The notes under the pieces were generated by a model. It ran no database searches, had not been told where the DNA came from, and worked only from the letters and a program-made list of their open reading frames with translations. A program made the translations under genes and the position numbers. From NCBI RefSeq assembly GCF_006345805.1, contig NC_043020.1:14384001-14448000 (forward strand): 64,000 bases of DNA. Reading direction: 5' to 3'. This document shows, in pieces, positions 1 to 64,000 of this stretch (the first letter of the stretch is position 1; every line of letters begins with the position of its first letter). Origin of the DNA: Octopus sinensis. Lineage: Eukaryota.

Positions 1-903
1 CCCAGTGGTTAGGGCAGCGGACTCGTGGTCGTAGGATCACGGTTCCGATTCCCAGACCGGGCGTTGTGTGTGTTTATTGAGCGAAAACACCTAAAAAAGC
101 TCCACGACGCTCCAGCAGGGGGTGATGATCCCTGCTGTACTCTTTCACCACTCTTTCTCTCACTCTTTCGTCTGTTGGCCTGCTCGCTTAGCCAGTGGGG
201 TGGCGTCATTCGAAGGCTAAAACAATGCAAACGCATTGTGACCAGCGATGTGTAACAACATCTGATGGTCTGGTCGGTCACGTGATCACGTGATATATAT
301 ATATATATATAATATACACATAAGTACATACATTCATACATACACACACACACACACATACATACATACATATATGTGTGTGTGTGTTGTAAGATATTAT
401 AATCACCAGTTTGTAACATAAAAAGCATATGCTTGTATTGTATGCATGTGTGTGTGTGCGTGTGAATGTGTTGTACATATGTATGTGTATGCCTGTATAT
501 AATGTGGTGTATGAATTTTTTAATTCTACATTGACGTTAAACAAAACCAATAATAATGATTTTGATAATTGTGCAAGAGATGTCCACTTGTGACATAAAC
601 ATGTCGTTAACTCTACAATACCACGTTAGTGCTGACCAAACTTAATTTCCACGGTGGATATATCCATGATCAGATTTTTAAAAAATCTGGAGAAGAGGAG
701 AAAAGAAATTATGTTTATTGGCAAAAAAATAGAACAAGAATTGAACAAGTCATGGCTTACAATTTTAATTAAATCGAATTGGAATCAATGCTCATAAATT
801 TATAGATTTATCAAATTAAGAAATTACATTTTTTATGCATTTAACTAACCCCAAATCTTTTTAAAGATTGCTCCCAATGTCAAAGTTTTAGCTGTAAACT
901 GGG

Positions 904-935
<32 letters not shown>

Positions 936-1094
936 TAATATATGTGGGAGAGGATAGGGTTAACCCCATTAGTTTTCTTTTTTTTTTGTTTTTTTTGTTT
1001 TACTTGTTTCGGTCTTTAGACTACCGCCATTCTGGGGCACTACCTTGAAGAACATCTAGCCCAGTGAAGTGACCCCAGTAGTTTTATATTTTAT

Positions 1095-1312
1095 GGCGGC
1101 GAGCTGGCAGAAACGTTAGCACGCCGGGTGAAATGCGTAGCCGTATTTCGTCTGCCGCAACATTCTAAGTTCAAATTCCGCCGAGGTCGACTTTGCCTTT
1201 CATCCTTTCGGGGTCGATAAATTAAGTACCAGTTACGCACTGGGGTCGATGTAATCGACTTAATCCATTTGTCTGTTTTTGTTTAGCCCCTTGTGGGTAG
1301 TAAAGAAATAAG
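1095..1312 (+). mobile_element. SINE family B (GGCGGCGAGCTGGCAGAA...; copies 7528-7760, tandem 21695-22077, 37397-37618, 37986-38190, 55303-55535, many decayed fragments)
   Basis: Shared ~220-bp body with GAGTTCAAATTCC B-box-like motif and ...GCCCCTTGTGGGYARTAAAGAAATA tail. Confidence 0.78.
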
Positions 1313-1662
1313 TAGTTTTATATTTTTTAAGTCTGATACTTATTTCATTGGTCTCTTTTGCTGAACCACTCAGTAGTTATGGAAAAATAAACAGACCAAC
1401 ATCAGTTGTCAAGTGGTGGGGGACAAACACACACACACATGCACACACATGACAGGCTTCTTACAGTTTCCGTCTACCAAGTCTACTCACATGGCTTTGG
1501 TCGGCCTGAAGCTATGGTAGAAGAAGACACTTGCTCAAGGTGCCATGCAGTGGGACTGACCCGTGAACCATGCATTTGGGAAGCAAGCTTCTTACCTCAC
1601 AGTACACTTATAATTAATCAATCATCTTTATATATTAGTAATGTGTATGCAACATTAATTTT

Positions 1663-1935
1663 GGAGGCACATGGCCTAGTGGTTAGAGCAGCGGACTCGC
1701 GGTTGAGGGATCGCAGGTTCGAATCTCAGACCAGGCGATGTGTGTGTTTATGAGCGGAAGGTAATGGCGAACTTCTGCTGACTCTTTTGCCACAACTTTC
1801 TCTCTCTCTTTCCTCCTGCATCTTGCAGTTCGCCTGTGACGGACCGGCATCCCGTCCAGGTGGGGAACCTATACGCCAAGGAAACCGGGAAACCGGCCCT
1901 TATGAGCCAGGCATGGCTCGAGAAGGAACAAACAA
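1663..1935 (+). mobile_element. tRNA-headed SINE family D (copy 44818-45115 -; related variants 1-290 + and about 43893-44090 -)
   Basis: A-box TGGCCTAGTGG and B-box GGTTCGAATC in a tRNA-like head followed by a conserved non-tRNA body. Confidence 0.75.
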
Positions 1936-2005
1936 ATGCAACAACATTAATAGGTCAGAAATATATGAATTATATGCACATTCACACACATTTAGTCTCA
2001 TACAT

Positions 2006-2039
<34 letters not shown>

Positions 2040-2515
2040 TGCCTATGTGTATGATAACAATGTTAAATTGTTAATGTACATGTGTGTATAGATACATGCA
2101 TACATACTTGATTAAGTACAGCATAATATTTAGGGGTTTGTTAAATTTGTATTCCACAGAAAGAAAAGCAACCTGATTTAGGAAAGCTGTTTCTTCATCT
2201 GATGGGAGTTAAGGGGGTACTGCAAATATATAAAGGCTCAAGAATGTTAGGGGATACACCAGGGGAAAGTGGGGGAGATTGTATATGTTGAATAATAAGT
2301 TTTTAGCAAAAATAGGATGAGGCAAAGGTGGTTATGGGCAAAAGAGAAATTGGTTTTGTGTACACACATACACACACACACACACACAACATAGCACAAA
2401 CATTAACGAGAGAGAATTTTTTTTTACTATGTCGATCTCTCATGTCATTTCCTCTAACTTTAACCAGAACATGCATACAGATATACATATATGTAAGTGT
2501 GTGTATCTGTATGTT

Positions 2516-2566
<51 letters not shown>

Positions 2567-2811
2567 ATACATACATGCATACATATATACACATGTGTGT
2601 ATGTATCTATGTATTCAAGTATATATGTATTTGTATGTGTGTGAGTGAGTGAGTGTATATGAATTTGTATATAAGAGTGAGAGTGAATGTTTGTGTGCCC
2701 AAGTATTGATCCCTACAAATATATTTGCCCCTTTTTTTCACTGAATACCACTTATCCTCTACCATGACCAACATGTGTTGCTTAAGCACTTCCCGTGTTT
2801 ACCAACAATTC

Positions 2812-2860
<49 letters not shown>

Positions 2861-3427
2861 CACACACAAACATACACGTGTGTATGTATATATACACACA
2901 CACACAAACACACATGCGTGTGTATGTATGTATGCACGCATACATACACACACATATATATATACAAATGAAACACAAACATATTGTATTATTTGTTATG
3001 CTTTCAACACCGTTATGTGAACCATGTCTGCAAAATGGCCAATTATGATCACATGAGGTGGGAAGTTTGTGATATAATTATATCAGTTTTATACTGCTGT
3101 TGTTGCTGAATATTTTGATGATGACGATGATACGACAAAGTAAGTATATTATGGGTTGTAGAGTCTCTCAGAATCTCAGAATGGACACTGTTTTAGGGCT
3201 TGATTGAATCCACGTAGTCAATGTTTTCTACAACGTTTGAACAGATCAATAATATTCAATCACTTTTTTCAAACTCCACATTATCATGAGATTAATTTTT
3301 TTTAATCTATTCGTTCAATACTTATAGTATCGGTACCATGCCAAACATCCCTTCTCTTCAGACCATACTGGAGCAAATTGTGAAGAAAGACATTGTAAAG
3401 TGAATATCAATAATAATAATAAAACTA

Positions 3428-3479
<52 letters not shown>

Positions 3480-3492
3480 TAATAATAATAAT
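3428..3492. repeat. (TAA)n microsatellite, representative of dozens of (TA)n, (CA)n, (TAA)n, (TAC)n and (GAT)n tracts in the window
   Basis: Read directly. Others include (TAC)n 903-935, (GAT)n 3712-3748, (TTA)n 6606-6675 and (CTA)n 55713-55752. Confidence 0.95.
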
Positions 3493-3711
3493 GGTTTCAA
3501 ATTTTGGCATAAGGCCATCAGTTTCAGGGAAAGAGATTAAGTCAATTACATCAAACCCCTATGCTCAACTGGTACTTATTTTATCGACCCCGAAAAGATG
3601 AAAGTCCAAATCAACCTTGGCAGAATTTGAACTCAGAACATAAAGACAGATGAAATGCCACTAAACATATCACCCAGTGTGCTAAGGATTCTGTCAGCTT
3701 GCTGTCCTGTA

Positions 3712-3749
<38 letters not shown>

Positions 3750-4841
3750 GATGGCTTTTGGTTTAGGCCAGGAATTCTAAGGAGAGGGGAAGATTAGTTG
3801 TTACCATCCCTCGCCCACCCACAAATCCCTATAACTTTACTGGTTCCCTTTTTTTTTTTTGTTGATATATTTTTTATCTTTTACTCGATTGTATTATTAG
3901 ACTATACCCAGACTGGGGGCACCATCTTGAAAAAAAAATTTTCTAAAAGCCTGATACTTATTTTATCGGTCTCTTTTGTCAAACTGTTAAGTTACGGGGA
4001 TGTAAACGCACCAACACCAGTTGTCAAATGGTGGTAGGGAACAAACACACACATACACACACATATATGATGGGCTTCTTTCAGTTTCCATTTACCAAAT
4101 TCACTCAATGGCTTTGGTCGGCCCAAGGCTATAGTAGAAGACACTTGCTCAACATTCCATGCTGTGGTACTGAACCCAGGACCATGTAGCTGGGAAGGAA
4201 GTTTCTTACCACACAGTCATGCCTGCACCTGATTCTGAAGGAATAAAAAGCAAAGAGCTAATGGTTTCTAACAAAGACACAAGGTCAGATAGTGTAGTGA
4301 TGGTGCGGGGATGGGGGGGGGGACTATTCATTCTTACCAGCTGCCAGTAATTGTCTGCTACTTAATTATATCAACCATTAATGAAATATATCTATATTGG
4401 CTTAAGCAGGTTTTCACTTGAAATGGAAACTCAGCACTTTGATAATTAATTAATTAATTAATTCCATGTCTCCCATGTTTTGGGTTTCAGATCCAATGAA
4501 ACTCAAGTTGGTTTTTCATATTTCTGCAGGTTGATCTAATCAGTTGTTACCTCCACAGAATGTCTGGTTTTCTGCTTAGGTTATGTCATTATTAAGATCC
4601 ATTTTACCATTTATCCATTTTACCATTTTGCTTTGTTCTTTCTGTAATCAATGAAGTAGCAATCATGTATTAGGATCAATTTAACTCTACTTATCATCCC
4701 AAAATTGTTGGTATTGCATCTGTTAGAAATCACGTGTATGGTGCCAGGCAAAAAGGTTTGCAATATTGAGTTCCATGTCTTGGCATTAGTGAGACAAACC
4801 ACACCAAATTTGTTTTTGCATTTTCATTGTTCCAGAATTAA

Positions 4842-5052
4842 CCCTTTCGTTACTGTATTTATTTTGAGATGCTCTGTGTTTCTTTCAATTATTTTAAATA
4901 TAATAAAGAATTTAGTAAAATAAATTTGTAATCATTAAGCTAGTGTTAAGAACATAAATTGCAACTAAGGTTTGATGGAAGATTTTAATGAAAAACTTAT
5001 AAAAACAAGACATTAATACTACAGAGCCAGAGCCGGGTTGGTAACGAAAGGT
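4842..5052. mobile_element. Second TTAA-type MITE family
   Basis: TTAA|CCCTTTCGTTAC ... GTAACGAAAGGT|TTAA termini. Confidence 0.6.
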
Positions 5053-5689
5053 TTAATAAAATAGAACTGGTGAATTTCTGGAATCAGTTCCTTGGATTAC
5101 TTCACCATTCCTCAAAATGTGTGGCTTTGTGGCTTGAATCATAATTCAGCTAAATGGAAGAGTTTAAGGTTTTGGCTAAGGTGTTTTAAAGAAATTAGTG
5201 CCTGTTGTTGGTTGTGTGGTTAGGGCCATCAAGAAATGCATAATTCCCAACAGATCTAACCATGACAATTATTTTATGTGATATATATATATATCACCCT
5301 TTTAATGTCCACTTTTCCATGCCTGCATGGATTGGACAGAATTGTTTCAAATCACATGATCAGTGTATCATCCTGTCTCTTTGTTCTTGTATATTCTGTG
5401 GCTCTTGTACCATTCCTGAGGAAGCCAGAGTTCTTTAAGGCCATATTGGTGCATCCAAAGGTCAACATCATCATATTGTTGGACAATACTGAAATCTATG
5501 TGATAACAGGAGCATGAATTAGCCAGGTCATGTTGGTGGGTTTAAATCTCAGCACCTCCAAATATCTCTTGTCACATGTAAAACAGATCATGCTATCAGT
5601 CAAATCTATTGTGAGGATCACCTTTTGGGGTCTTTTGTGTGTGTGTGTGTGTGTTTTGTTTCGTTTTTCGTTTTTTTTTTGTTTTTTTT

Positions 5690-6190
5690 GTTGGCAAGTG
5701 CAGGAAATTTTCTTGTTTTATGGCCATGGTGAAAGTGATTGTATGGTGGTCCAAATTGAAAGGAGTGAAGTCAGGTACTTTCTCTGTCAACCAAACCCTC
5801 ATCAACTTCATTGAGTATCACTTGGAGAAGAAAATGAGGTTGGAGGGAGAAGTGTTTCCCTTCAGTAAATTGGCTAAAATGTGGGTGAAATTGGTGAGAA
5901 TGGTCTGCATAAATAGACCAGCTCTCTTAACAGGTGCCCATAAGCCAAAGAAAAATAGCTGAGAGGACAAGGATTAAATGACTAACCTTGGGTAGGTAAG
6001 TAAGTGCCCATGATATTCCGGTAACCCTGGTTCAGTGGAGAGCCTTCATTGACCTGAGGTGGGCATCTCATTCTGTACCTTTTATATATTCTTGTTTTCC
6101 AAGCCTGTTGGGGTTTTTTTTTCCTTCAGCGCAAAATTTACTATTTGTAATTTAACGTCCCTTCATTCATTGCCCTTGTGGTAAATAAAA
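5690..6190 (+). mobile_element. Degenerate L1/Tx1-like LINE 3' end
   Basis: ORF tail MAMVKVIVWWSKLKG...LINFIEYHLEKKMRLE...WVKLVRM followed by UTR-like sequence and AATAAA. Family assignment is from recall only. Confidence 0.4.
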
Positions 6191-6605
6191 GAAACTGTTA
6201 CTGTTGTTGTTGTTGTTGTTGCTGTTATCTTTTATCTTTTACTTGTTTCAGTCATTTGACTGCGGCCATGCTGGGGCATCATCTTGAGTTTTAGTCAAAC
6301 AAATCAACCCCAGGACTTACATTTTTTAAGCCCGGTCTATCAGTCTCTTTCGCCAAACTGCTAAGTTACACTGTCATAAATACACCAACACTAGTTGTCA
6401 AGCAGAGGGCAGGGAGCAAACACAGACACACACACACACACACATATACAACAGGCTTCTTTCAGTTTCCATCTGCTAAATTCACTCACAAGGCTTTGGT
6501 CAGCCTGATGCTATAGTAGAAAATACTTGTCCAAACTATTATGCAGTGGGGTTAAACCTGAGAGCATGTGGTTGGGAAGCAAGCTTCTTATCACACAGTC
6601 ATGCC

Positions 6606-6659
<54 letters not shown>

Positions 6660-8406
6660 CATTATTATTATTATTAGGGCTATAAGCAGGCAGAATTGTT
6701 AGCACATTGGGCAAAATGCTTAGTGACATTTCATCCATCTTTACATTCTGAGTTCAAATTCTGCCAAGGTCAACTTTCATCCTTTCTGGGTCAATAAAAT
6801 AAGTACCATTAGAGCACTGAGGTTCATGTAATTGACTTAGCCCCGCCCACGAAATTGCTGGCCTTGTGCCAAAATTTGAAACCATTATTGTTGTTGTTGG
6901 TATTGTTATTATTATTATTCTTTTTAACTCTGGTTATCATGGAACTCCTGGAGTCTTGCATGCATAGCGAACTTGCTGATTGCAACTTACGATACCATGC
7001 TATATGTTCCTTTCAATTCTCTAATACTTTCCTGATTATTCTGGCCGTGCCAAGGAGGCAAACCTTTTGTAACAGTTCTACTGGGCACTCTATTCCAATT
7101 TCTTTAATATTCCCCCTTGATGCCTTCAAATACTGTCCCCAACGATCCAACAGTAATTAGCACTATCTTTACTTTTTTCATTTTCCATAGCCGGGGTATT
7201 ATTATTATTGTTGTTGTTGTTGTTGTTTTTGTAGTTGTTAAGGCAATGATTTTTACATATTGAGTTCAAATTGGTCCAAGATCGATTTTGTTTTCCGTCC
7301 TTTTGGGGTCAATAAAATAAAGTATCAGTCAATTATTGGAGTCAATGCTATCAACTACTGCTCTCCCCCAAATTTCAATCCATTTACCCATTCTAGAAAA
7401 ACATTATTTCTTTTGATTATGTCCAATTTTTGAAGGGACAGGCTCTGATTAATAAAATACTCTTCAACATGTTTGCTTGTTGATTCAAATAGTGAAAGCC
7501 TGGACCAATGTTGACAGATGGGCATAGGGCGGCGAGCTGGCAGAAACGTTAGCACGCCGGGCGAAATGCATAGCCAGATTTCGTCTGCTGTTAAGTGTTC
7601 TGGATTCAAATTCCACCGAGGTCGACTTTGCCTTTCATCCTCTCGGGGTCGATAAATTAAGTACCAGTTACGCACCGGGGTCGATGTAATCGACTTAATC
7701 CCTTTGTCTGTCCTTGTTTGTCCCCTCTATGTTTAGCCCCTTGTGGGTAGTAAAGAAATATATATTAGATTGATGAATGGTTCCCTGTACAAACTGAATA
7801 ACAAATGGTTTTCCTGAAGAAAATTAAGTTTGTATAATGAGATGAAATTTGATCAACAAGCAACATGCAGACTATGCATATTTATAATTTACATGGAGAC
7901 CATTTCCTTAGTGAGATGAAATCTGAACAGCAAAACCTGAATAAACTGTGCACATGTTGAACCCTTTAGTGTTTAAACCAGCCATATCCAGCCAAAATAT
8001 TCTACCTATTTTATGTTCAAACTAGTCAGATATGGTCATTCATAGCTATCTTATTGTGTCATTTTAAAAATAAACTATCACATCATTGAAATCTCAAAGC
8101 CATGAAATGATGCAAGATTAATTTGACATGGTGTGAATACATAAGCTTTACATTTGACAGAATAATCTGAATGCTAAAGGGTTAAGTGCTGGGAAAGTGT
8201 ACAAATGATCCATTCAAGTTCATCTATGCATTTCATGTAGCTTGCAAATTTTCATTTTATATAAAGAAAAAATGCTATTTCACATATGTTTTGCTGAAAA
8301 TGTAGCCATTGATGAACAAATGCAAGACAAAGGGAAATATACAGTGCATATATACACCCACACACACATATATTAATATGTCTACATACACATATGTATA
8401 TATATA

Positions 8407-8441
<35 letters not shown>

Positions 8442-9165
8442 ACACACATACACAATATATTGATAGATATATATGTATATACTTATATATACACACATAT
8501 ACAGTTAGATAGATATGTATATATACACACATCTATATATGTATACATATATATATGTATACATGTATGTATATATATATATGTGTATATTTATATATAT
8601 ATATATGATCAGATTGTAGCCTGGTGCAGCCTCCTGGCTTCCCAAACCCCAGTCGAACTGTTCAACCCATGCCAGCATGGAAAACAGATGTTAAACGATG
8701 ATGATGATATGCACATGTATATATATATATATGTGTGTATATATATATATAAAGTACAAAGTGAGATAGGGGTTATGAGTGTAACCCACTATGGGATATC
8801 ATTTATCCAATATACTGCCAGTAAAGTGCCCAAAAGGCTAATACATAAATGCTTACATTTGCAATGCAATTAATTCATTTATTGTATTATATGGGCGAAG
8901 GTAAAATGTTTTACCTCAAATTCATAATACAAAATAAGAAAATGGAGGAATAGATTTCTTTCAATCATCAACTTCCAGATAATACCAAATCATTTTTTAT
9001 GGTATTATCTTACTTATTGATGTATATTGTTTTATTCTGTCTTATTCTGTTGGATTTGGATGTTCCTATTTAATCTAAATAATTAGTTAATAAATTATAT
9101 GAATTGGTATTATTTGGAAGTTGATGATTGAAAGAAATCTATTCCTCCATTTTTCTTATTTTGTA

Positions 9166-9203
<38 letters not shown>

Positions 9204-9815
9204 GGGTATAGGAGGTGTTGGTATCTAAAAGACCCAAAGAGTGGCAGGTAATGCTAAGTAAGTGCTATAGACAGACTGTAGTTAAACTCTTGATTCGATA
9301 GTGATATGAGTGAGGAGTCTAATGTGGGTCTTGTATTAGCATGCATATATACATTAGACAAAATGAGATAACAAAACCAAGGCTGTGAGTTGTTTTCATG
9401 ACATTTATAAGGAAAAATATATAGACATAGTCTTACAGCTGTTTCTGGGATATTATGGATGTCCCTTCATCAGAGCTGATGTGAGCTGGTTAAATAGAGG
9501 TAAAAATTTAAGTTCAAATATTGTTGTAAGATTATATATCTTTTTCCTTATAAATGTCCTGAAAACTACTCACAGCCGTGGCTTTATCTCAATTTGTGTA
9601 ATATATATATATATATAACGGATATATATATATATAGGTGAGAAAGTTGGTGTGTGAAAGCACGTGGTTGAATATATAGAAAATAGTAAAAAGTGAAAAA
9701 ACTACAGAAGGCTTGTTTTAAAAGGTTAAAAAATATATATATATTTGAGTCGACTCAAATATATATTTTTTTTAACCTTTTAAAACAAGCCTTCTGTAGT
9801 TTTTTCACTTTTTAC

Positions 9816-9869
<54 letters not shown>

Positions 9870-10848
9870 GTTTATTTGTTATTGATGAATAAGCAAAAAA
9901 AGAAGCATTATTTCATGCCTTTCTAAGGTATCTGGATGTGGCTTGAAATGGATCTCCCCTATTTATATGTAATTTTAATTACTCATATAATGAATCATGT
10001 GGTTAACGAATAGGGCTCCAGAAGGCATTATGTTTGTATATAAAGATCTGACTTTATATGAAAGGAAAGAACATATCATTTCTCACATAAAGCAAATTTG
10101 TTCATCCTGTTTGTATAACTGGTACTTATTTTAACGACTGACAATGGATCCAATATATATTCAATTCTTTTTTATGAAGAATAATTCTAATTTGAAGTTT
10201 AAAAAATTTCTTTATTATACTATTATTCTTTTATGGTAAAAGAAAGATACAGTTGCTGTTATTACTACTACTACTACTTAATAGAAATCACACTTTTTTC
10301 CTTTTTTTTTATCTTATAAAATGTTATTCGTTTTATACACGTTCCCGAAAATGAAGAAACTGGTTACATTAAAGTGAAATGTTTAAATGTTCTTTGTTCG
10401 ATTTTTGTTTCCAAATATATTAGTTTATGTTCTGGTACCAGTTCCGTATCTTCAGTGTCCATTCTGCAGATGACAACCCACTAGTAAGGAAATTCTTGTG
10501 AGTCTGTTTTATGGTTGATACTGTGCCTAATGGGTGATGTGTTCTAAGAAAAAGGTGGACCATAATTTGCTTATTGTTGCCCAACAATCCAAACATGAGG
10601 CAGTTGTATAATAAATTTAATAAACCCAAAATACAAATTTTCAAACTGTTTTGATGTTTTCATTGTTCTCTTTGCATCTCTTTTATGATGATTATTTTTA
10701 TTTTTCTATTAGTCCAAGGAGAAAGGAACATGAGATGCAGGACTCTTGTAATCTTTTCCTTTCTAGATTGTTCAGATCAATATGATTGATTATCTGTTTT
10801 AATCTTTGGAGATTAACCCTTTGAGCATTTAAAGTGGCCATATCCATA

Positions 10849-11236
10849 GGCGCAGGAGTGGCTGTGTGGTAAGTAGCTTGTTTACCAACCACATGGTTCC
10901 GGGTTCAGTCCCACTGCGTGGCACCTTGGGTAAAGTGTCTTCTACTATAGCCTCAGGCCGATCAAAGCCTTGTGAGTGGATTTGGTAGACAGAAACTGAA
11001 AGAAGCCTGTCGTATATATGTATATATATATGTGTTTGTGTGTCTGTGTTTGTCCTCCCAACATCGCTTGACAAGCGATGCTGGTGTGTTCATGTCCCTG
11101 TAACTTAGCAGTTCGGCAAAAGAGACCGATTGAATAAGTACTAGGCTTACAAAGAATAATCCCGGAGTCGATTTGCTCGGCTAAAGGCGGTGCTCCAGCA
11201 TGGCCGCAGTCAAATGACTGAAACAAGTAAAAGAGT
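10849..11236 (+). mobile_element. tRNA-headed SINE family A (full copy, nested in a TTAA MITE)
   Basis: Head GGCGCAGGAGTGGCTGTGTGGTAAG...GGTTCAGTCCC, central (TA/TG)n, tail ...CAGTCAAATGACTGAAACAAGTAAAAGAGTA. Confidence 0.8.
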
Positions 11237-11664
11237 ATATCCAGTCAAAATAATCAACTTGTTTTATCTTCAAACTGGCCAGGTCCAGCCTCTTACACTT
11301 TACCCCCTGTCATTGAAATCTCAAAGCTACAAGGTAATGAATGACTAATTTTTATTCAAATGAATTATTAAACTTTGCAGTTGACAGCATAATCTGAATG
11401 CTAAAGGGTTAAAGATAACTGCCTATTGATTCAGTCTTACTGTTGATAACTGAATCAACAATTTGTATCTCAGCCATACAATCTATGCAGCATGAAAAAG
11501 TGATTTAACACTTTAGCATTTTAAACTAACCATATCTGGCCAAAATAATCTACCTGTTTTATCTTCAAACTGGCCTAATCTGACCTTTCACACTTACCCT
11601 ACAATAGTGCCAGTAAGGTGACGCTGGTAATGATCACGCTTGAATGGCGCTTTTTACGTGCCAA

Positions 11665-12578
11665 CGGCACAAAACAACTGCCCCTGAAGTTCTTCAGCTT
11701 GGGGAACGGCCAAAAGTCACAGGAAACAAGGCCTGAACTGTAGGGAGAGTGAGAGACAGTCCCAATGCCCATCTCTGTGAAGTAGTTGGTTACCAGGATA
11801 CTCATCACTGAGCACTCTGGAAACAAACTTTGGAGTTGATGTGACAACTGTACACAGAATTATTCATGAAGACCTGAACATACCAGACCGCATACTTATT
11901 TTCATAGACATATGATAGTTTTTCATCTAAAAAATCATGAACTTTCTCAATCAGCTCTGATGCTCTGACATCCTGCTCCTTCCATATCTCTCATTATCTC
12001 TCACCTCTTCTCAGCTACCCTCGAACCTCTTGTGCCAGTGGAAAACATATGCTTGGCTCATGCAAGTTAAACCATAAGCATTCTGGAGCATTTTATAAGT
12101 TCCTGTCATGTTTTTGCCTAGCTTAACAAAACTTTATTGCACTATGAGTAGCCAAACGTCCCAACTGCATTCTGCAAACTAATCAGTTGTGACAAGCAGT
12201 TTTTAGTAAGGTGTGTTTCAAGTGCAGTTGTACTCAACTTCTCTAATTTGGAATGACAAAAGTTGGCCGATCAGCTTATTAGATGTATAATAATGATATG
12301 TTAAAGCAGTGGTTTTCAACCAGGGTTCTGTGGAACCTTAGGGTTCCGCAAGAAGTTACAAAAATGCTAAAATTGACTGTAATTTTTAATTCTCCTGTGC
12401 AGATATGTGTGCATAAGACAATTAAATTATTGCACAGGGGTTCCTCGAGCCAGTGAAATGTTTTCTTGGGGATCCGCTCCAGCAAAAAGATTGAAAAGCA
12501 CTGTGTTAAAGTAATCATAATCTAGGACAGTTAAAACTGCCTCTGCTAAAAGTCTCAAAACTTCTGGAATTCCCCTTG
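11665..12578 (-). mobile_element. Degenerate, internally deleted mariner transposon fossil
   Basis: Minus-strand remnants resembling the mariner HTH region and VTNYFTEMGIGTVSHSPYSSGLVSCDFWPFPKLK (cf. HPPYSPDLAPCDFWLFPKLK); TA + CAAGGGG terminal sequence at 12580-12572. Confidence 0.75.
12307..12503. mobile_element. hAT-type MITE inserted in the mariner fossil
   Basis: TIR CAGTGGTTTTCAA / TTGAAAAGCACTG with perfect 8-bp TSD TGTTAAAG (12299-12306, 12504-12511). Confidence 0.85.
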
Positions 12579-13563
12579 TATGCCCTTCTGCATCAGCCAT
12601 ATGGCCAATAGAATGAAAAAAGCTGAGCAGTTTTGTCAGTGATAAATAGTATAAATAATAACATTTAGCTGAAATATGTATTGTTGGACTTAAAGATATT
12701 GGGTGTTGGCTATTTACAATGAACAACATAAGGATTTTCTGATTAAGAGAGAGGCAGATTGCTCTGAAATTATAGAAAGCTGTGAAAATCAAAATCAAAA
12801 TCGAAGTCGATCAACATCAATGGAAATTGCAGCTGTGATACCAGTGCCGGTGGTACGTAAGAGGACCATCCGAACGTGGCCGTTGCCAGCACCGCTCCGA
12901 CTGGCCTCGTGCTGGTGGCATGTAAAAAGCACCATCCGATCGTGGCCGCTTGCCAGCCTCGTCTGGCACATTTAGCATCCTTAAATGTTAGAGGGTAAAC
13001 AGTCTCTTAGTTTTCATTCTAAGAACATTATATAGACCTATTTATATAAATACACACATTTACGTGCTTGTATACACTGCCAGCCTCGCCTCAGTTGCCA
13101 GCCACGCCTGGCCTCCATGCCGGTGACACGTAAAAAGCACCATCCGATCGTGGCCTTTTGCCAGTCTCGTCTGGCACCTATGCCCGTGGCACGTAAAAAG
13201 CACCCACTACACTCATGGAGTGGTTGGCGTTAGGAAGGGCATCCAGCTGTAGAAACACTGCCAGATCAGACTGGGCCTGGTGCAGCCTTCTGGCTTCCCA
13301 GACCCCAGTTGAACCGTCCAACCCATGCTAGCATGGAAAGCGGACGCTAAACGATGATGATGATGTGTGACAACATGCAGTCAATCCAAAAATATATGAA
13401 GTCAACTGCACAGATCTCCGTGGCAACAGAAGTCCTTGACTGTCTGCCCATGACCATCTCTGTGGAAAGAATGAGGCGCATATCGCTCACCCACTTTCAA
13501 CATTCTGCAGTTAATTGAGCAGCGAAACAGTCTTTTATAAGGTACAAGAACATTCTAGAAAAC

Positions 13564-14823
13564 TGTGGGGATGAGATGAATGGAGGGAAAGGGTCAGCGA
13601 TGTCAATGGTTGAGAGGCCTTCCTGAAAGAGGAAGTGTGTGGGGATGAGATGAATGGAGGGAAAGGGTCAGTGATGTCAATGGTTGAGAGGCCTTCCTGA
13701 AAGAGGAAGAGTGCGGGGATGAGATGAATGGAGGGAAAGGGTCAGTGATGTCAATGGTTGAGAGGCCTTCCTGAAAGAGGAAGAGTGCGGGGATGAGATG
13801 AATGGAAGGAAAGGGTCAGTGGTGTCAATGGTTGAGAGGCCTTACTGAAAGAGGAAGAGTGCGGGGATGAGATGAATGGAGGGAAAGGGTCAGTGATGTC
13901 AATGGTTGAGAGGCCTTCCTGAAAGAGGAAGAGTGTGGGGATGAGATGAATGGAGGGAAAGGGTCAGTGATGTCAATGGTTGAGAGGCCTTCCTGAAAGA
14001 GGAAGAGTGTGGGGATGAGATGAATGGAGGGAAAGGGTCAGTGATGTCAATGGTTGAGAGGCCTTCCTGAAAGAGGAAGAGTGTGGGGATGAGATGAATG
14101 GAGGGAAAGGGTCAGTGATGTCAATGGTTGAGAGGCCTTCCTGAAAGAGGAAGAGTGTGGGGATGAGATGAATGGAAGGAAAGGGTCAGTGGTGTCAATG
14201 GTTGAGAGGCCTTACTGAAAGAGGAAGTGTGTGGGGATGAGATGAATGGAGGGAAAGGGTCAGTGATGTCAATGGTTGAGAGGCCTTCCTGAAAGAGGAA
14301 GAGTGTGGGGATGAGATGAATGGAGGGAAAGGGTCAGTGATGTCAATGGTTGAGAGGCCTTCCTGAAAGAGGAAGAGTGTGGGGATGAGATGAATGGAAG
14401 GAAAGGGTCAGTGATGTCAATGGTTGAGAGGCCTTCCTGAAAGAGGAAGAGTGTGGGGAAGAGATGAATGGAGGGAAAGGGTCAGTGATGTCAATGGTTG
14501 AGAGGCCTTCCTGAAAGAGGAAGAGTGTGGGGATGAGATGAATGGAGGGAAAGGGTCAGTGATGTCAATGGTTGAGAGGCCTTCCTGAAAGAGGAAGAGT
14601 GTGGGGATGAGATGAATGGAAGGAAAGGGTCAGTGGTGTCAATGGTTGAGAGGCCTTACTGAAAGAGGAAGAGTGTGGGGATGAGATGAATGGAGGGAAA
14701 GGGTCAGTGATGTCAATGGTTGAGAGGCCTTCCTGAAAGAGGAAGAGTGTGGGGATGAGATGAATGGAGGGAAAGGGTCAGTGATGTCAATGGTTGAGAG
14801 GCCTTACTGAAAGAGGAAGAGTG
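13564..14823. repeat. Minisatellite, 17 tandem copies of a 74-bp purine-rich unit
   Basis: Unit GTGTGGGGATGAGATGAATGGAGGGAAAGGGTCAGTGATGTCAATGGTTGAGAGGCCTTCCTGAAAGAGGAAGA; GGGG anchor at 13567 + 74n up to 14751. Confidence 0.97.
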
Positions 14824-14985
14824 AGTGACAACATTGGCAGAAGTAGGACCAGCATGAAAAAAAATTGAAGCCATTTCAGATCTACACAATATAAAGCAAA
14901 GACACTCAAACCAAGTTATTTGGTCTGTGGAAATTAAAATTTTGGAAAAAAGTTTGAAAAAAAATTGGCATCATTTCAGAATTTT

Positions 14986-15388
14986 GCGCAGGAGTGGCTG
15001 TGTGGCAAGTAGCTTGCTAACCAACCACATGGTTCCGGGTTCAGTCCCACTGCGTGGCATCTTGGGCAAGTGTCTTCTACTATAGCCCCGGGCCGACCAA
15101 TGCCTTGTGAGTGGATTTGGTAGACGGAAACTGAAAGAAGCCTGTCGTATATATGTATATATATATATGTATGTGTGTGTATGTGTTTGTGTTTATCCCC
15201 CTAGCATTGCTTGACCACCGATGCTGGTGTGTTTACGTTGCTGTAACTTAGCGATTCGGCAAAAGAGACCGATAGAATAAGTACTGGGCTTACAAAGAAT
15301 AAGTCCCGGGGTCGATTTGCTCGACTAAAGGTGGTGCTCCAGCATGGCTGCAGTCAAATGACTGAAACAAGTAAAAGAGTAAAGAGTA
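14986..15388 (+). mobile_element. SINE family A
   Basis: Same head and tail as 10849-11236. Confidence 0.8.
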
Positions 15389-15469
15389 TCACTGTTCCTA
15401 CATCAGAATGCATTGCCCATTTTGAAGGTCTTCATGTAGACTTTGGGAGAAGATACAATGATTTATTAA

Positions 15470-15688
15470 CCCTTTAGTATTTAAACCGGCCATATCTGGC
15501 CGAAATAGTTAATCTGTTTTATGTTCAAACTGACCAGATCCAGGCTCTCACACCTACCCTACAATGTTATTCTACATTAAGTAATTACACCATCAAGATC
15601 TTGAAGATATGAGATAATGCATGATTAATTCAAATCAATGGGAATCAATAAACATTATGTTTGATAGAATAATCAGAACACTAAAGGG
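15470..15688. mobile_element. TTAA-flanked piggyBac-type MITE (~220 bp family; other copies about 7962-8181, 10817-11408, 24983-25182, 30334-30546, 36005-36708, 39149-39358)
   Basis: TTAA|CCCTTTAG...CTAAAGGG|TTAA termini and a shared internal body. Confidence 0.8.
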
Positions 15689-15941
15689 TTAAAGATGGAT
15701 TATCCACTCTGGTTTGTAGACCTAGAAAATTATGAGCCAGGAGATGAAAATTTTGAGTTGGCTGATATGTTTGGTGGATTTGAAGGAGTATATGAAAGTG
15801 AGAAGAGTTGAAAAAGAAAGTGTCTTTGCCTAGGAATCCCGCCCAAATATTTTTCGACATGTAGAAGCAAGCATCATTTCTTTCCTTACCACATGGATGG
15901 TGGAATCTGCATTTTCAGCTGTTGTAGATATTTTCTCTCTT

Positions 15942-16329
15942 TTCTCTTTTACTTGTTTCAGTCATTTGACTGTGGCCATGCTGGAGGACCGCCTTTAATC
16001 GAGCAAATCGACCCCCAGGACTTATTCTTTGTAAGCCCAGTACTTATTCTATCGGTCTCTTTAGCCGAACCGCTAAGTTACGGCGACGTAAACACACCAG
16101 CATCGGTTGTCAAGCAATGCTGGGGGGACAAACACAGACACACAAACATACACACACACATATATATATACATATATACGACGAGCTTCTTTCAGCTTCC
16201 ATCTACCAAATCCACTCACAAGGCTTTGGGCGGCCCGAGGCTATAGTAGAAGACAAGATGCCACGCAGTGGGACTGAACCCGGAACCATGTGGTTGGTAA
16301 GCAAGCTACTTACCACTCAGCCACTCCTG
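15942..16329 (-). mobile_element. SINE family A
   Basis: Reverse complement of family A. Confidence 0.8.
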
Positions 16330-18299
16330 TAGAAAAAGAAATAAATTAGATGTCAACAGCAGAGGAACTATCAGACTAAGACTAAATGAGTTCATTAAAA
16401 TTGATTATGATATCTTGTGTCAGAAATACCAATATCAAGCTAATCACCAACTGAATAAACTAAAAATAAACGAACGACTTCATGAAAAATGATTTTGATA
16501 TGTTGTGTTTATCTTTGTTTACTAAAACGAATTTAAAATTTTATCTTTTGTTTGCTAAAATAAATTCTAAAGTGTAGAGTATCTTGTCTTTTCATTAAGT
16601 ATTTTAGTGGGTGTATGTGTCCGTCTATCAAAATCAGCATCACCAGTTTTATGGTCTTACATGGTAGCTGTAAGACCTCAACAAAGCTTAGTAGTTTAGT
16701 TTTATTCGATGTAGGAGTTACAAGAACAAACAAAAATCTCCATAGTTTTGTCACATTTATTTATTAAAAACGAAGTTCTTTTGGGGTTTTTTGGATCTTT
16801 TCGGTTTGAACGGCAGTTTTTTTCTAGCGGTGTCATATGAAATTGTCACCCATAATTATGACCCTAGTATCGATCTATTGCATTTCAATCTGTTTTAGGG
16901 TTAGGGTGAGTTAGGGTTAGGGTCGGGTATCTTTTTTTCTTCACAAATGTAAATAAACCCAATCTGTTTCTTAAACGAGGGACATATTCATATGGCACAG
17001 AATGGCTTCTTTTTTGTTTACCTCAATAGACGTCATTGATTGGTTGAAATTGCAGAAAATGAAGAAAAAAACAACAAATATCTTACAAACAATAGAATTT
17101 TCTCAAGAAAGCCAAGAGAAAATGATGTTTTATAAACACATTCTACCAGTATACGAAGTTTAAGTGTTTAGTTAACTAGAAATTATTTTAAAAAACTGCC
17201 GTTAAAACCGAAAAGATCCCTTTTTTTTTCTATGTTCCCATTGATTATGGGTACTCCTGGTGATGAACCCCTGCTCTCGGGGGTTTGCAACACCCGCTAT
17301 GGCAATACCTTGTTGCTTAGCACCAATTCAATGTTGATCAAGTAGACCTATGATAACAGGCACTCCAATCGTGACCAACCGGTCTTCTATTGAAGTCACT
17401 TTGTATCTACGGCTAATGTTTTTTTTGTGTGTGTGGTGGGGTGGGTGGAGAAATAAAGATATCACTACGTATTTGGTTATTGTTCCATACAGGCAATGTA
17501 CTTAGTGCTTGGAACCGAATGCCTAGCGATATTTAATTACGGTCTTTCTGAGTTCAAATTCCGTCGAGGTCAGATTCAAGCATAGTTAAAATAGGCGATC
17601 TTTCGCTAAAGTACAGATAAATATTGTAGTTGATACATATTTTTAGATGTGAATAGAATTAAATAGAAGCCGTATCATTATTATACAGAAGCTCCTTCGT
17701 TGGTTGGTATCTGTCGTATATTTCCGATATTTTCTGATAAACATGAAAACGGATATGTTAGAACGGACAGACGGTTATTAACCTTGGCTGTAAGTTTTAC
17801 TACTTATTTTACTTAAGGGTGGAGGGGTAGGCTAGATCGCAATATCTGAGTTGAATCTGGGAGTCACTCTTGATACTGGTCGAAGTTAATTAATTTCCTC
17901 TGTTCAGTTTATTCCTCTCAACGCCACCACCTCACTCTTTGGTGCTTTCAGTGGTCCCATCTGGTGAAAGTATTCTATTCAGGTGTCTGGTTTAAGGACA
18001 TTGTTTGGATGCCCTGTCAAAGGTCAGGAGTAGTGGCTCTTCTCCATGTTTATCAAATAAAATAAAATAAAATAAAATAAAATTTCGTATCTAACCGACT
18101 GCGATATTTTTAAATAATTCCGAATGATTCAAATTTAATTATTTTTGTAACTTATTTCTGACTTGTAATTTTTGGTACAAAGCGAATTTTTGTCATTTAT
18201 AAAAAAATATATTTCCTCTTAATTAATCAATTAATTAATTAATTAATTTTAAAAAATTGCTTATTTTCAAATATGAAATTATCATAAAACGTAAATGAC

Positions 18300-18499
18300 A
18301 ACAACAGAAAGAACTGAAGTTTCGAATCAAAATCCTAGCTTTTTATTGGTTGTTTGCGAGGTGGAGACGGTAGCGGTAGGAGGAAGTACAAACGATTGCG
18401 GCTATTTGATTGGTCCATTCGAACTTGCGTCTGTTTCACCGCCACACCGCTGTTGCTAAACACCCAGCATTTACAAACTCGCATCTTGCTTTGCTTCAG
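18300..18499 (+). promoter_or_regulatory. Probable CDK1 promoter and non-coding exon 1 (donor CAG|gttggt at 18500)
   Basis: Locally CpG-enriched, non-repetitive-looking segment with reverse CCAAT boxes (ATTGG 18345 and 18409) and TTCGAA hexamers (18321, 18418). Coding exon 1 has a strong upstream acceptor, so an upstream exon is required. Confidence 0.5.
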
Positions 18500-19872
18500 G
18501 TTGGTGCCTTTCTCTTATTAATTATTTAATTAATGCCTGCTAATAATGATAATAATAGTATTAATATTGATAACCAGAAGACACACGTTTAGAATGCTCG
18601 TTGCTATGTATTTATATTAGCCAAACGTTTCTTCAAAGGATAAGGTTTTATATATTTTAAACAAATTGTTTGGACAAACAAATCGTTGCTTTCAAATATG
18701 GACTTTTTCTTTTTAATATATCGCACTGAATATGTAATATGTATATAAATATAGACACCCAGGGCTCAACAGAAAGTATGTGTATATATATATATATATA
18801 TGTGTGTGTGTATGTATATATATATATATATATATATACATACACACTCTCTCTCACACGTGTGTGTTTAACAACTCCTGTAACCTCGGCAAGAGAGACA
18901 GACTGTCGGACAGAGATCAAAGACAACATTCAGTCTGTTTTCCACCTGACTTTATGTGAAATCTTTCCGCATTATAGTTATTCGGACGATATAATATAAG
19001 TTAACCATTGTTTTTCTGTGTGGGTATTAACGACCATTTCACCAATATTAACTCATTTCTAAAACCCTATCAACTCTTCCCATTTGTGTAATTCCTTTTC
19101 TATTTCAGTTTGGAGTCCACTGAAGTTTTTTTAGGTATTTGAATTTTCAAACCGTTTTTTTTTTTTTTTGTTATAGGATTTCGTTTCCTGCGTTCTCTCC
19201 TAATTTAATTAAAGATGTTAATTTTCATTGCTAATGAGTTTGGGAAGGAAAAAAAATATTTAAATCTCAACAACCAGTTTTAGTCTCTGATCCACAGATT
19301 TCAAATTTGCCTTAATGAGATAGAAGTCCCTCTTATCTGTGGAGTTGCCCCACCTGCCAGAAATAGCAGCAACAGCCAGCTTAACATAATTCCCTCTGAA
19401 ATAGAGGGACACTGTAGAGAGTCTGTTCCTAGTTTTACAAACCGTCAAGTTGGTCAAAACATTTTTTTGATCGGGGCTGACGTCGGGTCGAATAACTGTA
19501 GAACGTTGAAACCCCTATGTAGTCACTCGACCTGCTAGAAATGGCAGTAGCTAAATCTCCATCAAAGCACATCCTATGGTCTTTAGTGTGAAATTTGTAG
19601 TTGTTTAGCCCCAGGTTGGTTCTCATTGAACAGTCTCGTGATAAAAAGCGCTACAGCCATGACCAACCCATCTTTGGGACTACATCATTATAATGTAGTC
19701 TTTCTTTAAAATGGTAGAGTACAATTTGGCTGGTGTTCCTAGGAGGTCGAGCAACTTATTTCGGTTAATATAGGTTAATTTCATTGTATATCTATTTTAT
19801 TGATCTGTATGTGTTTGAATATTTCATGGAAATATTCTGGTGGCTTTTTAAAAATCCTTACTCCTATCATTA

Positions 19873-20058
19873 CCTTGTTGGTACAACTTGAGAACAGTGG
19901 TCCCGGTGCGCGCTAGCTAGTCGTGACTAGTCGATCCTACAACGACTACCCAGCAAAGTGAATAAAACACAAAGTAACGATCGACTAGTCATGACTAGCT
20001 AGCGTGGATGCGCGAGTGCGCGCACCGGGACCACCGTTCTCAAATAGTACCTATTTGG
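19873..20058. mobile_element. CpG-rich palindromic MITE in CDK1 intron 1
   Basis: Arms TTGAGAACAGTGGTCCCGGTGCGCGC / GCGCGCACCGGGACCACCGTTCTCAA plus inner CTAGCTAGTCGTGACTAGTCGATC / GATCGACTAGTCATGACTAGCTAG; TTA on both flanks. Confidence 0.7.
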
Positions 20059-23000
20059 TTACCTCTTTGGACAAGAATTGTATGGAATCTCAAGACTCGT
20101 CTTTTTACTTCTGACACCTTAATCTTGAGGTTTTGTGACCGCTTAACCCTATTTTAAACCCTTTTACTTAAGGTAACGCTTTTATTTCGCCAACAGAAAA
20201 AAAATATAAATTCCACAGTTGAATCTTTTCTATCTTTTAATGTGTTTTTACGATACAGACTATTATCTGAGGTCAGTTTTACAATTTAGAGAAGCTTGCG
20301 GCATAAGTTTTAAACAATTATCCTAAATTCCCGGCCATGTACCTGCTTCAATCTTCATAATTTCATCATCATCGTTTGGAGTTTTCCATGCTGGCATGGG
20401 TTGGACGGTTTGACCGGGGTCTGGAGAGCCAGCGGCTGCACCAGACTCCAGTCTGATCTGGTAATGTTTCTACAACTGGATGCCCTTCCTAACGCCAACC
20501 ACTCCGAGTGTTGCGGGTGCTTTTTCCGTTCCACCGGAACAGGAACCAGTCAGGTGGGCCTGGCATGGATCACGTTCGGATAGTGCCTTTTATTTTTTAC
20601 GTGCCACCAGTACGCAAGCCAGTCGGGGGGATTTAGGCATCGGTCACATTCGGATGGTGCTTTTTACGAGTCACCAGCACGGGAGCCAATCAATTTAAAT
20701 TAGAAGATTTTTTTCCTCTGTTATTAACGCAAGCTTTTCATAACTTTAACGGCATAGAAAAAAAATTTCATTAGAAAATATCCATTTTTCTGAAAGTTGT
20801 GAGGAAACAGTCGGTGAACTGGTTTAAAATTTTTTTTTATCGAGTGAAAAATATTTTGGATTTTCTGTTCTGAAATCGTTTTATAACGTAAGGTCACAGT
20901 TGGAATGTCACTGCCCCATTTGTTAGAAATAACACTACCATAACCATCATCGTCGTTTACTCGTTTTCCATGCTGGCGTGGATTAGACGGTTTGAGAGGA
21001 GCCGCTCATTCTCCATAGCTATTTTGGCATGGTTTCTACAGCTGGATGCCCTTCCCAACTACAACCACTTTCAGCACGGGTGCGTTTACGTGGTACCAGC
21101 ATCCAAAAGCATGCAAGATTAGGAATGCTCAGCTAGAGAGGGATGCAGGGACAATCACACTTTTACTTAGCGAGTTTTTTCAAGCACACTAAACCAACAG
21201 GAGTCTCGATCCCTTGTCATCCCCTCTGAAACTACCTGGTTTTTTTCCAAAGGATACATTATATAATATAGTTCTGGCCACACTGCTCCTGATGAAAGAC
21301 TGGTGCTGATTAAAATCTCTACCCCTTCGAATGCACCCCTCCCCCCTGTCTTACCAGGTCTCTACAACAGCCAAACTTGTCGAAGTCCCTTAAGGTGGAG
21401 AATAGCGTCGACAAAGTGAAACCTTTTGCAATGCAAAGCTTCTCGTTTGTTTCTTACATTTATTAATGTTTATCTATATTTTTCTCCCCATAAACACATG
21501 CTTATTAAAGCAAATTTTGAAAATGTATGATTTTTTTTTTTCAATTCTCTCCCCGGGGTTTTTGTTTATGATTTCAAAATATTGGAAAGACTGAAGTCAT
21601 TGCTGAGGTTTTACCCACAGTGATTTTAAAACATCAATATATGTGAGAGTGACAAAAGAAACGAGTAGATTGGAAGGCGGCAAGCTGGCGGGCGAAATGT
21701 TTAGTGGTATTTCGTCTAGCGTTACGTTCTGAGTTCAAATTCCGCCGAGGTCGACTTTGCCTTTCATCCTTTCGGGGTCGATAAATTAAGTACCAGTTAC
21801 GCACTAGGGTCGATATAATCGACTTAATCCGTTTGTCTGTCCTTGTTTGGTCCTCTCTGTGTTTAGCCCCTTGTGGATAGTAAAGAAATAGGTATTTCGT
21901 CTGGCATTACGTTCTGACTTCAAATTCCGCCGAGGTCGACTTTGCCTTTCATCTTTTCGGGGTCGATAAATTAAGTACCAGTTACGCACTGGGGTCGATG
22001 TAATCGACTTAATCCGTTTGTCTGTCCTTGTTTGTCCCCTGTATGTTTAGCCCCTTGTGGGCAATAAAGAAATAAGAAACATCCAGATCTCCCTTTAATC
22101 ACACATTTTTTTGTCCAAAAATATCTACGGAATTGTTTTTCTTTTTTACCGAAAAGGCGTCTCTGATGGGTTTTTTTAAAGTGCATAGTGCCCAAAAGAT
22201 CGACCAGTCGGTTCAGAGAGGGGGGGTAAAAAAAAAAATCAATTTCCAAAAGACATTTTTTTCATAAGATTATTCCCAACCCCCATCATTTCGAAGGCTG
22301 TGGTGATAAAAATATTGGAGAAAAATCCACCATCTTAATCCGAAACTCCACTAGGGGTTACCATATTTTTACTAAATTATATAGTATATATATTACTATA
22401 TTATATATTGTTCATTTAATGCCTGTTTTCTATGCTAATATGAGAAGTTAATTGACTCTGAATTTTACTGTCAGATGCTTGTCTTTACCTGTTTAAGGTA
22501 ATAGATTTTTCTTTTATTTCAAAGGTGTTCAAAAGTGCAGAGCAGCTGGTCAGTGTCAACATAATTACTGTTTCACTCTAGCGTGCAGAATATTAACTCA
22601 CATGCACTCTTGCACACACCACAAGTTCCCTGCACTTATCCTTTAATCCTCTCAGAAGGCATTGGGAGAACATAGAGCTATAATAGAAAACTCTTATGCT
22701 GTGCTGTAGGACCGAAATCCCAAACTATGTAGTTGCGAAGTCTACTTTTCCATGCTTGTATGTTTCAGGAAATTTGTTGAAGCAGATTTTCTACAACCGG
22801 CTGCCCTTTCATGTTGCCAATCCTCACCTGTTTCAAAACCTGTCAGTAGTTTTTTATGACCAAGCGTGTTTTCACAGATGGCACCTAAGAGAACCATCCG
22901 GACATGGCCGTTGCCAGCACCGCCCCGACTGGCCTCCGTGCCGGTGGCACGTAAAGTGCACCATACGATTGTGGCCGTTGCCAGCCTCGTCTGGGCCCTG

Positions 23001-23735
23001 TGCCGGTGGCACGTAAAAAGCACCATCCGATCGTGACCATTTGCCAGCCTCATCTGGCACCTGTGCGTGTGGCAGGTAAAAAGCACCCACTACACTCACA
23101 GAGTGGTTGGCATTAGGAAGGGCATCCAGCCGTAGAAAACTGCCAGTTCAGACTGGGCCTGGTGCAGCCTTCTGGCTGCCTAGATCCCAGTTGAACCGTC
23201 CAACCCACGCTAGCATGGAAAACGGACGTTAAACAATGATGATGAGGATGCTTTGTGATTAAGAAAATTCCTTTCCAATCACATTGTTTTGAGTTCATTC
23301 CTACTGTATGGTACCTTGGGCAAGCATTTTCTACTTATAACACTGGCCTCATGAGTAGATTTGGGAGATGGAAACTGAAAGAAATGCAATGTATGTATAT
23401 CTGTATACTTGTGTGATTGTGTCTTGTAAGCAAACATCACTATCTTACAAGCTGTACTCTTTGTTACCAATTTTATGTGAAAAATTTCTCTGACCACAGG
23501 AGAATATTACGTTGCTTGGCAACAGGAAGTGCATCTAACCTTAGAAAAACCTACCTCAATGGATTTCATCTAACTCTTGCAAACATGGGAATTTGTCAGA
23601 TCAGAACCTACTTTAAATGCTTTTGTTTAGTGAACTAGAATGTTGATTTAGTTTTTGGTCAGAACCAAATGAGTTAATTTTTTTTTCTTTTATCTTTTCA
23701 GGTAAATCTCCATTTAGTAACAAATGCCTGGGAAT

Positions 23736-23772
23736 ATGGATGATTATTTGAAGATAGAGAAGATAGGTGAAG
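23736..23772 (+). CDS. CDK1: CDK1 coding exon 1 ([13 protein letters not shown]); exon starts at 23702 after acceptor ttttcag
   Basis: Poly-T acceptor ending 23701, ATG at 23736, donor G|gtgagt at 23773. Confidence 0.95.
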
Positions 23773-26700
23773 GTGAGTATCATAGTGTTTGTTTACTGAG
23801 GTCTCTAGCATCTTGTGACCCCAAAACCTATAACTGAATAAAGCCTTCAGAATTAAGAGTTGTTGATTTAAAATATGATGGGGAGAGGGCTAGAGATGTT
23901 TGTGGCATAAATCAGTGGTGGTGGTCGTCATGGAACAATAAACTTTTTAGTGACTTGCATGCTCATATTGCATTCTTTGTACTTTCCAAAGATGTCAATT
24001 GTTTGAGCTTATAATTATCTCCCTTGTGTGTTTATTTTAGATCACTGGTTCTCAGCCAGGATGCATATAAGATTTTTTGTTAAAATTTAAGAGCAATAAA
24101 TTGCTTATAATCCCACAATACCTCAAATATTTTAACAATTTTTAAAAAATACAATTCCTAATGATATTTAATAAGAAAAATATAACAGGATTTTTTCAAC
24201 ATAAACTAGCTATGAGGGTCCGCTGGAGTAAAATAACTATTAAAAGGGGGGCCCATAGATAAAATGGTTGAATACCACTATTTTAGATCTTGAGCAGCCT
24301 TAGAATTTCTAACTAATTGCATGAATAATTTCATTTAATTAAAGATTATCAACTAAGAATATCACATGTTACATCTCGCAGTGTCTCACTACAAGTGTAT
24401 TTTCTCTTTTTTTATTCATTTTTTTTATACTTGTTTCAGTCATTTTGACTGCGGCCATGCTGGAGCACCACCTTTAATCGAGCAACTCGACCCCGGGTCT
24501 TATTCTTTGTAAGCCCTGTACTTATTCTATCGGTTTCTTTTGCCGAACTGCTAAGTGACGGGGACATAAACACACCAGCATCAGTTGTCAAGCAATGCTA
24601 GGGGGACAAACATGCATGCATATACATATATACGACAGGCTTCTTTCAGTTTCCATCTACCGAATCCACCCACAAGGCTTTGGTCGGCCTGAGGCTATAG
24701 TAGAAGACACTTGCCCAAGGTTCCACGCAGTGGGACTGAACCCGGAACCATGTGGTTTGTAAACAAGCTACTTACCACACAGCCACAATAAATTAATCCC
24801 AATCTGTTATTAGTTCATGTTATGCTGTCCTCCCAAATATCTTGGTGTATTGTTAGTCCATAAAATCCTACCAACACCACATGTCCAAGTATATCATTAA
24901 TCTTTTATGCTACGCCATCCCCAGCATCTCTGTATATTGTTAGTCTGTTACATCACCTCCAAATAATTTGATAACAGTTTAACCCTTTAGTGTTCACATT
25001 ATTCTGCCAGAATTAATGCTTTTTTATCCACATTGTTTTGAATTATCTTGTAGCTATGAGATTTCAATGAGGTAACTGTTAATTTTAAAAATGATATTGT
25101 AGGGTTGGTGTGAGAGACCAGATAGGGCTAGTTTGGACATAAAACAGGCAGAATACTTTTGGCTGGTTTAATTGCCATAGGGTTAAACTGACATTTGCCG
25201 TAGGAACCATTTTAGCACTTTTAGTTGGTTCTGTTTAATGGCAGAGTTCTCATGCAAAATATAGGCATGTTTATTATTTGGTCAAACTTCTGGCCTGTGT
25301 GTCCTTTTTGGTCTACGACCTTTTTGATATATATTGTGCACTCATTTACGCAAGTTGTTAGGTTGTTTTTGTTTGTTTTTTATTCAAGAAAAAATTGTTA
25401 AATCATGTCCCTTCTGATCATGCATGCTTTTTTGAAAAGAATCTTTGATGAAAATTAACGAGAAATTTGCTTTATCCTACAAGCTGAATAATTGATCAAG
25501 TGACTAAGGTGTTTAAAGTGTGATAGTGATTAAAAACCTGTGATATTCATTCTGGTATCCATGTCTCTTCCCTCACACACTCTAGGGGTTACTATCAGGC
25601 TTGCTTTCTTATGTTTTCCTTCCATTATCTTGAGTATCTCTTTTTTCCTTTTTTTTTAATTTTTCCCTTCTTTTACTTTCTCCTCACAGGCACCTATGGC
25701 GTTGTGTATAAAGGGCGCCATAAAAGAACAAATCGGATTGTTGCATTGAAGAAAATTCGGTTAGAGAGCGAAGAAGAAGGAATACCATCAACAGCTATCA
25801 GAGAAATCTCCTTTTTGAGAGAAATGGTGCATGACAATATTGTTAGGTGAGCATTTTAGTTGGGTTGAGTTATAGGGAGCATGCATTGAAGGCACATGGC
25901 TTGATGGTTAGGGTATTTACTCTCTCTTTTACTTGTTTCAGTCATTTGACTGCGGCCATGCTGGAGCACCGCCTTTAATCAAGCAACTTGACCCCGGGAA
26001 TTATTCTTTTGTAAGCCCAGTACTTATTCTATCGGTCTCTTTTGCTGAACCGCTAAGTAACGGGGACATAAACACACCAGCATCGGTTGTCAAGCAATGC
26101 TAGGGAGACAAACACATCCACACTAACACACACACATATATATATATATACATACATACATATATATGTACATACATACATACATATATTCGACGGGTTT
26201 CTTTCAGTTTCCGTCTACCAAATCCACTCACAAGGCTTTGGTCGGCTGAACGCGGAACCATGTGGTTGGTAAACAAGCTACTTACCACACAGCCACTCCT
26301 GCGCCTATTTGGTTCATAATTGCAAGGTCAGGAGTTCGAGTCCCAGCTGTACATTGTGTCCTTGAGTAAGATACTTATTTCACATTGCTCTAGTTCAGTG
26401 CTCTGCAACCTTTTCTCACTTTCTGTACACTTATATTCTTTTCAAAATTCAGCGGTACACCTGAACTAGTAATATAACTAAAAGTATAGGGGAAAAAATT
26501 CTACTTAGATTACACTGCGGCATACCTAGCATCGTCTCGTGGCACAAGTGTGCCATAGCATACGGTTGCAGGGCACTGCTCTAGTCCACTCAGCTGACTA
26601 AAATGAGGTGTACCTGTATTTCAAAGGGCCAGTGTTGTCGTATTTTGTCACACTGAATTTCCCTGAGAACTACATTAAGGGTACACATATCAGTGAAGTA

Positions 26701-29700
26701 TTCAGCTACTTGCACATTAATTTCTTGATCTGATCAACTGGAACCCTCATCATTGTAAATAACAGAATGCCAACAATGCATTGAAGTATCAGTAATTGAT
26801 CTAGCTGGACTTCTGGTGGCTATTTATTAATGCCTTTTAGGAATTTTTTTTTTTTTTTTGTTAACAACTTGAATCTTCAAATCTTATGCTTTTATGAACC
26901 ATTTTTTAGCTTTGAGAAAAACATTTTTATTCCTAATTATTCAATGATTTAAGTCATTAAAACTTTTTTTTGTTCTTTCTGACTATTTCTGAAAAATCCT
27001 GCTAAGGAGTATAGGTTCCAAAGAGTTTTAACGGACATAAAGTTCATTTTTATTGCCATTAACAAATTTTTCCAATGGCTGTTGACAACCAAATGATATA
27101 CCACTAATTCTAACTTTGCTTGAATTATTCTTTCTTTACAATTGTCTACAATTTAAATCATTTGTGAATTATTAAAATAATTTATTTTCAGTTTAGAGGA
27201 TGTCTTGATGCAAGAAGGAAAATTATATCTTGTCTTTGAATATTTGTCAATGGATCTGAAGAAATATATGGATTCTATACCAAGTGGAAAATACATGGAT
27301 ACTAAACTTGTAAAGGTACATTCTTTTATTGATTTTCATGATTTTGCACATATCAGGCAGCACTCCAGTTACCGTCGTCCTTTAAGGTCCATTTTCCAAG
27401 CTGGTATGGGTTAGACGGTTTGACAAGGGTTGGTAAACCAGAGAGCTGCACCGGGCTCCACTCATCTGTTTTAGCTTGGTTTCTATGGTTGGATGCTCTT
27501 CCTAGTGCCAACCACTCTACAGAGTGTACTGGATGCCTTTTACATGTCACTGGCAATGACCACGATTCACAGCAAATCACCAGGTTTTAAATAAACTACT
27601 TTCTAGACTTTCATTATTGAAGATAGCTTTATACTGTTGTGATTGAAATAAGAGTGCTTGAGTAGAAGTTTTTTCTTTTTTTTAAATTCTGGACATGATG
27701 TCCATCTCATAATTCAAAATAGAACCCTCTCAATCCCACATTCATTTTTGGCTTGCCTCAAGGTTCTGTTACATCTCCCACACTATATCTAATCTACATC
27801 AAAGACCAGCTCACTGTTATCACTAACTAACTGCTCCTGTGCAGATCATTCTCACCTGGCCAACAAACCACTACATCTAACCTTTTCATAAGCAACTTAC
27901 TGCTAAAACTTCTCTTTATAAATATTAAACCCTCATGACCTTCCATAATGAATGCATATACAACATAGTTATGAGTAAAACTAGGCTGCTGTCTCTTTAT
28001 GACTAGTAACGTGAATAGTTACTGAGCATTATACAAACCCTCATGTAGCACTGTTATTCATGTAGGAGGAGCACCATGGGTTTTTTTTAAATATTAGTAG
28101 CTATTATTATTATTATTATGGCTGGCAGAATCATTAGCGTGCCAAGCAAAGTGCTTAGTGGCATTCAAATTCTGCCAAGGTTAACTTTTCCTTTCATCCT
28201 TTCAGGGTCGATAAAATAAGTACCAGTTGAACACTGGACGTTGATGTAATTGACATACCCCTTCCCCAAAATTCTTGACCTTGTGCCAAAATTTGAAACC
28301 ATTATTATTAAGACATTGAGCTGGCAGAATCATTGTCGGACAAGATGACTAACAGTATTTCTTCTGATTCGTTATATTCAGAGTTCAAATTCTGCCGTGG
28401 TCAACTTTGTCTTTCATCCCTCTAGTGTAGTCAATAAAATTAGAATACCAGTAAAGTGGCAAGCTGAGAGAATTGTTAGCATGGGGAAAAATTGCTTAGT
28501 GGCATTTCATCTGTCTTTATGTTCTTCATCATCAATGTTTAGCATCCGCTTTCCATGCTAGCATGGGTTGGATGGTTCAACTGGGGTCTGGGAAGCCAGG
28601 AGGCTGCACCAGGCCCAGTCTGATCTGGCAATGTTTCTACGGCTGGATGCCCTTCCTAATGCCAACCACTCCGTGAGTGTAGTGAGTGCTTTTTACATGC
28701 CACCGGCACAGGTGCCAGGTGAGGCTGGCAAATGGCCACGATCAGATGGTGCTTTTTGCGTACCACCGGCACAGGGGCTAGGCGAGGCTGGTAATGGCCA
28801 GGCTGACAGAGTTCAAATTCTGCTGAGGTTGACTTTGTCTTTTACCTTTTCAGGGTCAATAAAATAAGTATCAGGTGAGCACTAGGGTTGATACAATCAA
28901 CTTACCCTCCTCTCCCAAAATTACTGGCCTTGTGCCAAAATTCGAAACCATTATTATTGTTGTTAGAGTAGTTGGGAGGGTAGGATTGTAGTATGTTAAA
29001 TATTTTTTGTTATTTGTATTTCAACTTATTGGTTTGCAGAGTTACCTTCATCAAATTCTGCAAGGAATTCTCTACTGTCACCAGCGCCGACTCCTTCATC
29101 GTGATCTGAAACCTCAGAATTTACTTATTGATACATCTGGAACTATTAAATTGGCTGACTTTGGTTTAGCCAGAGCATTTGGTATTCCTTGCCGTGCTTA
29201 CACTCATGAAGTAAGTAGGGTTTTTTTTTACACATTTATTTTGTAACATTTTTATTGTGTTGAAAATGATCTTCTGGAAGTTTTATTCTTTTAATGATGA
29301 GACAAAGGGCAATGAGAACACGAGATGGTACCATCACATTTCCAACAAAGAACTGTGTGCATGCACACATCAGCTTGTAACGACCACCCTCATAGCTATC
29401 TGGTACAAGCATTGGTAGGGACAAGTCCTACCATTCAGTGCAGTAGCTGCAGGCTGGAAGGGCCTTGTGGCAGCCCCGACACCAGATGGCTGAAAGTGAT
29501 TGGAGAAGATCTCTAAATGTTCAACGTCACCTTGGAAGATGCAGAGGGGCTGGCATGGGACTCCAGCAATGGAGAACACTGGTGGACCCAGTCAGCTCTC
29601 TGCGTGATGACATCCCTGGGACCACTAACCTGGGGTGCCCACAGCCTCTTCAAGCAACATCTTGAAGTGAAGCGAAACAGTTTCATTAATTTGGTTGTTG

Positions 29701-32700
29701 CAGCTAGGAATTTAGGGCTAATTAACAGTCTAATGTGAAAGTACATGGTCTGTGATTGGGCTATTGGACTCACAATTATAAGGGCATGGTTTCAATTCCT
29801 AAATGGGATGGTGCACTGTGCTCTTCATTTCTCATAGTTCCTGATCACTCAGTTGAATATGGATTGTCTGCTATAGTCGGTTCCCTCAGCCAATGTGAAG
29901 AACCATTCTGCCTAAAATTATTAAATCTATTAGCCTAAATTTTTTGCATATGCGACGTCAGTGGCCCTAGATAGTTAGATACAGCACAGTGGTGGACGAC
30001 GTGCTGGATACGTATACAGAACAACACTACGTTTCTCTTTTCACCCAGCTGTAAGGTATTTAAGTATATAATGAACAAATCTTGTGATGACCAAAGAAGT
30101 GAATATCACAGTTATTCAAGTTTTGCTGAAAACAGCAAATTGATGATTTTAATAGCATTTTTGTTGACCTTTTACTACCAAATAAATGCAAAGAATCAAG
30201 CTTATGTTAATTACTAACATTTCATGGAGTTAGTCTAACAAGCAAAAAGGTTTTCTTATTCAAAGAATTAGATCTTTCATTCAGGTAACTGCTCAAATAT
30301 CAACCACAACCTTTTATCTAGAAAGTTAATTAACCCTTTTGCATTCGGGTTACTCTGTCAAATGTAAAGCTTATTTATTCACATTGTTATTGAATAAATT
30401 ATGCATTATCTTATAGTGTTGAGGTTTTGATGAAGATTTTTAGAATAACAGTGTAGGGTAGATGTGAGAAGTCAAATCTGGCCAGTTTTTAAATAAATTA
30501 AGGTAGAGTATTTGGGTTGGATATGGCTGGTTAAAATGCTAAACAGTTAATGATTGCTTTATCTCATTTCTATTGAGAGAGTAAGGCTGTCTTTATTCTA
30601 TAAAAGTATTTGATTTTTTTTTTTTTTTTCTATTAGGTTGTTACTTTATGGTATCGTGCCCCAGAAATCCTACTTGGTTATCAACGCTATTCCACAGCCT
30701 TAGACATTTGGAGTATTGGTTGTATCTTTGCTGAGATGGTAACAAAACGACCTCTTTTTAACGGTGACTCTGAAATTGACCAGTTATTCAGAATATTCAG
30801 GTAACTTTTCTCTTTTCCTCCTTTTATAATTATCATTATGATTATTATTTGTGCTGCTCTTTCACTCAATAATAATATATAATGAAATTATTGTATACAG
30901 TGCTCAGGTGCACCACAACTTGTCAGAAAGTGCATATAAAGTATATGTAGTAATGTACAAATGTCTGGAAAGCGAACAATGTATGAGTCAGATACAGGCT
31001 TGTGTGTGTATGGAGGGGAGAAAATCAGGTGTAGTGTTGGCGAATCTCAGGAAGCATGGCAGTTTTGAAGGATGCAGTGCTCAGACAACTAACAACTGAT
31101 GCCATAAGTTTGTTCCATGCTTCAGCAACTCTCAGCGTGAAAAAATGTTTCCTAAAGTCATGGGAGCTGTGCCGTTTTCTGACTTTGTAAATATGTCCAT
31201 ACTTTCATTCTAGCAAAGTTTCTACGAGATCTTGATATTTCAGTTGGTTGGATTATTGAGATTGGATCAAGTATTTCTCGTGTTTTGATGATTTATATAT
31301 CACAATTTACAATGGACCAGTCCTCCTGACTGGTCCATAGGTAGAATTCTCAAGTGCAATGTTTACATGGCTGGATATTCCTTGGTCAGTTTGGAGTGAT
31401 AGCTACATCTGAGAGAAAATGTTGTTTTAAAGAATGGTACAGTGGTTGTGCATTTGGCACAGGTAGTAGAAATGGTTTAGTCATTTATCACTGGCTTTGT
31501 TTACAGCGTACACATTCTAAAATATTTGCAGCATTTTTCCTACAAAACCATTGATAACATTAGCTTACCCTAAAAACCTTTTATTGTATTCTATGAATAC
31601 ATTGGTTCATGAATGTAATCTTAAAATTTCCTCACCAACTCTGTCAAGTGATAAACAATACAAGAAGGTTGTCATGCTGAAATATTCATTGATAACCTGG
31701 TTATTATTGTGACTACTTGAGTCCTGAGTAAGAAAGAGGAAGACAACCTAACTAGATATCACTCACAGATCTGCTGTGTCTGTAGCTGAGAGCTATTACT
31801 TCATGCTTCAACATGTTGAATTATGTAGCATGCTATGTAACACTGGATATTATTTTATTTTCAAATGTGCAAATTCACTGGTTAATACTTTGGTTGTTAT
31901 GTTGAAATATTCATTGATAACCTGGTTATTATTGTGGCTACTTTTGCCTTGAGTAAGAGAAAGACAACCAAACAATTAGATGTCACTCACAGATCTGTTG
32001 TTTCTTTTAACCTGTTCCTCAGAAGCTGAGAGCTATTACTGTGCACTTCCATATGTTGAATTGTATAGCATGCTATGTAACATTAAATATTGCTTAATTT
32101 GAATTTTCACTAAATAATACTTCTTCGGTAGAGGCATTGTTGCTTGGTTAAGACATTTGGTTTACAACCATGTGGTTTTAGGTTTGATCTCACTTTGTGA
32201 CACCTTGGGCAACTATAATCTCAGGTTGGCCAATGCTCTATAAATAAAATTTGATAGACAGAAAGAGTATGGTAGCCTGTTATGTATTTATAATGTGTGT
32301 TTTTTTATTTCTTCTGTGCTGTCACATTGATATTGCTCATAAAGAATGGTGAAATACAATATCTGGAAAATACACGATGCCTGGTATCAGGAACTGGCTA
32401 TAGAATATTGGGATCTTTTCGGTTTGAACGGCAGTTTTTTTCTAGCGGTGTCATATGAAATTATGACCCTAGTATCGATCTATTGCATTTCAATCTGTTT
32501 TAGGGTTAGGTGTGGAGGGAAGAGTATCTTTTTTTCTTCACAAATGTAAATAAACCCAATCTGTTTCTTAAATGAGGGACATATTCATACGGCACAGAAT
32601 GTTTTCACCTCAATAGACGGTCATTGATTGGTTGAAATTGCCGAAAAGCAAGAAATTAAAGACCAAATATCTTACAAACTATAGAATTTTCTCAATAAAG

Positions 32701-35577
32701 CCAAGAGAAAAAAGTGTCTTATAAACACATTCTACCAGTATACAAAGCTTAAAATTTTTCAGTTACCTAGAAATTATGTTAAAAACTGCCGTTCAAACTG
32801 AAAAGATCCGAATATTGTCTCCTCTAAGTCATGTCTGCATGAAATGAATGGGAAAAAAAATGTAAAAACAAACCATTCCCATGTGAAGTGGAGATTGTCT
32901 TGTAAGTCAGACAATTCATCATCATCATCATCAGCCTGTCTTTCATGCTGGCTTGAGCTGGACAGTGCGGCAAGCCGTAGAGCTGGACTGAGCTTTATTT
33001 TCAATGGCTGTAACGAGGCTGTAGCCTGAGGCTTAATTTAAGCTTTTATCTTTTACTTGTTTCTGTCATTTGACTATGGCCATGCTGGGGCACCACCTTG
33101 AAGTATTTTTTACTCCAATGATTTGACCCCCAGTATTTATTTTCTTTCAAGCCTTGTACTTGTTCTGTTGGTCTCTTTTGCCGAACTGCTAAGTTACACA
33201 GATGTAAAGACACCAACTTCAGTTGTCAAGCAGTGGTGGGGGACAAGCACCGACACACACACACACTTGTATATGATGGGCTTCTTCCAGTTTCCATCTA
33301 CCAAATCCACTCACAAAGTTTTGGTCAACCAAGACTATAGTAAAAAAAACACTTGCCCAAGATACCATGCAGTGGGACTGAACCCCAAACCACGTGGTTA
33401 GGGAACAAGCTTCTTACCACACAGCCACACCTGCACTTAATAGATATGATATTCATGCTTTTTCTTTTTATCATGCAGGACTTTATCAACCCCAAATGAA
33501 GAATCTTGGCCTGGAGTAACAAATTTCCCAGATTACAAAGCATCTTTCCCACAGTGGAAAGTCAACAATCTGGAAACATCTCTTAAAACTGATGTTGCCA
33601 TGGAGTCTGCCGGTCTTGATTTGTTACAGGTCAGTGTGAAATGAGATTTTTTTTTTTTTTTTTTTTTTTTTTTGCGTGATTAAGATTTGATCAAAGTCGG
33701 TGACAGAGCAAGAGTTACCGTTCTTTCTTTGGCTACACATGAAGTAATACATGTAATATATTGAACCTCTTTTTCTACCAAAATATTTGCTGCACCATAG
33801 AGATAGTTTCCCTGACAGGCCAACTAGGTTAAGCTTCTCACTACCAGTGAACTTAAAGTATCACTGTACGTATGTCTGTGTGTGTATATATATATATATA
33901 TATATTAAATCAAATTAGAGACAAAACCACTATTATGCAAATCAAACAAAGAAAGACTTAAGCCAATACATAAAAATTTATATAAATTAAAATTTAACAT
34001 ATGAATAACCACTACGATCGTTTCGTGTCAGCACATCTTAGACATTCTTCAGGTGGTTTCAAAACCTTCTTAGCGATCTTTCTTTGTTTGATTTGCATAA
34101 TAGTGGTTTTGTCTCTAATTTGATTTAATATAATATTTTACTATAAAATTGGATTCAATCTTAAATCTGATTTTTCCTTGTAAATTTGGATTTGTTCCCT
34201 AATATTTATTATTATATATATATATATATAATTATTTGAGGGAATATTAATTGAAACTTACAGGGGAAAAAAAATTCAATTTAGAAATGCTAAATCAAAT
34301 TTCACACAATATAATATATATATAAAAATTAGAAAAAGAACAACTTTTATCAATTCAAAATGAACAATTAAATTACACCATCTAGAAAATTACATATGAT
34401 AGAAATATTGAAATAACAATAAAATATCAATAATTAAGTAAATTGCAAAAAAAAAAATAAAAACGTATATAATTGGTAAAATAGCAATTATATACGTTTT
34501 TATTATTTTTTTTTTGCAATTTACTTAATTATTGTTATTTTAATTTTAATATTTCTATTATATGTAATTTTCTAGATGGTGTAATTTAATTGTTCATTTT
34601 GAATTGATAAAAGGTGGTTTTTTTCTAATTTTATTTATTTATATATATATATAGATCTTGGGCTTGAAATGTAAAAGGCTTTTCCATTCTTTCCAAGTGT
34701 TAAACTAATGCACCTGCTTGTTATTCCTACACTTGTCTTCATCTTTTGTGTTCTGTAAATTTGGACTATACATATATATATATGTATATATATGTAATCT
34801 ACCTACCTACCTGTCTTTTGTGTCATACTAAGAGAAATAACTAATAGAATAAGAAACAGTTAGTAGTTTTAGTAGTGGTGGTGGAGAAAGATAGAGAAAT
34901 GAAATATTAAAAAAAGCAGAAGATAAAATGGTAAATGGTGATTATGATGTTGTTTGTAACAACTTTCATCTCTTTTCCATCTTCCTCTATCTTACCTGGT
35001 ATTTACCATTGTCTCCACCATTGCAATGATAAGGCAACTACAGTTCCTTATTTGTGCTAATTTCTTTTACTGTATTGAATTTTAAACCTTGGTGCAAAAA
35101 TCCCTTTTGCTTAACCCTTTAGTATTTAAACCGGCCATATTCGGCCAAAATATTTAATCTGTTTTATGTTCAAACTGACCAGATCCAGGCTCTCACACCT
35201 ACCCTACAATGTTAATCTACATTAAGTAATTACACCATCAAGATCTTGAAGGTATGAGATAATGCATGATTAATTCAAATCAATGGGAATCAATAAGCAT
35301 TATGTTTGATAGAATAATCTGAACACTAAAGGGTTAAGGTTACTTTTGACTTAGAAACTTCTATTTGAAGTGTTTTGTTTAAATCTGACATCATCATTGT
35401 TGTTGTCGTCATCTCTTGATTTGCAATTACTCCTTTCTGTGACTAATCATTAATGTTGTTCCTTCTTTCTAATTCCAGAAAATGTTGACTTATGACCCCC
35501 ATAAGAGAGTGGCTGCCAAAACTGCAATAAACCACAGCTACTTCAATGACTTAGAAAGCCTCTCTCCTGTACTCTAG
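23736..35577 (+). CDS. CDK1: Cyclin-dependent kinase 1 (cdc2), complete spliced CDS: join(23736-23772,25690-25846,27192-27315,29040-29210,30637-30800,33479-33629,35479-35577); 903 nt = 300 aa + stop
   Basis: Hand-spliced translation [21 protein letters not shown]...[11 protein letters not shown]...HRDLKPQN...DFGLARAFG...[14 protein letters not shown]...[12 protein letters not shown]...[14 protein letters not shown]. All introns are GT-AG with consistent phases. Exon lengths 37/157/124/171/164/151/99 match the vertebrate CDK1 layout as I recall it (37/157/124/171/164/142/99). Confidence 0.97.
24425..24787 (-). mobile_element. SINE family A in a CDK1 intron (another at 25920-26305 -, older copies at about 3880-4230, 6225-6605, 33045-33436)
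   Basis: Reverse complement of family A. Confidence 0.78.
25690..25846 (+). CDS. CDK1: CDK1 coding exon 2 (GTYG Gly-rich loop with T14/Y15, VALK, PSTAIRE helix)
   Basis: Acceptor ctcacag|GC, donor AG|gtgagc; 157 nt. Confidence 0.97.
27192..27315 (+). CDS. CDK1: CDK1 coding exon 3 ([41 protein letters not shown])
   Basis: Acceptor ttttcag|T, donor AAG|gtacat; 124 nt. Confidence 0.97.
29040..29210 (+). CDS. CDK1: CDK1 coding exon 4 ([11 protein letters not shown], activation loop with T161)
   Basis: Acceptor tttgcag|AGT, donor GAA|gtaagt; 171 nt. Confidence 0.97.
29390..29660 (+). mobile_element. Degenerate RTE-like LINE 3' fragment
   Basis: Translates across frameshifts to [34 protein letters not shown], resembling the GRPxxRW...DRxxWR C-terminus of RTE reverse transcriptases. 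Confidence 0.5.
30637..30800 (+). CDS. CDK1: CDK1 coding exon 5 ([10 protein letters not shown]...[12 protein letters not shown]); missing from the ORF track
   Basis: Poly-T acceptor tattag|GTT, donor AG|gtaact; 164 nt. Confidence 0.97.
32411..32809. mobile_element. 8-bp-TSD MITE (GGATCTTTTC termini, internal TTAGGG-like motifs); another copy at about 16793-17219
   Basis: TIR GGATCTTTTCGGTTTGAACGGCAG / CTGCCGTTCAAACTGAAAAGATCC; TSD GAATATTG at 32403-10 and 32810-17. Confidence 0.8.
33479..33629 (+). CDS. CDK1: CDK1 coding exon 6 ([27 protein letters not shown]...GLDLLQ)
   Basis: Acceptor tcatgcag|G, donor CAG|gtcagt; 151 nt, 9 nt longer than the human exon as recalled. Confidence 0.95.
34007..34058 (-). 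ncRNA. Type I hammerhead ribozyme motif, antisense to CDK1 intron 6
   Basis: Minus strand AACCAC-CTGAAGA-ATGTC(taagatgtgct)GACAC-GAAA-CGATCG-TA-GTGGTT: stem I AACCAC/GTGGTT, palindromic ACGATCGT stem III, GUA triplet. The base of stem II is an A.C mismatch. Confidence 0.65.
35115..35333. mobile_element. TTAA-flanked piggyBac-type MITE in the last CDK1 intron
   Basis: TTAA|CCCTTTAG...CTAAAGGG|TTAA; nearly identical to 15470-15688. Confidence 0.8.
35479..35577 (+). CDS. CDK1: CDK1 terminal coding exon ([32 protein letters not shown])
   Basis: Acceptor attccag|AAA, TAG at 35575-35577; 99 nt. Confidence 0.96.
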   Translation, partial: KMLTYDPHKRVAAKTAINHSYFNDLESLSPVL

Positions 35578-35885
35578 ATGGCTTCCATATTCCAGTTAAC
35601 TGACTTTGATTTGTGATAAACTATTGTACAGATGCCAAAGAGATTGTCTGTTTTGGTAATGAATGTGATTGATGTATGTGACTGACTGTTTGCTCATTCC
35701 TTTCTTGTGAAAGTTCTCTTTCTGTCTTCTCCATGTTCATTTCTTTGGCACCACGTAAAACCATTTGAGCTTGTTACTGAGGTGATTGTAGTTATATTTT
35801 GATGGGAGGCCCTCCGTCAACTTGTCTTGAAATGGTTACAAACTTGAGATATCCTAACATTTATGTAATATACTCATTGTTTTGG

Positions 35886-35926
35886 AATAAAATACTTTTT
35901 TTCTTTATTAGTGTATAGATAATAAA
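35886..35926 (+). terminator. Candidate CDK1 polyadenylation signals (AATAAA at 35886 and 35921)
   Basis: Two AATAAA hexamers 310-345 nt after the stop, followed by T/GT-rich sequence. Confidence 0.6.
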
Positions 35927-36156
35927 TTTCGTCTTGTCTATTTTATTGTTTTTTTCAATCCAATAGGCTTATCTGTTGACCTGTAATGTCTCTTATCTGT
36001 TTAACTCTTTAGCATTCAAACTAGCCATATCCACCCTAAATATTCTACCTGTTTTATGTTCAAACTGGCCAGATCTGGACTCTCACACCTACCTTACAAT
36101 GTCATTCTAAAAGCTTATACAATCACATTTTGAAACTATAAGATGATGCAAGATTA

Positions 36157-36645
36157 CCGTAAATCCTCAGGTATAGTCCACCCTTGAGTATAATACACAG
36201 GGAATTTTTAGGTGGCTGTACCTCTGAAAAACATAAACCTTGTGTATAATACGCACCCCTTCTCTAACTTGAGTCAAGGAGGTCTATATAACGTACTTGG
36301 TTTGTAAAAATGTATACGGTAACGTCCTTTATAATTATTGTATATATATAAAATAATGCAAACGTGTAGCTTTTTTGTGCATTTTGTTTGCAAAAAATAA
36401 AGAAATAATGTTTAATAAATGCTGCTTACTGCAAGTTATGGATTATTCTCTTGACTTCATTGCTTTCAGGCTTAGCTTAAGGTAGTTTCGCGCCCAACAT
36501 CACAAAATGCATCTGAATAAACATTGCCGGACAGCAAATAGAGACTAAGACATTGCTTAGAAAATAATTTTTATTTTTAACCTCGTATATAGTACACACT
36601 ATGGATTTTGGGGGAGAAATGCGGATTATACTCGAGGATTTACAG
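36157..36645. mobile_element. Tc1/mariner-pogo-type MITE (TA TSD), nested in a TTAA MITE (36005-36708)
   Basis: TIR CCGTAAATCCTC / GAGGATTTACAG, TA on both sides; interrupts the gatTAattc site of the host MITE. Confidence 0.75.
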
Positions 36646-37636
36646 TAATTCAAAACACTCTGAATAAATAGGCATCACATTTGACAAAATAATCTGAATG
36701 CTAAAGGATTAATGACTAACATTTTGAATGTAGGAAACCTGGCCCTTCCTATCCTACCCAAATAGTCTGCTTCATGGCTAATTGGTATGCTATATGCCTA
36801 CTACAAAAGGAAATTTGGGAACTAAACTCCTAAAGTGTTGATCACTTGTTACAGTTAGGGTAATAGATTTTCTAGAAATTATAGCCAACACTGCTTTCAT
36901 TACATTTTATATCCAAGAAACCTGATGTCAACAACAACAATAACATCAAAGATAAAAAGTGAGTAATGCCATATTTCAGGAACTTTTGCTCCTTCATCAG
37001 CTTCCGTCCAACACATTAATCATCCATGAACTCATTGCTTAAATAGCCACTAAATATAGTGGTATAACATTATTGGATTTACCAATTTTACATATTGGGT
37101 AGTGTTTGTGGACAGATGAGTGAATTGATGTTACTCGAAGGAGTATGGAACCAGCATATGCTATTGGGCCCCACTTCTGATATCAGGGGTTGCCTTCTAT
37201 ACCTTGACCTGAGCACAGGACAGGGCTCACCTCTTTGAACTGGAAATGATTGGAATGCTTGTTGTGGCTGCTCCATCCCATGGGAATAGGCATCAGGTTC
37301 AGTCCCACTGCATGGTACCTTGGGCAAGTGTCTTCTATAGCTTCAGGGCAACCAAAGCCTTGTGAAGGGATGTGGTAGACAGAAACTGAAAGAAGACGGT
37401 GGTGAGCTGGCAGAAACATTAGCATGCTGGGCGAAATGCTTAGCGGTATTTTGTCTGCCGTTAAGTTCTGAGTTCAAATTCCACCAAGGTCGACTTTGCC
37501 TTTCATCCTTTCAGGATTGATAAATTAAGTACTAGTCATGCACTGGGGTTGATGTAATCGACTTGATCCCTTTGTCGTTGTTTGTCCCCTCTATGTTTAG
37601 CCCCTTGTGGGCAATAAACTGAAAGAAGCCCATTTA

Positions 37637-37669
<33 letters not shown>

Positions 37670-40600
37670 GTGTATGTTTGTCATCCCCCCACCTCCACCA
37701 TTGCTTTATAACCAATGTTGGTGTGTTCATGTCCCCGTAACCTAGCAGTTCAGCAAAAGAGACTGATAAAATAAGTAGTAGGTTTACAAAGAATAAGTCC
37801 TGGGGTTGATTTGTTCAACTAATGGCAGGGCTCCAGCATGGCCGCAATCAAATGACTGAAACAAATAAAAGAATATTAAATACATTCAGTGCTGGCTATA
37901 ATTTCTATAGAAAATCTATATAGATGACCTTAACAAGTGATGTGATAGCACTGCTAACACAGTAGAAGATGGTATTGACTTACAAAGGCGGCGAGCTGGC
38001 AGAAATGTTAGCATGCCAGGCGAAATGCTTAGCGGTATTTCGTCTGCCGTTATGTTCTGAGTTCAAATTCCGCCGAGGTCGACTTTGCCTTTCATCCTTT
38101 CGGGGTCGATAAATTAAGCATCAGTTATGCACTAGGGTCGATGTAATCGACTTAATACCTTTGTTTGTCCCCTTGTGGGTAATAAAGAAATGGGTATTGA
38201 CTTACAAAAATGTTTTATATACTTTATAGTATTTTTTTTATTGTATAACAAAACATTTAACAGCTGTTTTCATTTTTGGCATGGGTTGGACAGCTTAAGA
38301 ATTGGCAAGGCCAGAGGCTATATCAGCTTTCATAGCCTGGTGCCAAAGTTTTGAAGTTTCCAGACTTCAGTCTGATTATTCTATTACATAACTGTGGTTG
38401 AAGCCTTGGTGGAACATTGCTTTAAGCACCTCATAACATTTTAATTGTTTGGAATTTTCAGAAAATTCATGTTCTATACAAGGGAAAATCAGATTTTAAA
38501 ATATGGACAGTTCAAACTTTTGGCTTAAATCCCAGCAACGGGCCATTTTGGGGGAGAAAAATATTGGAAAGCTTCAATTTATGTCAGTGACAACCAGAAA
38601 CAAAGAAGGTAAGGTGGTCAAGAGATGTGCTAAAAATAACAGCTAAATAGTCCTTAAATCACAAAAACAATTCTTTTTGTTTTTGCATAATAGTATGAAT
38701 TCTTGTGTGTAGACATAATTTCGCAAAAAAATTCAAAAAAATGAAGAAGTTATAATGGGATACAAACAATAACTGAGCACCTTTTCAAACTCCACCTGTC
38801 TAACACGCGTGGACATGTTTGCAAAGTCAGAAAACAGCACAGCTCCCATGACTTTTGGAAACATTTTTTCACGCTGAGAGTTGCTGAAGCATGGAACAAA
38901 CTGCTGGCATCAGTTGTTAGTTGTCGGAGCACTGCATCCTTCAAAACTTCCATGCTTCCTGAGATTCACCAACACTACACCTGATTTTCTCCCCTCCATA
39001 CACACGCAAGCATGTATCTGACTCATACACTGTTCACTTCCCAGACATTTGTACATTACTGCATATGCTTTATACACACTTTCTGACAAGTTGTGGTGCA
39101 CTTGAGCACTGTATACAATAATTTCATCATATATATATTGGTGCTAAACCCTTTAGTGTTTAAACCGGCCATATCCAGCTCAAATATTCTACATGTTTTA
39201 TATTCAAACTAGCCTCTCACACCTAACCTACAGTGACATTCTAAAAATAAACAATCATATCATTGAAACATCAAAGCTATAAGATAATGCATGATTAATT
39301 CAAAACAATTTGAGTGAAAAAGTATTACATTTGATAGAGAAATTTGAACACCAAAGGATTAAACCAGAATTCTACTGCAATTTCTAGCTGATAGGCATTA
39401 AGAGTTAAGCACTAGAATGTGACAAAAATGTGCAGTGCCATCAACACTAAATTTAGTGTTGATGGACCATTCCAATTACTCTAAGTGATATAAATTGGCT
39501 AAAGTAAAATGTAACACTAAGTAACACTGCTTAAAACAACTGAGTATTGCATTCCTTTGAGCTTCTGGAATATTGAAGAATCTCCTCTATTTGGATTAAT
39601 GGAAGCGGTGCAGCTTCATACTCCTTAGCCTCGTATCATGCATTTTCTTCCTGCAACACAAAAAAAAAAAAGAAGCTAAATCTATACTGAAGAAAGTTAA
39701 ATTTTCCTCTCAGTTGGTTTTCCTCATTTATCCGTTCACAGTTGAAAGCATCTTAATCTTGTGATGTAACTCCAGTTTGAGCAGACAAGATTTGAGAGCA
39801 AAAGTAGTGTAAAATCATTGGAAATATCCTCTATTATTTGTGCCTTCCTTTTTGAAGAGGGTAGGGTGTGAGCTGAGAAAATTTGGCTGCTATTTCTAGA
39901 AGCTCGTAAAACCACATAGAGGCTTTTTCAATGCCTTACAATCATTCAGTTGAACTTTACTGACAGAATCGTCAGTGTACCAGGCAAATGCTTAGTGGCA
40001 TTTCATTTGTCTTTGTGTTCTGCATTCAAATTCCACCAAGGTCGACTTTGTCCATCATCCTCTTGGGGTTGATAAAATAAGTACCAGTTGATGTAATCAA
40101 CTTACCCTTTCCTTGAAACTACTAGCCTTGTGTCAAAATTTAAAACCATTATTAGTGCCTTACTAATCATGATTGAGCCAGTAATTGACTTGCTAGAAAT
40201 AGCAACGAAATCACCCTGTTTGATAAGGAATTCGTCAGAGTTCTATGAAGTCCTAAAAAACAGGTAGTTGATGGTTGTAACACCTTTCATTATAGACCTG
40301 CTTCGTTTGGGTTGACTTGGGGCTAAATATAATCTCAGATCAAATCCATAGGTCTTTCACTGTCAAATGACTGTTTAGAGCCAGAGAAGACCTATGATCC
40401 AAGATATTCCAGCTATGACCATCCTGTCATTTGTATATTGATATACTGACTTCAACACTACTATAGTGAGGAGTGAAGGTCTCTGCTCTGCACAGTTGCC
40501 TCGTTATGTCTCCAGCTGGGCCCTCTCTACTCTGCATTTCTTTCCACACCACACCCAGTCCTTTCTAGAACGTCAATCCCATGGAATTTCCTCCCGTTTC

Positions 40601-40841
40601 CGTGCGCATTTTTTCCGGCAGTCCTTCATTTCCAACTATTCAAGAGAAACGTCATCCATGTAGACCTCATTAGTGTAAGAAGATGTGTGAAGGCGATAAA
40701 CAGACACTCTGCCTTCCTTTTTGAAGAGGGTAGGGTGTGAGTTGAGAAAATTTGGCTGCTATTTCTAGAAGCTCGTAAAACCACATAGAGGCTTTCTCAA
40801 CGCCTAACAATCATTCAGTTGAGCTTTACTTTTATTAAATA

Positions 40842-41344
40842 CTAGCAGTATCGCCCGGCGTTGCTCGGGTTTGTAAGGGAAATAACTATATAAGCATTTT
40901 TAGAGAGTTACTTCCTTTATAGATGCCAATTCGGGCTTTCTTAGCCATTTCTGTTTTTGTGTCTTCAAGCCATGAAATCATTGTTCTAAAAGAACGCTGG
41001 TCTCCTTCACAACGCATTACGACGTTGATTTCTTTACACTCCCTTCCTCACAGCTTCACGAGGGAGGGAAGGGGGTGAAGCAAACAGGTGCAGCTGTGAG
41101 CGTGGACGCCGCCATCGACACACGATGCATTTTATGCATTAAAATGGAATAAAAAATTATGTTAAATTATTTTTTAAATCGTAGACTCATCGTTGACGCG
41201 CGCTAATAGTCAGACGGGCTCGATATGAATCACGACTATAAGATACCCGAATTTGGTTAAACTGCACCGCAAAATGTGGGAGGAGTTAGGAATCTAAATC
41301 GAAGGGGACAGACACTCACACAACTAGAGTTTTATATATATAGA
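40842..41344 (-). mobile_element. Non-autonomous Helitron-type element
   Basis: On the minus strand: 5' A|TC, 3' hairpin CCCG-AGCAACG-CCGGG then CTAG|T. Confidence 0.7.
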
Positions 41345-41445
41345 TATCATTACTGCAGTATTACAGTTCTTAAATAAATGTAGTACCTTTATTAAATATT
41401 AAAATATTATTTTGCATTGTATTCACTGTCGTATGTTTGTTATTA

Positions 41446-41801
41446 TCTTTATATATAAAAGTAAAGTTGTGTGTCTGTCTCCTATGATTTAGATTCCTAA
41501 CTACTCCCACATTTTGCAGTGCAGTTTAACCAAAACCGGGTATCTTATAGTCGTGATTCATATCGAGCCCTTCTGGGTATTAGCATGAGTCTACGATTTT
41601 AAAAATAATTTACCATCATTTTTTTCGCTATTATATAAGGGAAGTAACTCTCTAAAAATGTCTACGATGAGTCAACGATTTAAAAAGAATTTACCATAAT
41701 TTTTTTCCCATTTTTAATGCATTTTTTTACTATAACTCTCTAAAAATGCTTATATAGTTATTTCCCTTACAAATCCGAGCAACGCCGGGCGATACTGCTA
41801 G
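41446..41801 (+). mobile_element. Non-autonomous Helitron-type element (internally deleted), head-to-head with 40842-41344
   Basis: A|TC start, hairpin plus CTAG|T end; reverse complement of the neighbouring copy. Confidence 0.7.
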
Positions 41802-42452
41802 TGATGTATAAAAGTTTATTACCAAGCAATTTGAGGTTGCCGTTCGTTATTTCGTTTCGTTATTTTTCACGTTTTCTTTCGTTGTTCGTTTCGCTACGTT
41901 ATTATACATTTTTTTGTAATCACTCATTCTATGTCGGCAACTTTCAGAGCGGGAAATTTGACAACATTTCATGAATTGATGGAAGCATTTAAAAAAATAT
42001 AAACGTGTTTTAATGATGGACACACACATATAGAGGTTTGAAAATTGGATTTATCTGTGAATTACTAACAATTTAAATACACTCTCTGTCTAGTTGTTCA
42101 ACAACACTTCGGCCTTTCTGTTTTAAAAGTGTTTACATATGTATGTTGGTATGTGTATATGTATATATATGGCCTATATGGCAAACATTCGATATAAGTG
42201 CCTATATATATATATATATATGTGTGTGTGTGCGTGTATGTATATATATATATATGTGTGTGTGTGTGTGCGTGTATGTAAGTGAGTGTATATGTATATA
42301 TTTTAACAAAAACTGTCCAACGAACGGGAACGTGAAACTCAGAGTAACAGGTTTTGTTGAATTTCTGCTGCTTTTAAATTAAGCATATTACTCTACCTCT
42401 GGTATTTGAGTACTCTTTTTTCCACCTTGTTTCACATTTATGTGTTTACTCC

Positions 42453-42493
<41 letters not shown>

Positions 42494-42689
42494 TTATGTA
42501 CACAACTTAAGTGTTGGTTGTCGGAGAAAAAGAGTTCACGATATGCCATTCTTTCATTACCATAGCAGAGATTAATATACTTTGGTGAATCAGTCTCTTG
42601 AAGATCCTATGCACCTATAGGCAAAATTAAGAGTAGCAAGAGACTACCAAAATAAAATATTAATCTCTCCTATAGTATCGAACACCTAC

Positions 42690-43045
42690 ATTTTCAAACT
42701 CCACCCGTCCAACACCCGTGGACATATTTACAAAGTCAGAAAACAGCACAGCTCCCATGACTTTCGGAAACATTTTTTCACGCTGAGAGTTGCTGAAGCA
42801 TGGAACAAACTGCCGGCATCAGTTGTTAGTTGTCGGAGCACTGCATCCTTCAAAACTTCCATGCTTCCTGAGATTCGCCAACACTGCACCTGATTTTCTC
42901 CCCTCCATACACACACAAGCACGTATCTGACTCATACATTGTTTGCTTTCCAGACATTTGTACATTACTGCATACACTTTATATGCACTTTCTGACAAGT
43001 TGTGGTGCACCTGAGCACTGTATACAATAATTTCATTATTATTTT
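42690..43045 (+). mobile_element. CR1-like LINE 3' end (copies at about 38775-39125 + and 30880-31205 -)
   Basis: Frame reads [58 protein letters not shown], the TRGH...FFxxRV..WN.LP motif; the 3' UTR ends in AATAAT(T)TCATT repeats. Confidence 0.78.
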
Positions 43046-43307
43046 ACATCACCCTCACTGTAAGACTCCTCGACACAAAAATACGAAAACTAGTAAGTCG
43101 GACGTGTCTTGGATCCATTAATTAAATATCAGTAATTCATCAATTTTTGCTGGTATTTACAATTGTTTAAGAAGAAATTCTCAATTGTTAAATGAGAAAA
43201 TTAACATAAAAGGTCATGATATTTTTAAAAAACTGTTTCAACTTCATTCATTTGATACCTGTAGCTGTAACCTGACTAGATGAGATTTATATTAGGTTTA
43301 CAATAAC

Positions 43308-43569
43308 AATTATGGCGATCTTTCGTCTCTAGTAGACCTTTCCGTCGATTACACAACATACTGTCTGTCTCCCACACCCCATCAAACACACACACATGTA
43401 CATCAATGCTCCCATGCACGGTAACTTCCCTCATCATACAATCGCTTTCTCTTAGTCTCTTTCGCTCTCATTACTTCAAAGGTTCCCGCAAGCCCATATG
43501 TAAAAAAAAAAAAAATTTTTTACGGAAATCGACGGAAAGGTCTACTAGAGACGAAAGATTGCCACAATT
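43308..43569. mobile_element. MITE-like element with ~42-bp terminal inverted repeats
   Basis: ATGGCGATCTTTCGTCTCTAGTAGACCTTTCCGTCGATT / AATCGACGGAAAGGTCTACTAGAGACGAAAGATTGCCAC. Confidence 0.7.
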
Positions 43570-45409
43570 ATTTCAGTGTTATGTTGGATATTTGTTAAAA
43601 CAGTTTCTCATTCCCTCGTAGTAAATGTTTTTCTGAGATATTTCTAGGTAGAGGTAAAGAATGTGTATACTACCCGTTTTCAGGGGGTGGGGTTGTATTC
43701 AAAAGATTTTTTCGGATTTCGATATAGAATATGATTTTGCCCAGAAATCACGCCAGTGTGGCGAAGGTAAAGAATACGCACACCTCCCGTTTTCGGTGTA
43801 ACTCTAAACCTAAACGCCGAAAACGGGTGGTGTGCGTATTTTTTTTTTTTTATGGGCCCGGTTTCTATGGTGTATGTGTTTCCCCCCCAGGTGGACGGGA
43901 CGCCAGTCCATCGCAGCGTTACTCAAGAAACAGGAAGAAAGTGTACAACAGCGGTCGTCACCACCCCCTGCCGGAGCCTCGTGGAGCTTTTAGGTGTTTT
44001 CGCTCAATAAACACACACAACGCCCGGTCTGAGAATCGAAACCGCGAGTCCGTTGTCCTAAACACTGGGCCCTTGGTCGAAACACTCAATGGCTTTCCCA
44101 CCTCCACCACCCATCACCTCCTCGCTTAAAAAAAAAAAAAACTCAGAATGTTTAACTTTCGATTGATGTTTCATGCATGCGTAGAATTCTACTGAAATAG
44201 CAGATGTCAAAAATATCAGACCACCACCAGAAATCCCGACATGCTAAAAACAACAGCTAAACGACATTATTTCTGGAAAAACTTCTCCGCTTTCCAAAAA
44301 TCTAAAAGTAAAACATTCAGAGGTGATGGGTGAAAGTTGGGAAAGGGGATTTGAGTGTTTCTATAAGAGAAATTTTTAAAAAAAACTCTTAAAAATTCGT
44401 AATCTCTATTTTTCTACGTGGATTAAAAAAAAAAAAAATTCGAAAAAAGTTAGAAATGAAAAATTCGGGCGTGGGGGGGGGGGGTTTAAGGTTATTAACA
44501 TTTTGAAAACGTGTTTTGCGGGGTGCAAAATCCTAATTCTCCTATATCGAAAACAGAAGCCCGAAGAAATTTTGGAAAAAAATAAGGAAGGGGGATAATG
44601 TTTCTAAATACACTCATCACAAATACGAATTACTAATTAAAAAAAAGATAATTTCAATTTAAGTTGAGATGTAATTTTATAATTCATACTGAAGTTTTAC
44701 CTTGTGTGTCTGTGCAAAAGAAGTTATTTTTACATACCTTTCTGAATTCCAAAAGAAGAAAAAACTTTCGACAGACTCCAGCCATTGAGTTCCCAAACAA
44801 GTCTTGCATGTGTATCTATTTATTTGTTCCTTCTCGAGCCATGCCTGGCTCATAAGGGCCAGTTTCCCAGTTTCCTTGGCGTATAGGTTCCCCACCTGGA
44901 CAGGACGCTGGTCCGTTGCAGGTGAGCTTCAAGATGCAGAAGGAAAGAGTGAGACGAAGTTGTGGCGAAAGAGTCAGCAGAAGTTCGCCATTACCTTCTA
45001 CCAGAGCTGCGTGGAGCCTAGGTGTTTCGCCCATAAACACACACATCACCAGGTCTGAGATTCGAACCCACGATCCCTCAACCGCGAGTCCGCTGCTCTA
45101 ACCACTAGGCCATGTAACTCCACAATGTGTATCTGTTGTATTGAATGCGCAAGAGAAACATGAAGATGTACACATAAATAAGTTATGTTTGCAATTATCT
45201 ATATCACCGATAGCAAAGTTTGTATAAAATGAAGTTAAATCCACGTTTAGTCACAGATCGATCAAGTTGTTAAAGTTTTAATAGTTCTGTGACAGAGTGT
45301 CTTGATACATTCTAATAAAAATGTGATAGAAAGGGTTAATGCCACTCTCTCTTTGGAAGAGAAATTAATTTTTGGTGGTGAAGAAAACATTTGCTTTTGC
45401 ATATTCAAT

Positions 45410-45789
45410 CATCATCATCATCATTGTTCGACCGTGGTCGAGACAATGGAATTTACCATGCTACGCCAGACTTCACGGTCCATCATGGCATTACGGAGGT
45501 CCTGTTGCTGGATGCCTGTATCCCTGGAGATTACATCAGGGTAGGAGAGTGTGCGCCCTCTGGTATTGCGAGTAGATGGCTTCCAGAGGAGAAGAGTAGA
45601 AATTACTTCTTTTTCAGCTCTACAACAATGTCCAGCAAACTGGACTCTCCTACCTTTCACAAGAGATGACACAGGTGGTAGTTTCCCATATATTTGCATT
45701 TTGGTTTGATGGCGCTTCCACGAGAGGTTTTGAGCTCTCATAAGGAGGCGAGTGTAGGTTCCATCCAACCGCCTCTCAAGCTTCTTTGA
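45410..45789 (-). mobile_element. 5'-truncated RTE-clade LINE (RT C-terminus intact) with (TGA)n tail
   Basis: ORF ...RRVQFAGHCCRAEKEVISTLLLWKP...DREVWRSMVNSIVSTTVEQ*, (TGA)4 tail, 11-bp TSD GCATATTCAAT (45399-409, 45790-800). Confidence 0.85.
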
Positions 45790-46918
45790 GCATATTCAAT
45801 ACAACAGATACATGTGCAAGACTTGCCTGGGGATTCAATCACTGGAGTTTGCTGAAAGCCTTTCTTTTGGAATTCAGAAAGGTATGTACAAATAACTTCT
45901 TTTGCACACACACAAATTCAGTTGTCTTCTACTATAGCCTTGGGTTGACCAAAGCCTTGTGAGTGGATTTAGTAGACAGAAACTGAAAGAAGCCCATTGT
46001 GTCCAGCATGGAAAGCGGATGTTAAGTGATGATGATGTGTGTATGTCTTTGTGTCTATGTTTGTCCCCTACCACCAATGATTGCTTACAATCCCTGTAAC
46101 TTAGTGGTTCAACAAAAGAGACTGACAATACTAGGCTCAAAAGAGTGTCCTGGAGTTAATTTGTTCTACTAAAACCCTTCAAGGCAGTGCCCCAACATGG
46201 CTGCAGTCAAATGACTGAAACAAGTAAAAGATATAAGATATATATAGGAGAGGAAAAATTATAAGGCAGAATGCTAAATTGAAAGTAAATTTTAATAAAA
46301 ATGGGTGTATGAAAATTTACTTTCAATTTAGCAATCTGCCTCTCCTATCATTTCTCCACATGCGGTTAACACAACCCCACTATTTACTGATTTATATTTA
46401 TATATATATATATATATATATAAAATGAGATAGGGGTTGTAAATTCAACCCTCCATGGGATAACATATATCCAATATACTGCTAGAGAAGTACCCAACAA
46501 AGCTAATACATAAATGTTAAAAATTGCGATGCAATTAATTCATTTACTGTATTAGGTGGGCAAAGGTAAAATTATTTTTACCGTAAATTAATAATACAAA
46601 ATGATAAAATGGAGAAATATATCTAAATCAATCATCAACTATCAGATATTAAAGTATTGATTCGGTATTATCTGATAGTTGATGATTGATTTAGATATAT
46701 TTCTCCATTTTCTCATTTTGTATTATATATATATATAAACTCCTAGAGTAATAGGTTTTGTAGCACAAATAGGTGAAGGGATTTTATGAAAATAATGTTC
46801 ATAGTAGAGACAGAGCAAGGTGAAACAATGATGTTATGTTGTCTAAAAAATGTCAGTTTGTCTTAATGATAAATTAACTATTTTGCTTCATTTCAGATTG
46901 CCAAATATCATCATCATC

Positions 46919-47008
46919 ATGTCACAGTTATTGTTTGTTGAAGATGTTCGAAGTTGGGAGTCAACAAAATGTCAGCAGGAGCTTGACCATGCTCTCCCAA
47001 AGCTTGTT
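46919..47008 (+). CDS. FIRRM: FIRRM coding exon 1 (exon starts 46897); followed by a U12-type donor GTATCCTTT
   Basis: Acceptor tttcag at 46896, ATG at 46919, 30 codons, donor GTT|gtatccttt. Confidence 0.88.
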
Positions 47009-50000
47009 GTATCCTTTAGTTTTCATTAAATTTAACACAGCTGATATGATCGGTTAATTTTCTATGATACTTAATTGAAAATGTATTCACATGCAAAAGC
47101 TTGAAAGAAATTAAGCTAGCATACCTCGCTGGATGTACAATGTCAGTGTGCACATATGACAGAGTTTAAGTGTCTTAGAAAAATTGGGTATAAGAGACAT
47201 CAGACCTGGTGTGCAAGGGAGAAGACTGTGCGGGTATGAACATGTATGCGTATGTATGAGGACTGCTGCGTAAAAAGTGTCAATCTCTAATTATGGGACC
47301 TTTTCCTTTTGAACAGCACATGTCAACACAATTTCTAGTTAACTAAACACTTTAAAACTTCGTATACTGGTAGAATGTGTCAAAATAAAACATTTTCTTC
47401 TCTTGGCTTTCTTGAGAAAATTGTAATTTGTTTGTTTAACGTAGTTTAATTTTTCGACTTTTAACCAATGAATCGTCTCTATTTAGCTAAAATCATTTGC
47501 TGCATCTAAAACTGAGACAACATCCTGTCACTAACCCTCAACCTAACCCTAAATTTTTTTTCTTAATTGTTACGCGTGTAAAAAAAACAAAAGCAATGGA
47601 AAATAATTTAAACAATTAACAAACAAAATAATTCTATAATTTTATACACACGCGTAACAATTAAATTAATTTAACAATAAGGAAAAAAAAATTTAGGGTT
47701 AGGTTGAGGGTGAGGTAACCCTCAGTTTTAGACGCAGCAAATGATTTTAGCTAAATAGAGGCGATTCATTGGTTAAAATTTGAAAAATTAAACTACGTTA
47801 AACAAACAAATTACAATTTTCTCAAGAAAGCCAGGAGAAAAAAAGGTTTTATTTTGACACATTCTACCAGTATACAAAGTTTTAAAGTACTTTAGTTAAC
47901 TAGAAATTGTGTTGGTGTGTGCCGTTCAAAAGGAAAAGATCCTAATTATGGAGGGAACCAGTGGAAGAAGTGAAACAAAAGTAGTCAAATTTGATCTTCA
48001 GTTGTTGAGTCACATGGAGGCAATGACAACTGAGACTTCTGGCAATTTGCTGTGCCTGAGAAGACAATGTCAGGCTAAGTAAAATCGTGGTTGTGGCCAG
48101 TGCTGGTGACATGTAAAAGACACCCAGTACACTCTGTAAAGTGGTTTGCGTTAGGAAGGGCATCCAGCCATGGAAACCAAGCTAAAACAGGTGACTGGAG
48201 CCTGGTGCAGCTCTCCGACTTATCAGCTCCAGTCAAACCATGCAACCCATGCCATTATAGAAAACAGACATTAAATGATGAAGATCATGATGTATTCAGT
48301 TATGTTGGAATTTAGTCACAATCAGTATTGTATTAAGATGTATTGGCCAGTGGTATAACTAGAGTATGTGCCACTTGGAGAAACCTTCGAGTTTGTCCCA
48401 CCCCCACCTCATCCCAGGTTTATACATCAGACCCCAAAGTGCCACCCCAACCCTTAACTACATTACTGGTATCAGCCAAATTAAAAGCAACAACACTCTT
48501 CAAAATTCTATACACTTCACCTTTCCTGGTATTAAACACTTTGGACTCCAGTTATTTAAAGAGAAACAGATAAAAAAAAACCCCAGAATTTCTGCAATAC
48601 CCAAATATCAAGCCATTATTACTGCAACTCATAATTATCCAAAAGACAATTCTCCTAATTATAAAATAGTTGTTAAGAACATTGTTATGAACAGTTGAGT
48701 TATTTTCCTTAATTTACTCCAGTCTTGCTTTTCCAGTGATATCAGTGTTGATAGTAAAGTTGGTAAGTAAAATATTTTGTAGTGATTAGTCAGTTCTTGT
48801 AGACGCCAGCTGGTAGTTAGTTTCTTGAGCCCAGAAAGATGGAAGGTAAAGTCAATCCTGGCATCATCCTGATTCCAAAAAGGTATAATATGTCTATGTA
48901 GGGCAAATATAGACTGAAATACAGGGGTCCCAGACAGACAGAATTTCACTTTTATTGTTATAGATAACTAGTCCAGGAGCTTTTTGATGCCACCTTGAAT
49001 TTGTAGTGATGTCTTATAAAGACACTAGATTGACCCAATGTATTTCAACATAGCAACTGGATTGGCTCAAAACCTAGAGGAATAGAGATACAACCACATT
49101 GATTACATCTTGATGTCATCTAGTACTTTTGTACACCGGGAACATTGGAAAACTGAGCGGTAGTAGTAGTAGCTGCATATTGTTATTGGCAGGATTTGTA
49201 GACAGACATAGCCATGCGTTATACACATTCCCTCGTCTCTAACCCTAACCCAAATTGTGTGACTCAGAAGCTGAAATTTCTTTGTCAGTTTGTTTCTTAG
49301 GTTTTCTCAAAGTTTCTAACTTACAACATCACAGCATGTATCAGAATTGTGTGAACTGATGGTAACTTAGAGCCTCAAAAAGCAGAATTTAACAAATTTT
49401 GGCACAAGGCCTGAAATTGTGGGGGAAGGGTTGAGTCAATTACTTTGACCCCAGTGCTCAACTGGTACTCAATTTAGCGACCCCAAAAGGATGAAAGACA
49501 AAGTCAACCTTGGCAGAATATTTGAACTCGGAACATAAAGATGGATGAAATATCGCTAAGCATTTTGCCCAGCATGCTAATGATTCTGCCAGTTGGCCAG
49601 AATATTGGAGGGAGTTAATTGTTAACCTTGTGGTTTGTATCAAAATACAAATGTCTACAACCACTACTACTACTACTACCATGCAGTGGTCCAATTTTTT
49701 TTTTTTTTATGCAAATAGAATCTTTTATATCAACTAACTTGGTGATTCCCAAACTTTTTTCAGGTTGTGGCACTCAGGCCACATTCCTTCCCCCGCTCCA
49801 CAACCCACAAATGTAGTTCACTTTCTGAAGCAACTTCAAAACAACTATTTATTTCACTAATAGAACTTAACACAATTAACTCACTATTTTGTTTTTTACA
49901 CATCCACCCACCCCCACTTTGGGCCACCCCATTACTTTTCTTCAATGGCCCCTGGATCTGTCCACTCTCCTTAAGGGTAGGGCAGTACTACCCACTTTGA

Positions 50001-50578
50001 GAACCACTGAATTAGCTTACATTTATGAGAGAAAAAGATGTGTTTTTCTTGTTTTATTTCTAAGTTTCTGTGATTTCATGTTTATTTGGTTCTTTTTTCA
50101 GGGGTTTTGAATATTATTTGTACATCGTTTCTGCCTCACATGAAGCTTGCAGTTATTGAGACAAGACTCTTTCACAACATAAGTTCAAAGGTAGGGGATT
50201 TAGTAGCAGTTCAAAAAAATTGAAGGAGCAACTCTACCCAACTGATAAGGGAGCCATTTGTTATTTACCCCAGTTTCTTTGACCTTTAAACATTATCAAC
50301 TCAGTATTTCTAAATGCTTATCATATAATAATCATTTCCTTCAGTTTGACTAATCAGCAGCAACTGCAGAAGGCCATATAATCTGTAATTGTTTCTCATT
50401 TCAAGATAAAAAGAAAATTGCTGTTTCCTGTAATTTCTCAAAAATTATTCAATGTTTTCAACCTTCTATAATTTATTTATTTTTCTTTTGGTGAAGGATG
50501 GATGGGTTACCATTGTTGAAGGATCTGTCACGCACTAACACACACACACTCACGTACACACATACATATATATATATA

Positions 50579-50615
<37 letters not shown>

Positions 50616-50763
50616 CGTATATATGTGTGCGTATATATATGTGCGTATATATGTGTGCGTATATATGTGTGTATATATATATGTGTGCGTATATATGTGT
50701 GTATATATATATGTGTGCATATATATATATAATATATATATGTGTGTGTATATGTATATATAT

Positions 50764-50808
<45 letters not shown>

Positions 50809-52597
50809 ATATATGTATATATATATATAGGCGCAGGAGTGGCTGTGTGGTAAGTAGCTTGTTTACCAACCACATGGTTCCGGGTTCAGTCCCACTGCGT
50901 GGCATCTTGGGCAAGTGTCTTCTGCTATAGCCCTGGGCCAACCAATGCCTTGTGAGTGGATTTGGTAGATGGAAACTGAAAGAAGCCTGTCGTATATATG
51001 TATATATATATATATGTGTATGTGTTTGTCCCCCTAGAATTGCTTGAGAACCGATGCTGGTGTGTTTATGTCCCCGTCACTTAGCGGTTCGGCAAAAGAG
51101 ACCGATAGAATAAGTACTGGGCTTACAAAGGATAAGTCCCGGGGTCGATTTGCTCGACTAAAGGCGGTGCTCCAGCATGGCTGCAGTCAAATGACTGAAA
51201 CATGTAAAAGAGAGTATATATATATATATATACATGCACCAGTGTTTGTGCCACATAAAAAGCACCCAGTCCACTTTGTAAAGTGGCTGGCATTAGGAGG
51301 AGCATCCAGCTGTAAAACCCATGCCAAAACAGACAGTGGAGCTTGATGCAGTCCTATGGCTTGCCAGCTCCTGTCAAATCATCCAACCCATGCCAGCCTT
51401 GGAAGACAGATGTTAAATGATGATGACGAAAAACCAAAATGCTTTTACATCTGTTTTTCCATGTTGGTATGGGTTGGACAAGTCTTTTCCAGCACAGCAT
51501 CTCACCACTTGTTGCATCTCATCATCATTGATCCTTGTGAAGTCAAATATTCCAAAGTCACACTTCAACACTTCTCACATTTTTCTGTGCCGGTGGCACA
51601 TAAAAAGCACCATCTGAACGTGGCCGATGCCAGCGCCGCCTCGACTGGCTTCTGTGCTGGTGGCACATAAAAAGCATCATCTGAACGTGGCTGATGCCAG
51701 CGCCGCCTCGACTGGCTTCTGTGCCGGTGGCACATAAAAAGCACCATCCGAATGTGGCCAATGCCAGCGCCGCCCTGACTGACTTCCGTGCCAGTGGCAC
51801 GTTAAAAGCACCAACCGATCGTGGCCGATGCCAGACTCCCCTGGCACGTAAAAAGCACCCACTATACTCGTGGAGTGGTTGGCATTAGGAAGGGCATCCA
51901 GCTGTAGAAACACTGCCAGATCAGACTAGAGCCTGGTGCAGCCCCTGGCTTCCCAGAACCCAGTCGAACCGTCCAACCCGTGCTAGCGCGGAAAACGGAC
52001 GTTAAACGATGATGATGATGAATTTATTTCAATCTTAGACTTTCATATTTCCATACAAGCACAGTCTTTGAATTTGTGTATGATGGCCGAGTCCTCTGAC
52101 ATCCAGTTTTTCTCTTGGCTTCTTTATTTCGGCTGGCTAACATTGCACATCAAGTGGTGCCTTTATCTTCTATCTTTTACTTGTTTCACCACCTTGAAGA
52201 ATTTTTAGTCAAATGAATCGACCTTAAGCCTAGTACTTATTCTATTAGTCACTTTTGCTGTATCACTAAGTTCCAGGGATGTAAATGTACAAACACCAGT
52301 TGTCAAGTGGTGGTAGGGGACAAACACAGACACAGATATATATATCTGTAAAATAATATGTGACAATTATTCGGTAGCCAAGATAAAACTGTGTTTCAGA
52401 TGCCGAGGTGGAAAACCACAACACCATCTCTTTGGTTATCTGGCCATCTGAAAAACGCTATGAAAAAAGACCGTTATACAAAAGGAAATTACTGTGTTAT
52501 AGTCTGCTACTTATATAAAAGCGCTAATTCAATGACCGCTAATTAAAATTTTCTCTATTGAGGTCTCTTTCTTTCTTTTGTTATCTTACCGTTTTTA

Positions 52598-52631
<34 letters not shown>

Positions 52632-55600
52632 GATCTTTCAGTTTCTGTCTACTAAACTCACTCAGAAGGCATTGGTTGGACTGTGGTAATAATAGAAGAC
52701 ACTTACCCAAGGTGCCACAAGTGGGACTGAACCCAGAATCATGTGCTTGGGAAACAAACTTCTTACCACACAGCCACCTGTTTACTTCATTTCTTCCTAA
52801 CCTTCACATATCCTCATTCAGTGACCATGCATCACACATAAGTATGATATTGCATGGTAGTAGCAGTGTCATACTTATGTGTGATGTCTGTCTGTCTTTC
52901 AGGTAACATCACAGAGAGAGAAACCTTTTTATTACCAACAAAAGTAACAACTCTCATATTCCACCTTCTTATTCTTGCTGCTATTCTGTTGACACATTTA
53001 CCTCCATTGCTAATTTTGAGTCCATCATCATCATCATTTAGCGTCCGCTTTCCATGCTAGCATGGGTTGGACGGTTCAACTGGGGTCTGGGAAGCCAGAA
53101 GGCTGCACCAGGCCCAGTCTGATCTGGCAATGTTTCTACGGCTGGATGCTCTTCCTAACGCCAACCACTCCGTGAGTGTAGTGGGTGCTTTTACGTGCCA
53201 CCGGCATAGTCAATGACTTCTAAACAAGTTTTCTGGTCACTTGAAAGACTTCATCTCATGGTTATTCTTACTTCCTATTTTAAATATTTTACCTTTTAAA
53301 ACAAGACCAACAACTTATTTTATTAGAATACAAATTGTAAGCCACACATAATTCGTGAACTTGATAAGCCAATGAGAGAAGGAGCAGCTTGATCTTCTTA
53401 AAATAACATATTATTTTGATAAAGGAAGGCTACATTACATAAGGAAAGGTCTATTCAAACAGGGTTGGCTTTTGATGCTCTTCCTGGCACAAACAGTCCG
53501 ACTGTGACTCTTTTCATCTAGGATGTAAAGTGGTTGGTGTTAGGAAAGGCATCAAGCTGTAGAAACCATGCCAAAATAGACAGTGGAGCCTCTGGCCTTA
53601 CCAGCTTCTCTCAAGCCATCCAATCCATGTCAGCATGGAAAACAAACATTAAATTATGATGGTAACATGGCCCACAGCTGCCTTTAGTAGAGTCTTCTCT
53701 GTGTTGTAAGTATTTAAGGAAGGTCTCTGGTCTAAGTGCCCTCACCTCTTTAGTGTCTGCTTCCCTGAAATACATTTTGACTGCTGCTCTTTTTCTTGTA
53801 TTAAAACACAAAAAAATGCATCTTTTCTAGGGACCAGCATCTTAATCATCATCATTTAACGTCTGCTTTCCATGCTAGCATGGGTTGGACGATTTGACTG
53901 AGGACTGGCAAACCAGATGGCTGCACCAGGCTCCAATCTGATCTGGCAGAGTTTCTACAGCTGGATGCCCTTCCTAACGCCAACCACTCTGAGAGTGTAG
54001 CGGGTGCTTTTATGTGCCACCGACATGAGGGCCAGTCAGGCAGTACTGGCAATGGCCATGCTCAATGGTGTTTTTTACGTGCCACCTGCACAGGAGCCAG
54101 TCCAGTGGCACTGGCAACGACCTCGCTTGAATGTTTTTCACATGCCACTGGCACAATTGCCAGTAAGGCGACGCTGATAACAATTACGTTTGAATTGTGC
54201 TTTTTACGTGCCACTGGCACAGAAGCCAGTCAGTTGCTCTGGCAGCGATCACGCTTGATTAACTATACTATAATTAACAATACAATAATAACATTGTGTA
54301 ACAAAATTTTTATTTCTGTCTTTGGTCAGTAAGTGTTATCTCCTATTTACTTCTATCTAGAAATCAATAGAAATCATTACTATTCCCTTCAAACTTTGCT
54401 TTTCTGACCTGAACATCAATGTTTTGAAAACTGACCTATTTTCCATTACATTTCAGACAGATTCAGCACTGGGTTGCTGAAGCAGAAATATCATTATAAC
54501 TGGTATTCTGCTCACTACCACAGATTTTCTTGTCAGTTGTTTGACCTTTACCACTTGAGTATGTCCCTTAATGGCTGACAATATGTGCATCTCAGATCAT
54601 GAGCAAGAGTAGTTGGGGAGGACCATAGCCATGTGTTGAGAGGGATTCTTTTAGGGTTTGAATAGATGTAACAAAAGCAAAGTCTGAAGGAAATATTAAC
54701 CATTTTCCATACTTTTTAGGAGTAAGCAAGTAGGAAATAACTGTTGCTACCCAAGGAAAAAATTGTATTACACAGTGTAATTAACTATACTATAATAATT
54801 AGCTATACTATAATTAGTTTAATAACAAAATTACTATTCCATTTCTTGCCAGTATTAAAGGTAAGATATAAATTACTTTATAGTTTACCAAAAAGCAAGA
54901 TTTAGGGTTTTGAAGAATTACAGTTTCCTCACATTTTGTAGAAGATAGGGTTTCATTTATTCTCTTTGGAACAGTAGAAATATTGCAATTTCCAATTCCT
55001 CATACATTGAAAATTACAAAGCCTAATTGAATATTCCGTCTGTGTTCCAGATAAATGATTTGTTGGCAGAGATACTAGAAAATGCTAAGCAAATTCAAGA
55101 AGTTACAGAAAAGTCATCTGAATGCCACCAAGACGTTGTGGCTATGCTGAAGGTAAGTTTCCAATATATAATCAAAAGTGACGAGCCAGCAGAATCGTTA
55201 GCGTGCTGGATGAAATGCTTAGTGGTATTTCGCTCAGCATGGCCATGTAGTAAAAAATTTGCTTCTCAACCGCATGGTTCCGGGAAAAAAAAAAAAGAAA
55301 AAGGCGGCAAGCTGGCAGAAACGTTGGCACGCCGGGCGAAATGCTCAGCGATATTTCGTCTGCCGCTAGATTCTGAGTTCAAATTCCGCCGAGGTCGACT
55401 TTGCCTTTCATCCTTTCGGGGTTGATTAAATAAGTACCAGTTATGCACTGGGGTCGATATAATCAACTTCACATGTTTGTCTGTCCTTGTTTGTCCCCTC
55501 TGTGTTTAGCCCCTTGTGGGTAGTAAAGAAATAGGTATTTCGCCCATTGCTATGTTCTAAGTTCAAATTCCACTGTGGTCAACTTTGCCTTTCTTCCTTC

Positions 55601-55713
55601 AGGGATCAATAAAGTAAGTACCAGTTGAACATGGGTCAATGTAATTAACTTATCCACACTTCCCCCAAGCTGCCCTTGTGGAAAAAATTTGAAATAATAA
55701 TAATAACAATTAT

Positions 55714-55754
<41 letters not shown>

Positions 55755-57977
55755 GCCAAACAGAATTTTTAGAACACTGGAGAAAAATACCTCATGGTAT
55801 CTGTTTTGGTTCTTTAACTTCTGTGTTCAAATTCCAAATTGGTCAAACTTTTGGAGTTGATAAAATAAGTACCAGTTAAATATTGGAGTCCATTTAATAA
55901 TCAGTGCTGATCCCTTAAATCTAAGACCCTATATTTATGTTAAAAAGTTTTCTTTTTTTAATTAAAAAAATTTTTTGTTTTTATATATTATTTACATTTG
56001 ACGGATGTTTGTCCTCATCTTGTTTGTTGTGAACACAACATTTCGGCTGATATACCCTCCATCCTTCTTCAGGTGTCTTGGGGAAATTTCAAACCTGGGT
56101 TCTCATTCCTAAGGTAGTTTTCAATGTTATTATTATTATTATTATTATTCAGGTCACTGCGTGGTATCAAACTTGGAATGTTGGAGTTAGTAGCCCGTGC
56201 TCTTAACCAGTATGACATGACCACGGGTATATGGCGTAGTGGTTTAGAGCACGGGCTGCTAGCCCCAAGATTCTGAATTTGGACAATAATAATACCATCG
56301 AAAAATACCTGAGGAATAAGAGCCCAGGTTCGAATTTTCCCTAAGACACCTGAAGAAGGCTGGAGGGTATATCAGCCGAAACGTTGTGTTAACAACAAAA
56401 AGATGAGGACAAATATCCGTCGAATGTAAATAATGTACATAATTCCTCATCTCTTACATATAGAACTGTATTTTTATTTTTATTTTTATTTTGTATATTA
56501 ACAGCTTGCTTTAAATATCGTGGAATCTACAGAGAGTTGCATGAAATATGTGTGCGGAGCCAGTGAACTTGTCGACTTGGAAAATATACATTCCTTGCTC
56601 TCTTCTGTCCTCAGAGTTTTAACACAATCTTATGAACATTGTAAAGTAAGTTCAGTTTAATTAAATATTTTTAGGGTTGCAATGTTCTGCAAAGTTTGAG
56701 CAAGATGCTCCATTCTAACACCAACTAATCAGATGAGAACTGACGGTGATCCCTGCTTTTTAGCTAAGTTCACTGAAGTATGCTAAGGGTTATACCTTGT
56801 GTTTGCTTTTAGCTGAGTTTGAAGTATTATGGCAGTTAAAAGTCTTTCATTTGTACCATTGTTGATGACCAATGTTTTGTAGGAGAGGTTTCAAAATTAT
56901 TGTGCCCGACTGACCTCCGTGCTGGTGGCACGTAAAAAGCACCATCCGATTGTGGCCGTTGCCAGCCTCGTCTGGCACCTGTGCAGGTGGCACGTAAAAA
57001 GCACCATCCGATCGTGGCTATTTGTCAGCCTCGTCTGGCACCTGTGCAGGTGGCATGTAAAAAGCACCCACTACACTCTCGGAGTGGTTGGCGTTAGGAA
57101 GGGCATCCAGCCATAGAAACACTGCCAGATCAGACTGGAGCCTGGTGCAGCCTCCTGGCTTCCCAGACCCCGGTTGAACCGTCCAACCCATGCTAGCATG
57201 GAAAGCGGACGTTAAACGATGGTGATGGACACTATTCCTATTGGTGAAGGCATGGTTTTGTAGATATAAAGGTATAGATGTGGCTGTGGTTAAGAAGTTT
57301 GCATCCCAACCCTATGGTTATGAGTTCAGTCCCACTGTGTGTCACTTTGGCCATGTACCTTCTATTCTGGCCTCAGACTGGCCTAATCCTTGTGGGTGAA
57401 TTCGGTAGGCAAAAACTGAAAGAAAACCATCGTGGGTGTATGTCGGTGTGTCTCCTTATCTTCACATTGTGTGATAGTTGTAAATGAGTGTCACTGTCAT
57501 ACAAGCAGTGTAATTCATTTCCAGTATTTTGCAAAAATGTATCTGGGCATGGAAAAACCTTACCCTGCTTGGAAACAGGTGAGGGTGGTAAAAGAAAAGG
57601 CAAGCACAGAAAAGAGAATATTGAAACAATTGTATTTTAAGGGCCCCTGAAAAATTTTGCTTTAGATGTATGTATTTGGATGTATTACAAGAAACAGTTA
57701 GGTTCTTTCTCAAATGTTTTACATAGTTCAACCTACACAAGTGAATGTGTGAGAAAGGAGAATAGTAATTTCGAAAGAAATGTCTATAAAACTAGTTTCT
57801 AAACATAGAATGACTATGGGGGTCCACCAGAATAAGATAGTAATTGAAGGGGTCCATAGATAAAAAATGATTGAGAACCCCAGATGTTGATTAAAACAGA
57901 AAAAATGATACCTTGACACACACTTGTTTCTGATTATTTTTATGTATAGCTTAACAAAGCTATAATATTGATAATAA

Positions 57978-58016
<39 letters not shown>

Positions 58017-61000
58017 CATACATATAATAATAATATTAGGGAGTATAACTCCAAACTTACAGGGAAAAATTCTATTTAGTATTAAATCAAATTTCACAAT
58101 ATAAATATATGAAAAAAAAAAATATATATATATATATAATATATATATATATAATATTAGGGAGTATAACTCCAAACTTACAGGGAAAAATTCAATTTAG
58201 TATTAAATCAAATTTCACAATATAAATATATAAAATATAAATTAGAGATAAAACCACTATTATGCAACTCAAACAGTGATATACATAAACCAAACATAAA
58301 TAACAAATAAAATATATTTTAATAAAACATATAACTTGTAACTAGATCTCAAAAAGTATAAAATGAATGGTCAATATATAATAAGTAATAAGTAAAAAAA
58401 CTTATATATTGACCATTCATTTTATACTTTTTGAGATCTAGTTATATGTTTTATTAAAATATATTTTATTTGTTATTTATGTTTTGGTTTATGTCTATCA
58501 CTGTTTGAGTTGCATAACAGTGGTTATATCTCTAATTTATGTATTATACACACACACACACATATGTTTTTACTTGCTCCAGTCATTAGACTGTGGCCAT
58601 GCTGGAGCACTGCACTAAAGGATTTTTAGTTGAATGAATTGACTGCAGTATTTATGCTAATTCATTTTTTAAAGGCTGATGATTATCCTATCAGTTTCTT
58701 TTGTTGAATATGTGAATATTGGCTCTTTTTATAAATAACTGACATTCCTAAATGACAACTGCTGAAACATGATGTAGAAGAACTAGACTTCTTTTAATGA
58801 TATTAACCATGTCTGCGTAACTGAAATATTCTCTACCATTTGTTCCAGGAGAGTCCTACCATTTATGGTGACCTGTTGCCACTTTTATCTGATGTTTTGT
58901 CCAGTTTCTTCAAAAAGACTCACCAACTACAAACTGTAACTATTGGCTTACCTTTTCTCACATGATTTCTAAAATTCCTTTTATCTTTCAATGTTATATT
59001 CTTGTAATTATAGAGATAAGCTCTTTAAACACTTTCAACACTGACAATTACTACATGACTGATATTTCTCTTTAGTTTCTAATCCATTAAGATTAAAAGC
59101 AAATTCACCATCACCAGATTAAATGCTAATTTAACAGATAAATTTCCCCAGACACTGTGGGTATCTTTTCATTTTGGCATAATTGGAACTAGTAATACAG
59201 CTTAGTGTTTTACCCAAGACACACAAGCATGGCCCAGTTTTTAAGAAGTTTGCTTCCTATCCATGTGGTTTTGGGATCAGTTCCACTGAGTGGCACCTTG
59301 AGCTAGTGTCTTTTACAACAGCTCTGGGCCAACTAAAACTTTTGAGTGGATTATATGTGTGTATAAGCGAGAGATCAACAAAACTCCTTGTAACACCAAA
59401 TATGAACTGAAGGCAAAGATTATGGCAGCATTCACCAACTTAAACAAGGAGAGAGTCTAGAAGAGTTGCAGGAGATTCTGAAGTTGTCTGGCGGTCATGT
59501 TTGAAGCCAATGGTGATTTTATTGAATACATTTACTCTTTAGTATTTCAAGATATTTTTGTGTAATGTTGATAAATAGATCTGCTAAAATGTCGGTGTTA
59601 TTTTCATTTTTGCATAATTTAGACAACAGCTTATTCATTGCACCCTGTACTCTTTTACTTGTTTCAGTCATTTGACTGCGGCCATGCTGGAGCACTGCCT
59701 TTAGTCGAACAAATCGACCCTGTGACTTATTCTTTGTAAGCCCAGTACTTATTCTATCGGTCTCTTTTGCCGAACCGCTAAGTGACGGCGACGTAAACAC
59801 ACCAGCATCGGTTGTCAAGCAATGCTAGGGGGCAAACACAGATACACAAACATATACACACACATACATATATATGTATATACATATATACGATGGGCTT
59901 CTTTCAGTTTCCATCTACCAAATCCACTCACAAGGCTTTGGTCGGCCCGAGGCTATAGTAGACGACACTTGCCCAAGATGCCATGCAGTGGGACTGAACC
60001 CGGAACCATGTGGTTGGTAAGCAAGCTACTTACCACACAGCCACTCCTGCGCCTTCAAAATATGTTTGATATTTTTCATCATCTTGGAAGGGTACATGAA
60101 AACAATGACCTGGAATTGGCAATGAAAGTTATCTAAAATTTATAGAACTGTTTCTGAAAAATTAAACTCCAAATTGAATGGGAATTTAAAGTTATACTGT
60201 GAATATTAAAATGTATTTCTTGGTTTGGTTAATGTTAATCTTGTTTCTTGTTTTCAGACAACATTATGCTGTTTGGAAAAAATAAACATCAAGTCAACTG
60301 AACAAGATGTTGTTGATCTTTGTTCAAGTAAGTCGATATTCTCAACTCCTATTTACTTCAACTGGTATAGATTTAATGAAATTGTAATCTGTTAGATATA
60401 ATATACTGAACCTCAGCAGACAATGTGTGTGTGCATGTGTGTATGCTACATAAAAAGGATCTGTACTGGTGCTATGTTAAAAGCACCGAGTACACTCTGT
60501 GGAGTGGTTAGCATTGGAAGGGCATCCAGCTGTAGAAACCAAGCCAAAACACAATGGAGCCTGGCACAGTCGTCTGAATTGCCAGCTCCGGTCAAATCGT
60601 CCAACCCATGCTAGCATGGAACATACTCATTAAATGATGATAAAGATGTGTGTACATGTGGCGATATATATATTACATATATATATATATATATATATAT
60701 ATAGAACAAACTTACTTAGAAATGGATGCGTGCGTTCCGTCATAAAATAAATTAATAAATAAAATAAAACATATGCATATATAAATACATATATGTACGT
60801 ACCTACCTCTACATGTATATATACATGCATATATGGGTACAGGACACCAAAAAACGTCGAACACTATGAGAAACGAAAACATAAACACAAAATCAAAGAA
60901 AAGGACATTTTTCTTAAACAACGAAAAAATAGAGTACAGGACATACAATACAAGGAAAATTCCCCTTCTTCAGTCACCTCTGTTTCATCTACTCCGCTTT

Positions 61001-61278
61001 ATATATACATATACACACACACATACATACAGATGCAGGCATGGCTGTTGCTTCCCAACCACATTAAGTTCAGTCCCATTGCATGACGTCTTGGGTAAGT
61101 GTGTTTAATTATAGCTCTCGACTGACTAAAGTCTTTTGATGTGTTGTATTTTATAAACTGTTCAACATAAAGCATTTCATCGTTTCTTTTCAGCCTGCCA
61201 CAGTTTGTTGTCTCTTTGCCAACTGGTTCCAGCTCTTGACATCAAGATTATGATTGGTCTATGGAAGTCTTTAGCCAG
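46919..61278 (+). CDS. FIRRM: FIRRM / C1orf112 / FLIP (FIGNL1-interacting regulator of recombination and mitosis), 5' part: join(46919-47008,48723-48762,50102-50190,55051-55152,56505-56645,58849-58935,60258-60327,61194-61278); continues beyond the window
   Basis: Spliced translation [58 protein letters not shown]...[52 protein letters not shown]...CHSLLSLCQ...LWKSLA is colinear with the human C1orf112 N-terminus as recalled (SWPEELCRRELPSVLPRL; ILKIIVEMFLPHM; LENIQSLPSSVLHIIKSTFVHCK; IHSLLDIC...TWKFI). All phases are consistent. Confidence 0.88.
47009..48722 (+). other. U12-type (minor spliceosome) GT-AG intron
   Basis: 5' splice site GTATCCTTT and branch point TTTTCCTTAAT about 10 nt before AG, with no long polypyrimidine tract. 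Confidence 0.88.
47296..47942. mobile_element. Foldback element with ~285-bp inverted arms, related to the GGATCTTTTC family
   Basis: 8-bp TSD TAATTATG (47288-95, 47943-50); left and right arms are reverse complements. Confidence 0.82.
48723..48762 (+). CDS. FIRRM: FIRRM 40-nt coding exon 2 ([14 protein letters not shown])
   Basis: U12 branch-point TTTTCCTTAAT at 48703-48713, AG at 48721-22, donor G|gtaagt. It supplies the phase 0->1 switch needed to join the flanking exons. Confidence 0.85.
50102..50190 (+). CDS. FIRRM: FIRRM coding exon 3 ([29 protein letters not shown])
   Basis: Acceptor ttttttcag, donor AAG|gtaggg. Confidence 0.9.
50830..51213 (+). mobile_element. SINE family A in a FIRRM intron
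   Basis: Full head and tail. Confidence 0.8.
51585..52020 (+). mobile_element. SINE-like family C with variable ~60-67-bp internal subrepeats and (GAT)n tail (copies about 12840-13365 +, 20366-20690 -, 22905-23245 +, 28525-28800 -, 53020-53210 -, 53845-54255 -, 56917-57226 +)
   Basis: Recurrent GTGCCGGTGGCACGTAAAAAGCACCATCCGA subunits, then GGAGTGGTTGGCGTTAGGAAGGGCATCCAG...GGACGTTAAACGATGATGAT. Confidence 0.75.
55051..55152 (+). CDS. FIRRM: FIRRM coding exon 4 ([34 protein letters not shown])
   Basis: Acceptor gttccag, donor AAG|gtaagt; 102 nt, phase 0-0. Confidence 0.82.
55981..56442. mobile_element. Head-to-head inverted pair of a tRNA-headed SINE-like element with (AAT)n spacer and Penelope-like HHR tail
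   Basis: 55981-56225 is the imperfect reverse complement of 56226-56442. A-box TGGCGTAGTGG at 56232-56242. Confidence 0.7.
56345..56390 (+). ncRNA. Minimal type I hammerhead ribozyme motif (Penelope-associated type)
   Basis: GACAC-CTGAAGA-A-GGCTG(gagggtatat)CAGCC-GAAA-CGTT-GTGTT: stem I GACAC/GTGTT, stem II GGCTG/CAGCC, palindromic ACGT stem III, GUU cleavage triplet. One extra A lies between the core and stem II. Confidence 0.62.
56505..56645 (+). CDS. FIRRM: FIRRM coding exon 5 (LALNIVES...[23 protein letters not shown])
   Basis: Acceptor attaacag, donor AAA|gtaagt; 141 nt, phase 0-0. Confidence 0.9.
58849..58935 (+). CDS. FIRRM: FIRRM coding exon 6 ([29 protein letters not shown])
   Basis: Acceptor gttccag, donor ACT|gtaact; 87 nt, phase 0-0. 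Confidence 0.87.
59648..60053 (-). mobile_element. SINE family A in a FIRRM intron
   Basis: Full head and tail on the minus strand. Confidence 0.8.
60258..60327 (+). CDS. FIRRM: FIRRM coding exon 7 ([23 protein letters not shown])
   Basis: Acceptor gttttcag, donor A|gtaagt; 70 nt, phase 0-1. Confidence 0.8.
61194..61278 (+). CDS. FIRRM: FIRRM coding exon 8 ([28 protein letters not shown])
   Basis: Acceptor cttttcag, donor AG|gtaaat; 85 nt, phase 1-2. Confidence 0.87.
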
Positions 61279-62447
61279 GTAAATGTTTTATTTGCCACTT
61301 TGGTGTTTAATGTGAGAGGAAGGGAATAGATGTAGTCAACAATAACAGTTGCATTGTTTTAGCTGATTAACCCTTTAGTGTTCAGATTAATCTGTCAAAT
61401 GTAATGCTTATTTGCTCATATTATTTTGAATTATTCAGGTCCAAGAGGGATGTTCACTATATTTGCTTGTAACTTTGTCAATTTTTTACATGCAGATTTG
61501 AAATTTTGTCAGTGGGTGCTTATATACCAGTGGTTTATAGTTATGTAATTTTAGCTGATCTAATTATATTTGACTTTTATGGGCAGGTAAATTTAATTAA
61601 CAGTTGTAAAAGCAATAACATTATAGATAAACACTGAAATTGAAATTCTTAATGCATCTTACCTGTCTGATTTGTTACTAAAATCATCCCAGATGTCAAC
61701 CATCAACAATTTTGCCACTTTTCAAGTGAGGTATGTTATTTCTGAATATTTCATTCAAAAATTTTCATTGAAAATAAGGTACAAAACTCTTTTACTAGTC
61801 AATATACCATTGGCTATGTACTCTTATACAATTTGATGAATACATTTACATAACAGAATGCATCTAATGAAAAAGCTCATTTACAGGTGAGACAAAGGTG
61901 AATACAGGTGTGTAACACACTTTCACATATTATTTGTTATAAAATGAAAGGAATATATGATAGTATTTCTATCAAACAACAAAATATAGTTATGCCATAT
62001 TGCTATCGTGAAAATGTCCAAAGCACCCTTTACGCAAGGGCATTTTTGCAAAACAAACACATATATGAGGTCTCAACCTGATATCCTTTCACAGTTTTTC
62101 TTTTTTGCAGCAAACACAGTCTGGAAGCCTTTTTTCCTTCCATTTATTTTTTCCTCTTTAAGGAGGTCAATGTTTTCTCTGTTGACACCTCAGTTGATTT
62201 TGCTTTTCTCACAGTTCTGTGCTTTCTAGAAGAAATGCCCTCACGTAACTGAGACGCAATGTCAACCCCAAATTTCAAATGGTTGTAGTTCTTTGGTGGC
62301 AGAGGTACCTTGTGGCTTTTTACATAAACAATATATGAATTAACTGTAGTTAGACATAATGCCGGAGAAATATGAATCCCCATACCTTATATCAGGACTC
62401 CAGTAGTTCCACAGTTGAGGAAGCTGCTTGTTACCATACGTAATAAT

Positions 62448-62805
62448 TGTGGTAAGTAGCTTGTTTACCAACCACATGGTTCCGGGTTCAGTCCCACTGC
62501 GTGGCACCTTGGGCAAGTGTATTCTACTTTGGGCCGACCAAAGCCTTGTGAGTGGATTTGGTAGACGGAAACTGAAAGAAGCCTGTCGTGTATATGTATA
62601 TATATATGTGTGTGTTTCTGTTAGTCCCCCTAGCATTGCTTGACAATCGATGCTGGTGTGTTTATGTCCCCGTCACTTAGTGGTTCGGCAAAAAGGACTG
62701 ATAGAATAAGTACTGGGCTTACAAAAAATAATACCCGGGTTCGGTTGCTCGATTAAAGGCGGTGCTCCAGCATGGCCACAGTCAAATGACTGAAACAAAT
62801 AAATA
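62448..62805 (+). mobile_element. SINE family A inserted in the piggyBac transposase remnant
   Basis: Splits the WQPTDTEEI and LPQLWNYWS segments of the transposase fossil. Confidence 0.75.
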
Positions 62806-63239
62806 AAAAAAATTTCCTCAGTATCAGTTGGTTGCCATAGTGGATCAGGTCTTCCACAAATAGAAATTATGCATTGAGCATATTTATTTGTTTCGTCTGT
62901 GACACTTTCAAAAAACATTTTGGTAAAAATAAAAATAAATAGTCCAATGGTTGAGCATTGAAAGGTAGGATGTGTTGTGGACTAGTCTTTTCTGTGAAAC
63001 TGAGAATTGTGGTTGTTGTAATAATCTTCAGCCATGTTGCCATAATGCTTTCAATATCATTTCCATCACTTTCATTATCGAAATCTTCCTCATCCAATGA
63101 AGATTCATAAATATCAATATCAGATTCATCCTAAGACTAATCACAGTTGTTTCCATTAATATTTTGTACTTTATCAAGAATAAAACCTTCAAAGTTGGAA
63201 TCGCTACTTGCTGACACAGTATTGTTAAAAACTAAGATA

Positions 63240-63752
63240 CTGTAAATCCTCGAGGATAATCCGCATTTTTTTTCCCAAAATTTGAAGGTCAAAATCCCTA
63301 GTGCGTACTATATACGAGGTTAAAGATGAAAAATATTTTCTAAGCAATGTCCAAGTCTCTATTTGCTGTCTGACAATGTTTATTCAGATGCATTTTGTGA
63401 TGTCAGGCGCGAAAATACCTTAAGCTAAACCTGAAAGCAATGAAGTCATAAAATAATCATCCATAACTTGCAGTAAGCAACATTTATTAAACATTATTAC
63501 TGTTATTTCTTTATTTTCTGCAAACAAAATGCACAAAAAAGCTACATGTTTGCATTATGTTATATATACAATAATAATAAAGGACGTTACCGTATACATT
63601 TTTACAAACCAAGGACGTTATAATAACCTCTTTGACTCAAGTTAGAGAAGGGGTGCGTATTATACACAAGGTTTAGGTTTTTCAGAGGTACAGCCCCCTA
63701 AAAATAACCTGCGTATTATACTCAAGGGCGGACTATACTCGAGGATTTAAGG
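63240..63752. mobile_element. Tc1/mariner-pogo-type MITE (TA TSD), nested in the piggyBac element
   Basis: TIR CTGTAAATCCTCGAG / CTCGAGGATTTAAGG flanked by TA; inverted copy of 36157-36645. Confidence 0.75.
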
Positions 63753-64000
63753 TATACACTTCTCTTCAAATGTTGAAAAAAACCAAGTTGTATAAAAAAT
63801 TTCATTGAAGTAAGGCAGGAAAGGCTTTATCTTGCATTATCTCAAATCTACGAGAATTCAGTAACCTGATTTGTTTATATTTTTAGTGACTTTGTTGCGG
63901 AATCAGACACAGCTGGATTTGGCCGATTCAAACAAATAAAGGGGGATTATTTCCAGCCAGTTGTGGCTGGTCTGAACACTAATGGGTTAAGTAAGCCTGT

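Follow-up and report, generated by a model that had tools for sequence, protein, structure and literature searches.

The interval between positions 47009 and 48722 on the plus strand of the window (the whole 64-kb stretch of Octopus sinensis DNA analysed here) is very likely a U12-dependent GT-AG intron, and the first coding intron of octopus FIRRM/C1orf112. We regard it as the orthologue of a minor intron already known from vertebrates, and as an old but ordinary member of its class, as conservation of this depth is typical of minor introns.

The gene in the window is the FIRRM/C1orf112/FLIP orthologue, a member of the PF14868 family. A search seeded with candidate exons returned P0001, an Argonauta hians 'C1orf112-like' protein and the FIRRM of Anguilla rostrata. 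P0001 is the annotated octopus FIRRM protein (923 aa, Pfam PF14868/DUF4487), and its gene lies on Octopus vulgaris OX597837.1 (GCA_951406725.2), a locus to which the window is 92-98% identical. By exact spliced mapping, the first 225 residues of P0001 fit the window exactly through the junctions given below, and cluster look-ups show that its relatives bear the names FIRRM or C1orf112 homologue in many animals. Word-indexed protein searches, for which full-length P0001 and an alignment of 30 sequences served as queries, found three cephalopod proteins only. Pfam searches of the single-exon translations, which come from short exons, gave nothing meaningful, searching PDB sequences for the 73-aa N-terminus yielded a chance match only, and Rfam and tRNA scans of the 64-kb window found neither an snRNA gene nor anything else. 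The exon model that follows is based on the deposited annotation, on conservation, and on L004, a spliced transcript from a different cephalopod.

46919 to 47008, plus strand: FIRRM coding exon 1, beginning at the ATG at 46919, 30 codons with a phase-0 end at ...LPKLV (exact spliced P0001 mapping and translation).
47009 to 48722, plus strand: intron 1, predicted U12-type, GT-AG subtype, 1714 nt (signals, P0001 mapping, and eight other species with an intron of this class at this position).
48723 to 48762, plus strand: 40-nt microexon, 13 residues plus 1 nt, phase 0 to phase 1 (P0001 mapping, translation, conserved length, L004).
48763 to 50101, plus strand: intron 2, U2-type, ttg/GTAAGT ... 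ttcttttttcag (P0001 mapping and splice-site scoring).
50102 to 50190, plus strand: FIRRM exon 3, 89 nt (P0001 mapping; equal length in octopus, Argonauta, abalone and eel).
55051 to 55152, plus strand: FIRRM exon 4 (P0001 mapping).
56505 to 56645, plus strand: FIRRM exon 5 (P0001 mapping).
58849 to 58935, plus strand: FIRRM exon 6 (P0001 mapping).
60258 to 60327, plus strand: FIRRM exon 7 (P0001 mapping).
61194 to about 61278, plus strand: FIRRM exon 8 (start mapped; end set by analogy with O. vulgaris L001, whose exon 8 has 85 nt).

Comparison with O. vulgaris L001 puts exon 9 past the end of the window. When 46919-47008, 48723-48762 and 50102-50190 are joined, they form an open frame identical to the N-terminus of P0001. 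Skipping the 40-nt exon causes a frameshift, with stop codons within a few codons on translation, and retention of intron 1 stops translation after six extra codons. The initial annotation had proposed that the length of this exon fixes the frame to exon 3, and the open frame, the match to P0001 and the stops that follow from skipping all agree with that proposal. It had also described the remaining FIRRM introns and those of CDK1 as ordinary U2-type, which holds for the junctions in the window: the other seven FIRRM donors and acceptors are U2-type, with GTAAGT-like donors and pyrimidine-tract acceptors, and so are the junctions of CDK1, a gene upstream of FIRRM on the plus strand at about 25.7-35.6 kb, with RTATCC at none of its exon edges.

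The ends of intron 1 read differently. Its donor, GTATCCTTT at 47009-47017 (plus strand), stands directly 3' of codon 30 (GTT, phase 0), and the bases after the end of exon 1 at 47008 are GTATCCTTTAGT. This donor fits the RTATCCTT 5' splice site consensus, has 0 mismatches to RTATCCTTT, and is a poor fit to a U2-type donor with U1 complementarity, matching CAG/GTAAGT at 3/9 positions where the remaining six donors of FIRRM in the window match at 5-8/9. At the other end, the putative U12 branch-point sequence TTCCTTAAT occupies 48705-48713 (plus strand), and within it TCCTTAAT at 48706-48713 (plus strand) shows 0 mismatches to the TCCTTRAY branch consensus. The branch A, at about 48712, would be the second A of the motif, 10 nt from the last intron base at 48722; the distance is 9-19 nt in the eight orthologues, and the range for U12 introns is roughly 8-20 nt. 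The 3' splice site, CAG at 48720-48722 (plus strand), is the first AG 3' of the branch site, and the intron end reads ...GTTATTTTCCTTAATTTACTCCAG/TCTTGC, with 80% pyrimidine in the last 20 nt. The GT-AG termini are among those used by U12 introns (GT-AG or AT-AC, rarely AT-AA and others), and the intron is in phase 0. The exact coordinates, the U12 donor and the branch point about 10 nt before the AG are as the initial annotation had given them. Intron 1 also harbours a hairpin of about 650 nt, an MITE-like inverted repeat at 47296 to 47942 (no strand assigned), which is passenger DNA and no part of the splicing signals.

How specific are these signals? By itself the donor 9-mer is no rarer than expected by chance, as RTATCCTTT has 3 matches in the 64-kb window against about 2 expected. 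Two of them, at 21249 on the minus strand and at 62081 on the plus strand within FIRRM intron 8, lie off exon edges and were rejected as chance matches. The plus strand of the window holds two RTATCCTT sites only, and a single TCCTTRAY with a correctly spaced YAG; one of those donors and the lone spaced branch motif coincide exactly with coding exon edges. We called an intron U12-like if its donor had at most 1 mismatch and a correctly spaced branch motif had at most 2 mismatches. Among 153 mapped FIRRM introns, every intron 1 was called, and beyond these only a single coral-specific intron situated towards the 3' end of the coral gene; this puts the rate among introns other than intron 1 at 1/145. 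In the eel and amphioxus FIRRM genes, the sole sense-strand RTATCCYY is the intron 1 donor.

A full-library profile-free search yielded 247 FIRRM relatives, from which loci were taken across a spread of phyla, and each protein was mapped onto its own genomic locus. The amphioxus junction was read by inspection (the intron ends in AA), and the eel gene was mapped exactly to residue 520, past which its annotated model is probably flawed, with the remainder scanned for U12 donors. The first intron reads as follows in these genes.

Octopus (window) and O. vulgaris: 5' end GTATCCTTT; branch and 3' end TTCCTTAAT-N9-AG; termini GT-AG.
Argonauta hians: 5' end GTATCCTTT; branch and 3' end TTCCTTAAC...CAG; termini GT-AG.
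Haliotis cracherodii (abalone): 5' end GTATCCTTC; branch and 3' end ACCTTAAC...CAG; termini GT-AG.
Desmophyllum pertusum (coral): 5' end GTATCCTTT; branch TCTTTAAC, 19 nt before CAG; termini GT-AG.
Penaeus vannamei (shrimp): 5' end ATATCCTTT; branch and 3' end GCCTTAAC...AC; termini AT-AC.
Acanthaster planci (starfish): 5' end ATATCCTTG; branch and 3' end TCCTTGAC...AC; termini AT-AC.
Anguilla rostrata (eel): 5' end ATATCCTTT; branch and 3' end TCTTTAAC...AC; termini AT-AC.
Branchiostoma belcheri (amphioxus): 5' end ATATCCTTT; branch TCCTTAAT, 11 nt before the terminal AA; termini AT-AA.

In all 7 of the 7 machine-mapped species the intron follows LPKL[VI], at one column of a MAFFT protein alignment and in phase 0, and by inspection it falls at the same residue in amphioxus (LPKLI/AG). 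The octopus window and eight others, nine species from five phyla in all, thus show U12 signals at one shared codon and phase. The FIRRM locus of the sponge Corticium candelabrum is intronless and so is uninformative on the ancestral state. The initial annotation had suspected an ancient conserved minor intron and had suggested comparison with mollusc and cnidarian orthologues; both the age and the class stand up, with the same position and class in Argonauta, Haliotis and Desmophyllum. Judging by codon, phase and class, octopus intron 1 is orthologous to the vertebrate FIRRM U12 intron, and by the same comparison it is at least as old as the cnidarian-bilaterian ancestor, its termini having changed between GT-AG, AT-AC and AT-AA along the way.

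A U12 intron of this gene has been described in human. C1orf112 is among 18 human 'twintrons' (Janice, Jakalski & Makalowski 2013, Biol Direct 8:4; PMC3564746), with U12 sites kept from human to stickleback in 32/37 genomes and alternative U2 sites confined to apes (PMC3564746), and it is also given as having an external U12 intron and an internal U2 intron (Akinyi & Frilander 2021, PMC8329584). The initial annotation had placed human C1orf112 among the minor-intron genes, which is confirmed by PMC3564746 and PMC8329584, neither of which gives the position of the human U12 intron. We infer that position from eel: because the single U12-type donor of the eel gene is at this site, the human intron is taken as the probable orthologue of octopus intron 1. 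The human 853-aa reference protein, which we take to start with MFLPHM, would begin in what corresponds to the middle of octopus exon 3, in which case the U12 intron of the human gene presumably lies upstream of its annotated start. Octopus and vertebrate genes belong to the same PF14868 family, and the only U12-type intron of the eel gene comes after codon 30, in phase 0, and is followed by a 37-nt microexon, the position seen in octopus; the two differ in their termini, which are GT-AG in octopus but AT-AC in eel (as also in starfish and shrimp).

The human case raises the question of whether octopus intron 1 might also serve two spliceosomes, such that U2-type sites nested within a U12 intron or overlapping it compete with it and the choice of spliceosome switches FIRRM between productive and unproductive mRNA. 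We consider this improbable. Besides the listing of human C1orf112 with external U12 and internal U2 introns, it draws on a U2-like cryptic acceptor, tcttgcttttccag, which lies within the microexon at 48723-48736 and whose AG (48735-48736), if used, leads to an immediate stop (TGA), and on the 1.7-kb length of an intron with repeats, a possible source of cryptic exons. But the human U2 sites are kept among great apes only (3/19 and 4/19), so that the twintron state appears to be recent rather than ancestral. These internal sites have no visible counterpart in octopus, a plausible U2-type donor at or near 47009 was not found, and an alternative isoform of the octopus gene did not turn up.

Less probable still, in our view, is an ordinary U2-type GT-AG intron, removed by the major spliceosome, with ends that look like U12 signals by chance. 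It has GT-AG termini and a pyrimidine-rich 3' end, which the major spliceosome could perhaps use, and the donor 9-mer occurs in the window near the chance expectation, as noted above. Against this, the donor matches the U1 consensus at just three positions, the donor and the branch motif both fall exactly at coding exon edges, and U12-like calls are nearly confined to intron 1. The species comparison weighs on the same side, as U12 signals recur in all nine species and 4/9 of these introns have AT-AC or AT-AA ends, which are not normally termini of the major spliceosome. Reading intron 1 as U12-type also places it well among canonical GT-AG U12 introns (U12DB, intronIC, MIDB), which it resembles in its RTATCCTT donor, in a TCCTTRAY motif 10 nt from its end, in a donor only weakly complementary to U1, in being a lone minor intron among U2-type introns, and in deep conservation with subtype switching. 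It differs from them in its phase 0, in its pyrimidine-rich 3' end and in the microexon of conserved length that follows. About 22% of minor introns are in phase 0, the least frequent phase (PMC10639083), and octopus intron 1 is thus in a minority phase. Octopus sinensis was itself among the species of that pan-eukaryotic survey of conserved minor introns, which finds minor introns relatively abundant in molluscs (PMC10639083).

The microexon measures 40 nt in octopus and likewise in abalone, amphioxus and coral; that of Argonauta has 43 nt and that of the eel 37 nt. In starfish (129 nt) and shrimp (210 nt) it forms one exon, in frame, with the exon or exons behind it, and the U2-type intron 2 is absent; this fusion shows that the segment is coding. 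Transcript L004, from RNA-seq run SRR23936179 of a cephalopod whose protein is 50% identical to that of octopus, reads LPKLI-TYFRDGNDLHHGI-GILKVIC, with 13 residues at the microexon site. The donor 3' of the microexon is strong in most species, being GTAAGT or GTGAGT in cephalopods, abalone and eel, and GTAAGT in octopus. That the microexon and its flanking intron boundaries are an annotation artefact, the first intron running instead to a different acceptor from 47009 or from another donor, strikes us as extremely improbable: microexons are often mis-annotated, but here the frame is kept only if exactly 40 nt are included, six other species have a microexon of 37-43 nt in the same place and two more have it fused in frame, and the spliced cephalopod transcript carries its residues.

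If intron 1 is U12-type, as its signals suggest, it would be removed by the minor spliceosome, in which U11/U12 bind the 5' splice site and branch site cooperatively and U6atac then replaces U11. The U11/U12 di-snRNP would recognise the branch sequence jointly with the rigid 5' splice site, with U12 on TCCTTAA, and U11 and later U6atac would pair with the ATCCTT of the donor. The 3' splice site would then be the first AG, 10 nt past the branch A; with AC ends counted as well, the site used would be the first AG or AC at 10-20 nt. The 40-nt microexon is probably defined across the exon, through U1 bound at its strong GTAAGT donor. With a U12 3' splice site on one side of a 40-nt exon and a consensus U1 site on the other, coupling across the microexon is plausible, and there is precedent for it, as U12 splicing is enhanced when U1 binds a 5' splice site downstream (Wu & Krainer 1996, SCN4A, summarised in Olthof et al. 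2021, PMC8034651). The octopus arrangement is like known coupling by exon definition that links the minor spliceosome with the major one in that a U12 3' splice site precedes a short exon and a strong GTAAGT follows it, and differs in that the exon, at 40 nt, is below typical exon-definition units; the coupling may apply here by analogy. Because retention and skipping both break the frame, productive FIRRM mRNA should depend on minor splicing. A regulatory, rate-limiting role of intron 1 in FIRRM expression is a hypothesis put forward in the initial annotation. FIRRM is a partner of FIGNL1 and removes RAD51. One could speculate that the U12 intron and the 40-nt microexon form one unit, preserved for over 600 million years, which ties FIRRM production to minor-spliceosome activity in dividing or meiotic cells via exon-definition cross-talk across an unusually short exon; we think this unlikely, and offer it tentatively.

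General knowledge of minor introns is unchanged by these results, and a regulatory role in FIRRM expression, if true, would be of moderate interest. The locus provides a clean and checkable example of a minor intron that can be recognised from raw sequence. For octopus, FIRRM gains a correct 5' gene model, including a microexon of the type that gene finders often miss. For the family, the comparison traces the minor intron known from vertebrate C1orf112 to the cnidarian-bilaterian ancestor or earlier, and documents one site at which a phase-0 minor intron has persisted while switching among GT-AG, AT-AC and AT-AA.

Sequences resembling splice sites lie on both sides of the octopus FIRRM U12 intron (47009-48722). 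Upstream of the FIRRM ATG, an acceptor-like ttttgcttcatttcag at 46882-46896 ends 22 nt before the start codon and suggests an untranslated exon upstream that would be spliced to the ATG exon; if so, the U12 intron may be intron 2 of the transcript and not intron 1. On the downstream side, the first 14 nt of the 40-nt microexon (48723-48736, tcttgcttttccag) resemble a U2-type pyrimidine tract and acceptor, and splicing at the AG of this stretch would lead at once to an in-frame TGA.

The U12 intron itself carries two repeats, listed here with related copies and with a minisatellite found elsewhere in the window.

Repeats in the U12 intron and elsewhere in the window
47296-47942: MITE-like hairpin, about 650 nt, inside the U12 intron
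48095-48290: dispersed repeat, about 190 nt, in the same intron
27375-27563, 51239-51426, 57041-57221, 60463-60640: example copies of the dispersed repeat
13564-14823: minisatellite with a G-rich repeat unit of 74 nt, present in 17 copies that match at 97%

The inverted arms of the hairpin (52, 168 and 31 nt) are nested and 90-97% complementary. TAACCC-like telomere-motif repeats lie at its centre, and one of its arms has copies in the window at 17085-17219 and at 32674-32809, the latter within the span of CDK1. The dispersed repeat occurs at no fewer than 14 other sites throughout the window, in both orientations, with 73-80% identity between copies; it looks like a SINE-type element, and related repeats recur many times at the FIRRM locus of O. 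vulgaris. The minisatellite accounts for the GC-skew spike at 14-16 kb.

Coral FIRRM has 32 introns, whereas that of the sponge Corticium candelabrum (L007, 5001-7778) is one uninterrupted ORF of 925 codons, which points to a retrogene or to wholesale intron loss. In the eel Anguilla rostrata, the protein model beyond residue 520 does not fit the locus (L003) with canonical junctions (about 8598-8867), and past that residue it runs into an unconserved Ala/Gly/Arg-rich stretch; together these probably reflect an error in the deposited gene model. Introns of amphioxus (Branchiostoma belcheri) and of the coral Desmophyllum pertusum with U12-type features are listed next.

U12-type intron of amphioxus FIRRM and possible U12-type intron of coral FIRRM
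L010 2091-2417: amphioxus orthologue of the octopus U12 intron, AT-AA termini
L006 24839-25002: second U12-like intron of coral, GTATCCTTC ... TCCTTTAC, the latter 18 nt before the AG

None of the other mapped species has an intron at the position of the coral one, which may be either a minor intron restricted to that lineage or a product of faulty annotation. The amphioxus intron has a perfect donor, ATATCCTTT, and TCCTTAAT 11 nt from its end; its AT-AA ends are of a rare type. In starfish (L005, 2709-2837) and shrimp (L009, 2488-2697), the U2-type intron behind the microexon is absent and the microexon is joined to the downstream exons, while the U12 intron is present in both. FIRRM in these two lineages has kept its minor intron and lost the ordinary neighbour.
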